Numbered from the whole stretch's first letter, positions 1-62,121 are shown. The stretch is DNA of 62,121 nt, filler included, from 6 parts of 6 records of this genome joined end to end with filler, not necessarily neighbours in it, one strand, 5' to 3'. The notes: generated by a model from the letters alone, not told the origin. Made by a program: numbers and translations.

Positions 1-192
1 AAAATTTGAAGCGATTTATGCAAGAATTAGAGAAACCCGTAGGGAAAACCAGACGGTTGATATCCTTAAGTGTTTGGTTGTTTTGAGTAATTTGAACAAA
101 TGGGAACATCTTTTTTACGCCATAACACTTTTTTGTGGGTCAATTCGTGCAACTTTGAGCTAACATTTTAAAAATCAGTTAAACACTTTACC

Positions 193-1715
193 ATGAATTG
201 TAATGTTTCAAAAATATTTCTACTCTTACTGTTTAATCTTTTTATAATTACCTCTTGTACTAATTCTACAAAGGAAAATACCAAACCTAATATAGTATTC
301 ATATTGGTTGACGACCTGGGATATGGCGATGTTGGGTTTAACGGATCGAAATACTACGAAACACCGTCGATTGATAAATTGGCCGATGAAAGTTTGGTGT
401 TCGATTATTCGTATATGTACCCAACCTGTTCGCCATCGCGTACCGCTTTGTTTACCGGAAAACAATCATTTAGAACAGGAGTTTATACCGTTCCTGTTTT
501 AGAAAAAGGAACTGAGCAGGAGAACATTTTTTCGCGTTGGACAGTTGGCCGCGAGCATCCAATTTATGCAGAAGCCTTGGCTGAGCAAGGATACAAATCC
601 ATTCACCTGGGTAAATGGCACATTGTTGGGCCTTATCCCGAAAAAGAATTAAATATGGATTGGCCTGTTCAGCAAAAACTTACTCAGCCCGACCCCGGCG
701 ATTATTCGTGGGTAAAAAAACACCAAACTCCTGAAATAATGCAATATTACCCCGAAGGACGTGGATTTCTTAAAAACGTTGGTGGAACTTATCGTGGCGA
801 CCCGGCTCTTGAACCTTATGGTTACCACAACGAAAAAGGGGGCTATTTTGCTCCGTTTAGCAACCCGTTTTTAGGCAAAAAACCAACCGACGAATGGCTT
901 ACCGACCGTTTAACCAATGATGCCATTCAGTTTATGGATGAACACCAAGAGGAGCCTTTTTTTGTAAACTTGCATTATTACACAGTTCACCGCCCAATAC
1001 GTAGTCGTAGTGACGAGCTTTTCAAAAAATACATGGATAAACCCGGCGATATGGAAACCGGTCAGGGAGTTGGTGCAAAAAAAGAGAAAATGGCAGCTTA
1101 TGCAACCATGATAGAATCGTTAGATGATAATGTTCATCGAATACTCGATTTTCTGGAACAAAAAGGATTACGGGAAAACACAATAATCGTATTCTCGGCC
1201 GACAACGGTTACCATGGAGGCGTATCAGCAAATAACTTGTTGCGTGGCTCAAAAGGCGCAATTTATGAGGGGGAATTCGTGTTCCAACATTTGTTAACTG
1301 GCCTGGAAAAGTAAAACCTCGCCGCACTCAGGCAGCCATTAGTGTTTTAGATTATTACCCCACCTTTTTGGAGTTGGCTGGCGTTAAGAGTGCAAAATCA
1401 ACACCTGATGGAAATTCTATCTCCGGTCTTTTTGAAAAGGATACAGAACTTTTTAACGCCCGACCATTGTTCTGGCATTTGGCAAGTTGTTATAAGCATG
1501 GAACATGTTCGGTAATTCGAAAAAACAACTACAAGCTAATCCAGTGGTTGGTTGACGGGAAATTAGAGTTATATAATCTTATTGAAGATCCAAGGGAAGA
1601 AATGAATTTGGCAGGTAGTAAAACGGAAATTGCTGACCAAATGTTGGAAGAGCTTTTAGATTGGCGAAAAGAGAATAATGTGCCTTTGCCTCCTAATTCG
1701 TCTCTAAATTATTAA
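193..1715 (+). CDS. Formylglycine-dependent (S1) sulfatase lipoprotein, split by a frameshift at ~1270
   Basis: Lipoprotein signal (ITSC), DDLGYGD and CSPSR motifs. Restoring one G in the run at 1269-1273 gives YEGGIRVP and joins ORF 1368..1715. Confidence 0.9.
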
Positions 1716-1857
1716 CACTTAGAACCTCTGCTGCGATTGGAGCGTTGAAGATGAGTTTTATTAACGCAAAAACACAACGATTTACCGCAATGACACATTC
1801 GAAACAGAAAATAACGGGATTTTTGAGTGTAAGTTGTAAAAATCTTAAAACGATATT

Positions 1858-3742
1858 ATGAATAAAATTTCAGCGATATTACTAATTGTAGTTATTACCA
1901 GCTTTTTAAATATGCAAACCACTGCCCAAAATAGCGTTAAGGGAGAATCTGTGGTTTTTCAAACAAATATTGCAGAAGATGCAACACCGGCTGTTTTGGC
2001 AAAGGTGCTTGAGGCTAAAGAGAAATCAATTTCAGAAATTAAATTCGAGAAAGGGATCTATCATTTTTATCCCGATAAAGGCTTCGAGCATTTGTGTTAC
2101 ATTTCAAACCACGAGGACGTTCTTGCTCGAACAGCTTTCCCATTATTCAATTTTGAAGATGTTACTATCGATGGTCAAGGCTCAGCTTTTATTTTTCATG
2201 GGCGAATGATTCCGTTTATTATTGAAGGAGGTAGCAACATTAATCTTAAAAATCTTTCAATCGACTGGGAAGTTCCTTTTCATGCCGAGGGGCTGGTTGT
2301 TGCCAATAATCTGGCAAACAAATCATTCGACTTAAAATTTGAAGAACAGGATTCTTACGAAATACGTAACGGAGAACTCTTTTTTGTGAAACCATACTAC
2401 GAGCACAACATTGGGCAAAACATTCTTTTCGATCCCGAACGAAGAGCTATTGCTTACCGTGCAAACGATTATGGAATTGCAACAAACGATAAAGTTTCAG
2501 CACAATGGAACATTGATAAAATTACCTACAAATACAAAGGCAACCACCAAACCATTGGGCAAATAGGGCAAGGGCGACAAAGTGGAATGAACGCCCGGGA
2601 AATTAAGCCAGGAGTGGTGCGAATTCATGGGCAACGCAAACAAGTACCACCTGTTGGAACAATTGTAGTTGCCAAAGGCGAGAAAGGTTTAAACCGTGTT
2701 TCTCCCGCAATAAGAGTAACTGGTGTAAAAGATTTAACAGCAACAAATGTAACGGTGCATCATGCCAACGGTATGGGCTTTATTTGCGAGAACAGCGAAA
2801 ATATAACACTCGATGGTTTTAAAGTAACGCCATCGGGAAACCGTATGTTATCAACTTCTGCCGATGCCACACATTTTGTTGGCTGCCGTGGTAAAATTGT
2901 GTTGCAAAATTGTTTGTTCGAATGCCAAATGGACGATGCTACAAACGTTCACGGAACCTATGGAAGTAATGGATGTACTGGATGAAAATACCATTGGAAT
3001 CTACGTTGGGCATTTCGAGCAGCAAATGTTTGTTATTGGCAGGGTAGGCGATAAAGTGGGCGTGGTTCGTTTAGCCGATTCGTTTGAGCCTTACCATGAG
3101 TTAACTATCAAATCGATTCAAATAATAAACGGGCGTTATCAGAAAATTACATTTAACGAAAAGCTTCCTGCAAAAATACAGGCAGGCGATTTAATCGAAA
3201 ACCTGGATGCTTATCCCGAGCTGGTTATTCAAAATTGTACCATTCGTGGAAACCGTGCACGTGGTTTATTGATTTCAACACCACGTAGTACCTTAATAAA
3301 AGATAATTTCTTCCACACTCAAATGGAAGCCATTTTAATGCCGGTTGAAAGTAGTAGTTGGTTCGAATCGGGTAGTGCAGCAAATGTGACCATTACCAAT
3401 AATGTTTTTCAGGATTGTAACCACGGTGGTGCCGAGCGCGGTATTATCCGTTTTCATACCGACGACGATAATAAAAATATCGCTTTTAAAAACATTGATA
3501 TCAGCAATAACCAATTCAATTTGTTTGATAATATGGTGTTGGAAGTGGGAAATACCGATGGTTTGGTATTTAAAAACAATAAAATTACCAATACCGGAAC
3601 GTTTCCTCAATTATTTCCGGAAAGTCCTGCTTTTCAAATTGAATCATCAAGAAATTTAGTTTTTGAGAAGAATGACTACAAAGGAAAAGCAAAACAAATT
3701 TTAGATGTAGATGAAAATTTATCGAAACTGAAATTCAAGTAA
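1858..3742 (+). CDS. GH110-like alpha-1,3-galactosidase (beta-helix), frameshift at ~2960
   Basis: Signal peptide plus SADATHF and MDDATNVHGTY motifs; ORFs 1858..2985 and 2864..3742 are consecutive halves. Confidence 0.8.
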
Positions 3743-3847
3743 AAAAAATACAAGTTCGATGTTAGATTGAATTTGATTTGTATATAATCCGGCAGAGCTC
3801 CAAAAACTGTCGGATTTTTCTAAGTTTATAAACCTAAATCTTAAACC

Positions 3848-5351
3848 ATGAACCTAAAAATTACCCAACAACTTATTTTAGTTTTCTTGTGTTACTGTTT
3901 GTTTTCTTGTCAAACAAAAACGGAAGAACCAACAAAGCCAAACGTTCTTGTTATTGTAGCCGACGATTTAGGCTATGCCGACTTGAGCTTTTTGCCTTAC
4001 GCTTCAAACGATATTCAAACCCCAAACATCGACCGCATTGCCGAAAATGGGGTGTTTTTTACCGATGCTTATTCAACTGCTCCTATTTGCAGCCCATCGC
4101 GCGCAGGATTAATAACAGGTCGTTTTCAGCAACGTTGGGGAAATTATTGGTATGGCGAAGGAGGTTTGCCGGCAGTTGAGAAAACACTTCCGCAAATGCT
4201 AAAAGAACAAGGTTACTACAATATAAAAATTGGGAAAACCCATTTAAACGGTGGCCCGGTTGAACACCCAATGGACCATGGCTTTGACGATTTTCTGGGC
4301 TTTATCGACCACACCTGGGACTATTTACGACTGAGCCAAAACGATGTGAATGAATATGGTACAGACAATGCAAAACTTGCTCATATTGGTCCACTGTATA
4401 ATGGTCGCGAAAAACAATCGTACGAAAAAAGTTTTACCACCGATATTTTTACCGATAAAGCGGTTAATATAATTCAGCAGAAAAAAGGTCAGCCCTGGTA
4501 CATCGAGCTCGAATACAACGCTGTGCATCATCCAACATATGTTTGCCATCCCGATTATTTGGATAAGTATGGCATCGACCAGTTTCCGTTTTGGAATCCG
4601 CAGGAAGAAACCTACGGCGAGTGGCATAAAAAGTGGGGGCATTTGGGCGAGGTCGACCCCGATGGTCGTCGTCGTTACCAATTACAATTGGAAGTAATGG
4701 ACAACGGAATTGGCAAAATTTTAAATTCGCTTGAGGAGAGTGGTCAAACCGATAATACGATTATTGTTTTCTTGTCCGATAACGGAGGAACCATTAATAC
4801 TTACGCACGCAACTTACCACTTAATGGTTACAAATATATGTTTGCCGAGGGCGGAATCCGAATTCCAATGGTAATTTCATATCCTAAGAAATTGAAAGAA
4901 AGAAGAACCGTTTCGGAGTTGGTTTCGGGAATGGATGTGTTGCCAACCATACTTTCGGCTGTAGGAATTGAAGTGCCTGAAAATATTGATGGAAACAACC
5001 TTTGGCCAATTATTGAGAGCGAAGCCAATGGGCACGAGAGCCTGTTTTGGGCCGATGGGCGAGGGCAGTGGGTAGCCCGAAAAGGCAAATGGAAACTGGT
5101 AAATAATTCGGGCTGGGTACACTCCGATTTCCGTTTGGAAAATGGAACAGCAGTTTCAGTAGAAGTTGACTTTATTTACCCCGAGGGCATCCTTTTGTTC
5201 GACCTTGAAAACGATTTGGGTGAAACGAAAAACCTTTCAGAACAATATCCGGAAATTGTTAATGAGCTAAGTGCGGAATATGAAACATGGCGTAGCCAAA
5301 TGTCTGACCCTCGCACCCGCGATGGTAAGTTGAAAAAAGAAAAAGAAATAG
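3848..5351 (+). CDS. S1 sulfatase lipoprotein (true stop inferred at TAG 5349-5351)
   Basis: FSC lipobox and DDLGYAD, CSPSR, EGGIRIP motifs. The ORF-track fusion to GH29 runs through an A-rich run and a hairpin-containing spacer. Confidence 0.85.
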
Positions 5352-5425
5352 ATTTTTTATTCAAGGGACCCGGTTCTATCGGGCCATTCCCGAAACAGGG
5401 GGATAACAAACAAACTCAGAATAAA

Positions 5426-6508
5426 ATGAAAAAGCTAATAACACTACTATCAGCAGTTGTAATTACTTTAAACTTAACTGCACAAAATAAAGACTTCCGT
5501 TACGAAGCAGATTGGGAATTAATCCGTAGTCATTACCAGGTACCCGATTGGTTTCGCGATGCCAAATTTGGCATTTTCCTGCATTGGGGACCGTACGCAG
5601 TGCAAGGTGTAAATTGCAAATATCCAAAAGGTATTTATTCTGAGGGCTGGAAAAAAGATTGGGGCGGAAATAGTCCCTGGAACTATCACCGTAAACATTA
5701 TGGCGACCCATCGAAAGTGGGCTATAAAGATGTGTTTTCGGAGTTTAAAGCCGAAAAGTTTAATGCAAAAGAGTGGATTGATTTATTCAAAAAAGCTGGT
5801 GCAAAATATGTGGTTCCCGTTGCCGAACACCACGACGGTTTTGCCATGTACAACTCGAATGTTACGCGTTGGAATGTTGTAAAAACCGGTCCGAAAAAAG
5901 ATGTAATGCGCATGTTGAAAAACGCAACTGAGGATGCTGGATTAAAATTTGGAGTGTCGTCGCATTTTGCGCTAAACAGGCAATATTATAACCATTCGGA
6001 CCCCACCTGGGATGTAAACAATCCTGAATTTTACGACCTTTACTGGAAACCGGTTGAGAAAGGTTCTTTACCTTCGAAAGAGTTTCTGAATTTGTGGTGG
6101 CGACGTACAACCGATATTATCGACCAGTACCAACCAGAATTGCTATGGTTCGATTTTGGATTGGATAAACCCGGTTTTGAACCTGTTCACAAAAAAATTC
6201 TGTCCTATTATTACAACAAAGGCCTGGAGTGGAATAAAGGTGTTGTTTTTCAGGATAAAAACATGAATAAAGTCTCGCGTGTAAATGGTAAGGTAATTCA
6301 CGATCGTTCGGTTAAATCATTTCCTGAAGATATTATAGTGCTTGATTTAGAACGCGGACGCATGGATTCCATTTTTAGATTCCCTTGGCAAACCGATACT
6401 TCGGTGGGCAAAATAGATTGGGGCTACAACAAAAATGAAGAATACAAATCACCAGAATACCTTATTGATGAGCTGATAGACATTGTAAGTAAAAACGGTT
6501 GTTTATTG
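5426..6508 (+). CDS. GH29 alpha-L-fucosidase, truncated by contig end
   Basis: Own signal peptide MKKLITLLSAVV; WFRDAKFGIFLHWG, AEHHDGF, LLWFD and IVSKNG motifs. Confidence 0.9.
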
Positions 6509-6608
6509 NNNNNNNNNNNNNNNNNNNNNNNNNNNNNNNNNNNNNNNNNNNNTTAATTAATTAANNNNNNNNNNNNNNNNNNNNNNNNNNNNNNNNNNNN
6601 NNNNNNNN
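6509..6608. other. Artificial contig linker (N run with TTAATTAATTAA)
   Basis: 100-nt spacer with stops in all six frames. Confidence 0.99.
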
Positions 6609-6642
6609 GAGCAACTATAGGTTTATATATAAGGATGAACTG

Positions 6643-9600
6643 GTGAAAAGCAATGTAGGATACAACTTAAATTTTAAGAAAGAAAATATTGAAAACATAC
6701 TAAATGAAATTTTATTTGAAAAAAATGTTGATTTCAGCATTTTGGACGATAACCTTGTTGTTTTGGTTCCAAAAGGAATCATTAAAAAACAAGAAATTAC
6801 CGTAAAGGGCATTGTTACAGATCTAGACGGACATCCTTTACCTGGGGTGAATGTAGTAGAATTGGGAACGGCAAATGGAACAGTTACAGATTTAGATGGA
6901 AATTATACAATCAATATTAGCTCGCCAGAAGTTACATTAAGTTTTTCTTATGTTGGGTATTTAACGGAAGATGTTTTGGTTGCCAACCAAAATACAATTA
7001 ATATTACAATGGTTGAAGATATCCATTCATTAGATGAAGTAGTCGTTGTTGGGTATGGTACCACAAAGAAGGTTGATTTAACAGGTGCAATTGCCACTGT
7101 CTCAGGTGATGACCTCCATAAAAATGCTGTTGTTGACCCGCTGTATGCACTTCAAGGTAAAGCTGCCGGTATTTCAATAACACCTACTTCAGGACAACCA
7201 GGAGCGAGTATCGAAGTAACAATTCGTGGAGTTCAATCCATTAATGCATCAAATTCACCAATTTATGTTATTGATGGTATTATTTCTGAATCGATGGGGC
7301 ACATTAATACCAATGATATTGAAAGTATATCTGTATTAAAAGATGCTTCCTCAACGGCAATTTATGGTTCGAGGGCAGCAAATGGTGTTGTTATTATTTC
7401 TACAAAAAGAGGAGAAAAAGGGGCGCCAGTTATCTCGTTTCATACTTATCAAGGAATCAGGACTAATTCCAATTTAATGCCGGAAATGCAAAACTCTGAA
7501 GAATATCTTCATTTACTTAAAGAGGCCAGTAGCCCGGAAGATGTTATAAATATTGAAAATGCAATTCAACAATATTATATTGATAATAATGGAGAATTAA
7601 TTGATACAGATTGGTTAGATGTAGTCATGCAAAAAGGTAAGCTACAGTATTACGATCTTTCGGTTAGTGGAGGAAGCGTAAAATCAAACTACTTCCTGTC
7701 TGCCAATTACCTTAAAGAAGAGGGGGTAGTTGTAGGCCAGGGACAAGATAAACTTAATTTCAGGTTTAACAGTGATCATATTCTTGGAAAATACATCAAT
7801 TTTGGAAATACATTAAATCTGCATCATTCCACAAACGAAGGATTGCCCGGATTAGATTATGTAAATTATGCAAACTCTCCCAATCCCTATTTAGGAGCGC
7901 TGAAAAAGACACCATTAACCCGTCCGTATGAAGAAGATGGAAGTTATGGATTTACACGTTACGAAGGGATTGAGTATAGATACATTCCACCTCACTTAAT
8001 TGCTAATGAATATGAGCGTAATTCTGAATATAATGGTTTTCAAGGAAATATTTTCTTAAAAATAACGCCCATTAAGGGCTTAACATTTACTCCTCGGGTA
8101 AGTTTGAGCTATAATTTTGCAGGCGCGCATTCTTTTACTCCTACTGTTCAACTCGAAGGGACAGAATCAATAGATGTAAATAAACTTTCAAAATATACCA
8201 ACAAGACACTTCACTGGCAAACAGATTATTTATTGGAATATAATCGTTCGTTCTTTGATAAACATAACCTTAAGGCTCTTTTCGTATATTCTCAGGAAGA
8301 ACAAAAATACGAATATTTAAGTGCTGCTAGAGATGACTCCCCATTAAACAACATTACATATTTAGATGCTGCCGATCCTTCAACATCTTCTAATTCAAAT
8401 GGATATTCAGACTGGTCGTTTGTATCCTACCTTGGAAGGTTAAATTATGATTTTAATGGTAAGTATTTATTGCAAAGTACAATACGTTACGATGGTTCCT
8501 CAAGATTTACAGAAGAAAACAGGTGGGGCTTATTCCCATCATTCTCATTTGGGTGGCGCATATCCGATGAAGGTTTTTTTCAAGGGATCACAAACGTTAT
8601 AAATAACCTAAAACTAAGGGCTAGCGTTGGAACCGTTGGTAATTCAAATATTGGTACATATCCAACATACTCTGCCATGAACGCTACAACATATGTTTTA
8701 AATGAAACAGTTGTTCCGGCATACAGGTTTCAGTCTGCTGTTAACGAAGATATTAAATGGGAAAAAACATTGAAAAAGGATTTTGGCCTTGATGCATTGC
8801 TTTTTGATTCTAAGTTAGTATTCTCCGCCAATTACTTCATTGCAAATACAACAGATTTACTGTTCTCTAAACCTCTGCCAGCATCGGCCGGAAAATCAGG
8901 TGGTATATTTGTAAATGGAGGAGAAGTGTTAAACCAAGGGGTGGAATTTGAATTAGGTTATAGGCAAAGAATTGGAGAATTTAGTTATAGCATTAATTTT
9001 AACGCTGTTCACCAGAAGAATGAGGTAGTTGATTTAATGGGTGAAGATTTGACAAGTTCTGGTCTTGAGGTAGGTCAACCAGCATATTCATACTATGGTT
9101 ATCAAACCAATGGTATTATTAAGACACAGGCAGATTTGGATGCGGCACCAACACGTGCAGAAGATTTTGGATTAGGAGACATATGGTTTGTTGATATTAC
9201 AGGTGATGGAGAAGTAACTTCCGACGATTTAGGTATTATTGGCAACAGGTACCCTGATTTCTCCTATGGCATTGTTTCTGATTTCTCCTATAAACTATTC
9301 TCTTTAAGTGTTCATTTGCAGGGAGTTCATGGTTTTGATCTTCCATACACCGTTGGCAGTTATTACATGAGTAACCCGGAAAATAACAGCTCTTTGATTA
9401 TGGACAGGTGGCATGCAACAGAAAATCCAGACGGTGATTTACCCAGAATTATGATTTCAGACGAAGCGAGTAATTTTGCCAATAGCTCTGATTTTTGGTT
9501 GTCAGATGCATCTTATTTAAGAATTAATAACGTAACCTTATCCTATGATATACCCGACTTAATCAGCAAAAACAATTTATTGAAAAATGCACAGGTATAT

Positions 9601-9750
9601 ATTACAGCCCAGAACCTATATACATTCACAAAGTCAGACTACAGAGGAGTAGAGGTCGATATAACTTACAGGAGTGGTTATTACGGCAATCCTTCACGGA
9701 AAATGCCATTACCAAGAACTTTTTTAGTTGGAGCTAAACTATCCTTTTAA
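6643..9750 (+). CDS. susC: SusC/RagA TonB-dependent transporter with N-terminal extension (5' end probably truncated)
   Basis: LDEVVVVGYG, DIESISVLKDASSTAIYGSRAANGVVIISTKRG, C-terminal Phe. Confidence 0.95.
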   Translation: MKSNVGYNLNFKKENIENILNEILFEKNVDFSILDDNLVVLVPKGIIKKQEITVKGIVTDLDGHPLPGVNVVELGTANGTVTDLDGNYTINISSPEVTLSFSYVGYLTEDVLVANQNTINITMVEDIHSLDEVVVVGYGTTKKVDLTGAIATVSGDDLHKNAVVDPLYALQGKAAGISITPTSGQPGASIEVTIRGVQSINASNSPIYVIDGIISESMGHINTNDIESISVLKDASSTAIYGSRAANGVVIISTKRGEKGAPVISFHTYQGIRTNSNLMPEMQNSEEYLHLLKEASSPEDVINIENAIQQYYIDNNGELIDTDWLDVVMQKGKLQYYDLSVSGGSVKSNYFLSANYLKEEGVVVGQGQDKLNFRFNSDHILGKYINFGNTLNLHHSTNEGLPGLDYVNYANSPNPYLGALKKTPLTRPYEEDGSYGFTRYEGIEYRYIPPHLIANEYERNSEYNGFQGNIFLKITPIKGLTFTPRVSLSYNFAGAHSFTPTVQLEGTESIDVNKLSKYTNKTLHWQTDYLLEYNRSFFDKHNLKALFVYSQEEQKYEYLSAARDDSPLNNITYLDAADPSTSSNSNGYSDWSFVSYLGRLNYDFNGKYLLQSTIRYDGSSRFTEENRWGLFPSFSFGWRISDEGFFQGITNVINNLKLRASVGTVGNSNIGTYPTYSAMNATTYVLNETVVPAYRFQSAVNEDIKWEKTLKKDFGLDALLFDSKLVFSANYFIANTTDLLFSKPLPASAGKSGGIFVNGGEVLNQGVEFELGYRQRIGEFSYSINFNAVHQKNEVVDLMGEDLTSSGLEVGQPAYSYYGYQTNGIIKTQADLDAAPTRAEDFGLGDIWFVDITGDGEVTSDDLGIIGNRYPDFSYGIVSDFSYKLFSLSVHLQGVHGFDLPYTVGSYYMSNPENNSSLIMDRWHATENPDGDLPRIMISDEASNFANSSDFWLSDASYLRINNVTLSYDIPDLISKNNLLKNAQVYITAQNLYTFTKSDYRGVEVDITYRSGYYGNPSRKMPLPRTFLVGAKLSF

Positions 9751-9768
9751 TTATAAAAAAATACGAAG

Positions 9769-11430
9769 ATGAAAAAAATAAAATATAGCAAAATAATATT
9801 ACCATTTATTGCACTATTTCTTTTGATAACTCTAAATAACTGTAACGAAGAAGAATTGCTGAACAAATACCCTCAAGATGCTGTAAATGTGGTGAATTAC
9901 TTTGTTGATGAAACATCGGCTAGTGGTGCTGTAGCTGCTATTTTTTCCAACTGGAATAAACGTTATACAATGTACCAACGCAGGATGTGCAAGTACCTTG
10001 ATATATTAACAGACGATGCATATACCCGGATTAAAGATCACAGGGCCTTATTTAACAATTATACATTTGAAGAAAGTACTACCACCGATGACAATTTTAG
10101 AGATTGGTGGATATATATATATAGGAGTATAAATGATGCGAATTTCTGTATTGAATATATACCAGCTTCAACAGATGAGAATTTTACTGAGGAAGAAAGG
10201 GCTCAATATATTGGAGTAGCAAAATTTATGCGTGCATTTGCCTATATATATCTTACAAGTCTGTATGGTGATGTCCTGTTACATGATAAATATATAAGTA
10301 CGATAGAAGACTCCTACAAAGGAAGAACATCAGTGGATGAAGTATTTGATTTAATCATCGAAGATTTAAAATATGCAAAAGATAATTTACCCGAGCAATG
10401 GCCTACCGATGAATATGGTTTACCAACAAAGGCTGCCGGCGCAGGAATGCTTACAAGGGCATATTTATATGATAAGGATTTTACAAATGCTGAAGTTTCA
10501 GCAAAAGAAGCTATTGATATTGCAGATGCATCAGGTTATATACTTATGGATGATTATGAATATATGATGGCTTATGAATCACAGCCAAATAATGAATATA
10601 TCTTTTCAATTAATTTCTTGAATGATGATGACTGGAGTAAAAACGGGAATATGTTCGAAGGAATGGTAGAGCGTTTGCCCCGTGGAGGAGAAACCCCTAA
10701 CGGACCTACATTAGCATCGTGTATCTATGCCGTTATGGGTGGTGATGGCTGGGGGTATATAATGCCTACCCGCGATTTATATGATGAATTTGAAGAAGGC
10801 GATCCCAGGAGGATATACTCAATGTGGGTGCCTGGCGATTTTTATGGTATTCATCATGGAGAAACTACAGAATATATTAACCCGGTAACAGAAGATACAA
10901 CCATATATAATGATGGAGATACTATATATTATCAAAAAGGGTGGTCCCCCTCTCATATGAATACACGGAAAATAATCGCATCAATTGAAGGGTTGAGTAC
11001 AGTTCAGGCAAGCGGTTATGATATCCCTATTTTAAGATATGCAGAGCTTTTGCTTTATTATGCAGAGGCGCTTATTGAGAATGGGAAAATATCTGAAGGA
11101 ATGGCGCAAATTAACAAAGTTAGGGCAAGACCTTCTGTAGATATGCCACCGGTATCTGCAAGCGATTATGCTGATGCAACCGCCAAACTTCGCCACGAAC
11201 GTCGCATTGAACTTAATCTTGAGGGTATCAGGTTGTTCGATATTCGCAGGTGGGGAATTGTAGAAGAAGTATTAGGAGCAGGTGCTAACTCTAACAAAGT
11301 ATTGGTTCGATATGAAAATGATTCAATTTATAAAGGAACCGAATGCGAATTCCCAAAACATAACTTATTGCCTATCCCGCTTACTGAATTAGAAGACAAT
11401 GATTTAATAACTCAAAATCCAGGATATTGA
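9769..11430 (+). CDS. susD: SusD/RagB nutrient-binding lipoprotein
   Basis: Lipoprotein signal, LRYAELLLYYAEA, ERRIELNLEGIRLFDIRRWG, QNPGY terminus; directly after susC. Confidence 0.95.
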   Translation: MKKIKYSKIILPFIALFLLITLNNCNEEELLNKYPQDAVNVVNYFVDETSASGAVAAIFSNWNKRYTMYQRRMCKYLDILTDDAYTRIKDHRALFNNYTFEESTTTDDNFRDWWIYIYRSINDANFCIEYIPASTDENFTEEERAQYIGVAKFMRAFAYIYLTSLYGDVLLHDKYISTIEDSYKGRTSVDEVFDLIIEDLKYAKDNLPEQWPTDEYGLPTKAAGAGMLTRAYLYDKDFTNAEVSAKEAIDIADASGYILMDDYEYMMAYESQPNNEYIFSINFLNDDDWSKNGNMFEGMVERLPRGGETPNGPTLASCIYAVMGGDGWGYIMPTRDLYDEFEEGDPRRIYSMWVPGDFYGIHHGETTEYINPVTEDTTIYNDGDTIYYQKGWSPSHMNTRKIIASIEGLSTVQASGYDIPILRYAELLLYYAEALIENGKISEGMAQINKVRARPSVDMPPVSASDYADATAKLRHERRIELNLEGIRLFDIRRWGIVEEVLGAGANSNKVLVRYENDSIYKGTECEFPKHNLLPIPLTELEDNDLITQNPGY

Positions 11431-11441
11431 TAGAGATTTTC

Positions 11442-11480
11442 CAGACATCGGACTAGAATTAATCTGGTTCGGTGTTTTTT
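11442..11480 (+). terminator. Rho-independent terminator after susD
   Basis: GACATCGGACTAGA / TCTGGTTCGGTGTT imperfect stem followed by a T tract. Confidence 0.65.
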
Positions 11481-11558
11481 ATTTCTCGTGTAATTTAGAA
11501 AGAAAAAATGTGGAAATTCTTGTATAATTACCCAACAAAACATTAACTAATAATAAAT

Positions 11559-13307
11559 ATGAATTTAAAGAGCTCCCTATTAACATTAATTTCCGCATTT
11601 TTATTTTTAAACAGCTACACACAAATAATAAATGAAAATTCATTAATTCGTCCTTTTAGACCAATTTTTTCTGAGACTGTTGAACACATAGATATTGATA
11701 AAGATGGAGATCCTGATCTCATCAGATCTTCAATTTTTGATACCATAACTATTTATTGGATTGACGATGATGATGATATGACTCAAAATGATTTTGAAGG
11801 GGATTTAGATAGCGACTGTCTGATTATTGATAGAAATAATGACGGGATTTTTGCCGGTGCCGGAGACTTGAGTCTTGATTGGGTTGATAATAATAACGAT
11901 GGAATTGCAGATATGCAAGTGGTGGTTGAAAATAGCAATCCACATATTACCGGATATTGGGATTGGAGTAGCAATTACATGTGGGTTATAGATATAGAAC
12001 AAGACGAGCAATTTAACTACATAAACTGGAAAGAATTAACTCAAAAATGTTGGTCTCACTTCGGAGCCGCAAATTTTTATGAAGATTATCACGGTCAAAC
12101 TCTTTTCCAAAAAGTTCATTTGCCAAGTTATCGTTTTAGTGATTTGCGTTATAGCTGGGAAAACCCATTTTTATTTTACGATTCTGACGATGATGGATTA
12201 ACTGAGTGGGTGATTCGTTTTGTCGATCATTGCAATTTTGTGAATAGGTCTAAAAAAGAAGAACTGGAAATAGACACTTATCCTAACAAAATTATTGAAG
12301 AAGCTTATTTAACGTTTGATTTAGATAATGATAATGCCCCCTCTAACGAATTTGATTTCGATATGACTTTATTTTTTTCTGGGGAAGGATTTTCTTACGA
12401 AGATCAACTACAACGATACGATAATATAAGAGGTTTAAAAGAAGCAGATACATTATTTTTTGATCGTCGTTGGCGAGAACTGGAAGAGCTAATTTACCCT
12501 GATCATGAATCTGCATGGGATTTGACATTTCAACGCGGAAAATGGGATTTTTGCTGGTTTATTTTTGATGAAGATGACGATTGCGAACGCTGGGAAAGAG
12601 TGGAGATGTACAAACCCAAAAATCCTTTTATTATTGGCATGCAAAAGGGCGGGATTGATGATAACCCCCAAGCTGATGCATCTGGAGATCGTGGTGAATG
12701 GGATTTAGATAACTCGGGTAATGGAAATCTTTACATCGGTTTTGATGGACGGATTCATTTATACGGTGCCGAAAAAGGCTATTGGCGTATCGACCAGGAT
12801 GCAAATTCCTATCAAGGCTGGGGAGGTTTGTACGAAAGTGGGTATAGAAGAGATCAAATAACTCCTGAAAAATTTGCCACAATCGCATATGAAGATACAG
12901 ACAACAAAGGCTTTTTCAACCTTATACAATTTGACTTAAATGGTGATACAACATATGAAATATCATTTAATTTAAATGATTATAATATTAATACATCGTA
13001 TAAATTATTCGAAACTGCTACAAAAACTACTGTCGATGTAAACCAATTATTCGAGATATCGGCTAATGGACTGTGGGATCAAGCAATGAAAGCTGTTGAA
13101 GCAGCTAAATCAAACAATATTAACTACAAATGGTATGCACATTGGCTTAAACCAAAAAGTATCGAAGAAAAATACAGATATGGTTACTGGCTTCAGTTTT
13201 ATTTGTTTTTTGATTTTTTGGAAATGGCAAAAATTACAGCAGATCATAATTTAGAGATATCAGTAATAAAAGCTTACTTTTCAGGAAAATGGGAGGATTT
13301 AATTTAG
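11559..13307 (+). CDS. Secreted Asp-rich hypothetical protein with repeated DxDxDG-like motifs
   Basis: Signal peptide; DIDKDGD, DRNNDG, DNNNDG, DSDDDG, DLNGD motifs. Confidence 0.7.
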   Translation: MNLKSSLLTLISAFLFLNSYTQIINENSLIRPFRPIFSETVEHIDIDKDGDPDLIRSSIFDTITIYWIDDDDDMTQNDFEGDLDSDCLIIDRNNDGIFAGAGDLSLDWVDNNNDGIADMQVVVENSNPHITGYWDWSSNYMWVIDIEQDEQFNYINWKELTQKCWSHFGAANFYEDYHGQTLFQKVHLPSYRFSDLRYSWENPFLFYDSDDDGLTEWVIRFVDHCNFVNRSKKEELEIDTYPNKIIEEAYLTFDLDNDNAPSNEFDFDMTLFFSGEGFSYEDQLQRYDNIRGLKEADTLFFDRRWRELEELIYPDHESAWDLTFQRGKWDFCWFIFDEDDDCERWERVEMYKPKNPFIIGMQKGGIDDNPQADASGDRGEWDLDNSGNGNLYIGFDGRIHLYGAEKGYWRIDQDANSYQGWGGLYESGYRRDQITPEKFATIAYEDTDNKGFFNLIQFDLNGDTTYEISFNLNDYNINTSYKLFETATKTTVDVNQLFEISANGLWDQAMKAVEAAKSNNINYKWYAHWLKPKSIEEKYRYGYWLQFYLFFDFLEMAKITADHNLEISVIKAYFSGKWEDLI

Positions 13308-13534
13308 TAAATCTAAACATATAATATATGTGATTATTCCGTAATGAAAATGAATAAAAATCAAGAAAGATAATATTAAACAACTTCTTATTTTTGTTTG
13401 TGTGATTTTATGAAAACAAGAATTCTTTTTAGTTTAACCAGCAGTTAGTAGTATTTAGAAATTGAATTCTATTTTTTCAGGCAACGCAACCTTGCGTCTT
13501 ATGTATGCATCATACATAACACCAATTGTTAAAA

Positions 13535-13777
13535 ATGATGCGTGCAAGATTTTTTTTTATTGTATTTGTCATCCTTTTTAGTTGTGATAAGAAGAATGAT
13601 TCACCAGATCAATTATTCAGAGATTCCTATAATTATATAGGAGTTACTTTTACAAATGTTAGAAGCTTAGGGAATTCATACAAGTTGAGCGATAATATTG
13701 TTGTGTATTCAGAAATTCTGGGTTATGATTCCGCTAAACATACATTTTTATTGAGCGAAAAGGCAGGAAAAAGAATT
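13535..13777 (+). CDS. Lipoprotein of unknown function, partial
   Basis: LFSC lipobox; runs off the contig end. Confidence 0.5.
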
Positions 13778-13877
13778 NNNNNNNNNNNNNNNNNNNNNNN
13801 NNNNNNNNNNNNNNNNNNNNNTTAATTAATTAANNNNNNNNNNNNNNNNNNNNNNNNNNNNNNNNNNNNNNNNNNNN
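13778..13877. other. Artificial contig linker
   Basis: N run with TTAATTAATTAA. Confidence 0.99.
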
Positions 13878-14690
13878 TTTTCCAAATCCGTTTTTGACCA
13901 TTTTCAGATGCAAGTTATCTATACCATGTATTACGAGATCACCTTTGGTGGCAGCGGCAAGACCTATGTATGAACCTATTTCCATATAATCCGGTCCAAT
14001 GGTAAATTCCGCGCCATGCAGTTTCGGAACCCCATTAATTATCAGCAAATTGGATCCAATTCCTGATATTTCAGCACCCATGGAAATCAGTAGATTACAG
14101 AGGTCTTGAATGTGCGGTTCGCTTGCGGCATTTCTTATAATTGATTCACCCTCTGCCATGACTGCTGCCATAATAGTATTTTCCGTAGCAGTAACAGACA
14201 TTTCATCCAGAAAGATATCCGCGCCGGTCAGCTTTTTTCCACTGTTTTCTATAATCAGTGTATGATCTTCTTCTATTCTTGCTCGTGCCCCAAGGGCTGT
14301 AAATGCCAGAAAGTGAGTATCCAGTCGTCTTAAACCAATTACATCCCCACCGGGTGGGGCAAGGCTAACATTGCCCGTTCTTGCAAGAACAGGACCCGCA
14401 AACAGGATAGATGCCCGTATAATCTGAGCCTGAGTTTCCGGGATACCTCCGGTAATATTCTGCGTTTTTATGCGGATTTGCCCCGAATTTTCCCGTAATA
14501 CACGGGCGCCCAACCCTTCGGCAATAGACAGCATAACCCGCACATCCTCAATATCGGGAACATTATGTAAAACAACCTCATCATCAGTCAAAAGGGAGGC
14601 TGCTATACAGGGAAGTGCTGAATTTTTATTACCACTGGCAGTTATTTCACCTTGAAGGGGTTTTCCGCCATGGATAATGAAACTGTTCAT
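13878..14690 (-). CDS. murA: UDP-N-acetylglucosamine 1-carboxyvinyltransferase, 3' truncated; Asp at the Cys115-equivalent site
   Basis: SGNKNSALP, RASIL, PGGDVIG, SVTATEN, NAASEPHI motifs. Confidence 0.95.
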
Positions 14691-14738
14691 GGTTTCACTC
14701 TACATGGTTTATCACAATCTGAAAAGATGGTTTTATCG

Positions 14739-15974
14739 TTATCTATAAAGTTCCATGTAGCGTTTTTTACCAACCAGATCCCCGCTTTTGTCTCTGTAAG
14801 GATTTCGTCTGTTCTTTTTATAGCGGCGAAAAAACTCACAGGCTCGATAATAGTTTTCCGGATCTCGAAAAGTAGATGAGATATCACAGCGGAAAAGCTC
14901 AAGCAAAGTCGGAAATAATTCGGAATCCAGAACATGCTCAATTGAACGAACCGGAATATCCGGAACATGTGCAGTAACCATATGGTTTGATACCAAATAA
15001 AAAACACTCTGGTTGAAACTCTCAGAAAATCCAAGTTGTCGTAAAAACCGCAGGCTTTTTTCCGCTCCGATTTGGGCATGCTTGTCAAATTCATTATTAT
15101 TCTGCTTTGCCGCAAAAGCCTTTCCGCAATCGTGCAGCAGAATACCCATGCCCAGCCGCGCGTCAGCCTGTTTTATATACTTAAACATCTCAATTGTATG
15201 ATCCCATACATCGCCTTCAGGGTGAAAATCCTTGTCCTGATAAACACCCCGCATCGCGGCTAATAACGGCCAATGCTCTCGTATGAAACCGGATTTCATA
15301 AGGATATTCAATCCTTTTCCGGGAAAAGATGATTCGATTATCTTCAGAAGCAGTCTTCTCTGCTCGTGTTCTCCCAGCTCATTCGGATTTTTTCTAAAGT
15401 CAGGCTTCTCCCAGCAGTCGTCACTAATATTCCAGTTGTACCTTGCTGCCAATTCAGCTAAATCAGCTATTGAGTACCACCAGAATTCATTCAGTCTTAC
15501 ATGTTCTATTGATTTTTTCGAGGAGAGTAACTCCTTGTTGCGAACGATTTGGTAACAATCTGCTGAGTCAACAAATTTTCTTTCTGCGGGATAGTAGATG
15601 AGCTGCAGAGGATTCCATATTGATGCCCGTTCATCCGAATGGTCAATGATTCTTATCAGATATGTACATTTTCGCCCGCTTGCGGCAGAATCGCTTTTTA
15701 TATCATATTGTTTGCGGTTTCTGAAAACATGATACGGAAAGGAGCCAGTTATTACGGCGTCTATTCGCTCCTCTCCAGTAAATTCAATATGATCAAATAG
15801 GGAAGAGAGCGCAATTAAATCGGCATCTGTTTCAATATCAATGAGCGTACTTTCGAATTTTCTATAATAGATATCCAGAGCCGTTGTTCCATAAAGTCTC
15901 ACCAGATACCCGGCCTCCTGCAGCTGCTGAATTGGGTTTTTATCTTGTATGCTTTCCGTTTTCGGTGTTCCCAT
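14739..15974 (-). CDS. HD-domain protein resembling CCA-adding/poly(A) polymerase family
   Basis: QDKDFHPEGDVWDHT, LLHDCGK, HAQIGA motifs; N-terminal nucleotidyltransferase motif degenerate. Confidence 0.7.
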   Translation of the reverse strand: MGTPKTESIQDKNPIQQLQEAGYLVRLYGTTALDIYYRKFESTLIDIETDADLIALSSLFDHIEFTGEERIDAVITGSFPYHVFRNRKQYDIKSDSAASGRKCTYLIRIIDHSDERASIWNPLQLIYYPAERKFVDSADCYQIVRNKELLSSKKSIEHVRLNEFWWYSIADLAELAARYNWNISDDCWEKPDFRKNPNELGEHEQRRLLLKIIESSFPGKGLNILMKSGFIREHWPLLAAMRGVYQDKDFHPEGDVWDHTIEMFKYIKQADARLGMGILLHDCGKAFAAKQNNNEFDKHAQIGAEKSLRFLRQLGFSESFNQSVFYLVSNHMVTAHVPDIPVRSIEHVLDSELFPTLLELFRCDISSTFRDPENYYRACEFFRRYKKNRRNPYRDKSGDLVGKKRYMELYR

Positions 15975-16098
15975 CTCTGCTGTTTTCCTTCTCTAATTCA
16001 ATTATTAATCAACTGCTGAGTATATTCCATTCGCCGGCAACATCAAATTTTCCTGATTTTTCAGATATTTCATACTACCAGAATATGGTATACTTGCA

Positions 16099-16885
16099 TA
16101 TGGAATTTGCACATCAGATAAAACTGCGCTTGATTTTCATACTGCTTTTATGCTGCTTACCCTCTATGGTAATTGCGAACCAATTAGATGAACCTTTTTA
16201 TCGTGAACTGCAGACACTCTATACATCACCTGAATTTCTTGAGTACAGCACCCAGCTTTATAATGCCTCCGAAATACAGGAGATTGAAACCGCTTATCAA
16301 GACCTCATTAAAGCTGTCAACACAGGTAATTGGACCACGGAAACCGCCTCACTTGGCAAAGCCGCTGCCTCAATTTTCCTGGGGAAACACCTTATTGTTG
16401 AGGAGTACTGCAAAGACAAGGAGCTCGCCAAGCAGTATTTAGGCGTGGCCGAAGCCCTGATTGACAGCACCCCTTCCCGGGAAAGCTCTATTAATGCCCA
16501 GAAAAAAGCTCTGTTGGCCGATTTTGCCGGGGCCATGTTCCTGATGGATCCGGTAGCAAACGTTTTCTCCCACGGCTTAACCTCCTCTACATATATTACA
16601 GAAGCGTTGGACATAGATTCAGAAAACTTCCATGCCAACCTCATGATGGCCAACCGGTATCTGCATGCACCGGCAATTTTTGGTGGTAGTGTGAAAAAGG
16701 GGACAAAAATACTGGACTCTTTCGATGATTTTCTGATGGATTTGGCACCCTTTCAGCAATTTTCCATCTTTTCCCTGCGGGTTTTGGCCGCGTCAAAAAG
16801 CAGGAAATCCAAAGATGCCGAAAATTGGTGTATAGAAGCAAAAAATATATATCCCGGCAATAACTACGTTGAGACACTCAAATAA
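16099..16885 (+). CDS. Exported helical (TPR-like) hypothetical protein
   Basis: Likely start MEFAHQ with signal-like segment; YLHAPAIFGGS motif. Confidence 0.55.
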
Positions 16886-16957
16886 ACCATACTGATTGAC
16901 CGTAAGGAGATATATTACCGGAATCCGAAATTGCTGTTTCCCGTTACCTGTCACCCG

Positions 16958-17740
16958 TTACCTGCCACCTGAATATACTGCAGCTAAAGCTTTCATGCGT
17001 TGATAAAACGACTCTCTGAGGTGATTGCCAAATCCAAAGAATTTCAGTATATCCAGACTGTCGGAAACAACCGTGGAAGCTTGGTATAGAATCAGATCAT
17101 TTCCTTTCGGAACCGCGGCAATTATTGCCTTGAAATCTCCCTTGTTGATTATCCTGAGTGGACCCAGATATATAGCTTTCTCATTTCTCAATTCAACAAA
17201 TATCTTATTATTTTCAATGGTGTAATAGACATGCCAGATTACCGGTCCGAAGTCACGCATTTTCTGGTAAATATATATTTCCAGTTTGGGAATTGGTTCA
17301 TCCAGAAGAATATCGGGCAGGGCATCAACAGCATGGGGAGACGCAATCCGGTACGACGCTTCAATAAGAATTTTTTCCGCGTTGTCTCTGGTGGAGAAAT
17401 ACGTTAACCCATTCATTCTACCGAAGCCCAACAGCCCATTATATATATCAATCAGGCGTAACTGAGGAAAGACTGATTCCAAACTATAGAGAAATTCTCC
17501 CCCATATGCGACCTCTTCATCACCAAAAAACGATACAATACGTGTTTCGTCACCTGCCGGAAGCACCCTGAATAGAGGAATGCTTTCTTCGTAGAACCAT
17601 TCATTTTGAAGTATCGGTGCTGGGAAAGAATACTCATGTATATCGGAATTTCCATCTACGGCAGTAATGCTGCCTGGTGAAATGATGAGAAAAGCTGTTA
17701 ACAACACGTATTTTAAGAATTTTTGAATGATTGCAGTCAT
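16958..17740 (-). CDS. Exported hypothetical protein (spirochaete DUF6675-like)
   Basis: Signal-like N-terminus; GLTYFS...LIEASY, ESFYQRMKAL; start uncertain. Confidence 0.5.
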   Translation of the reverse strand: MTAIIQKFLKYVLLTAFLIISPGSITAVDGNSDIHEYSFPAPILQNEWFYEESIPLFRVLPAGDETRIVSFFGDEEVAYGGEFLYSLESVFPQLRLIDIYNGLLGFGRMNGLTYFSTRDNAEKILIEASYRIASPHAVDALPDILLDEPIPKLEIYIYQKMRDFGPVIWHVYYTIENNKIFVELRNEKAIYLGPLRIINKGDFKAIIAAVPKGNDLILYQASTVVSDSLDILKFFGFGNHLRESFYQRMKALAAVYSGGR

Positions 17741-17820
17741 AATATCAACAAATCCCTTTGAGCAGTGATCATTAATTGCCAAACATTACATTGACCAATG
17801 TCTCTGCTTTATATAGCCTA

Positions 17821-18960
17821 ATGGTAATGGTGTGGGTTAATGTTTTCAATCTCATAGCAATAATAATCGGTGTATTTACTCTTCTTATGACATCCGCAAA
17901 TCTTATATCCATCCACAAGAACAGTCTTCGCCCGTTTATGACATGCGGTCCCAAAATTTCGGTACTTATCCCAGCAAGGAACGAAGCCGGAGTTATCCAA
18001 CGCTGTATAACTTCTCTGCTTAACCAAACCTATACAAATTATGAAATCATTGTGCTGGATGATCAATCAACGGACAATACCCTGAAAATTTTGGAATCGT
18101 TTAATGCATATGAGCAGCAAATCACAATTCTCAAAGGCAAAGAACTGCCTTCAGAATGGTACGGGAAGAATCATGCTCTGCACCAGCTTTCTGAAGCAGC
18201 CACAGGAGAATTACTGCTGTTTACCGATGCAGATACGATCCATTCAAAAAACAGTGTCTCTTTTGCGGCAACAAATCTGGCATACCATAATGTTGATTTT
18301 CTTTCCGGATATCCGCGTCAGCTCTTTCCATCATTAAAATCAGCATCCATAGTCTCCCTCTTATTTCTTAACCTGATATTTTTTACTCCGGTTTGGCTTC
18401 ATAAACGGTTTCCTATCCCCGCTTTTTGACTGACCCTCGGACAGTATCTTTGTGTCAAAACTTCTGCCTATAAAGCTGTGGGTGGATATGCCGCAATTCC
18501 CAAGGTGATAACCGACGATATCCATATGGGTCGACTCCTGAATAAAAATGGTTTCCGCCAAGTGTTTCTGCATGTTGGATCTGTGGTTTCCTGCAGAATG
18601 TACTCTTCCTTCTCCGAGGCCGTTCAAGGGATTACAAAATGTATACTCGATTTCTTTGACAAAAAGATGTCGATTATCATGCTCCTGCTGCCGTTGTTTG
18701 TTATTTGTACAATTCTGCCGTCTCTGACCCTGTTCTATCTTTTTCTCACAGACCCATTCAGCATCTCTTTACTCCTCTATATCGGTGTTGCTTTGCTTTT
18801 TGCATCCTGGTCCGCCGTTATTGCCTTTAATCAATTTCCCCTGAGAACCGCCCTGCTCTATATCTGGTCGTATTCTTTCGTCACCGGCATGTTAATAAAA
18901 GGCATTATTCTATCCAAAAGCAGTAAAGGTTTCTTATGGAAAAACAGAGTAGTAAAATAA
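17821..18960 (+). CDS. GT2 glycosyltransferase with in-frame TGA at 18427-18429
   Basis: SVLIPARNE, DDQSTD, GKNHAL, FTDAD, GGY...TDD. ORFs 17776..18429 and 18478..18960 are in the same frame. Confidence 0.8.
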
Positions 18961-19610
18961 TAATACTGAAAACCGGTATTTTTCATAAACTACTCTCTTT
19001 TCTGATGTTTCATATGTTTATTCTGCTTCAGATACTGCTCTATCCGCTGCTTTATTCCTTTTCCGTTACAGGCAGAAACAATCTTACGGGTATATCAAAA
19101 GCAATACTTGTCTCCAACCATTGTCATTATCTGGACCCGGGATTTATTGGTACTGCTCTTTGGCCGAAAAAAGTATTTTTTACCGGTCTCGAGGAAACAT
19201 TTAGACGCCCGTTTCTTGGGCCTCTGGTTCGATTACTGCGCAGTTTTCCCATACCGGATAAGGATCCCGGAAGGATCATCCGGGCTATAGAGATTCTTAT
19301 GAATGATAAGAAGGTATTTGCTGTACATTTCTTTCCTGAAGGAGAAATGATTACCGGAACCCAGGAGCTTCGGGAGTTTCTTCCGGGGGCCTTCTCCATA
19401 GCGGATCAATTCAATCTCCCGATCATTCCCATAACCGAACTGCAGGAAAAAAGAAAATTACTTCCGAATCGGACCATCATACATATCGGAAAACCAATAT
19501 TTCCAGAGAACATCGATAGTCAGGGTGTACTCAACAAGAGAGAACGGCGTACCATACTTACGGAAACAGCCTATTCTGCAATCTCAACGGCGCTGAAAAA
19601 CCGGAGTTAA
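18936..19610 (+). CDS. 1-acyl-sn-glycerol-3-phosphate acyltransferase family (PlsC-like)
   Basis: NHxxxxD (NHCHYLD) and FFPEG motifs. Confidence 0.85.
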   Translation: MEKQSSKIIILKTGIFHKLLSFLMFHMFILLQILLYPLLYSFSVTGRNNLTGISKAILVSNHCHYLDPGFIGTALWPKKVFFTGLEETFRRPFLGPLVRLLRSFPIPDKDPGRIIRAIEILMNDKKVFAVHFFPEGEMITGTQELREFLPGAFSIADQFNLPIIPITELQEKRKLLPNRTIIHIGKPIFPENIDSQGVLNKRERRTILTETAYSAISTALKNRS

Positions 19611-19654
19611 AATACGAAGTTTAAAAAACCGGAGTTTAAATACGAAGTTTAAAA
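19596..19654. repeat. Tandem duplication, 2 x 28 bp
   Basis: aaaaaccggagtt(a/t)aaatacgaagttta repeated across the stop codon of the acyltransferase. Confidence 0.85.
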
Positions 19655-19758
19655 AGCAGACGCAAAAATCTGCAGTTTAACAAGAGAATATCTGTCTCTT
19701 GTGATAGTCCCTTGTGATAATTCTTGTATCCCCTCTGTATTCAGGATAAAATAACGTA

Positions 19759-20760
19759 ATGAAACCAATAATTTACGGGATCGGAAACCCTCTGATCGAT
19801 ATTTTTACCCAGATAACCAATGAAGATCTTGTACGCCTTGGCCTGCATAAAGGAACTATGCATCTGATCGATGAAGCCAGACGAAAAGACCTGCTGGAAT
19901 TCATTGAGAACAAGGAACAGACATACAGCTGCGGAGGATCCTGTCCCAATACCATTATTACCCTGGCTTCATTTGGTGTTCCTGCGGCCGCGGCCGGCAT
20001 GGTAGGCTCCGACACCTATGGGGATTTTTATAAAAACCGTCTCACAGAGATGTCCGTTCATGACAGACTGCGAACCTGCGAATCCCCAACCGGTTCCAGC
20101 ATTATATTGATAACACCCGATTCCGAACGTACTATGAATACTTTTCTCGGAGCCAACAGGCTGTACGGCCCAAACGACATTGACCCTGAAATGATTCGGG
20201 ATGCCGACTACTTTCATTATACCGGGTACATGTGGGATACCGATTGTCAGAAAGAATCAATCCTGGAAGGCAACCGCATCGCCAAAGCATCCAATACCCT
20301 GATATCCTTTGATATTGCCGATCCGTTCGCTGTAAGCAGAAACCGCAACGCGTTCCTGAAAATCGTTTCCGAACAGGCCGACATAGTCTTTGCCAATAAT
20401 GAGGAAGCCAGAATTCTGTTCGATAACTACGATGCCGGAGAGTGCGCCAAAACAATGGGTAAACTCTGTCGAACGGCCGTGGTGAAAAACGGTAAACACG
20501 GATCATTCGTCTGCCATGAAGGGACGCTGTATGATGTTCCGGTAAAGGGTAAAGACCCGGTTGATACTACTGGAGCGGGAGATGTATATGCTGCCGGCTT
20601 TCTGCTGGGCTTATGCCGCGGATATGATCCCTACGAAAGCGGTCTTCTGGCATCATTTCTGGCAGGAGAAATTATTGGCCAGCATGGCGCGCAGTTTTCC
20701 ACACAGACAATTACAGAGCTTACAGAGAAAATAGATTCTGGAGTCTGGAAACAGCCGTAG
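19759..20760 (+). CDS. PfkB-family adenosine kinase-like protein
   Basis: GIGNPLID, GGSCPNT, ERTMNTFLGA, DTTGAGD. Confidence 0.88.
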   Translation: MKPIIYGIGNPLIDIFTQITNEDLVRLGLHKGTMHLIDEARRKDLLEFIENKEQTYSCGGSCPNTIITLASFGVPAAAAGMVGSDTYGDFYKNRLTEMSVHDRLRTCESPTGSSIILITPDSERTMNTFLGANRLYGPNDIDPEMIRDADYFHYTGYMWDTDCQKESILEGNRIAKASNTLISFDIADPFAVSRNRNAFLKIVSEQADIVFANNEEARILFDNYDAGECAKTMGKLCRTAVVKNGKHGSFVCHEGTLYDVPVKGKDPVDTTGAGDVYAAGFLLGLCRGYDPYESGLLASFLAGEIIGQHGAQFSTQTITELTEKIDSGVWKQP

Positions 20761-20765
20761 CTGTA

Positions 20766-21938
20766 TTACAGTGCTTTTCTTATTGATTCAACGCGATCAG
20801 TTTGTTCCCATCTAAACCGGTCTCTGCCGAAGTGGCCATAAGCCGCGGTATGACGGTAAATTGGAGTCAGAAGTTCCAGGGTGCTGATTATTCCCGCAGG
20901 GGTCAGATCAAATTCCTTTCTGACAATATTCTCTATCTGCGTGTCGGGTACCACTCCGGTGCCGAAAGTATCAACCAGAATTGATACCGGTTCGGGAACT
21001 CCGATAGCATATGCCAGTTCAATTTCACACTTGGAACAAACTTGCGCGGCTACAAGATTTTTAGCGATATATCTTGCCATATAGGCCGCGGATCTATCTA
21101 CTTTAGAGGGATCCTTGCCGCTGAATGCCCCGCCGCCGTGTCTGCCCATACCACCGTAGGTATCGACAATAATTTTACGTCCGGTTAAACCTGAATCACC
21201 GTGCGGACCGCCAATTACAAATCGCCCGGTTGGATTAGTTAATACTTTTGTCTTTTCTGTATAGAATCCAGTAGGCTCTAGGACAGGTTTTATAACCTGG
21301 GAAATCAATGTTTCATGTATCTCTTCCTGAGACACATTGGGATAGTGCTGATGTGACATGACAACCGTATCAATTCTATACGGTTTACCGTTTCGGTACT
21401 CCAGGGTAACCTGACTTTTTGCATCAGGTCTCATCCATGTTATGTCTTTGTTCTTTCTCAATTCAGCCGCTTTCTGCAGCAGCTTATGGCTGAACATGAT
21501 TGGTGCGGGCATCAATTCAGGGGTTTCATCACAGGCAAATCCAAACATCATACCCTGATCTCCGGCACCCTGCTGACCCTTTTTTTCACCTTCCTCAATC
21601 TTAATTCCACGGGAGATGTCATTTGATTGTGTATGGATGGTGTTCAGAATCGCCATTGATTGATAATCAAGACCGTAATCGGGATCCGTATAGCCTATTT
21701 CCTTCACAACATCTCTCACAAGCTGCTGCAGGAACACATACGTTTCCGTAGTAATTTCACCACCGACCAAAACCATTCCGGTTGTGGCAAACGTTTCACA
21801 GGCAACCCTGGATTCAGGATCAAATTTCAGGCATTCATCAAGAACAGCGTCGGAAATCTGATCACAAAGTTTATCAGGATGACCTTCACTTACGGATTCA
21901 GAGGTAAAAAGATATGATTCCCTGCTTTTTCTTTGCAT
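20766..21938 (-). CDS. metK: S-adenosylmethionine synthetase
   Basis: [35 protein letters not shown]. Confidence 0.98.
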
Positions 21939-21963
21939 GTTTTCCCCCGTGTGGTAATTACTG

Positions 21964-22653
21964 TTAGGTGCTGATGCCCTTGTAGAAGACTCTTACCTGC
22001 TTATAGAGACCATCGCCTTCGCTTCTGGTATCAACGTCGATAATATCGTTAAGAGCCGTATGAATTAATCGTCTTTCGAACGGATTCATTGGTTCAAGAA
22101 GTCGTGATCTTTTTGTGTTTTTCACATATTCAGCTGTCTTATAGGCAAGTTTAACCAAATGTTCTTCATGACGAATTCTGTAGTTTTCACTATCTATTAC
22201 AACTTTTTTGGAATTATCGAGCTGTCCGGAATAGACGTTGGTCAAAAGCTGGAGCGCATCCAGATTTTTTCCTTTTTTCCCGATAATGATACCTGAATCG
22301 GGAGATTCAATGGAAAGACCAAGTTTATAATCTCTTCTGAAAGCAATGCTAACTTTTCCCGGGTATCCCATTTTGGTAAGTACGTTGGAAACAAACGTTA
22401 TGACGTTTTCCTCAAATGTATCCGGTTCTACGGGTTGATAGCTAGATGCTCTTACTGCTTTATCAAAACTTTCGGTTTCCGGTTCAATCTCGTCTTCCAC
22501 GTGAATACGTATTTTAACCGATCCTTTGCGAAACAGTCCTTTTTTCTCATTTTCCAGTACTTCAATGTCAAAGTTATCACGATCCAGCTGCAGTTCTTTC
22601 ATTGCATTGTCGATAGCTTCCTGCTCAGTTTTTCCTTCAAATTCTCTTATCAT
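21964..22653 (-). CDS. jag: Jag/EloR/KhpB RNA-binding protein
   Basis: Jag_N, KH (IIGKKG) and R3H (ERRLIH) motifs; downstream of yidC. Confidence 0.93.
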
Positions 22654-22717
22654 ATGTTATTCCTTTATGGTAAATCAGACGCGGCTGTAAACGTCGCGTC
22701 AATCATCACCCTGTAAT

Positions 22718-24610
22718 TTATCTTTTCTTTTTTGGGGGCGCTTTTCTGGATTTATTTGAAGATGCCTTACCAGCAACCTTTCCTTTACCGTTTGCGGAAG
22801 GTTTCTTTACTATCTTTAACTTGGGATTTTCCTTTTCGTGTTCATCTTTGTTTTTCCGCAGCTTGTTTGTGACTGTCTGCTGCCCTACGGTAATAACATT
22901 CATTACTGTCCAGTATAAAATAAGACCGGAAGGTGCGTTGTACAGAATGAAAAAGAACATGATCGGCATTACATACATGAAAATCTTATTCATGTTGGAT
23001 CCGGATGATGCCTGTGTTGTAGCCGACTGACTTACTTTCATGGAAAAAATCATGGTAGCCACATAGAGTATCGGAAGCAGGCGTAGATCACTTCCAAGAA
23101 ATGGAATGCTTGCTGGTGAAAAATTCCAGATGGTTTCCGGTGCGGAAAGGTCACTTATCCAACCTGGAATAAATACCGCGCCACGCAGTTCGAAATGTTT
23201 ATTCAGCAATCCATACAGCGCGATAAAAACAGGGAACTGCAGAAGCATCGGCAGACATCCGCCCATGGGATTTACCTTCTCCTGTTTATACAACGCGGAC
23301 ATTTCCTGATTCATTTTCGTGGAATTGTCTTTATATTTTTCCTTTATCTCCTGAATCTGAGGGTTCAGGGCCTGCATTTTAGCCGTCGACTGATACGATT
23401 TTCTGGTAAACGGAAAGAGAACTGTTTTTATCAGTATGGTAAGCAGAATAATGGCAACACCGTAATTCGGTACTATCATGTAGAAAATGCCCAACAGCCA
23501 TTTCAGAATATTTTCCAGCCAGCCAAACCAGGAGCTGGAATCCATGGCTTTTTCAAGCTGCAAGTCTTTTAATCCGAACCCGTTGTCCTCTGCGTCATTA
23601 TAGAGAGACAGGTGCTGCTTCTGCTGCGGTCCTACATAAAAACGGAATACATCGGTACTTAAGGAGCTGTTTGTTACGGGCCGTGAGAACTTCATATATG
23701 ATGTAAGCGGGATTACATCCGTAGATCCTTCTTCAAGACGAAGGGTATATTCCGTGGCATCGGGTATGCCGATTACCGTGAAGTATTTCCCGGTCAGAGC
23801 AGCCCAGGAAAATCTGTCTTCCACAACGTATTCATCATTTTTTACCTTGGCCTGCTGTTTCTTACCATTTTCGAGGGTATAGAATCTTCTATATGAATAG
23901 CGACCGTCTGGTTCTTCATAAAATTCCGGTCCTATCTGAGGTCCAAAGGTAAGCGTATATGCAAAGCCGTTGTAATTAAGCGGTAGAACTTCGTTTACAC
24001 TGTTTTTCAGTTCTATCACAACTTCAAAAAGGTAATCCTGCGGTGCGAATGTATAGGTTTTTTCCAGAGTAAATGTATCCGGCAGAACTCTGCCGTCATT
24101 TCCGATAATACCAAACGTCCTGCTGAACTTAATGGTGTAGTCATCCGGTCTGCTTACATTATATCCGTAATCGGTTTTTGTATTCGTTCCATACCCAAAA
24201 TAGAGTTTAAATGCAGATTCATCTGTTCCATCATTAAAAACCAGCTCTACGGGAACACCTTCATCGAGATGTTCTTTCATTTTCATACTTGAAATTGAGG
24301 CATTGTCGACATCAAAGATAATATCAAATACTTCTGTTTCAAATTGAACTTCACTGAGGGAAGGATCATCTCCAATAGCTACTATGGAGCCGGGAGAGCC
24401 TGTTTCACCTGATGGTGATGAAGCCGGTGTGACCGGAACCTGAGTTGGTTCTGTTGAGGTTGAATCTGGTAAAGTTTGAGTTGAGGCAACGCTTTCCGTC
24501 GTTGTTTCCGGTTCAATTGGATCCGGAGCGAAAAATATTGACTGTATACTGAAACCAACCGCGATAATGATTACCGAAAAGACAATTGCAAGAATTGTAT
24601 TTCTATCCAT
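22718..24610 (-). CDS. yidC: Membrane protein insertase YidC
   Basis: NYGVAIILLT, NPMGGCLPMLLQFPVF, WISDLS, PSGLILYW. Confidence 0.96.
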   Translation of the reverse strand: MDRNTILAIVFSVIIIAVGFSIQSIFFAPDPIEPETTTESVASTQTLPDSTSTEPTQVPVTPASSPSGETGSPGSIVAIGDDPSLSEVQFETEVFDIIFDVDNASISSMKMKEHLDEGVPVELVFNDGTDESAFKLYFGYGTNTKTDYGYNVSRPDDYTIKFSRTFGIIGNDGRVLPDTFTLEKTYTFAPQDYLFEVVIELKNSVNEVLPLNYNGFAYTLTFGPQIGPEFYEEPDGRYSYRRFYTLENGKKQQAKVKNDEYVVEDRFSWAALTGKYFTVIGIPDATEYTLRLEEGSTDVIPLTSYMKFSRPVTNSSLSTDVFRFYVGPQQKQHLSLYNDAEDNGFGLKDLQLEKAMDSSSWFGWLENILKWLLGIFYMIVPNYGVAIILLTILIKTVLFPFTRKSYQSTAKMQALNPQIQEIKEKYKDNSTKMNQEMSALYKQEKVNPMGGCLPMLLQFPVFIALYGLLNKHFELRGAVFIPGWISDLSAPETIWNFSPASIPFLGSDLRLLPILYVATMIFSMKVSQSATTQASSGSNMNKIFMYVMPIMFFFILYNAPSGLILYWTVMNVITVGQQTVTNKLRKNKDEHEKENPKLKIVKKPSANGKGKVAGKASSNKSRKAPPKKKR

Positions 24611-24693
24611 GTGTAACTCCTGAGGGAGGGTTGAGAATCAATGATTACCCAGAAAATATACATGTTATAGAAATCAACAAAATTGACTGCAGC

Positions 24694-25041
24694 TTAAGCT
24701 CTTAACAATCCCGCTTTATTAAAAAGATACAACACCTGTTCTTTTCTTTTCCAATAGTCATACTTCATTCCCGGATAAAAAATGATTGCAATATCACACC
24801 CATCCGATACTCGGTATTTTTCCTGTCGGTAAATTTCCCTGGCAAATCTGCGCACGCGGTTTCTTTCTACTGCATTTCCAAATTTCTTTGCAGGAATAAA
24901 AATAACACGACTATGCGTCAGTTCGTTGGGAACGAACAACAGCCGTGCCCCTTTACAGGAGACGGCTTTGCCGCTACGAAAAATACGGTTTATATCGGCT
25001 TTTGTGTGTAACCGTTCCTGCTTAGTATGGTTTTTTCTCAT
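24694..25041 (-). CDS. rnpA: Ribonuclease P protein component
   Basis: [14 protein letters not shown] motif; ATG overlaps the end of rpmH. Confidence 0.9.
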
Positions 25042-25176
25042 CTGCGGAAGAGAGTTTGGCCCTGCCTTTTTTCTTCTGCGGGCAAGAATCTGTCTGCCGC
25101 CTTTCGTCTTCATACGGGCTCTGAAGCCGCATTTTCTATTTCTTTTTACTCTACTAGGCTGATAAGTTCTTTTCAT
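25022..25176 (-). CDS. rpmH: 50S ribosomal protein L34 (one-base deletion in A run)
   Basis: MKRTYQPS...GFRARMKT; adding one A gives ...[19 protein letters not shown]. Confidence 0.92.
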
Positions 25177-25316
25177 GAAGGATATTCTCCCTATATAGTC
25201 GCTAAAAGCGATCACAATAAGCGCCGACTATTAGCGGATTTTTCTAATAATAATTTATCGATTATGCAAATACGCACCATCGAGTGAGGAAGTATACTTA
25301 CGATGATGGTATCGTG

Positions 25317-25604
25317 TCAAGAGATCGTTACTCTTATACGGGATATTTCAAGCTCAGGAAAAGCTTTTTCAATTTTATACACTATTTTTTTGCTGTTCAT
25401 ATGAAGAAGATTGGCCCAGCTTGGATGATCAACCTCAACAACAAGCGTTTCTCCTTCAATTTCTATCAATTTTGAGTGATCCGCAAGATCGGTTCCCACA
25501 ATTTTTTCCCAACTGCCGTATATTGATATATAGGTATCTCCTTCCGGCTGAGCATTCTTAAAATCGGATAGAATCTGATCAAAAATTTCCGATGCTTTTT
25601 TCAT
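25317..25604 (-). CDS. DUF721/DciA family protein
   Basis: WEKIVG...LVVEVDHPSWA; position after recF. Confidence 0.85.
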   Translation of the reverse strand: MKKASEIFDQILSDFKNAQPEGDTYISIYGSWEKIVGTDLADHSKLIEIEGETLVVEVDHPSWANLLHMNSKKIVYKIEKAFPELEISRIRVTIS

Positions 25605-26682
25605 CTATTACTGATCTCCCCGTTTTCCACATTGAACATATTACCTTGGAAAACATCTTTTCTGAAGTATGACTCACCTGGAAGAAATGTAAAAAAAGCC
25701 TGGCTGAAACCAGTTGTATGATCAAGAAACAGCTCCCTGCGGGTATGATCAAGTTCGAGAAGTACGTCATCAAGCAGAATTATGGGGTTTACACCGCTTT
25801 TTTTGTATAAAAGGCAGTCTGCGCGGCTCTCAGCACAAGCGAAACAAGTCTTTTTTGTCCAGTTGATGCAGTTTCAACATAGTCCTTACCATCTTTCACG
25901 ATAATAAACCTATCCCGGTGGGGTCCTGTGGTAGTTAGCTGATAGCGTTTATCTACAGAATGCGCGGCAGCAAGTCTGTCCAGGGCTTCCTCGCGTGTAT
26001 TACAGTTTTTCCAGGAAGGACGGTAAACAACTTTTATAATTTCTCCATTCTGGGAAACAGCAGAAAAGAGGTCAGGAAATATTTCATTAAATTCTGCTAC
26101 CAGCAAGGCTCTTTTTCTCTGAATTTCTATTCCTATTTCCGCCAGCTGTGTATCATACAGATGGAGTAAGTCATATGTTTCTTCCTTAAGCAGTGCATTT
26201 CTCTGTTTCAGCAAATGAGCATATCTTCTCATATCATCCAGAAATACAGGGTCGTAGAGGGTAAGTGTCTGATTATAAAATTTTCTTTTATCTTCCGGAG
26301 TTCCCTGAACAAAAAGAATATCCTCATGAGTGAAAACTATGCAGGGAATGGTATAAATGAGATCTTTCCTATCTTTTATCTCTTTTCCCTGTAAAGTTAT
26401 AGTTCTTTTACCATCTTTAATGGAAAATACAATATATACCCGCTCACCATCCTGCAGTTCAACATATGTTTTTACGAAGGCGTCTTTTTCAGAAAACGTG
26501 ACTATTTGCTTCAGTGGGGATTTTCGAAAAGAATTACCGTAACTTGAGCAGTAAATAGCTTCCAGAAAATTTGTTTTTCCCTGTCCGTTATTTCCCACAA
26601 GAATATTGTAAGTACTGTCTGTATCAACGGTCTGGTTTTTGAGATTTCTGATATTATATGTGGTAACCGAGAGGATGCGCAT
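25601..26682 (-). CDS. recF: DNA replication/repair protein RecF (frameshift at ~25800)
   Basis: GNNGQGKTN, GPHRD, STGQKR; the corrected frame gives PIILLDDVLLELD and a stop overlapping the DUF721 ATG. Confidence 0.93.
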
Positions 26683-27785
26683 TAATCCAGCTGCATAGGC
26701 ATAATAATATGGAAAAAATCTTTCTCCGGGTTAGACATGAGTGTTATAGCTTTGTTAGCTTCCGTAAAGTTAATGGATAACTGTTCTGTTTCTACAACTT
26801 TAACAGGATTCATCATGTAGAGATGATTTACGGCAATTTTTACTGTATCGCCATTATATTCACAGGGAACTTCTTCACGTGCCATACCTATTTCACTCTC
26901 TTCAGTATAGAGAGTAATAGTTCCCTCACTAATTTCGATATACAATCTGTTAGATTTTTGATCTACCAGCAGTGATACACGTTTAAGAGCGTCTGTAAAA
27001 ATATCCTTGTCCACAATACAGGTATATTGCTGTTTTTCAGGAATTACTCTTCTGTAATTTGGAAATTGTCCTTCAATAAGGGTTGAATACAATTTATGAG
27101 AATCAAATTCCGCGAAAATATAATTATCATTTATTGAAAGTGATATAACTCCTTCATTACTGGAGAGTTTTTTAATCAGATGCAGCATTTTAGGAGGAAT
27201 AATTACCGGTTTAAATAATGGTACGGGGGCATCAAGAATTCTATTTATGTAGGAAAGTCTTCTTCCATCAGTAGCTACCATAATAAGACCTGAATTACTC
27301 TGTTCCATATACACACCATTCATAAAAAAACGTGTTTCATCAGTTGAAACGGCAAAAATTGTCTGATTTATCATCTCTATGAAATCTTTCTGAGCTACGG
27401 TAAAGAAATCCTCTTTATCTGCTACTTTCAATTCAGGATACTTTTCAGCTGCTATTCCACGCAATTTAAAATCAATTTTTTGAAACATCGGTCGTATTAC
27501 AACAACATCTCCATTATCATCAATTTCTATATCTCCTTCGGGAAGAGATCTTAATATACTGAGCAATTTATCACAGAATAGTGTAGTACTTCCTGCTTCA
27601 GCAGTTTCAACCGGAATCTGTGTCTGAAATCCTATTTTTAAATCCGTTGCCTTGATAGACAATGTATTATTTGAAGTTTCCAATAGAACATTGGAGAGAA
27701 CAGACAGAGCATTTTTAGTGGATATTATTTCTTGTGCTATGGAAATTTCTTTTAAAAGACTGTTTTTCTCACAAATAAACTTCAT
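26682..27785 (-). CDS. dnaN: DNA polymerase III beta clamp
   Basis: ATDGRRL, LIEGQFPNY, IMPMQL; follows dnaA. Confidence 0.97.
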   Translation of the reverse strand: MKFICEKNSLLKEISIAQEIISTKNALSVLSNVLLETSNNTLSIKATDLKIGFQTQIPVETAEAGSTTLFCDKLLSILRSLPEGDIEIDDNGDVVVIRPMFQKIDFKLRGIAAEKYPELKVADKEDFFTVAQKDFIEMINQTIFAVSTDETRFFMNGVYMEQSNSGLIMVATDGRRLSYINRILDAPVPLFKPVIIPPKMLHLIKKLSSNEGVISLSINDNYIFAEFDSHKLYSTLIEGQFPNYRRVIPEKQQYTCIVDKDIFTDALKRVSLLVDQKSNRLYIEISEGTITLYTEESEIGMAREEVPCEYNGDTVKIAVNHLYMMNPVKVVETEQLSINFTEANKAITLMSNPEKDFFHIIMPMQLD

Positions 27786-28117
27786 GTAAATCTCCTTGGT
27801 TAAAATAACAAATCAACACATTTAATGTATTCAAAAATTTATTAAAATCCTTTCTACTATTAATTATATATAAATTAGTAGTAGTAATAGTAGGGTCTGT
27901 GGATAATGTGGAAAAGATATATAAGTTATGACTTAATATAATTTTACTGTTGATTTTTGCTGTTAATAAGTCTGCATTTTTATCAACAGTTTATCCACAT
28001 TATCCACAACTATATCATATTATCCACAATTGGATGACAAAAATCCACCATTTATTAAGAAGTAATAAACAAAATATCCACAGGCAAAAATGGGTTAAAA
28101 GATGGCTTTATTATAGA
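27786..28117. promoter_or_regulatory. Chromosomal replication origin oriC (dnaA-dnaN intergenic)
   Basis: TTATCCACA at 27991, 28000, 28020; TGTGGATAA 27898; near-consensus boxes at 27907, 27980, 28074; TAG trios 27876-27893; adjacent AT-rich stretch. Confidence 0.92.
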
Positions 28118-29170
28118 TTAAAAGCGCTTATATTCATTTATGGAGCGTATAAGTTTTTGTATAATACTGTCCATTGCTGGATCACTTTGCAGTAAACCTT
28201 CAACACGCTGGCACGCATGCATAACTGTTGTATGATCCCTTCCTCCAAATTCATATCCAATCTCTGTAGTGGAATAATCTGTCATTTTTCGTGCTATATA
28301 CATGGCCACCTGGCGGGGCATAACGATTGCCCGGGTTCTTTTTTTACCGCGCAGTTCAATATAAGAGAGATTAAAGTATTCAGATACAACACGCTGTATG
28401 GTTTCAATAGCTATACTCTGTTCTCTGTTTAGTGAATATGAGTCTTTCAGCTGTTCCTGAGCAATATCAATGGTAATTTCTTTATTGAGTAGTTTAGAGT
28501 AGGCAATAAGCTTTGTGAGAGAAGCTTCCAGATCTCTTACATTTGTATTAATATTTTCACAGATAAACGTTAATACATCATCACTCATATGATAATTCTG
28601 CTGTCTGCATTTTTTACTGAGAATTGCCATTCTTGTCTCAAAGTTTGGAGGTTGAAGATCTACATTTAAACCTCGTTCAAAACGACTGCGTAATCTTGCG
28701 GTAAGTTCTTTCAGTTCTGATACCGGTCTATCGCAGGTAAATACCATTTGTCTGTTTGAATCGTAAAGATCATTAAAGGTATGAAATAATTCTTCCTGTG
28801 TAGAAGTTTTACCTGATAGAAAATGAATATCATCGATAAGCAGTATATCAACCCTGCGATACTTATTCTTAAAACGCTGTGTTTTACCATCTCTTACTGA
28901 AGCGATAAATTCATTTGTGAATGTTTCGGCTGTAACATATTGTGTGACGAGTTCAGGCGTATTTAATTGAACATAATTTTTTATAGATTGAATCAAGTGA
29001 GTTTTTCCCAATCCAACTCCGCCATAAATGAGACACGGGTTGTATGTAGCTCCCGGGTTTTTTGCTATTGCAAAACAGGCATTATATGCGAAAGAACTAT
29101 TGTCTCCCACAACAAAAGAATCAAATGAGTAAATGGATGTTCCATTACCGGTTTTTTGGTTTTTTTCTTT
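28118..29170 (-). CDS. dnaA: Chromosomal replication initiator DnaA, 5' truncated
   Basis: YGGVGLGKTHL, LLIDDI, RLRSRF, FGGRDHTTVMHA. Confidence 0.98.
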   Translation of the reverse strand, partial: KEKNQKTGNGTSIYSFDSFVVGDNSSFAYNACFAIAKNPGATYNPCLIYGGVGLGKTHLIQSIKNYVQLNTPELVTQYVTAETFTNEFIASVRDGKTQRFKNKYRRVDILLIDDIHFLSGKTSTQEELFHTFNDLYDSNRQMVFTCDRPVSELKELTARLRSRFERGLNVDLQPPNFETRMAILSKKCRQQNYHMSDDVLTFICENINTNVRDLEASLTKLIAYSKLLNKEITIDIAQEQLKDSYSLNREQSIAIETIQRVVSEYFNLSYIELRGKKRTRAIVMPRQVAMYIARKMTDYSTTEIGYEFGGRDHTTVMHACQRVEGLLQSDPAMDSIIQKLIRSINEYKRF

Positions 29171-29270
29171 NNNNNNNNNNNNNNNNNNNNNNNNNNNNNN
29201 NNNNNNNNNNNNNNTTAATTAATTAANNNNNNNNNNNNNNNNNNNNNNNNNNNNNNNNNNNNNNNNNNNN
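29171..29270. other. Artificial contig linker
   Basis: N run with TTAATTAATTAA. Confidence 0.99.
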
Positions 29271-29302
29271 AAAGGAATCTCCGGGAGGATTCACCGTCCT
29301 CC

Positions 29303-30478
29303 CTAAAACGCCTCAGAGATCTGGAAATAGGGGCAGATTCCCCATTTGCTGATGCCGATATCTAAACGCAGATTTATTTTATCTTCCGGATTTAGCATGT
29401 ATCGCACGCCAAATCCATAACTGTATTTCAGGTTTTTTATTTCATACTCTGATAGGGTATCCAGGACGTCTCCGGTGGCGGCAAACAGGACGCCTGAAAA
29501 TCGGTTGCGTATGGGATATCGGTATTCAACCTGAGCAAAGGCCATTTTACGGTCACGGAATCGGCTGGCGAGAATGCCGCGTAAAGCACTCAATCGTGCA
29601 TATTCATTAAAGGTAATATCTCCTGTTAAAGAAGATCCATAGACCTGAAAGGCCAGGATGTTGGAATTCGAGATACTCAGGTAATGACGCAGATCGATCG
29701 CATAGGCCTCGTAAGCAAAATCACTACCTAACCAGTCTCTGTAAAAGGCGCAATAGAACTGGAACCAGGATCCTTTTGAGGGATAAAAAATATTATCGCG
29801 ACTGTCCCAATCAAGGACCGGGCCGCATCCGGAGAGGGATCCGCCCTTTACACCTTTAAAAAAGCCGTTGGCCAGGTATCCCTGTTTTTCTGTTTCCAGA
29901 ACATTGGTGTGCTTAAAATCATACACAAAACCGATACGCAGGTTTTTGTAAACACGCCGTATAACCCAGGGTTGTATCATGAAATCTTCAGTAGTAAATT
30001 CTTCTTCATTTTCCTCAGATGTGTTATTTCCAAGTCCATAAAAAGAGTCGGGAAAATTCTGATAGGATGCCAGGAGTTTGATTTCCAGCATATCATCACA
30101 GAAATAGAAATCCGGGTTTATGTTGATGGCTAACTGGTTTTTCAGGGTGTAAATAGCAAAAAAATTAAGGCTGTTTGGGCGTTCATCAGAAAGTTTATTT
30201 TTATCCCGCATGGTTACAGTAGCTCCGCCACCAAACATCAAAGAGGTTTCAGGCTGGTATAATGCGATGGGAAAACCGATGAAATTCATATTATTTAACT
30301 GAGGCTTTTTATCGTCGACTTTATTTAAAGCCGGGTCGTGGTGCCTGTTTTTCTCCTGAGCATGAATAACTACTGGTGTTGACAAAAATGAGAAAGAAAA
30401 ATATAACAGAAAAAGTAACGTCAGAGTGACACCTGAATGACGAGTCCATTTGTTTATAATCATTAATATCTGGTACAT
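29303..30478 (-). CDS. BamA/TamA (Omp85) family outer-membrane protein
   Basis: YQPET, WDSRDNIFYPSKG, LRG, YGFGVRY, C-terminal EAF. Confidence 0.8.
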   Translation of the reverse strand: MYQILMIINKWTRHSGVTLTLLFLLYFSFSFLSTPVVIHAQEKNRHHDPALNKVDDKKPQLNNMNFIGFPIALYQPETSLMFGGGATVTMRDKNKLSDERPNSLNFFAIYTLKNQLAININPDFYFCDDMLEIKLLASYQNFPDSFYGLGNNTSEENEEEFTTEDFMIQPWVIRRVYKNLRIGFVYDFKHTNVLETEKQGYLANGFFKGVKGGSLSGCGPVLDWDSRDNIFYPSKGSWFQFYCAFYRDWLGSDFAYEAYAIDLRHYLSISNSNILAFQVYGSSLTGDITFNEYARLSALRGILASRFRDRKMAFAQVEYRYPIRNRFSGVLFAATGDVLDTLSEYEIKNLKYSYGFGVRYMLNPEDKINLRLDIGISKWGICPYFQISEAF

Positions 30479-30504
30479 TTTTTAACTCCGGCTTTTAGAT
30501 ATTT

Positions 30505-31344
30505 TTACTTTTGATTCCGGTCCAAATTCGTGTTATTTAAAAAGAAAATTTTATTATTCGTTACGACAAGAGTGACGGCAACGCTGGTTAATAAAATAAA
30601 TTGTATAAATTCGGTTAAAGGATCGATTGCAATAATTGTCCCGATAAAGTTGCACATAAAGTGAAACAGAATAGCTGAGAAGGTACTGCGGTTGTTTTTA
30701 TAAAAAACAAAGGTATAAATAACTGCCTTTGGCAACAGGTCAGCGAAAAAGACGAACATTTTAAGATGATGACCCAACATATCCTGGATGGGATAGCCAT
30801 TTATAAAAAACAGGGGAACATGCCAGGCAGCCCATGTGCAGCCAATGAATATGCTGGCCGTGAGGCCGTTATATTTCGTTCTTAATTCGTCCAGCCAATA
30901 ACCCCGCCAGCCCAATTCTTCAGGTATGGGGCCAAACAGAAAGGTAAATAAAATGAATGGTACGAGCAAGATAATATTGTTTCGCACCTCATCCACCAGT
31001 TGAAATTGGCCAAAAGATCCACTAAAAAGAGTGGAGATAAAAATGGCAAGCGAGGCCACGATTGGAAAAAATAACAGGATAAACAAATATCCCTGTTTAT
31101 CTATTAATTTCAAATTAAAGACCCGGCGCCAATAGTCTTTTTGGATTGCCCGGGATTTGTAGCGATAAATTAAAATCAAGGCTGATAATGTCGGGCCAAT
31201 GCCGCCGCTGAATACGAGGATTTTTCCCAATACGGAATCAAGGCTGCATTGAGTGGCAACCGCTGTCAGCCAGGGAATTCATGTTAAAATCAGGACGAGT
31301 ATAAAAAAGTGTAGAGGATGTTCGGTGTTTCTTTGGCGTTGCAC
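30505..31344 (-). pseudogene. CPBP/Abi intramembrane metalloprotease with in-frame TGA at 31279-31281
   Basis: EELGWRGY, WAAWH, HFMCN motifs; the frame extends to GTG 31344 with a GGAG RBS, through one TGA in the context T*IPW. Confidence 0.75.
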
Positions 31345-31659
31345 GATGTTCTCCCTGAAAAGAGTCCTTCATATCCGGATAAGAAGCGAATATACGTTCT
31401 TATCCCTGAACATAATTATACGATTTTCGCTCGATCTGTTATGAGCTGTCACATGTTTTTTGGGGTTGAAGTTTAAAACGGGATAACTGAGTCTCTATTC
31501 ATTGATGCAGTCACGTGTTATATACGGGAGTAGATGGTGATTGTTTCTTTTGTTAAGATTATTTTTTTTTGAAATTGTATGCTTGTGTTATGGGTTTTTG
31601 TTTTTTTTATTCTGATAAAAGTATGCTGTTCAACCTTTTCTTTTGCTCGGCTTTGTAAC

Positions 31660-31689
31660 ATCCCCCTGGCCCCCTTGGCCAAGGGGGAA
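31660..31689. repeat. REP-like palindromic element
   Basis: ATCCCCCTGGCCCCCTTGGCCAAGGGGGA: CCCCCTT/AAGGGGG stem; single copy in the window. Confidence 0.5.
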
Positions 31690-31842
31690 CTTTTATCGGG
31701 AGTCTTTAATTGATGTGCATGCTGAATCAGTTCTGCTGTTTTTGAGTAAAAAAGTTGTGATTTTAAAAATAGTGGTTATATTATTAAGATGTATTAGCCA
31801 GAAACCGGGACTATTGCACATAAACAGGAGGATATTCTCGCT

Positions 31843-32520
31843 ATGAAAAGATCAGAGATAAATGAACTCATAGAAGAAGCCATTGGTTTTTTCGAGGAGA
31901 ACAAGTTTGCCCTGCCTCCTTTTGCTTTTTACTCTATTAATGACTGGAATAACATTAAAGATAGGGCACAGGAGATATTTGATCTTGCACTTGGATGGGA
32001 TCTAACGGATTTTGGAAAAAATGATTACCAGGCAAAGGGTTTATTATTGTTTACTCTTCGAAATGGAAAACCGGACAGTTCTGTATATCCAAAAACCTAT
32101 GCGGAAAAAATTATGATCGTGGGAGAAAATCAGCTTACGCCGTTGCACTTTCATTGGCAGAAACAAGAAGATATTATTAATCGCGGCGGAGGGGATCTGG
32201 TTTTTACATTATACAATTCAACGTCGGAAGAAGGACTGGACGATTCACTGGTAAGCATTATCTCAAGCGGAATCAAAAAGGATGTGAAAGCAGGTGAAGA
32301 GTTTGTTCTCAAACCCGGTCAATGTTTGACATTACCGCGCAAGCTTTATCACAGTTTTTATGGACGAAATGGCAAGGTGCTGGTCGGCGAGGTTTCCATG
32401 GTCAATGATGATAATCGAGACAACCGTTTTTACGAACCAGTCGGACGTTTCCCGAATATTGAGGAAGATGTGGAACCGACTTTTTTGCTGTGCACCGATT
32501 ATCAGAAATTCATCCAGTAA
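31843..32520 (+). CDS. D-lyxose/D-mannose family sugar isomerase (DUF1498, cupin)
   Basis: MKRSEIN, YAEKIM, TPLHFHWQKQEDIINRGGG, GEVSMVNDD. Confidence 0.9.
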   Translation: MKRSEINELIEEAIGFFEENKFALPPFAFYSINDWNNIKDRAQEIFDLALGWDLTDFGKNDYQAKGLLLFTLRNGKPDSSVYPKTYAEKIMIVGENQLTPLHFHWQKQEDIINRGGGDLVFTLYNSTSEEGLDDSLVSIISSGIKKDVKAGEEFVLKPGQCLTLPRKLYHSFYGRNGKVLVGEVSMVNDDNRDNRFYEPVGRFPNIEEDVEPTFLLCTDYQKFIQ

Positions 32521-32543
32521 CAGAATAATAAAGGAAAACGAAT

Positions 32544-33404
32544 ATGCCGTTGGTGAATCTGCACGCTATTCTGAAGGAAGCGCAAGAGAAAAAGTATGCT
32601 GTAGGATCCTTTAATTTAATCAATCTGGATTTTCTGGAAGCTATTGTTGATGCGGCGGAGGAAAAAAGATCGCCTGTTATTCTCAGTATTGCCGAAGTTC
32701 ATCTCAAATATGTCTCTTTGGATGTGATTTGTCCGGCTATCAAGGCGATGGCAGAACAAACTATGATCCCGATGGTTCTGCATCTGGATCATGCCGAGAG
32801 TTTTGATGTGATCATGCATGCGTTGAGGAATGGCTTTACATCCATTATGTTTGACGGATCAAAGCTGGAATATGAAGAAAACGTACGCAAAACAAAAGAA
32901 ATCGTAAAATTGTGTCACTCTATTCATGTTTCCGTGGAAGCGGAACTGGGTGCCGTTGGCGGTGCAGAGGGCGGAGAGCTGATCGGCCATGCAGATCCGG
33001 CTCTATTTACTGATCCGGAACAGGCACAGGATTTTGTCTCAAGTACGGGAATAGATGCGCTGGCTGTTGCTATCGGGAATGTGCATGGTCGTTATAAGGG
33101 AAAACCTCAGCTGGATTTTGATCGACTGGAAAAAATTAAAGGATATACGGATATTCCGATTGTACTGCATGGCGGATCCGGCATTTCAGATGAGGAATTC
33201 AGGAAACTAATTCGTTTTGGTATTAGCAAAATTAATTTTTTCACCGGCATGGCCCAGGCAGCATTGGAGACAGTAAAGGAAGAATTGGTGGTCATGGGAG
33301 AAAAGTATAACGACTATCCAGAATTGCTTTTGAGTGCCAGGAAACGGATCCAGCAAGTGATTGAGGAGCAGATGTCGGTTTTTGGCAGTGAGAACAGGGC
33401 TTAA
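32544..33404 (+). CDS. Class II fructose/tagatose-bisphosphate aldolase
   Basis: HLDHA, MFDGS, VEAELG, AIGNVHG, LHGGSG, KIN. Confidence 0.92.
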   Translation: MPLVNLHAILKEAQEKKYAVGSFNLINLDFLEAIVDAAEEKRSPVILSIAEVHLKYVSLDVICPAIKAMAEQTMIPMVLHLDHAESFDVIMHALRNGFTSIMFDGSKLEYEENVRKTKEIVKLCHSIHVSVEAELGAVGGAEGGELIGHADPALFTDPEQAQDFVSSTGIDALAVAIGNVHGRYKGKPQLDFDRLEKIKGYTDIPIVLHGGSGISDEEFRKLIRFGISKINFFTGMAQAALETVKEELVVMGEKYNDYPELLLSARKRIQQVIEEQMSVFGSENRA

Positions 33405-33471
33405 ATAACTGTTTTTGTTTTAGGTGAAACAATCGCAGCATTTTTTTTATTATACTATTCCGGAGTTGCTG

Positions 33472-34493
33472 ATGCGTCGAGGAATACATTGTACCGGCAA
33501 TTTTATTATCGATCATGTAAAAAAATCAATAGGTGGCCAAAGCAGGGCATGCTATCGACCATCAGTCAGGAGGTTATTGGTACAGGAGGCGGGCCTTTTA
33601 ATGTGGTCGTTGATCTGGCTAAAATGGATGATTCGCTGCCTCTCTTTGCTTCCGGCGTGATCGGAAAAGATAAAGAAGGGGACATAATCCTGAATATTTT
33701 GCAGGAGCATCATATAAACTGTTCTTTTATGCAACGCACCTCTGAGCAACCAACCTCTTATACGGATGTGATGAGCGAAGAGGTCAACGGGTGCCGAACG
33801 TTTTTCCATTGCCGCGGCGCTAATGCCTTGCTGGATTATGATCACTTTGTGTCCATTCAATCAAGCGCAAAAATATTTCACCTGGGTTATTTGTTGTTAC
33901 TGGATAAACTGGACGCCGTAGATAAAGAGTATGGTGTTATGGCTGGCCGCGTTCTGCACCTGCTTCAGGACAAGGGTTTCAAGACATCAGTAGATCTTGT
34001 GTCGGAAGAAAGTGATCGATACAAAACGATTGTTTTACCGTGCCTGAAATATATAAATTATCTTGTTGTGAACGAGATCGAGGCAAGCGGGTGCACCGGA
34101 TTGCAGATTCGCGATGATAATAATCGAATTCATAGTTCTCACGTTGTCAGAGCAGCTGAACAGCTTCTGGCCGGAGGTGTGCAGGATCTTGTTGTGATAC
34201 ATTTTCCAGAAGGTGCTTTTGCTCTTTCAATATCAGGTACACGATTGTTTATGCCCTCCTATATTGTGAAGGAAGAAGTTCAAAGTACAGTTGGAGCCGG
34301 AGATGCGTTTTGTGCCGGATTGCTGTATGGCCTGCATGAGGAGTGGCCTTTGAGAAAGTCTCTCAAATTTGCGCATGCCAGTGCGCGATTTAATTTGACC
34401 AATCCAACGTGTACAGGAGGTGCGGTGCCTGTTGACGAACTGCAACGTTTTATAGAAGTGGCTGAATTAAGACAGGCGGTGGTGGAGATCTAA
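33472..34493 (+). CDS. PfkB carbohydrate kinase (frameshift in A7 at ~33520)
   Basis: MRRGIHCTGNFIIDHVK joins the 33489 frame; GGGPFN, STVGAGDAFCAG. Confidence 0.88.
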
Positions 34494-34546
34494 GGAGGTA
34501 AAAGAAGAAAGAGAATAAAGTGCTGATCAAAATACAAAGATTAAAT

Positions 34547-35089
34547 TTAGATAATTCTCAAGTTTTTTAGACGATATTCCAAAGCTGTGGTAGAAACAAA
34601 AAACTTTTCAGCCATTTTTTCAATGAATTCAGATTTGGGCATTTTATTGCCATTGTTTTGGATTTTATATTCCTTTACAATTGATTTAGCTATATCAATT
34701 ACTTTTTCAGAGGGCATCAGTAATCTTGCTGCAAAATTGTTAGCCTCAGCCTCCTGGGTTGACCATTCTGAACTTCTGCTAAAAACAACATTATCATCTA
34801 ATATATTGTTGTTATGGCTCAAATGATGTAAAATGTAATGACCTATTTCGTGTGCAATTGTAAATCTTTGCCTTACTGGCGAATCTGCCGGATTAACCCA
34901 AATTTTAATTTTGTCATTATTGAGAATGATTTCACCTGCAAATTCACTTTTGTTAAAATTAAAATCATTATTTATTTCTATTTTTAAAAAATGAAATAAT
35001 TTTTTAAAAGAGATAGGAATCTCTAAATCAAATATTTTGTAATAATCATTAGGATCAACATGTCTTAATTTTTCATGTTTTTTATTCAT
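34547..35089 (-). CDS. ImmA/IrrE family zinc metallopeptidase
   Basis: RQRFTIAHEIGH, EAEANNFAARLLMP, FFVSTTALEYRL. Confidence 0.9.
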   Translation of the reverse strand: MNKKHEKLRHVDPNDYYKIFDLEIPISFKKLFHFLKIEINNDFNFNKSEFAGEIILNNDKIKIWVNPADSPVRQRFTIAHEIGHYILHHLSHNNNILDDNVVFSRSSEWSTQEAEANNFAARLLMPSEKVIDIAKSIVKEYKIQNNGNKMPKSEFIEKMAEKFFVSTTALEYRLKNLRII

Positions 35090-35573
35090 TTAATGATTCC
35101 TTAATTTCTTTAATATCTTTCGAATATTCTTTTGTTGTATTTTCAATTATAGATAATATATAATTTTTAATCTCTTTATGTCCCAGTAATTTAATAACAA
35201 AATCCATTCTTGCGTCTATATCACTGTCAATTCTTTTTAGTACTTGTTCAAAATAATATTTTTCATTTCTTCTCGACATTATGGCTAAAAGAATACCACC
35301 TCCAACTGCAAGAATGCTAATAATGCCCAAACCCAGGCTTAGTAAAAGAGATAATTTTTCAACATAGGTATTTGTGTTAGTAAGTATTTGATTGTTGAAT
35401 TTTGTTGTTTGTTTGGCAAAATGTAATAACGAATCGATTTCACAACGAGTTTCTTTTAAAAAGACAATATGATTTTTTAAGTTAAAATAATTACTGTCAA
35501 CTTGAGCAGTCTGAGTAAAGGAAACCGGAGTGTTGAGAAGCAGAAAAATCAGCAAAAACATGAATGATTTCAT
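35082..35573 (-). CDS. Membrane-anchored hypothetical protein
   Basis: Signal peptide plus one TM helix; overlaps the IrrE gene by 8 nt; very AT-rich. Confidence 0.65.
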   Translation of the reverse strand: MKSFMFLLIFLLLNTPVSFTQTAQVDSNYFNLKNHIVFLKETRCEIDSLLHFAKQTTKFNNQILTNTNTYVEKLSLLLSLGLGIISILAVGGGILLAIMSRRNEKYYFEQVLKRIDSDIDARMDFVIKLLGHKEIKNYILSIIENTTKEYSKDIKEIKESLNE

Positions 35574-35732
35574 AATTTATATCCCCCTTTTGGCGCAAAA
35601 TAATAAGATCATTCAAAAATTACAACATAAATTTTTGCCAGGTTATTCTGAATATGAAACGATTGAAAATTATAACATGTTTCATTTGTTGCCAAAAAAC
35701 ATTGTCACATGACAAAACAGTAGCCTGAATTT

Positions 35733-36224
35733 TTATTCTATCTTTTGACTGGTTGGATCGCTGTTGCCGATATCCACAATCACCTTCCAGGAGCCATCCT
35801 TTTGTTTTTTCCACACGTTCACATATTTCCCCTGAACGAAATTGGATTGTCCCTCCGGATCTTTCCAGGAATAAGTATAGGTTCCCCATGTATAACCCAT
35901 GTCTCCTGAGCTGGCTACCTCTCCATTTTTAGGCTCCCAGGCGAGGACGGACTGATCGTTTGACTCATTCATGCTTTCATAGATATTTTGTCTGCCCATT
36001 ATGGGCGGAGATTGAGCCGGCAACTGGAGGGACTCTTTTGCCAGATACATATTAAAAGCTTCGGCCGCTCCTTTTTCCAGGGACATATGGGCGAAATCCA
36101 GGTCGGTTTGTAAAAGATCTAATTTTGCTTTTGTTAGATCTGTTTGTTTGGCACACGTCAGGAAAAGAATAAAAGCAAGTGAAACAAAAAATGTTGATCC
36201 AAAGAGTGATATGATTTTTTTCAT
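35733..36224 (-). CDS. DUF4440/NTF2-like lipoprotein
   Basis: SGDMGYTWG, GKYVNVWKKQKDGSWK. Confidence 0.85.
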   Translation of the reverse strand: MKKIISLFGSTFFVSLAFILFLTCAKQTDLTKAKLDLLQTDLDFAHMSLEKGAAEAFNMYLAKESLQLPAQSPPIMGRQNIYESMNESNDQSVLAWEPKNGEVASSGDMGYTWGTYTYSWKDPEGQSNFVQGKYVNVWKKQKDGSWKVIVDIGNSDPTSQKIE

Positions 36225-36283
36225 AATCTCGATTCCCTTAAATCATGATGTGTATTTGATGTTGTCAGACTGACTTGTGCTCC

Positions 36284-36745
36284 TCATTTCTGACCGGATC
36301 CGCGTATTTCGATTTTATCGATTCTTTTCTGATGTCGTCCGCCCTGAAAAGTAGCATTCAGCCAGGAGTCCACAATACGGATCGCTGTATCCGGACTCAT
36401 CATTCTCTGGCCCATGGATATTATGTTGGCGTTGTTGTGTTCTTTGGCCAATAGCGCGCTTTTGGTGTTCCAGCATACAGCACAGCGAATGCCTTTGACC
36501 TTATTGGCAACGATGGCTTCACCATTTCCGGACCCACCCAAAACAATACCCAGATCACAGCTTTGATCAGCTACAGCAACGGCTGCGGGCCTGATTTTTT
36601 CCGGATAGTCGACAGGATCGTCAGAGTCGGTACCAAAATCTGTAATCTGATATCCCTGAGATATCAGATAAGTTTTGATTTTTTCTTTATACACATACCC
36701 GGCATGATCAGAGGCAATGGCGATTTTTAACGATTTTTTTGTCAT
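36284..36745 (-). CDS. rpiB: Ribose 5-phosphate isomerase B
   Basis: IASDHAG, VDYP, GSGNG, ANKVKGIR, HNNAN, FQGGRH. Confidence 0.93.
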   Translation of the reverse strand: MTKKSLKIAIASDHAGYVYKEKIKTYLISQGYQITDFGTDSDDPVDYPEKIRPAAVAVADQSCDLGIVLGGSGNGEAIVANKVKGIRCAVCWNTKSALLAKEHNNANIISMGQRMMSPDTAIRIVDSWLNATFQGGRHQKRIDKIEIRGSGQK

Positions 36746-36830
36746 TTCTTTACAAAAGAAAATAGCAATATGTTTACATGATTAGGAAACAAGAACGCGA
36801 ATAGATTCGATGTCATGTTGTTTTTTAACA

Positions 36831-37340
36831 TTACCAGCGTTCATAGTGAACAAGCTGGGATAGATCTTTACGGATTTTGGGTTTTGCTTGATCAGCAGGA
36901 TAGCCCAGAGGTGTAAAGGCGACAGGTTCAACACCTTCTGGCAGGCCACATATGTCACGTGCTGCTTTCGGATCAAAAGCGGCGATCCAACAGGTTCCAA
37001 GTCCAAGGTCCGTTGCTGCCAGGACGATATGATCCATAACAATCGTGGCATCCACGTCAGCATAGTTTTTCCCATCAGAACGGGTCCAGGCTAACGAGGT
37101 TTCACCGCATATTCCTAAAACCAGGGGTGCCTGAATCAGCCAATCCCTCCGATATAAGTGTTTCAGCTCAGGTTCCCGACCTTCTGTTCGGATGACGATG
37201 ATTCCAAAAGGCTGCCGGTTTGCAGCTGTTGGTGCCAGTCGCGCTGCTTCCAGGATCTGTTGTAATTTGTTTTCCTCAACCGGATTTGGTAAATAGGCCC
37301 GAACACTGTATCTGTTTTTCACCAATTCAATAAAGTCCAT
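36831..37340 (-). CDS. Nitroreductase family protein
   Basis: RYSVRAY, APTAANRQP, GLGTCWI, LGYP. Confidence 0.9.
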   Translation of the reverse strand: MDFIELVKNRYSVRAYLPNPVEENKLQQILEAARLAPTAANRQPFGIIVIRTEGREPELKHLYRRDWLIQAPLVLGICGETSLAWTRSDGKNYADVDATIVMDHIVLAATDLGLGTCWIAAFDPKAARDICGLPEGVEPVAFTPLGYPADQAKPKIRKDLSQLVHYERW

Positions 37341-37579
37341 AACTGATTCCCTTTTTATTAAAATGATTTTTTCGTTAAAGCGTAAAGTAATAACAGTTCA
37401 CACAAAAGGAGAGAAAAAGACAACCATTTTACAAAACCAGAGCGAAAGAAATAAGCTGAATGACACAAGCTATGTCAAACAGATTTGTGTTTCATAAAAA
37501 GCAGTTGACCATATAAACATAATACTTACGGTAAATCCAGCCACGTTAGGTTATAATGTGCTTTGGTTGATCGTTTGAG

Positions 37580-38053
37580 TTAACGACGTTTGTAGGTCCC
37601 GATCAGTTCTACCTGTTCTAAAATATGTCCCTGCATGTCCGCTTCCAAATGTCTTTTAGTTGGTTTTTTTAAATCCGGGAGCACACAGTCCAGGGCATAT
37701 AGTTTAAAAAAGTAGCGATGTTTACCGATCGGCGGGCAGGGGCCACCATATCCGGTCCGTTTCCAGTCATTGAGACCTTCTTTTGTTCCCTGGGGCAGAT
37801 TATTGGGACGAATGCCTTGTGCCAGCCCTTTGGTATTTGCAGGGATATTATAAAGTAACCAGTGAACCCATGTCATTCTGGGAGCATCCGGATCCGGGGC
37901 GTCGGGATCGTCCACGATGAGCACGAGAGTCTGGCACTCTTTAGGGATGCCGTTCCAGTTCAACTGAGGAGATATATCATCTCCATCACACGTATAAAGA
38001 ACAGGTATATCATCGTTGTGATGAAATACCGGTGACGAGATTTTTAAGCTCAT
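37580..38053 (-). CDS. YbhB/YbcL (PEBP-like) protein
   Basis: YTCDG, DDPDAP, WVHW, GYGGPCPP, HRYFFKLYALD. Confidence 0.93.
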   Translation of the reverse strand: MSLKISSPVFHHNDDIPVLYTCDGDDISPQLNWNGIPKECQTLVLIVDDPDAPDPDAPRMTWVHWLLYNIPANTKGLAQGIRPNNLPQGTKEGLNDWKRTGYGGPCPPIGKHRYFFKLYALDCVLPDLKKPTKRHLEADMQGHILEQVELIGTYKRR

Positions 38054-38203
38054 AAAAAACCTCCTGTAAACAACCTGTTATACCCTTTTTCAACGCTGTT
38101 GTGGATTTTACACCTCTTGAAAATAAGTTTTGCGGATACTGTTTATAGAAGCCCTAAAAAGTGTTACTGACATACAGAGGCGAGTTGCTTTACGACTGTT
38201 CTG

Positions 38204-38506
38204 TTATTGCTTAATAAATTGATCCAGATCTGTTTCATGCACCTGAAACTCGACCCACAGTGGGAGATGATCTGATAGTTGAAATGTCATTTTGTTGTAA
38301 GTGGATGTACTCATATCCGGGTTAAAAAAGGCATCATAAAAATTGAGCACACCAGCCTTGCCGATTTCACAATCTGTGTTCTCCTCAAAATAGGCAATTT
38401 GGTCGTAATGTGCGTTTTGTTTTAAATTGGTTTTAAATTTTCGCAACTTGTTAGGTACTTTTAGTCCATGCTTTTCCAACGCTTTAAATGTTTTGCTGCG
38501 CAATCC
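38204..38506 (-). CDS. C-terminal fragment of an endonuclease/exonuclease/phosphatase-family protein
   Basis: YDQI and SDHLPLWVEF motifs; 5' part beyond the contig end. Confidence 0.7.
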   Translation of the reverse strand, partial: GLRSKTFKALEKHGLKVPNKLRKFKTNLKQNAHYDQIAYFEENTDCEIGKAGVLNFYDAFFNPDMSTSTYNKMTFQLSDHLPLWVEFQVHETDLDQFIKQ

Positions 38507-38606
38507 NNNNNNNNNNNNNNNNNNNNNNNNNNNNNNNNNNNNNNNNNNNNTTAATTAATTAANNNNNNNNNNNNNNNNNNNNNNNNNNNNNNNNNNNNNN
38601 NNNNNN
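38507..38606. other. Artificial contig linker
   Basis: N run with TTAATTAATTAA. Confidence 0.99.
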
Positions 38607-38701
38607 ATTTGTGAGGTAACAGCTATTTTTGCAGTCCGGAGGAGTTACAGCGCGATGCGGATAACAGGATTTTGTGATTAAGCAAAACGTTTTTCACGGA
38701 A

Positions 38702-39544
38702 TCATTCATTAGCTAAAGCTTCAATGATTTTCGAGCAGCCGCCATGACATAAATAGTTGGCATGATCGTCAATATTCTCAAACTTCCGTCCGACTATTTT
38801 GGAACACTCGAATTCATATTCGGTGCAATTTACAAATCTATCAATCGCATCTATAGCTCTGGAATTTTTAAATTCAATTTTACCATCTCCCTCCAGGCTG
38901 CTTCTCATACCGATGATCCAAATGGCAGCCCCCAATGCTCCGCAGGCACCGCCGCATAAACCGATACCACCCGCAAGTCCAGCTAGCATTACTGTATGCA
39001 TATGGGACAAGCCCATCTTTCGTGCCAACTCAGCTGTGCAACTTACAGGCGGTGATGGCGCTTTAATATATTCTTCGGAAAAGGCGGTATTAATCTCACG
39101 AAATGCGACCGGGGCATATTTTATCGCCATCCGAAAGCAGCTTATGCTCCCGCCCTTTAAAAGAAAATAGGTAATCATCTCCATAGTTGAAGATGAATTG
39201 TCCAAATCAGTTAGATCAATGCAATTTATGCTACTGTTACATGCATGGAAGGATTCCACAAGTCTATGGGCGGCATTAATTGCCTTAATTTCAGCTTGTG
39301 GGACGGGACCAAGAAGTTGATAAGCCTGTGCCCCTGCTGCAAGTGTCGCCCCCCAAATCATACCGCACTGGTAGCCATGTTGCATTATTCCACCGGCAAG
39401 AGGCATGACAGCGTTTTCTTCGGATTTCAATGGGTGATCGTATGCGTCGTTGAGAACTCTCAACAGTGCTCCTGATCACGCAACTTTAAGAAATGAACGC
39501 ACGGTTCCTATTGATGTTATCCCGCTTTTTGATTTGATCATCAT
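38702..39544 (-). CDS. C-GCAxxG-C-C family redox protein (two repeats), probable selenoprotein (Sec23)
   Basis: AGGAG RBS plus ATG at 39544; in-frame TGA at 39476-39478; LAGG...QCGMIWG and LAGG...ACGALG repeats; hairpin 11 nt after the TGA. Confidence 0.8.
39449..39464 (-). promoter_or_regulatory. Putative bacterial SECIS element
   Basis: GTTGAG-AGTT-CTCAAC perfect stem-loop starting 11 nt after UGA, with G in the second loop position. Confidence 0.65.
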
Positions 39545-39662
39545 GTCTCCTCTTGTTATTCACATTTTATTATATTCCTATTACTGCTTTGCTTTGGTGT
39601 TAACATCCAGATTCGCTCACGTACAAAGTGATTTACGACAATAATCCTTCAAAGTAATCACA

Positions 39663-39697
39663 CCCTAACGACTATCTCACCTGCTCCGCAATAGGGG
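39663..39697 (-). repeat. Degenerate attC (right arm only)
   Basis: ...GCGGAGCAGGTGAGATAGTC GTTAGGG; left arm not clearly identifiable. Confidence 0.5.
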
Positions 39698-39900
39698 AAC
39701 AGGGATCTTTGATTTAAATTAAAACGCTGTGCGGTACTTTCAAGTTTAAAAATCACGACATAAGAAAGTGTTTTGAGTGGAGAAACTTGAATGAATTCGG
39801 AACCGTTAAATTCCTGTTCGTTTTCCTCGATAAAAGTTGGATTTCAGTGTATTGTTCAATGTAGCTGAAAAATCCCAAGTTATCAGGTCTGTCGTTAAAT

Positions 39901-40215
39901 TTATTGTTCAATATCCAATTCTATTCCACCAAACCATCTTGCATATAAATTATAGAGAAAAGATTCCAAAATTCCAATTATAAATCCAAAGGTTGCAAAA
40001 ATAATTGGCATACCTAAAAGTGCTAAAAACGCAAGTGCGGTACCATAACCTATTCCCGGTGTTGTGTTGCTGCTTATCACCCTGGTACTTACGAGTACAT
40101 CATAAATAGCTCCACCAAATGAATATATAATTCCAGCAATGAAACCGATAATGGCCATTGTAACAGCATGCAATTTTGCCAGGAAGAGCATTCTCATTTT
40201 TTTTAATTTTGCCAT
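39901..40215 (-). CDS. Small two-TM hypothetical protein (cassette cargo)
   Basis: Two hydrophobic segments; YN...W.GGIE C-terminal motif. Confidence 0.7.
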   Translation of the reverse strand: MAKLKKMRMLFLAKLHAVTMAIIGFIAGIIYSFGGAIYDVLVSTRVISSNTTPGIGYGTALAFLALLGMPIIFATFGFIIGILESFLYNLYARWFGGIELDIEQ

Positions 40216-40400
40216 TCTTTATTCACATTCTTATCATTAAATTGAAATCAAGATGAATGCCTTTCTAAATTTTGGGTAGGTGGAATCCCAAAATGGACCG
40301 ACTTTAGAAACTAATGTTTGTTGTTCTTATACCGCCAGATTGGTGGGATATTATTACTTGTTTATATTTTTCATATACCATTTTCATTTTTTCTCCGTAC

Positions 40401-40462
40401 ACATAACGTTTTAATTTAGCGACCGCAAAAAGCAGAGCGAGGTCCGGGTAAATGCAATTTTT
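40401..40462 (-). repeat. Degenerate attC
   Basis: R' GTTATGT, ATTTACCCGGACC/GGTCGCTAAAT arms; R'' lost. Confidence 0.6.
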
Positions 40463-40466
40463 AAAA

Positions 40467-40790
40467 TTATTTTGGGCCTGGCATCTCTACTAACTCTGAC
40501 ACCTCAAGTGAACCATTAATATCAAGAAAAGGACAAGCCTTTGCAATCGACAGTGCCGCTTCCATAGAATCCGTTTCAATAATGGTGTAACCAGACATTG
40601 TCGTTGTTCCTCCGGTAGTAACAGTACCATCTGGATTTACTGTGTTCGTATTTTTGAGTGGATTGGCAGGACTAACAGCAGCGTCGCCCAAAGAAGATAC
40701 CCAATCCATATATTTCGAAAAATGTTTCTGACCTTCCTCCGGGCTGGATGGCTGATCGCCGCCCAGATAAACAATAAGGTATTGAGGCAT
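40467..40790 (-). CDS. YciI-like (DGPF-type) protein (cassette cargo)
   Basis: SGYTIIE..SMEAA..IAKACP..GSLEV; AAGGAG RBS. Confidence 0.8.
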   Translation of the reverse strand: MPQYLIVYLGGDQPSSPEEGQKHFSKYMDWVSSLGDAAVSPANPLKNTNTVNPDGTVTTGGTTTMSGYTIIETDSMEAALSIAKACPFLDINGSLEVSELVEMPGPK

Positions 40791-40835
40791 TTGTGTTTCT
40801 CCTTTATTAAAATTTAACTGTTACATGCTAAAAAC

Positions 40836-40926
40836 ATATAACTTGATTAGAGATTAGCTAAATGACCACATTTTTGTTTAGTATTAGACAACAATTATTT
40901 TGTTGTTACTATTCAATTTGTTAGGC
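40836..40926 (-). repeat. Probable AT-rich attC
   Basis: R'' GCCTAAC ... R' GTTATAT with TTGAATAG/CTAATCAA arms. Confidence 0.55.
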
Positions 40927-41002
40927 TAAGTTCTTTCAGGTATCCTTGAGGATTTTTCCGCACTTTCCCTATTTTATTTTCCATCACTTGATTTGACGAT
41001 CT

Positions 41003-41543
41003 AAAATGGTTAAAAAGGTTATAGTCTTCTCTTTTCAACAACATAATGTAATATGGTGTATGGAGATTTTGGTTAGTGATGCTATTAGGGTTAAAGAGCG
41101 AAAAAGTAAGGTTTTCGAAAGGTTTGATGGGGATGAATTTGACGTTTTAATCTGTATTTGGTTGGGGTATGGTGGACTATCATTTTTTTCAATTGGCGAT
41201 GCAATGTAACAGCTGTTTTTGTAGTCTTATGGGGATAAATATCCTGGTTTAATTGGCGCCCGACATGGATATGTCAGACGATCATTTTTCTATTTTATTA
41301 AAAAATAAACTAATAAGGTTTGTAGAGGTTTTAATTATCGATGCTATTAGGTTAAAGAGCAAAAATTGAGGTTTTCGAAAGGTTTGGTATGGATGATTAT
41401 GCCTTTCATTTATATTTAGCAAAGGTATGGTGTATGAGCAGAAATTTTCAACTGTAGATGTGGGCTTATAGTTGTTTTTGAAATCCGGTGGGGATAAATA
41501 TCCCAATTTATCTGGTGTCCGGCATGGATATACCGGACGATCA
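41003..41543. repeat. ~260-bp tandem repeat array 1 (leader plus 2 units)
   Basis: GATGCTATTAG at 41078 and 41340; GGGGATAAATATCC and hairpin...GACGATCA in both units. Confidence 0.85.
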
Positions 41544-41895
41544 GAATAAGGTTGCTTAAATCAAAAAATGTTACACTTTAATTGATTTAGTATTTTCCCT
41601 CAAAAGGATGGAATATACACAACATTTTGGACTTGACACCTTTTTAATCCAGCCTGAATTTCGGACAATTTACAATATGGTACTTGTTTTTATTGATCGA
41701 ATGACTTAACTTTAAACCGATTCATTTGTACCTCCTTGATTTATCTGAACACCCTTTCAGGTTTATACATTTTATAAATTACATAGCAATTAAGAGACCG
41801 GCAGAACCGGTTTATTAGACCGCTGACGGAAGTAGTGGCCTTTAAAAGTGCAATAAAACATTTAAATTCTTCCCGACTTTTCTCAGGGACAGACT

Positions 41896-41985
41896 ATGGA
41901 ACTCTTGACGTAACGCTACGCTGGTAAAATGGACGGCATCCTATCCTGCTATGTTAGAGTAGTCATAAGCGGACATAAATCATAA
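41896..41985 (+). pseudogene. Remnant 5' end of a putative transposase-like gene
   Basis: MELLT*RYAGKMDGILSCYVRVVISG, recalled as similar to a GvLSCyDRvvi.G N-terminal motif; internal TAA. Confidence 0.4.
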
Positions 41986-42107
41986 GTCGCAAAAGTTGTA
42001 AAGAAACTGAATAATAAACTTTTACGCGGACCTGCAAAGCCTGCTAATGTGACTTATTCCGTACTATTGCAGGTTATTTTTCAAACTTTTCAATTTAATT
42101 ATTAACT

Positions 42108-44072
42108 ATGAGAACAATGATGACACTTTTTAAAAAATATCAATGGACGACACTTCTGCTCATGCTTTTAGCTGGCAGCTTAACAGCACAGGTAAAACTT
42201 TCACATATCTTTAACAACAACATGGTGTTACAGCAGGGAATGAAAATTCCCGTCTGGGGATGGGCTTCCCCAGGAGAGAAAGTGACTGTAACTTTTGATA
42301 AGGCAATTGTTTCAGCCAAGGCGAACAAAGAGGGAAAATGGGCACTGAATTTACCGGCTATGAATTATGGCGGTCCTTTCAAAATGACTGTAAAAGGGAA
42401 AAATCTAAAGACGTTTGAAAATATCATGATCGGTGAAGTATGGGTATGTTCAGGGCAGTCAAATATGGAATTTCATCTGGTTAATAGTAAAAATGGAGAT
42501 GCCGAAGTTGCAGCATCTGATTACCCTAATATAAGACTCTTTACAGTCAAAAAAAGAATCTCTCAAATTCCTCAGGATCACCTTGAGGATGCAGAATGGC
42601 TCCCATGTTCGCCGGCTACCTCTCCCCATTTTTCTGCTGTGGGTTATTTCTTTGCAAAAGCACTCTATGAAAAATTTAAAGTCCCGATAGGACTGATTAA
42701 CACTTCATGGGGTGGTACGATAGCCGAGACCTGGACCAGCGATGAAATGATCTCAAGGAATCCCGATTTTGTCAATCAGATGGCGCAACTGAAGAAAATT
42801 GATCTGAATGATTATGCGCGGACTGTTGAGAAAGAGGTAAAATCAAGAGTTGGTGCGTTTTCTACCATTGATCTGGGAATGAAAGGGGATCTACCGGTCT
42901 GGGCTGCTCCTGACTTTGATGATACCACCTGGAAAACAATGAAACTACCCGGATTAATTGAGCATAATGGACTGGTAGGTGTGGACGGGATCATATGGTT
43001 CAGAAAAGAGGTGGATATTTTGCCTACTGAAGCAGGGAAAACTGCGACCCTGAGCCTTGCCAAGATCAATGACTCTGATAACACCTACCTCAACGGAACA
43101 CTCATCGGAAGTAATAAACTGATTGCTGAAAAATCCAGAATCTATACAATTCCTGCCGGATTACTGAAATCAGGAAAGAATATCATTACCGTTCAAGTCG
43201 AAGACATCGGCAATATGGGTGGCATCTATGGTAATCCAGCTGCTCTTAAATTGCAGTGCGACGACCGCACTATTTCACTGAGCGGTAATTGGAAATATAA
43301 GGTTGGCCTGGTAAAATTCAGTGCCGTTTTAAGTCCCAACTCCTATCCTACCCTTCTTTACAATGGAATGATTCACCCATTAATTCCGTACGGTATCCGG
43401 GGTGCAATCTGGTACCAGGGTGAGGGAAACGCCGGAAGGGCAAAACAATATCAAAGAGTATTTCCCGATCTGATCAAAGACTGGAGAAACCATTGGGATC
43501 AGGGTGACTTTCCTTTCCTCTTTGTCCAACTGGCCAGCTTTATGAAGAGCGATTCCTTGCCGCAGGAGAGCAGCTGGGCTGAACTCAGGGAGGCTCAGAG
43601 CATGACACTGGCGCTGCCCAATACGGGAATGGCTGTCACAACTGATGTTGGAGATGAACTCGATATTCATCCCACAGATAAACAGACTGTTGGAAAACGA
43701 CTGGCATTGTCTGCCCTGAAAGTCGCTTATAAACAAGATGTTTTATTTAGCGGACCCGTTTATAAATCAATGAGTGTTAATGGCAGCAACGTTACCCTAA
43801 CTTTCGAAGAGGTTGGCGACGGATTGAAAGTCAAAGATAAATATGGCTATCTGAAAGGTTTTGCGGTGGCAGGCGAAGATCATAAATTCTACTGGGCAAG
43901 TGGCAAACTGACAGGGAAAAATACCCTTGAAGTTTCTTGTCCAGAGGTTCACCATCCCGTGGCAGTGCGCTATGGCTGGGGTAATAATCCCGATGATGCC
44001 AACCTTTACAACAGCGCCGATCTTCCTGCTTCACCGTTCCGAACCGATCAGTGGAGGGGAATTACAGAATAA
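42108..44072 (+). CDS. Sialate O-acetylesterase (SASA/SGNH) family
   Basis: GEVWVCSGQSNM, WGGT, GAIWYQGE, DIHP, PASPFRTD. Confidence 0.92.
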   Translation: MRTMMTLFKKYQWTTLLLMLLAGSLTAQVKLSHIFNNNMVLQQGMKIPVWGWASPGEKVTVTFDKAIVSAKANKEGKWALNLPAMNYGGPFKMTVKGKNLKTFENIMIGEVWVCSGQSNMEFHLVNSKNGDAEVAASDYPNIRLFTVKKRISQIPQDHLEDAEWLPCSPATSPHFSAVGYFFAKALYEKFKVPIGLINTSWGGTIAETWTSDEMISRNPDFVNQMAQLKKIDLNDYARTVEKEVKSRVGAFSTIDLGMKGDLPVWAAPDFDDTTWKTMKLPGLIEHNGLVGVDGIIWFRKEVDILPTEAGKTATLSLAKINDSDNTYLNGTLIGSNKLIAEKSRIYTIPAGLLKSGKNIITVQVEDIGNMGGIYGNPAALKLQCDDRTISLSGNWKYKVGLVKFSAVLSPNSYPTLLYNGMIHPLIPYGIRGAIWYQGEGNAGRAKQYQRVFPDLIKDWRNHWDQGDFPFLFVQLASFMKSDSLPQESSWAELREAQSMTLALPNTGMAVTTDVGDELDIHPTDKQTVGKRLALSALKVAYKQDVLFSGPVYKSMSVNGSNVTLTFEEVGDGLKVKDKYGYLKGFAVAGEDHKFYWASGKLTGKNTLEVSCPEVHHPVAVRYGWGNNPDDANLYNSADLPASPFRTDQWRGITE

Positions 44073-44150
44073 AAAGAGTTGGCTCGTATTCTTTTTATTA
44101 TGTGAGATCTTGTATGCACCAATTTTTTCCACAAAATGATTTAACAAAAT

Positions 44151-44519
44151 AAAATGGGTAAAAAGGTTATAATATTCTATTTTAATAAAAATAATGTAAT
44201 AAGGTTGGTGGAATTTTTGATTATCGATGCTATTAAGGTTTAAGAGCAAATAAAAAAGGTTTTCCAAGGGTTTAGTGGGGAGACATATCCTGATTACTGG
44301 TATTTGGCAGGGATATGGGAGATGAGAAGGAATTTTCAAATGTAGATGCAAAGTACCAGCTGCTTTTGCAGTCCGGTGGGGATAAATATCCTGGTTCATT
44401 TGGCGTCCTACATGAATATGTTGGACGATCATTTTCAATTTTATTGCAAAAGAAGCTGATAAGGTTTGTGGAGTTTTTGGTAATCGATGCTATTAGGTTA
44501 AAGAGCAAAAAATAAAGTT
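44151..44519. repeat. ~260-bp tandem repeat array 2 (leader plus 1 unit plus partial unit)
   Basis: Same leader as 41003; GATGCTATTA at 44226 and 44486. Confidence 0.85.
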
Positions 44520-44541
44520 GTCGAACTCTGCAAGTTCGCAG

Positions 44542-44668
44542 GATATAACAATTAAATCACCGGTTTGGACAGCATCGGGCTTGCCGATGCTGGGAACGAC
44601 TGATCTAATCCCCCGAATATTGCGCAAAGGAATCGGCTATCCAAATCCTGTGCATTTGCTTGTTATGT
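44542..44668 (-). repeat. attC site (127 bp), R' degenerate
   Basis: ACATAAC..AAATGCACAGG ... CCGGTGATTT..GTATATC; similar to the attC at 46931-47057. Confidence 0.8.
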
Positions 44669-44708
44669 GGTTATACAATTCTATCCTGCTCCTTAACAGA
44701 TCTCATCC

Positions 44709-46046
44709 TTATTTAGGATGGCGTGACTTGTATTTAACTTCCGGATAATCTTTAGAAGAAATATTTAACAAAGGAGCAAACATTCCTTTCAAGTGTCTAT
44801 TGAAGAATTGAAGTACGTAAGCATTCTGAATTTCTATAAACTTCCTTCCATTAATGGCCCCCAAAATATCCTGAAAGTCATCTGTTAAATATTCTTTAAA
44901 TGCTGATATATCACAAAAATTACTGTGAGTGGCATCATTTATTTGTACCATATAAATGCTACTTTTTGAAGAATGGTATAACAAATCATTTATTGGCAAA
45001 CAGTCCTGACACCAGGATTCGACACTTTCGATAACCATAAAGGGGACGGTTAGTTCTTTTTCAGCAATATCTCCGAACATAAATCCACTTAGATTGATCC
45101 CCGCTTTGCATCTTTTTTCCGTTATACAGGCCTGACCCGCTGCAGCACCACCTTTTGAATAACCCAAGACACCGATTTTCTGAAGATCGAGTTTTCCTGC
45201 GAACGGCTGTTCTAATCGGTTCATTTTATCAAGCTCATCAATGATGAAGCTAATATCTTCTACCCATAGCCGGATATCATTTATTTCTAAGGGCATATTT
45301 TTATTTAGCTTTTTCTGAAGAGTTAATTTTTTCTGGACTGTTTCAGCTCTCGTCAATTGTTCTTTTAATTGCTCAACAATATCGGAATTCTCCTCTTTCC
45401 ACAATTTTTTATTGTATTCATCGTTTTGCTCATCTCGAAAAAGAACTTTCCCTTGAGCATCAAAGTAGTATGCGCACCAATGAGGATGTCCCAGGCAGAA
45501 AACTACATATCCATGACTAGCAAGTTCTTCAGCTAATAATATATTTGCATCTAGAACGCCGGAAGCGGAATATAATAGTATAGGATAGGGTGATTGTTCA
45601 TTTGCCATCTCTGCATCCAGGACTGAGTGAGAAGGCATATTTGCGACTTCATTTACAAATGAGGAAGTAAATAATCCAAAATTTACCCAATATTCTGCGG
45701 TTTCTTTATTATTGAAATTGTGAAATATTTGAATAGAATCTATTAACGCTGGATACCAAACCTGAGCGGAAATCGTACGATAATCATGTGGATCAGACGT
45801 GAATAAATCTGGTCGGTTTTTGTCAGTAAAATAAAAATAACGTGTACCAATTGAATTTGGGCCCGTAGGTTTTGGTAATTTAAACTCGTGAGAAGAGAGG
45901 GAATTGCAACATGTTGCCATAAATGCAAAGATTAGAGTAGAAGCGAGAAACGAATTAATTGGAATTACCTTTGCTCTTCTGAAAAAATGAATTAATACCA
46001 AAAAAAACAAGAACATTGTTAAAATATTTATTTCCATTAATGGCAT
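44709..46046 (-). CDS. Alpha/beta hydrolase, PAF-acetylhydrolase-like (cassette cargo)
   Basis: LPKPTGP, QVWYPA, LASHGYVV, GYSKGG nucleophile elbow, HSNFCD. Confidence 0.85.
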   Translation of the reverse strand: MPLMEINILTMFLFFLVLIHFFRRAKVIPINSFLASTLIFAFMATCCNSLSSHEFKLPKPTGPNSIGTRYFYFTDKNRPDLFTSDPHDYRTISAQVWYPALIDSIQIFHNFNNKETAEYWVNFGLFTSSFVNEVANMPSHSVLDAEMANEQSPYPILLYSASGVLDANILLAEELASHGYVVFCLGHPHWCAYYFDAQGKVLFRDEQNDEYNKKLWKEENSDIVEQLKEQLTRAETVQKKLTLQKKLNKNMPLEINDIRLWVEDISFIIDELDKMNRLEQPFAGKLDLQKIGVLGYSKGGAAAGQACITEKRCKAGINLSGFMFGDIAEKELTVPFMVIESVESWCQDCLPINDLLYHSSKSSIYMVQINDATHSNFCDISAFKEYLTDDFQDILGAINGRKFIEIQNAYVLQFFNRHLKGMFAPLLNISSKDYPEVKYKSRHPK

Positions 46047-46076
46047 ATGTCTTCATCCTATATCTGATATTTTACC

Positions 46077-46130
46077 ACATAACGAAAAACTCACCGGTTC
46101 GCAAAAGCGGAGTACAGCGACTGGTTATGT
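46077..46130 (-). repeat. attC site (54 bp, internally deleted)
   Basis: ACATAAC ... CCGGTGAGTTTTTC GTTATGT. Confidence 0.7.
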
Positions 46131-46169
46131 AACGTCTTTCACCATGTGTATTATATGATCTGTGCGTTG

Positions 46170-46907
46170 TTAGTCGCGCATAAACCATCCCGTTACCGTT
46201 TCGAGAAATGGACCAAACCGGCCGAATGGGTGAAGGGGTTTTAATAGGTCTGCCTTGATTTTTTCGGCCATCTTTATACCTATGTTGCGTGCTTCTTTGA
46301 GTTGCTCTGTGGAGAGTTCTTTGAACAGATACGCTCTGTGCCAGTCTTCGGCCTGTAGCTTCCTGGAGAATTCCCCGCCAGCATACATCGCACCGACCCA
46401 GTCCGCGTTGAAAATGAGGCAGCCGTTCTGCTTCATAAATGGAGTTCCATCATTACAGTACTTCTTTCCCTGCTTCGTGGGCATAGAACCGGCGCTTACT
46501 ATAGTAGCCAGTGCTCGTATCTTACTTGACCGAGGCTCAGGCACTCCCCTGAAGGTCAGTAATTTGCCCGTCGGCTGGCAGAGTCTCCATGCGATACGTT
46601 CAAAAAAAACTGTCATCAAACCAGTATTGAATCCGTTATGAACTGGTGACGAGAGGATGATTCCATCGGCATCCATGACCTTTTCCAGGATCTCACCCAC
46701 GCTATCATTAACCGAGCAGGATGCAATCTCGGAGTCCAGGTCCTTGTAACACATCAGGCAGTTGGTGCAATAGCGCACATCGTGATCTTGAAGCAAGACC
46801 ATTTCAGTTTCAGCACCAACCGATGCTGCCCCTCCAAGAGCTGCTTCGGTCAGACCTGTAGTGGTTCCCTTTTTACGGTACGCTCCATTGATAGCAAGTA
46901 TCTTCAT
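46170..46907 (-). CDS. Flavodoxin / iron-sulfur flavoprotein family (cassette cargo)
   Basis: MKILAINGAYRKKGTT, CTNCLMC, ADGIILSSPV; GAGGAG RBS. Confidence 0.88.
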   Translation of the reverse strand: MKILAINGAYRKKGTTTGLTEAALGGAASVGAETEMVLLQDHDVRYCTNCLMCYKDLDSEIASCSVNDSVGEILEKVMDADGIILSSPVHNGFNTGLMTVFFERIAWRLCQPTGKLLTFRGVPEPRSSKIRALATIVSAGSMPTKQGKKYCNDGTPFMKQNGCLIFNADWVGAMYAGGEFSRKLQAEDWHRAYLFKELSTEQLKEARNIGIKMAEKIKADLLKPLHPFGRFGPFLETVTGWFMRD

Positions 46908-46930
46908 GTCACTACTCCTCATTCACTAAG

Positions 46931-47057
46931 ATATAACGATAAAATCACCGGCGGGAACAGCATCGAGTCTGCTCGATGCTGTGGAAACTTGACTGATCCC
47001 GTACAAAATAAGGTAGACGAATCTGCTGTTCCAGTCCGGTGCATTTTGGAGTTATAC
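46931..47057 (-). repeat. attC site (127 bp)
   Basis: GTATAAC..AAATGCACCGG ... CCGGTGATTT..GTTATAT with an extra G in L''. Confidence 0.9.
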
Positions 47058-47121
47058 TGTTTTTCCATGTATTCATAAGATCATTTTTTTCTTTTTCGAG
47101 TCAACAACTAGCCAATTCAAA

Positions 47122-50037
47122 CTAATCCAGCTCCAAATCCAAAGCATATTCAACCGCTTTTTCAAATTCCATCTGGCGACCTTTTTGTTCGAATTCGTCA
47201 GCAGCTTTTTCGCCGAGTTCTATGCGAGCTTGTCCTATGGTTTTTGATATTAGCTTACTCCAAAATATAATACTTTCGGGGGATGCTCCCAATGCTTCAC
47301 ATTTAGCGACAGCTGCACCGTTCAAAAGCAAAGCTTTTTTAAATTTGCGCTGACCTGCAAGGGACATAGCGACTCCCTGCATGTCATAAGCTGTTTGTTG
47401 TATATCGCCGATTTTAAATCCCAATCGAACCGCATCGCCATAGCGTTTTTCCGACTCTACATAATTTTCCTTCATGATAGCACAATCTCCATACATGTGT
47501 TGAGCAATTAATGGATCCCACTGCATCTTGAGTGCCTTTGCACTTTTGGAGATTTCTAAAACTAAAGGTTCAGCCTCGTCTGGCTGAAATTGGGAGATGA
47601 ATCCATATGCATTCCATAACTTTGCTCTTAATAACAATTTTGGATCGTTGCATTTTTCCAATGTATCTACAGCCTCAGATGTACATTCGAGACCTTTAGT
47701 ATATTCAGTTGTAAAATGCAAATAAAGCATACCCATATAGGTAAGTAAAAATCCTATCTCTCTTTGATCACCCAAGTCTCGCCACAATTCAAGTCCTTTG
47801 TTAAACCAAATCAGGCCATTATCAAAGTCCCCTAAAATCGACAACAGCAATCCATAACCAGATAAACCTCGGGCGTAAATTGAATCACGATTATCATATC
47901 GGGTTAATACATTTTCCAAATAACGGAATCCGATAGAAAAATGAGCCCGGACCCGCCAAAACCAAAAGAGTGCTCCAGCAAGTTGAAGAAGCAATTTAGG
48001 TTTCTCTGTTACCCAATCCAATGCTGCTATCAAATTTTCATGTTCCAATTCCAACCGATTACCCCAGGTAGCTTCTTCACCAACATGGTTTATGTAAGCT
48101 TTTTCAGCTAACTCGAGAAAATATTTAAAATGCCTTTCACGAATAGATCTTGATTCATTTGCTTCAAGTAACTTTTCTCTTCCATAATGTCTAATAGTTT
48201 CCAACAGTCGATAGCGATAGGTGCCATCTTTATTCGTCTCCGTAACAACCAGTGATTTATCAATCAGGCTGGACATAAGCTCAAAAATGTTTTCTTTGGT
48301 GAGTGGTTTGATACCGCAGATATCTTCCACTGCTTCCATATCGCAACCACCAATAAAAACTGAAAGACGATTGAATAGTATTTTTTCTTCATCAGATAAA
48401 AGTTCATAACTCCAATCAATAGTTGCACGCAGAGTCTTTTGCCGCTCTAAGGCTGTTCGACTCCCTCCGGTGAGTAACTGAAAACGGTCATCAAGTCGAT
48501 TTAAAATTGTGCCTGGACTGAACAGTTTGATCCTTGCTGCAGCCAGTTCGATTGCCAGGGGAATGCCGTCCAATCTGCTGCATATTTTTGCGATTGTATC
48601 AATGTTCTGATTTGATATTCCAAAAGAAGGATTGTTGTTCTTTGCCCTGTCAACAAACAATGTAATACTTTCGAATTGTGATGTATCTTTGGCCTGCAGA
48701 GCCTGGTCAGACTTTGGAACAGAAAGAGATGGAACACGCCACGCCAGTTCACCCTGAATGTTGAGTGCTTCCCGACTTGTAGCCAATAAAGTAAGGTTTT
48801 TAGCCGTTTTCAATAGCTGTTCAACAATATCCGAACAAGCACTTATAAGATGTTCACAATTATCCAACAACAACAGGAGATTTTTATCTTTGATTGTTTT
48901 CGTTATTGTATCTACAATGGGAGTTTGTGCCTCTACTTTTACCTGTAAGGCAGAGGCTATGACCTCCGGAATGCGTTGACCATCAGACAGTGAGGCCAAT
49001 TCCACCAGCCAAACGCCATCATCATAATTATCTGTAATCTCTATGGCGATTTGCTGTGACAATCTGGTTTTACCACATCCGCCCGCCCCGGTCAAGGTGA
49101 CCAGCCGGTGATCCGATAATAATTCTTTCACCGTTTCAATCTCTTTTTCACGTCCGATAAAACTGGTCAAATAGCCTGGGAGATTATGCTTAGCAAGTTG
49201 ACTTGTTTCCGGTTTACTAACCGGCAATTGTTTTTCAATGGCCTGAATAATCTCCTGCATCAATCCAAAGCGATTCTCTGCTTCTTTTTGGAGGCATTTT
49301 CCAATAATATCCTCCAGATAATCCGGGCAATTTTGACAAAGGCTTTTGGTTTCTTTAGGTTCTTCGTTGAGGATCGAGTACATCATAGCGGATTCGTAAT
49401 CGCCACGAAAGGGGAGTTGCCCTGTGAGCATCTCAAACAGCACTACGCCGAATGAGAAGATGTCAGTAAGTGCGTCCACCGTCTGCCCTTGAATTTGCTC
49501 CGGTGACATGTAAGCCAAAGTACCGACAGTGGAATGGTCTTTAGTCAAATCCGCACCTTCACCGACTTTCGCCAGGCCAAAATCCATGATTTTAATCTGT
49601 CCGGTTTCTGTGACCATAATATTTGCTGATTTTATATCGCGGTGAACGATACCTTTGTCATGGGCGACCGACAAACCTTTGGCGATTTGGATAGTATAGT
49701 TTAATACATCATCAATCTTCATGGGCATTTCGCCCCGAGTCCCTACAATATTCCGTAACGTTTTCCCCTCAACATATTCCATTACAATAAACTGCTGTCC
49801 TTCATGTTCCTGTATATCATAAATAATACAAACATTGGGGTGATTAATGGCAGCGGCAGCTTGAGCCTCCTGAAGGAATCGAGCTTGATCGGTTTTATTG
49901 ACTGTGAGATGTTGGGGAAGAAATTTTAAGGCGACAACTCGTTTGAGTTTTGTGTCCTCGGCTTTATAGACAATGCCCATGCCTCCTTCACCGAGTTTTT
50001 TGAGGATTTTATAATGGGAAATTAATTTACCAATCAT
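47122..50037 (-). CDS. Ser/Thr protein kinase - STAND/NB-ARC ATPase - TPR-like protein (cassette cargo)
   Basis: GEGGMG, HRDIK, DFG, YMSPE; Walker A GAGGCGKT, Walker B LLLLDNCEH, GIPLAIELAAAR; helical C-terminus. Confidence 0.92.
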   Translation of the reverse strand: MIGKLISHYKILKKLGEGGMGIVYKAEDTKLKRVVALKFLPQHLTVNKTDQARFLQEAQAAAAINHPNVCIIYDIQEHEGQQFIVMEYVEGKTLRNIVGTRGEMPMKIDDVLNYTIQIAKGLSVAHDKGIVHRDIKSANIMVTETGQIKIMDFGLAKVGEGADLTKDHSTVGTLAYMSPEQIQGQTVDALTDIFSFGVVLFEMLTGQLPFRGDYESAMMYSILNEEPKETKSLCQNCPDYLEDIIGKCLQKEAENRFGLMQEIIQAIEKQLPVSKPETSQLAKHNLPGYLTSFIGREKEIETVKELLSDHRLVTLTGAGGCGKTRLSQQIAIEITDNYDDGVWLVELASLSDGQRIPEVIASALQVKVEAQTPIVDTITKTIKDKNLLLLLDNCEHLISACSDIVEQLLKTAKNLTLLATSREALNIQGELAWRVPSLSVPKSDQALQAKDTSQFESITLFVDRAKNNNPSFGISNQNIDTIAKICSRLDGIPLAIELAAARIKLFSPGTILNRLDDRFQLLTGGSRTALERQKTLRATIDWSYELLSDEEKILFNRLSVFIGGCDMEAVEDICGIKPLTKENIFELMSSLIDKSLVVTETNKDGTYRYRLLETIRHYGREKLLEANESRSIRERHFKYFLELAEKAYINHVGEEATWGNRLELEHENLIAALDWVTEKPKLLLQLAGALFWFWRVRAHFSIGFRYLENVLTRYDNRDSIYARGLSGYGLLLSILGDFDNGLIWFNKGLELWRDLGDQREIGFLLTYMGMLYLHFTTEYTKGLECTSEAVDTLEKCNDPKLLLRAKLWNAYGFISQFQPDEAEPLVLEISKSAKALKMQWDPLIAQHMYGDCAIMKENYVESEKRYGDAVRLGFKIGDIQQTAYDMQGVAMSLAGQRKFKKALLLNGAAVAKCEALGASPESIIFWSKLISKTIGQARIELGEKAADEFEQKGRQMEFEKAVEYALDLELD

Positions 50038-50091
50038 GATACTATCCCATATTGATTAGTTTTTTCTTTTTTTATGATTGTAATTTTAGCA

Positions 50092-50190
50092 GTATAACTA
50101 CCGAATGTTAACCGGATTTTACGTTATATAAACTTCCAATTGCCGATTCATGCTTGCGTGTAAAATTCCGTGTTGAACATATTGTAATAC
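50092..50190 (-). repeat. attC site (99 bp), R'' mutated
   Basis: GTATTAC..ATGTTCAAC ACGGAATTTTAC ... GTAAAATCCG GTTAACAT..GTTATAC. Confidence 0.8.
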
Positions 50191-50265
50191 GCCATAAAAA
50201 CAAAGGCCAACAGCAAAGTATATTATACCTTTCTAATGCATTAAATACAGTGTTGGCAGTAGCAA

Positions 50266-50748
50266 TTAATTATTTGGACTGACGGAATGTATATATATTC
50301 TCCAGTCACCATTTTGTTTTTTTCTAAGTACATCCAAATATTTTACATCCATTTGGATTTGTAAAGTGTCTGCTTTTGGCCTAATGGTGATCAAGCCTCT
50401 ATGTCGATGAATAGCGATATCGCCCCTTACGATTACTTCTTCCGACTTGTAATTTGTCAGCTTAAATGTGTTAGCTGCAAAAAACTCTTCAAGTTCAGAC
50501 CTGAAAGTATCAAGGTTGGTGATAGGTTCTCTTCCTGCATCATACCCAATAAAATCATCAGTGACATAGGAAAAGTAACCCTCAATGTTTCCTGCCTCAA
50601 TCTCCTTAATAAAGTCAGAAAAAACCTGTTTTACTTTTTCTTGTTCAGATGCAGTATCAGGTTTCTCACCTTTACCACATCCAATAATTAGTAGAAGAGT
50701 TAGTCCTAGAGTTATGTTTAACAGAGTTCTCATATCAATTTCACTCAT
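50266..50748 (-). CDS. DUF4440/SnoaL-like lipoprotein (cassette cargo)
   Basis: LIIGC lipobox, KYLDVLRKKQNGDWRI; start may be 50733. Confidence 0.8.
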   Translation of the reverse strand: MSEIDMRTLLNITLGLTLLLIIGCGKGEKPDTASEQEKVKQVFSDFIKEIEAGNIEGYFSYVTDDFIGYDAGREPITNLDTFRSELEEFFAANTFKLTNYKSEEVIVRGDIAIHRHRGLITIRPKADTLQIQMDVKYLDVLRKKQNGDWRIYIHSVSPNN

Positions 50749-50880
50749 TTTGATTTAAGGTTATCATTAACTAAAATTACAACTAATGTTTGTGTATATT
50801 CACTGCGCTTAACCTATCTATTTGGCAATTTTTACTGATGAGATAAGATATATCAAGCAAATCATCGATATGGTTAGACA

Positions 50881-50938
50881 GTATAACGGTTTGCGTTCAG
50901 GAACGCCCTTTGGCGTCTCCTGGAACACCTGGTTCGGC
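50881..50938 (-). repeat. attC site (58 bp)
   Basis: GCCGAAC..TTCCAGGA GACGCC-AAAG-GGCGT TCCTGAA..GTTATAC. Confidence 0.9.
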
Positions 50939-50957
50939 AGTATTCCTTTGAAATGTT

Positions 50958-51875
50958 TCATAACCTTAGTTGAAGCCTTATTGTTTTGTCTAATGAGGCA
51001 GTAAGCCATTTCTTCTCGACCGTCAGTTCTCCCAGCAGCGACAACACATCCCTATCTATCTCTTTTTCTGTCTCAGAGTCGCCATAGAAAACCTTCAGAG
51101 TATTGGAGACGACTTTCATCCGCGAGCGAATTGGCGACAGGGTTATGTTCCATGCACACGCTGCAAATGGCTTCTCCTGCTTGAGTTTGCCACCAATTAC
51201 CTCGAGTACGATCTGGAGATTTTCTACAAAATTCCAATGGCATGTCCAAAGCAGGTCTATGGCAAGACCCAACGAGAAATCCCCGCCGTCTAACCCTTGA
51301 AGCCCTTCAAAGGGGACTGTCTGAACCGTTTGCCGCCAGAAATCCTCGTGTTCCTTATAGTGATCCGGGCAATCTTCTTGGTCGTATGAGAGCCATGCAT
51401 ACTGTGTGCTTGGGTCCTGATCCGACCACGGCCAATTGGTCCAGCTGCGGATCTTTTCGATCACCCGCTGGACCTGCCATTCTTTCAGTGGCGAGCGTTC
51501 CCCAAGGCAAGCAAGGATCCGAGATGCCGGAACAGTACCTATGGTTAAGTCGATTGATGTGCTGGGACATCCTGCAACCCACGCTGAGAGGGCGCCGCAG
51601 GCATTCTTCGATACGATTTCAGTGGGATGAATTTGGCCAGGCGTTCGGGTGCCCAATCCCTTACTGGTCTCTCCCGTCGCGATTGCTTCAAGTATGTTGC
51701 TAACCCATCTCTCAGCCTTGTGGTGGCACATCTCAAGGCTTCCAATCAGTCCTCGAATCTTCGATACGTTCGCTGCAATGGGGGCAATCTGATCCTCCAG
51801 ACTGTCGATGGCCACGATCTCGGAATCGGTTTCCTGGCCGATGCCGCAATTGTTCCACCAATCTCGCGTCGTCAT
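50958..51875 (-). CDS. Hypothetical protein (cassette cargo), true start MTTRDWW
   Basis: AGGAGG RBS downstream of the attC; the ORF-track extension to 51956 runs through the attC. Confidence 0.75.
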   Translation of the reverse strand: MTTRDWWNNCGIGQETDSEIVAIDSLEDQIAPIAANVSKIRGLIGSLEMCHHKAERWVSNILEAIATGETSKGLGTRTPGQIHPTEIVSKNACGALSAWVAGCPSTSIDLTIGTVPASRILACLGERSPLKEWQVQRVIEKIRSWTNWPWSDQDPSTQYAWLSYDQEDCPDHYKEHEDFWRQTVQTVPFEGLQGLDGGDFSLGLAIDLLWTCHWNFVENLQIVLEVIGGKLKQEKPFAACAWNITLSPIRSRMKVVSNTLKVFYGDSETEKEIDRDVLSLLGELTVEKKWLTASLDKTIRLQLRL

Positions 51876-51901
51876 TTGCTTTCTCCTCCTATCTATGCGT
51901 T

Positions 51902-51969
51902 GCCGAACACAATCTTCACCCGCCCGAGCCGCAAACGCGGCGAGGATCGGGTGCAAGCATAAGTTAGGT
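51902..51969 (-). repeat. attC site (68 bp)
   Basis: ACCTAAC..TTGCACCC..GCCGC-GTTT-GCGGC..GGGTGAA..GTTCGGC. Confidence 0.92.
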
Positions 51970-51988
51970 TTTTATCTTTCAGGGCTAT

Positions 51989-52684
51989 TCACAGTTGACG
52001 TTCAATTTCATAAAAAGTCGCAAATTCTGATAGATCCTTGTTGTCACAGAATTTTTCGAATTCTTTCTTTTTTTCAGCATCTAATTCTCCATTTTTCATC
52101 TGCTGTAGGAGATCTTTCGCTTCTGGTATCATTACAGTCTCAATTTTTCTGAATCCATGTTTGCTGTATGTGCGCAGCATCGGGGTACACATCTCTGAAG
52201 ACAACCAATAGTTATCCGGATAAGCAAAACAGCGTACGCTCTTCCAGCTATTATTCTTTGCCCACTCTAGGATGGCATCGATGAGCTTATGGCTGAGTCC
52301 CTGTCCCTGATAATCCTTGTGCACAAAAAAACAAGTAATTCTGAGTATTCGTTCAGCCGGATTTGCTAATGGAGGAAGCTTCATCTCCACCATCTCTTGA
52401 GTTATGGCATAGTTTGAATCCTGACAACAGAATTTGAACTGATTGTAAATTATCTGAGGATAGAATCTGGCGTGAGCCACAACCGAGTCACCCTCCATGG
52501 CTAACATAGCACATGAACCATAAGTGTCAATCAGCCGTGCAAGAAATTTCTTATTTCGGTCTAATTGTTCCTTGGGTAGACTTTCGATATTCATACTCTT
52601 TGCTTCGATGTTAGAAGGACTTAACAGTCCGTCGTGAAGGCATCGGAACAATATAAAATCCTTATTCATTGGACAGATTTTCAT
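51989..52684 (-). CDS. GNAT family N-acetyltransferase (cassette cargo)
   Basis: ITCFFVHKDYQGQGLSHKLI acetyl-CoA motif, YSKHGF; AAGGAG RBS right after GTTAGGT. Confidence 0.85.
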   Translation of the reverse strand: MKICPMNKDFILFRCLHDGLLSPSNIEAKSMNIESLPKEQLDRNKKFLARLIDTYGSCAMLAMEGDSVVAHARFYPQIIYNQFKFCCQDSNYAITQEMVEMKLPPLANPAERILRITCFFVHKDYQGQGLSHKLIDAILEWAKNNSWKSVRCFAYPDNYWLSSEMCTPMLRTYSKHGFRKIETVMIPEAKDLLQQMKNGELDAEKKKEFEKFCDNKDLSEFATFYEIERQL

Positions 52685-52699
52685 TTATGCTCCTTGAAA

Positions 52700-52831
52700 A
52701 CCTAACTTTAGCATCACCTGCGCTGCCGCATTTAGCGAATAAAATTTAACCTCTTATAAATATTTAAATAAATGTACATATATTACCTTCAAAGCTGACC
52801 GCGGCAGTGTCAGGTGAATGCAGTGTTAGGA
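52700..52831 (-). repeat. attC site (132 bp)
   Basis: TCCTAAC..GCATTCACCTG..CTGCCGC ... GCGGCAG..CAGGTGATGC..GTTAGGT. Confidence 0.9.
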
Positions 52832-52955
52832 AAATCAACTATATTATTTATAACAAGTTGATTAGGTGTAAACATATAATTTCGGTTTAATTTTCTATTT
52901 TCTTTCAATCTATTTTATGACTTTACCAATTCTTGACCAACGTATTTTATTTTGT

Positions 52956-53055
52956 NNNNNNNNNNNNNNNNNNNNNNNNNNNNNNNNNNNNNNNNNNNNT
53001 TAATTAATTAANNNNNNNNNNNNNNNNNNNNNNNNNNNNNNNNNNNNNNNNNNNN
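52956..53055. other. Artificial contig linker
   Basis: N run with TTAATTAATTAA. Confidence 0.99.
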
Positions 53056-53177
53056 GAGTTTGAGAATCTTGACGATCTGTTCCTCGCTGAATCGACTCTT
53101 TCCCATGATATCCTCCGTCTTTTTCTTACTACGGAGAACTCTCATTTTCTACGCCCTAGTTTTCAGGGGGAATGTCA
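53056..53177 (-). mobile_element. Left end of an IS3-family (IS407-like) element with orfA start
   Basis: End TGACATTCCCCCTGAAAAC; ATG at 53106 encodes MGKSRFSEEQIVKILKL. Confidence 0.8.
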
Positions 53178-53902
53178 CTCTAGCTTGACGCGACGTATGA
53201 AAGGTGCGGTGCAACGACGGTACGGTCGTTTCATGTGCCGTCCTGATTGCCACTGGTGTGAATCAGGCAGGGAGGAGATCTATTCTGGAGGTCAGCGTCT
53301 CCTTGAATGAGGCCGAGGTGCATTGGCGTGAGCTTCTCAGTAGCTTGAAGCAAAGAGGTATACACGGAATCGAGATAATCACCAGCGATGATTACCAAGG
53401 CCTCAAGGCAGCGCTCAGGACGACCGTTAATGGTGTTTCATGGACCAGGTGCCATGTACATTTGCAGCGCAATGCTGCCGGATATGTCCCGCGTTTACAT
53501 ATGCAAGCTGAGGTCGCCCAGGATATCCGTTCGATCCTCACTTCTCCTGATGTGGAAAAAGCAGATCGATTCCTGGCTAAAACAGTGAAGAAATACGAGG
53601 GCAAAGCGAGCCGTTTGGCCAGATGGATGCGGGATAATCTTCCGCAAGGTTTTACCATTTTAAAACTGCCTCCATACCAAAAGAAACGGTTACGATCAAC
53701 GAATATGCTGGAGCGGCTCAACAAGGAGATCAAACGAAGAAGCAGGGTTGCAACGCTCTTCCCAAATGAGCAGTCGCTGCTCCGCTAGGTCAGTTCTATC
53801 CTCATGGAAATCAGCTATGAATGGAAGGCAGGCAGGATCTATCTCAGGGTGAGTAACGGCGAATTGGCTAACTGAATTTACAGAAACAATGGTGCGTTAT
53901 CA
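53178..53902 (+). mobile_element. IS256-family transposase pseudogene (3' part) with right end
   Basis: LDATYE, RCHVH, LRSTNMLERLNKEIKRR, FPNEQSLLR*VSS; internal TAG; terminal AATTTACAGAAACAATGGTGCGTTATC. Confidence 0.88.
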
Positions 53903-53927
53903 AATTGAATAAATTATGTGGAAAAAG

Positions 53928-53956
53928 TTGACACACAACAATATCTCAGATACTAT
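53928..53956 (+). promoter_or_regulatory. sigma70-type promoter
   Basis: TTGACA-17 bp-TACTAT. Confidence 0.6.
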
Positions 53957-54261
53957 ATATAGTATATTACTGAGTGTCACTGATTTGCTGGTGGTGGATT
54001 GATCGTGTCCATGTTGGGCGTATATTCCGACTCTGAATCGAATTGTTTATGGCGATGTTTTTGAGTTTGAAATTGAAGATCGGGTTTTAGGACGCATGGA
54101 GCTCTAGCTGAACGTGAATTGAAATATTGATATACAGGAGCCGAACAATTCGAGATTCATTTACTTCGGTTCACTTTAGAAATGGCTCTAATTGACAGTT
54201 ATTACCTACAAGCTTGTTACACGGTAGTTATAAACCCCTATTTCTAAAAAAAGGAAATCAG

Positions 54262-55440
54262 ATGCAAATAGCTGAAAGAATGAACAATGTCCCTTTCTCT
54301 GGAATTAGAAAAATTCTTGAGTCAGTGAACCAATTGGAGTTGGAAGGCAAGGACATAATACGTTTGGAGATTGGTCGTCCTGACTTTGATACACCAGACA
54401 ATATCAAGGCCGCGGCAGCAAGCGCACTGTCAGAAGGAAAGGTTCACTATTCTTCAAATTACGGTATTCCGGAATTATGTAGCGCTATTGCCCAAAAGTT
54501 GAAATCTGAGAATGGTCTTTCCTACAATTCTCAAAAAGAGATCATTGTTACGGCTGGTGCCAACGAGGCAGTGTTTATTACCATGATGGGGCTTTTGAAT
54601 CCAGGCGATGAAGTACTGATTCCTGACCCTTGTTGGCCTGCCTATTACCCCTGTACGCATATGGCCGGAGCTGTACCTGTCTCAGTACCTTTAGATTTCA
54701 GCAATGGTTTTGTTCCTAGAACTGAAGATATTGCCGAGCGAATTACCCCCAAGACCCGTATGCTCGTAGTTAACTCACCGCATAATCCAACCGGTACCGT
54801 ATATGGTACTGATACCCTGAGGGAACTTGCTAAACTAGCCATAGAACATGATCTTTATGTACTGTCTGACGAGATCTATGAACGGATTATATACGATGAT
54901 GCTGATCATGTAAGTATCGGGACTTTACCTGGAATGCGTGAGCGCACAATTATTGTAAACGGTTTATCCAAAGTATTTTCAATGACAGGATGGCGGTTGG
55001 GGTATGTTGCTGCGAACCAGACGATCACAGATGCATTGATACGAATTCATCAGAACACCGCTGTCTGCGCAACAACATTTGCCCAATGGGGAGGAGTAGA
55101 GGCTCTTATTGGGCCCCAGGCCGAACCCGCAAAGATGGTTGCAGAATTTAAGCGACGACGGGATTTCTTGTTTGATGCTATGGAAAAATTACCAGGTGTT
55201 CAAGCAGTAAAACCAGATGGTTCTTTCTACCTGTTTGTCAATATTGAAAAGCTGGGTCAGTCCGCAGACGAGGTTGCTATGTATCTACTAAAAGAGGCTG
55301 GGGTGGCAGTGGTTCCTGGACCAGCCTTTGGTGTTTATGGGGAAGGGTGTATTCGGGTCTCTTATGCAAATTCGTATGAGAACCTAGAACGTGCAGTGAA
55401 GAGGATGTCCTTGGCATTGAATAAATTAGTCAACCAATAA
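54262..55440 (+). CDS. PLP-dependent class I/II aminotransferase
   Basis: IGRPDF, NSPHNPTG, SDEIYE, GLSKVFSMTGWRLG. Confidence 0.93.
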   Translation: MQIAERMNNVPFSGIRKILESVNQLELEGKDIIRLEIGRPDFDTPDNIKAAAASALSEGKVHYSSNYGIPELCSAIAQKLKSENGLSYNSQKEIIVTAGANEAVFITMMGLLNPGDEVLIPDPCWPAYYPCTHMAGAVPVSVPLDFSNGFVPRTEDIAERITPKTRMLVVNSPHNPTGTVYGTDTLRELAKLAIEHDLYVLSDEIYERIIYDDADHVSIGTLPGMRERTIIVNGLSKVFSMTGWRLGYVAANQTITDALIRIHQNTAVCATTFAQWGGVEALIGPQAEPAKMVAEFKRRRDFLFDAMEKLPGVQAVKPDGSFYLFVNIEKLGQSADEVAMYLLKEAGVAVVPGPAFGVYGEGCIRVSYANSYENLERAVKRMSLALNKLVNQ

Positions 55441-55635
55441 TTAGCTAAGAAGAAAGCTGATTTTCCCCCAAATTTCAAAATTACTACTGAGGACTGAATA
55501 GATTGAGTTGCAATTAATAAAAAGGGAATGTGAGAGTTCGATACAGATTTATTTTTTCTGAACATCAAAATTTCCAGATATCGCTGTAGAGTTTGCTCTA
55601 ATAGAGCTGGCTGTTAATCGAGGTCTACGAATAAA

Positions 55636-58600
55636 ATGGATAATGCCAAAGTAGTCATGCCTGCTGACTCTTCTGTGAATTTTTCCTCCTCTGTAACTGG
55701 CGCGGATATAATTTTAAAGGCAGAGAAGGCCGGTCTAGATCACAGCATCCTTTATGAAGCTGTAATCGATCTGTCAGCCACCGGGCTGCTTACAGCCTAC
55801 TGCATTAATCTTGCAGCAGGAATCCTCCTTAATGACCTAGGTTTACCTCGCTATTTCTTTGACAACATTCAGAAACACTCTTTGACTCAGTTACTGCAGT
55901 CAATTGCCTCTAGTATTAGAGTTGTTGATGGAAAAGCTGCACTCTTTGGTCGCGTTGCACATATAGATTTTGATTTGAGCTATGGTAGTAAAGATCAACG
56001 TGTTCGTATTGCTACTGAAGAAACCAGAGACTCCATGGAGTCTATTCTGGAAGAATTATTACCTGGTCTTAGAAGGGAATATTACTTCAGTCCTGAGAAT
56101 AATTATTACACTTATATTCTCAGACCGGAGACCGTTCAGGATTATCCCAAACATGCTTTTAAAGAATCAAGATTTCTCTATAATCTTGCTGGAGACTATA
56201 GTGTTACGCCTGAGTCAACTAGAAAGCGTTACGAAAAAATTCTAGAAAAATCAGAAAATTCATCAACTCTTCCAATTCAGGTATTTAACCTTCCGGAGAC
56301 TGGGGAAACCCGGTTGATGTTTAAAACTGACTTTGAAACTGTCCAACTGCCGACTCTTAGGAAGATTCTTGGCGATAGAGGTTACGTACTTGTACGAGCA
56401 TACTGGGAGCCCTATCTCGCAGAGACCGATGTTCATTCTTCTATATGTTCTCTTTATATTCGAGGAGAGTTGACTCGAAAAGATGAAGCGAAGTTACTAA
56501 GAGACTTACGCGATTATCTCTCTTTTTCACAAGGGCCAATAACAAAGCTTTATCTGGACGGTACTCTCACCCTCAATGAAATGCTCTTTGGCGGTAACGC
56601 CATAGATTTCACACACCTCTTTATTTATCAAGAGAGTCTTAATGCGACTGACAAAGAACTATTTGAGCACCTCGAGGATAGAGACCACAAAGATACTTTT
56701 GCTAAACGCGTACAGGACTCAAACAAATCAATCTATAGTAAAGTGCTCATTGATGAGACCGTTAGGAAAAATGCCGATCTAATTGTTGATTTGTATAGAT
56801 TATTTATTAAACGGTTTGATCCCACAATAAAGAACAGGATTTCAGAGGAACTATTGGAGAAAGAATGGATCAAATTTGAGAAGAAAATTTGTAGTAGATT
56901 TATCGATTTCCCAGTTGGGTATGATATTTTTCGTTTTATGTTTAAGATCATTTCATGCACATTAAAAACAAATTTTTTCTGCGAACAAAAACGGTCCTTT
57001 TCTTTTAGATTTGATAACCGGATACTTGACCCTCTGGTTTTCAATAAGTTTGTTTATGGCATTTTTTTTGTCAACGGACATTACGTAAGGGGGACTCATA
57101 TGAGAGCTGGGGATATTGCCAGGGGGGACTACGACTTCTGCGTGTTTCTCGGTCCAATCACGGCAGTGAACTAAACGGTGCTGCATTGCTGAACTATGCT
57201 CTCGGCCCCAAGGCTCAGCGTCTCAAACATAAAGATATCTGCGAAAGTGGTTCAAAGGGTATTGTTGTTCCGCACCCTGCCTATGTAAAAAACGGTAAGG
57301 ACGTTCTCCTCGATTATACAGAAGGAATCATGGATCTGATCCTGCTGGAAGATGGTTGCGTTGTTGACTACTACGGAAAGCCTGAAATGATATTTTTCGG
57401 TCCCGACGAAGGAACGGCACAGCTGATGGATACGGTATCTTTGCGAGCTAAAGAGCGAGGATATCGATATTGGCGAGCCCTGACTACCGGAAAGAGTTTT
57501 GGTATCCCCCATGACACCTATGGATTTCTCGATTCTGGGGAGTGTTTTGGCCTTTTCGATAAAAACGAAAATGGAGTTGAGTTAAAAATAGATGGTAACT
57601 CGGTGTTAACCACTCATAAAATGGAAGAGATCTATTCACAAATCGGTGGAAAGATATCGATCAGTGGGATGACAACGACTTCTGTGATGTCGACCTTCAG
57701 GGCGATGATAGAATATTACGGCGCAGACGAGTCTGAGCTTAATCTAATAATTACAGGAGGACCGGATGGCGATCTCGGTGCCAATGAGATTCAGAGTTAT
57801 AAAGGGAGGATTTGCCTTATAATTGATGGTGGTTCTATCCTCTTCGACCCGAAAGGGCTCGATAAGAAAGAGCTGCAGAAGATTGCCTTTAATCGAAATT
57901 CCAATCCAAGGATCAATAGCCTGGGGTTCCCTGAAGAAAAGTTGAGTGCTAACGGTTTTAAAGTACCGCTGGCATCAAAAAATGTAACGTTGCCAGACGG
58001 CACATTTATTGAGGATGGTCTTTTGTTTCATAGAACATTTCTCACGGAAAGTACAGTAAGGCAATATATCAAGCAAGCAAACATCCGGGCTTTTATCCCT
58101 TGCGGAGGCTTTAAGGATACTATCAACCAATCAAACATTCATCAGTTTCTGGCTAACTTTCAGGAACTTGAATTTATTGTCGAAGGCGCTAACGTTTTCT
58201 TTGATGATAGTGCGAGAAGACATATAGCAACTGAAACATCCATTAAACAGATTAAGGATTCCAGTGCTAATAAGGGGGAGTTTTTAGTAGTTCCATTTCA
58301 GAGGTGCTGACGGCTTTTCTACTCGGCGACGACTATGAAGACAAACTACTTTATGAGAAGTCCACCATGTGGGGCCTTATTAAAGATGTCATGATACTTG
58401 TTGAACGTTATGCACGGCAAGAAACCCTCATGCTGCTCAAATTACATGAAAACGATCCAGCTGTTCCACTCTTCACTCTTTCAGAACAATCAAGTGAAGA
58501 GATCTTTGCATTGCAAGATAAACTCGAAGCGAAAATCGATGTAATACTCTCAGATGAAGAACTCGTTGAATTTGTACTGGAAGAATATATTCCGCCGATA

Positions 58601-58804
58601 CTCGTAAAAACAATGGGTTTAAAAAACATAATAAGCCTGCTTGATAGTGTAGAACTTGTTTCATACCGTAATACAATCCTTACCAAGAAACTTGCTTCAA
58701 TACTGTATTACCGATTTGGTACAGAGTGGGGTGCATTTATGGAAAATTTTGAGAAAGATATGAATACTTCTTTACGCTCGGTAACTAAGTGTTCAGAGGC
58801 ATAG
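55636..58804 (+). CDS. Large NAD-specific glutamate dehydrogenase (two frameshifts, ~57125 and ~58275)
   Basis: Corrected frames give IARGGLRL, KHKDICESGSKG, FGPDEGTA, GGPDGDLGAN, IVEGANVF, SANKGGV. Confidence 0.85.
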
Positions 58805-58933
58805 TGTTTCAATGTATTTTCTGTGTCGTTTTCTCAAGCAATAATAAACGGCAATATTGACTGGAATGTTTAGTCATGATTCGTGCCATTATAAATGTTA
58901 ATGATATCTCAATAAAAAAGAGGAGAATAAAAA

Positions 58934-59860
58934 ATGTCTGATAAACGATTTTCAGGTGTCCTTGTTCCAGTGCTGACACCTTTCAAAGAGGACCTGAGTC
59001 CAGACGCTGATAGATTTGTCAATCTATGCAAATGGATGTTGAATAATGGGGCGACAGGTATCGCACCATTCGGAACAACTAGCGAATCAAATTCGATGTC
59101 CGTGGAAGAACGTATGTCCCTTTTGGAAACGGCAGTAAATGGTGGTGTTGATCCTCTGACAATTATGCCTGGCGCCGGGTGCTGTAGCATTTCAGATAAT
59201 GTCACGCTTATCAATCATGCTGGCCGGATGGGTTGTCGTGCGGTACTAATGCTGCCGCCATTCTACTACAAGAACGTCAACGATGATGGCTTTTTCTGGA
59301 TGGTTGAGGAAACCATAAAGCGGCTGTCCGATAAATCCATGCACATTTATCTTTATCACATTCCCCCTCAGACGGTTATTGGTTTCAGCTTGGATCTGGT
59401 TACTCGCCTCGTCCAAGCATTTCCGGAAAACATTATTGGAGTAAAGGATAGTAGCGGTGATTGGGATAACACCCAGGCAATGATTGATAACGTTCCAAAT
59501 TTCACGGTATTCCCTGGATCTGAGCTCCCCCTATTGCAGGGCCTTAGAGCGGGTTCTGCCGGTTGTATTACTGCTTCGGGTAATGTTAATCCTACCGATA
59601 TTCGACGGGTTTATGATAACTGGCAATCCCCGAATGCGGATAAGTTACAGGAACGAATTACCGAAGTACGAAACGTGATACAGCGTTATCCTATGATTCC
59701 TGCTCTTAAACAGATTATTGCACATTTTTCAGGTGATAAGGCATGGGCTCAAACCCGACCACCGTTAAATATGTTATCAGATGATGAAAGTAATGCTCTT
59801 ATAGCAGATTTAAAAAACATTGATTGGGAACTGCCGAACGCCAAGGAGTTAAGAATGTAA
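58934..59860 (+). CDS. Dihydrodipicolinate synthase/lyase family protein
   Basis: LTPF, FGTTSE, LPPFYY, YHIP, GVKDSSG. Confidence 0.9.
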   Translation: MSDKRFSGVLVPVLTPFKEDLSPDADRFVNLCKWMLNNGATGIAPFGTTSESNSMSVEERMSLLETAVNGGVDPLTIMPGAGCCSISDNVTLINHAGRMGCRAVLMLPPFYYKNVNDDGFFWMVEETIKRLSDKSMHIYLYHIPPQTVIGFSLDLVTRLVQAFPENIIGVKDSSGDWDNTQAMIDNVPNFTVFPGSELPLLQGLRAGSAGCITASGNVNPTDIRRVYDNWQSPNADKLQERITEVRNVIQRYPMIPALKQIIAHFSGDKAWAQTRPPLNMLSDDESNALIADLKNIDWELPNAKELRM

Positions 59861-60124
59861 TTACAGTTACCCCGTGCCGGTCAGCAACTGATGAGATACA
59901 GTGTCATAACGGATTGAGTTTCTGGAACTGCTGTGCAGGAAAATGAATTGACGTTTGTGACTGCCTTAGTTACTTGGGCATACCATAAAAGATCAGATAT
60001 TCTAGCACATATATCATTAATACTTTTGCTAACAAGCATTTATCGTGCGTATAAAGCCATGACAAACAATTTTGAATCGATCTTCAATCATCCATAGGTT
60101 CATTAGTAGTAGGAGGATTTTTAT

Positions 60125-61282
60125 ATGTCTATAAAACAAGCTCTTTCATATCTTGATCAAGAAAAACTCATCCAAAATTTACAGGAATTTGTAAGAATTG
60201 AGAGTGTAACTCATAATCCTAATGAGATAAGTCAAAAAGTCTACGACTTGTGTAAAGAGATTGGGATGAAAGTGGAGTTTGATAACCAACGAAATTTAAT
60301 CGCCGTCCTTAAAGGCTCAAAACCTGGTAAAAGGCTGGTATTTAACAGTCATATGGATACGGTAGAACTTGGTGAGAACTGGACCATTGACACACCCACG
60401 AGTGGCAATATCATAGATGGCAAATTATATGGCAGAGGCAGCGTTGATTGCAAGGGAAGTATCGCTTGTCAAATTGCTACAGCTAAAGCAATTAAGGACT
60501 CAGGTGTTGATTTTTCAGGTGAAATCGTCTTTACCCACATTGCATACCATGAGATGCAAAACACTGACTTAAAAGGAACCCTACGCCTTATAAAGGATGG
60601 CTTCACCGCCGATATGGGTATCAATGGCGAGGGCACCTATGGAAGAAAAATCTGTGTTGCTGGTAACGGTATGTGCGAAGTACTTGTCACCACCTACGGT
60701 GTATCTTCACACGGTTCTACTCCGGACAAAGGGATTAATGCTATCAATAAAATGTGTAAAATCATAGATAAAATTAACCAAATAGAGGTTGGTACCAATG
60801 AATATACAGGCAAAGGGTCCATCGTTGTTGGCAAAATACAGGGCGGTGAGCGTTCAAGTGTAGTACCAGAACTTTGTACCCTTAAAGTATCCTCTTTTTT
60901 GATACCTGGAGATTCCGGAGAAATTTTTCTGGAGAAAATTAATAGAATCATCAAGGATCTAAAAAAAGAAGATACTGACCTGAATGCCAAAGCAGAATTA
61001 GCCTACAACTCCAAATCCCATCAGATTAGCGTAGATGAAGCAATCGTTCAAAATATAGTCAGAGCGCATGAATACCTTGGATACGAATTTGAAATCTCAG
61101 GTACACCGCAGCACTGTGATGCCGACTATATGGTCAATGAGGCAAATATTCCTACGGTTATCTTTGGCCCGGGACAAGGTCATCTGGCACATATGCCCGA
61201 TGAATATGTAGAAATTGAAGATCTTATCAAAGCAACCAAAGTTTACATTGTGGCCACTTGCCTCACTTTATCAGACGGTTAA
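60125..61282 (+). CDS. M20 family (ArgE/DapE-like) metallopeptidase/deacylase
   Basis: SHMDTV, YGRGSVDCKG, HGSTPDKGINA, FGPG..AHMPDE. Confidence 0.88.
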   Translation: MSIKQALSYLDQEKLIQNLQEFVRIESVTHNPNEISQKVYDLCKEIGMKVEFDNQRNLIAVLKGSKPGKRLVFNSHMDTVELGENWTIDTPTSGNIIDGKLYGRGSVDCKGSIACQIATAKAIKDSGVDFSGEIVFTHIAYHEMQNTDLKGTLRLIKDGFTADMGINGEGTYGRKICVAGNGMCEVLVTTYGVSSHGSTPDKGINAINKMCKIIDKINQIEVGTNEYTGKGSIVVGKIQGGERSSVVPELCTLKVSSFLIPGDSGEIFLEKINRIIKDLKKEDTDLNAKAELAYNSKSHQISVDEAIVQNIVRAHEYLGYEFEISGTPQHCDADYMVNEANIPTVIFGPGQGHLAHMPDEYVEIEDLIKATKVYIVATCLTLSDG

Positions 61283-61495
61283 TGAGTGTTTGACCGCATT
61301 GTCAATGTCTAGCAGACTACACTCAACCGACAAAGACACGTGTCACTGCTCGGATTCGGTCAGACACTGCTGATGAGCGTCAAATACAGCATAGTATGTT
61401 GACAAGGTTCCACAGTGGTGGATTAAATATCAGAAACACCAAAGGGTTTCCAGAACATTGCCTCCAATTTAAATTCAATACAGGTTTTTAATTCC

Positions 61496-62121
61496 ATGTG
61501 TGCAGATTTTATAGATGAACAATATAGAAATTTTGTTCTGAAGCCAGTTATGTCTCCCACGGCAGTAAGCAGTGCCCAAGGCGTGATGCTGATAGAACCC
61601 TCCGGCAGACAGGTTCTGGATTTTGTCTCCGGGTTCGGAGTAATGGCATTAGGTTATAACAACCCGTACACGCAACAAGTCAAAGAAGCCGTCACAAAGC
61701 AGATGGATAATATATGGCATATGCCATATTACCTGTGCCAGTGTGAACCTGCCGCAATTTTATCTGAGAAATTGGCCGCCATTACACCGCTGCAGCTTTG
61801 TAAAACCTTCTTCTGTAACAGCGGCAGTGAAGCGATAGAAGGATCTATTAGGATCATACGTAAAGCTAAGAAAAGATATGAGCTGATAGCCCCGCAACAA
61901 TCATTTTTCGGACGAACCATGGGGGCGGCCAGTCTGACGGGACTTAGCGAAGCTAAAAGCGGTGCAGGGCCGCTTTTACCTGGCGTTCACCATATTCCGG
62001 CACCCTATTGTCTCCGGTGCAGTTTGAATCATCAATACCCGGAGTGCAACCTGGCATGTGCCGAGTACCTTGACGATTACCTTGAATTTGGAACCGATGG
62101 GGCTGTTGCTGCACTTTTTTT
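61496..62121 (+). CDS. Class III PLP aminotransferase (GabT/ArgD-like), truncated by window end; absent from the ORF track
   Basis: LDFVSGFGVMALGY, FFCNSGSEAIEG, SFFGRTMGA, PAPYCLRC. Confidence 0.88.
   Translation, partial: MCADFIDEQYRNFVLKPVMSPTAVSSAQGVMLIEPSGRQVLDFVSGFGVMALGYNNPYTQQVKEAVTKQMDNIWHMPYYLCQCEPAAILSEKLAAITPLQLCKTFFCNSGSEAIEGSIRIIRKAKKRYELIAPQQSFFGRTMGAASLTGLSEAKSGAGPLLPGVHHIPAPYCLRCSLNHQYPECNLACAEYLDDYLEFGTDGAVAALF

Follow-up and report, generated by a model that had tools for sequence, protein, structure and literature searches.

The minus-strand interval 52831-44543 is very probably an integron gene-cassette array, built by an IntI-type tyrosine recombinase and composed of one gene and one attC site per cassette. 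It lies on a bacterial contig (38607-52955), one of six contigs in the 62-kb stretch of DNA that was analysed (the window), and it consists of six cassettes with a single gene each, bounded by five strong and two damaged attC sites (Table 1). The original prediction had been of one array from 52831 to 39663. This holds for 52831-44543, but not for 44542-40843, a 3.7-kb block without cassette DNA that had been overlooked, nor for 40842-38702, where there are decayed remnants at most. The prediction is in this sense partly confirmed: the array is genuine but partly eroded, and it is shorter than first claimed. As a system for swapping genes, it is of a well-known type and in no way out of the ordinary.

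Table 1. Features of the contig in window coordinates (R1, score in the attC model described in the text; L, complementarity of the L'' and L' boxes)
Feature	Coordinates	Strand	Description
attC A	52831-52700	-	132 nt; R'' TCCTAAC, R' GTTAGGT; L 7/7; pfold 0.42; z -4.6; R1 18.2 bits
cassette 1	52705-51908	-	798 bp; GNAT acetyltransferase, ORF 52684-51989, 231 aa; Pfam PF00583 E 4e-8; opener AGGT / closer ACCT 4/4
attC B	51969-51902	-	68 nt; R'' ACCTAAC, R' GTTCGGC; L 7/7; pfold 0.70; z -3.7; R1 20.0 bits
cassette 2	51907-50887	-	1021 bp, GC 0.51; hypothetical protein, ORF 51875-50958, 305 aa (start inferred); opener CGGC / closer GCCG 4/4
attC C	50938-50881	-	58 nt; R'' GCCGAAC, R' GTTATAC, 7-nt spacer; L 7/7; z -4.6; R1 22.3 bits
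cassette 3	50886-50098	-	789 bp; DUF4440/SnoaL-like, ORF 50748-50266, 160 aa; Pfam PF14534 E 1.3e-8
damaged attC D	50190-50092	-	99 nt; R'' GTATTAC (TAC replaces AAC), R' GTTATAC; L GTTCAAC/GTTAAC, 6/7; 8-nt spacer; z -0.9; R1 6.2 bits, E 0.14 (261-nt search)
cassette 4	50097-46937	-	3161 bp; Ser/Thr kinase + STAND (NB-ARC-like) ATPase + TPR, ORF 50037-47122, 971 aa; opener GTTATAC / closer GTATAAC 7/7
attC E	47057-46931	-	127 nt; L 7/7; pfold 0.82; R1 35.3 bits; recurring long attC family
cassette 5	46936-46083	-	854 bp; NADPH-dependent FMN reductase / flavodoxin-like, ORF 46922-46170; Pfam PF03358 E 1.8e-19; opener ATAT / closer ACAT 3/4
damaged attC F	46130-46077	-	54 nt; R'' ACATAAC, R' GTTATGT; L 4/7; pfold <=0.002; z -1.6; R1 16.5 bits, E 0.06
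cassette 6	46082-44549	-	1534 bp; alpha/beta hydrolase (PAF-AH-II-like, GYSKG motif), ORF 46046-44709, 445 aa; Pfam PF03403 E 1.9e-17; opener ATGT / closer ACAT 4/4
attC G	44668-44543	-	126 nt; family of E; L 6/7; pfold 0.79; z -3.7; R1 30.1 bits; last well-formed site
dispersed repeat, first cluster	44125-44525		non-coding, some 1.5 units of ~259 nt, immediately following attC G
sialate O-acetylesterase	42108-44072	+	654 aa; Pfam PF03629; opposite strand, no cassette, no flanking attC
dispersed repeat, second cluster	40977-41560		about 2.3 units
YCII-related gene	40790-40467	-	107 aa; Pfam PF03795 E 5.8e-5; GTTATAT ahead of it at 40842; perhaps an old cassette
attC remnant H	40465-40401	-	right arm and R' GTTATGT retained, R'' gone; L 5/7; 7/11 pairs possible
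small membrane protein	40215-39901	-	104 aa; weak Pfam matches, all below cut-off; possible old cassette
attC remnant I	39718-39663	-	right arm GGTGAGA-TAGTC-GTTAGGG alone; L 1/7; 4/11 pairs possible
C-GCAxxG-C-C family gene	39544-38702	-	Pfam PF09719; in-frame TGA at 39478

The strong sites A, B, C, E and G share the anatomy R''-spacer-L'' (with an extra base), followed by L'-spacer-R', and their bottom-strand folds had z values of -3.7 to -5.7. An R'' box ending in AAC combined with an R' box starting with GTT was found in A, B, C, E, F and G and not in D (TAC), H or I, and the complementarity of the L boxes, with an extrahelical base in L'', was complete in A, B, C and E and fell in steps over D and G, H, and F to that of I. 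The palindromes with AAC...GTT ends and extra-base L boxes that had been claimed are thus seen in A, B, C, E and G, but not in D with its TAC, in F with its poorly paired L boxes or in the distal sites. Published attC sites range from 57 to 141 bp (PMC5371416); six of the present sites (58-132 nt) fall inside this range and F lies just below it, and the earlier figure of 54-132 nt is correct provided that the weak site F is counted. Site A closes a cassette that is truncated by the contig end at 52955. At site D, a 38-nt match to model R1 (50092-50129) in the wrong orientation was interpreted as D's palindromic right arm and not as a separate site, and a weak likeness of D to the long attC sites of the IntI-adjacent array L074 was set aside.

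Model R1, a covariance model trained on 27 attC sites that adjoin IntI integrases in other genomes, served as a surrogate for the attC model of IntegronFinder. Over the 62-kb window, it gave 11 matches at E<=5, the top six of which were E, G, C, B, A and F, all on the bottom strand, so that six of the seven array sites were covered by its six best matches. As the original prediction had implied, bottom-strand folds in which the R boxes and the L boxes pair were also obtained, namely for A, B, C, E and G, with the recombinogenic fold of C being rare in silico (pfold 0.003 in array context). A fixed scanner, the energy cut-off of which was chosen after an earlier result had been seen, found five sites on the minus strand, none on the plus strand and none in the 47 kb of the other five contigs; on 60 block shuffles, it found 0.05 sites on average and two at most. 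Rfam gave no attC match, and its two matches at E 0.85-0.98 were both due to chance.

Between the opening core of each cassette and the R'' box that closes the same cassette, 23 of the 24 variable bases matched, compared with 17 of 24 for the match within sites, and 4 of 720 permutations were as good. All six units in 52705-44549 carry one co-oriented gene per attC with an opener complementary to their own R'' box, and the four opener/closer pairs quoted earlier are all present in the sequence. The cores GCCGAAC/GTTCGGC were found also beside true IntI in three other loci (L074, L079 and L086).

The same boundaries occur in other DNA. Homologues of the GNAT cassette were present at three loci, all of which share the cassette start and/or end: the homology spans GTTAGGT to ACCTAAC in L001, begins at TTAGGT in L002 and ends at ACCTAAC in L003, and beyond ACCTAAC the loci L001 and L003 carry different attC bodies (R1 40.8 and 32.7 bits). 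Present at a nucleotide identity of 86-95% in three MAGs that bear different labels, each having a different attC body or none, this cassette shows cassette traffic among uncultured lineages. Furthermore, five X2 and three X6 contigs from sediment runs diverge directly after ACCTAAC into another attC-like arm, and one X3 sediment contig keeps site B up to GTT (place 51906) and then reads ATGT where the window has CGGC. These natural footprints, that is, the sequence switch in X3 and the homology that ends at the boxes, may be those of recombination by IntI at G|TT on the bottom strand. Together, the independent attC model, the shifted R-box complementarity and the cassette boundaries in other genomes and metagenomes support the proposed insertion of circular cassettes for 52831-44543. 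Whereas the site anatomy, the shifted complementarity and the natural boundaries at the same points can be read directly, the action of IntI as the builder of the array is what we infer.

That the sites belong to several attC families was confirmed, E and G alone resembling each other (family D10). The pattern of this family was matched in four metagenome contigs, in all four beside unrelated genes, and 7 of 36 predicted pairs show compensatory change; the array hereby adds a 126-127-nt attC family. On the basis of cassette GC contents of 0.34-0.51 and the unrelated attC bodies, it may reasonably be supposed that the cassettes came from diverse donors. New cassettes would enter from the 52955 side. 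With sites D and F decayed, excision of cassettes 3 to 6 would by now involve chiefly longer blocks that run from one intact site to another. None of the 15 excision joints listed (of 18) in the X1 contigs lay at attC boundaries, which is no evidence either way, since contigs drop rare forms.

An exact-sequence look-up of ten window proteins in a protein collection found none of them, and the hypothetical protein of cassette 2 had no Pfam or PADLOC match, with all its Atlas matches below 0.9. The protein of cassette 4 matched PF00069 (E 2.7e-59) and PF00931 (E 4.9e-10), its kinase and Walker motifs are intact, and 7999 of 8000 scored candidates matched at E<=1e-50. It is similar to Kinase-STAND-TPR ('predicted ATPase / Ser-Thr kinase') and Avs/NLR-like STAND defence proteins in that a kinase, an NB-ARC-like ATPase and TPR are combined in one chain. 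It differs from them in that the gene sits in a cassette, and no Avs model was named among the 25 of 34 PADLOC matches listed, which mostly cover the kinase domain (PD-T4-6, mad6), with one reaching residue 412. Seven loci with related kinase-STAND genes (39-46% identical) contained no convincing attC (best E 0.4). Cassette 4 greatly exceeds the size usual for cassettes, and the site upstream of it is the damaged D. The largest known cassette was put at ~2 kb by Cury et al. 2016 (PMC4889954), which the 3161 bp of cassette 4 exceed. Conceivably, although we regard this as rather doubtful, the unit could be a genuine, once-mobile oversized cassette encoding an NLR-like sensor with kinase output, most likely directed against phages, and a structured repeat dispersed in the host may have served as a secondary target into which the array block went. 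If so, large genes with several domains, for immunity or signalling, are among what integrons can carry in sediment bacteria. The outsized 3.2-kb kinase-STAND-TPR cassette would put the size limit of cassette capture to the test and is a candidate for phage-defence screening.

Instead of cassettes, 44542-40843 contains an esterase gene on the plus strand, with non-coding repeats of a dispersed type on either side. The best match of the esterase was 92%, and its named matches were to Prolixibacteraceae, Mariniphaga and Bacteroidota (72-80%). Repeat 44125-44525 is 77% identical to 40977-41379, with indels of 1 and 2 nt and inconsistent codon bias; copies are found on other X1 contigs at similar depth, and the stretch 41484-41542 recurs without change in X1 records 4 and 5. 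The repeat has a 10-bp hairpin. The repeat was ruled out as a gene ('IRFVEFLVIDAIRLK'), having no Pfam match, no homologue, frameshifting indels and this inconsistent codon bias, and it was ruled out as an attC, being without R1 matches. It had no match in viral contigs, plasmids or 285 genomes, and 12 genomes gave one 35-nt match at chance level.

The claim that nearly every minus-strand gene lies between attC sites is true of six of the nine annotated minus-strand genes, but the distal three are without proper sites. At H, I and 40926-40836, AAC or the pairing of the L boxes is missing, and R1 had no match in 38607-41100. Searches for the YCII-related and membrane-protein genes gave 0 of 201 and 0 of 285 genomes, and no viral locus. 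In the C-GCAxxG-C-C family gene, the TGA at 39478 aligns with TGA in 11 of 16 homologues and with Cys in 5 of 16, and is probably a selenocysteine codon; none of the 12 homologue loci of this gene had an attC match. In all probability, the three minus-strand genes of 40790-38702 represent fixed cassettes of greater age, or genes derived from cassettes, whose sites have eroded; host DNA, namely the esterase and the dispersed repeats, would separate them from the array.

It is possible, if somewhat doubtful, that the whole of 52831-38700 was once one array, which was split by a later insertion of host DNA (the esterase between two repeat clusters) and of which the distal third decayed. Each of the three distal genes has a GTTRRRY-like core ahead of it (40842, 40407 and 39669), H retains an attC-like right arm with a 10-mer, chosen after the fact, that is common to the intact attC of L003, and direct repeats flank the esterase. 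Integron cassettes age away from attI, and the decay, being worst at the distal end, fits this polarity. Nevertheless, the absence of R1 matches from the distal region, the poor opener/closer matches of its genes, the homologues of the last gene that have no attC beside them, and the lack of any target-site duplication or transposase around the esterase argue against such a history, and the repeats, occurring as they do at scattered places in this genome, are not necessarily the mark of an insertion.

In agreement with the original prediction, tblastn with real IntI gave no match in the window at E<=1. Likewise, no IntI was found in seven loci holding relatives of the cassettes or attC sites, and none over the cut-off in the three MAGs with the GNAT cassette (G001-G003) or in 12 genomes, all incomplete, of the phylum of G003. 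IntI over the cut-off was present in 7 of 285 genomes of the phylum of G002 and 17 of 201 of the class of G001, none of which is known as the host. This absence of IntI from every linked locus, and the non-cassette esterase that points to Bacteroidales-like DNA, would suit an IntI-less integron-like recombinase as reported for Bacteroidota or CPR arrays. We consider it very unlikely that the sites are served by such an enzyme, as they fit a model trained on IntI-adjacent attC, are heterogeneous instead of forming one host repeat family, and lie on a contig in which the same search revealed no tyrosine recombinase gene.

An assembly chimera joined via the repeats, placing the array next to Bacteroidales DNA, would be in line with the near-identical repeat copies on other contigs, with the contig end at 38607, which breaks in one copy, and with the best named matches of esterase and kinase, which point to different groups. 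This is very unlikely, however: X1, which is perhaps the source and not independent, has the stretch in one piece at an even depth of 35.3, and the two flanking repeat clusters are just 77% alike. The array itself would be unaffected. The idea that ordinary genes are separated here by terminators or by hairpins due to chance is scarcely tenable, and for A, B, C, E and G already contradicted, since it leaves the extra-base L boxes, the shifted R-box match and the homology breaks at G|TT elsewhere unexplained, even though stop codons precede the hairpins and the three distal 'sites' look like chance or eroded sequence.

At least one further cassette lies upstream, as site A itself is an attC. 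Since the contig carries no intI and stops 124 nt upstream of site A, the array may be a sedentary, truncated integron with its integrase just past the cut end or a CALIN served in trans, and we hold the two to be about equally probable. Clusters of attC sites that lack an integrase are frequent and have been well described, above all from marine samples and from assemblies that are fragmented, so that the array by itself is one more instance. It is similar to the CALIN of Cury et al. 2016 (PMC4889954) in having at least two attC on the same strand separated by under 4 kb (the widest gap between model-supported sites, C to E, is 3.8 kb), no intI close by on the sequence, some five sites, which is the average in that paper, and mostly non-resistance genes; it differs in that the absence of intI cannot be claimed upstream of the contig end and in its one cassette of 3161 bp. 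From sedentary chromosomal integrons, represented by the IntI-adjacent arrays L074, L081, L085 and L087, to which it had no nucleotide match at E<=0.05, it differs in that no integrase or attI is in view and in that its sites are heterogeneous and not one repeated family. It shares with them the attC anatomy and core variants, the mixture of long (126-133 nt) and short (58-70 nt) sites, as in L074, and a cargo of the GNAT and hypothetical kinds that metagenome surveys also show (PMC7370490). Finally, compared with cassettes at secondary attG sites (Loot et al., bioRxiv 10.1101/2022.09.11.507474), at least six cassettes stand here in a row instead of an isolated one; like those cassettes, site G runs directly into host repeat DNA starting TTATAT, as would be expected of a block inserted outside attI.

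A scanner for the attC pattern R''(AAC)-5 nt-L''(8)...L'(7)-spacer-R'(GTT) produced many loose matches spread over the window, while the strongly folding ones were five, all on the minus strand of the array contig (38607-52955; 14,349 nt, about 40% GC). At an energy cut-off of -0.18 kcal/mol per base, set after the first scan results, sites A, B, C, E and G were retained on this strand, with none on the opposite strand and none in the five other contigs (47 kb); shuffled sequences (n=60) gave a mean of 0.05 sites and a maximum of 2. The bottom-strand folds of these sites had z-scores of -3.7 to -5.7, and pfold was 0.42-0.82 for A, B, E and G and 0.003 for C. For the two damaged sites in register with them, upper bounds on pfold, with only the pairable positions forced, were <=0.03 (D) and <=0.002 (F). 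In addition, a very weak attC-like box pair (GACTAAC ... GTTACAT, 46175-46127, minus strand; fold z 0.3) overlaps the stop of the FMN-reductase gene and abuts site F.

Features of the array contig, in window positions
Feature	Position	Length	Strand	Remarks
attC A	52831-52700		minus	scanner match, strong fold
attC B	51969-51902		minus	scanner match, strong fold
attC C	50938-50881		minus	scanner match, strong fold
attC D (damaged)	50190-50092		minus	in register; L boxes good, TAC replaces AAC
attC E	47057-46931		minus	scanner match, strong fold
attC F (damaged)	46130-46077	54 nt	minus	in register; R boxes perfect, L pairs 4/7
attC G	44668-44543		minus	scanner match, strong fold
Cassette 1		798 bp	minus	GNAT
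Cassette 2		1021 bp	minus	hypothetical
Cassette 3		789 bp	minus	DUF4440
Cassette 4		3161 bp	minus	kinase-STAND-TPR
Cassette 5		854 bp	minus	FMN reductase
Cassette 6		1534 bp	minus	alpha/beta hydrolase
Repeat cluster 1	44525-44125	about 400 nt		directly after G
Sialate O-acetylesterase	42108-44072		plus	
Repeat cluster 2	41560-40977			77% identical to cluster 1
Repeat copy	38616-38647			

The six units between A and G hold one minus-strand gene apiece and range in GC from 0.34 to 0.51. When the four bases after the opening GTT were compared with the four before the AAC of the same cassette's closer, 23 of 24 positions matched, as against 17 of 24 within sites, and 4 of 720 permutations equalled the same-cassette figure. 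The four opener/closer pairs quoted in the original prediction were correct. Circles opened at G|TT leave such a same-cassette match. The stretch 52831-44543 shows the testable features of attC sites and cassettes and is a real, partly decayed integron cassette array.

As a stand-in for the IntegronFinder model, a covariance model (R1) was built without window sequence. Of the two genome sets searched, one had IntI above the TIGR02249 cut-off in 7 of 285 genomes and the other in 17 of 201; 17 regions were fetched, the same scanner was run on them, and 27 sites near the integrase were chosen by eye for training. Over the whole 62-kb window R1 gave 11 matches at E<=5 (E-values being rough), of which the top six were all on the bottom strand: sites E (35.3 bits), G (30.1), C (22.3), B (20.0), A (18.2) and F (16.5). 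Site D scored only 6.2 bits in a 261-nt search, and no score in 38607-41100 was better than E 1.2. The array had been claimed for 39663..52831, with a lack of covariance-model hits named as its refutation; the R1 matches therefore leave the claim unrefuted for 52831-44543 and lend its distal part no support.

The cassette boundaries recur in other DNA. The GNAT gene was present in all three confirmed loci, labelled Pirellulales, Ignavibacteria and SM23_31. In locus L001 nucleotide homology runs from GTTAGGT to ACCTAAC, with none outside those boxes; in L002, which has lost the attC, it begins at TTAGGT; and in L003, whose 5' end is cut off, it stops at ACCTAAC. The attC bodies of L001 and L003 differ and score 40.8 and 32.7 bits with R1. 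In a marine-sediment comparison (three runs, two studies besides the source), among the 24 loose ends listed of 395, at least five contigs of run X2 and at least three of X6 diverge just past ACCTAAC into another attC-like arm. At least one X3 contig among them keeps site B through GTT and continues with ATGT instead of CGGC; judged by its sequence, it is site B followed by a different cassette. Furthermore, a pattern derived from E and G found four metagenome contigs, all of which carry a related site next to genes that are unrelated. R1 matched this site in three of the four (L013, L014, L016) and a different site in L015, and compensatory changes were seen in 7 of 36 predicted pairs (six related sequences, few events). 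On the 3.2-kb contig L014, three attC matches (127-2921) lie around two genes, one HNH-like and the other, of 531 aa, defence-like in appearance. Another locus (L046:1405-1583, genome G091) holds a copy of the FMN-reductase cassette with an internal deletion that fuses the initial ~80 nt to the final ~100 nt; it is 83% identical to the window.

The 3161-bp kinase unit encodes a kinase-STAND-TPR protein, and STAND-TPR proteins may be read as NLR-like. It has a perfect GTTATAC/GTATAAC pair and is closed by the strongest site, E. Against its cassette status stand the damaged upstream site D and seven loci with distant relatives, none with a convincing attC. Because the protein family is very large and PADLOC matches fall mostly on the kinase domain, a role in defence is a guess, and a rather doubtful one; signalling is as likely. 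The largest known cassettes are put at ~2 kb by Cury et al. 2016 (PMC4889954), and in a metagenome survey the median length of genes was 402 nt (sd 308; PMC7370490). Longer cassettes are described as excising less, especially from 1.5 kb on (PMC5371416), and defence systems in integrons as shorter than those elsewhere (10.1101/2024.07.02.601686). In the portions of published work covered, we found no integron cassettes with kinase or STAND genes, which does not prove absence; larger cassettes may stand in the size tables of the papers cited here.

Beyond site G, no matching closer with L boxes was found after its GTTATAT. What follows is a dispersed repeat of ~259 nt, non-coding as judged from indels and substitution pattern, with a conserved 10-bp hairpin showing pairing-preserving changes in three copies (read by eye) and a GGATATTTATCC-type palindrome. 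One copy is interrupted by the contig end at 38607. Other contigs of run X1 carry copies at depth 26-39: one copy neighbours a kinase gene, and a single contig holds two about 1.1 kb apart; no relatives beyond X1 were found among genomes, homologue searches, viral contigs and plasmids. A MITE-like element and a structured RNA are two candidate readings of the repeat. In X1 record 2 a repeat copy is joined to a 26-nt match to window 44529-44554, which takes in the right end of attC G and the bases that follow; this may point to another array-repeat junction of this type in the genome.

A GTTRRRY-like word stands before each of the distal genes (YCII, membrane protein, C-GCAxxG-C-C). The remnants H and I retain right arms of attC type and have lost R'' (7/11 and 4/11 pairs possible). 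These genes are best read, though uncertainly, as old fixed cassettes or cassette-derived genes; none of 12 loci with homologues of the C-GCAxxG-C-C gene had an attC nearby. That gene (39544-38702, minus strand) has its start 81 nt upstream of that given by the ORF caller, with an in-frame TGA at 39478-39476 read through; of 16 homologues, 11 have TGA and five Cys. A conserved palindrome after the TGA could be a SECIS element, and a published table of prokaryotic selenoproteins includes the family (PMC9312934).

Run X1, the possible source of the contig, contains the stretch unbroken at depth 35.3. The sialate O-acetylesterase, the one clearly non-cassette gene, has named relatives of Bacteroidales type, and among named proteins the kinase is closest to one from Ca. 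Aminicenantes (48%). Six contigs, separated by N-linkers, make up the window; those at 1-29170 look taxonomically mixed, so neighbours in the window need not come from one genome; translations there indicate SusC/SusD-type genes (6643-11430) and a dnaA-dnaN-rpmH-yidC region (22718-29110). The contig after the array contig opens (53056-53790) with pieces of IS elements, among them part of a Mutator-family (IS256) transposase, and is not linked to the array.

Locus L074 (G173:C1, about 88900-99400) is a complete integron in a 4-Mb contig, with intI followed by at least 16 attC matches, many of 127-133 nt. Searches with an IntI from this locus (tblastn) gave no match in the window (E<=1) and none in the seven related loci (E<=0.01), and the three MAGs with the GNAT cassette, which are incomplete, had no IntI above the cut-off. 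Since site A is itself an attC and the contig ends 124 nt further on, at least one more cassette should lie beyond, possibly with attI and intI. On the available DNA the array fits the definition of a CALIN and may as well be a truncated integron: the absence of intI covers the contig only, and the expected side is cut off.

Integron arrays age with polarity. Anatomy, fold, shifted R boxes and natural breakpoints were observed here, and attC recombination is known to use a folded bottom strand, structural recognition and three conserved bases at the cut (PMC5371416). The array would have been assembled by an IntI, encoded beyond the contig end or acting in trans, from cassettes that came from several sources. 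Decay of sites D and F probably followed, so that cassettes 3 and 4, and likewise 5 and 6, would now excise mainly as pairs, and the distal units would have become fixed. CALINs are described as frequent (PMC4889954) and as expected in fragmented MAGs (10.1101/2022.02.06.479319), cassette insertion outside attI has been described (10.1101/2022.09.11.507474), and marine-sediment integrons are already published (PMC3146285). The array works like an integron cassette array and belongs to a known kind of system.
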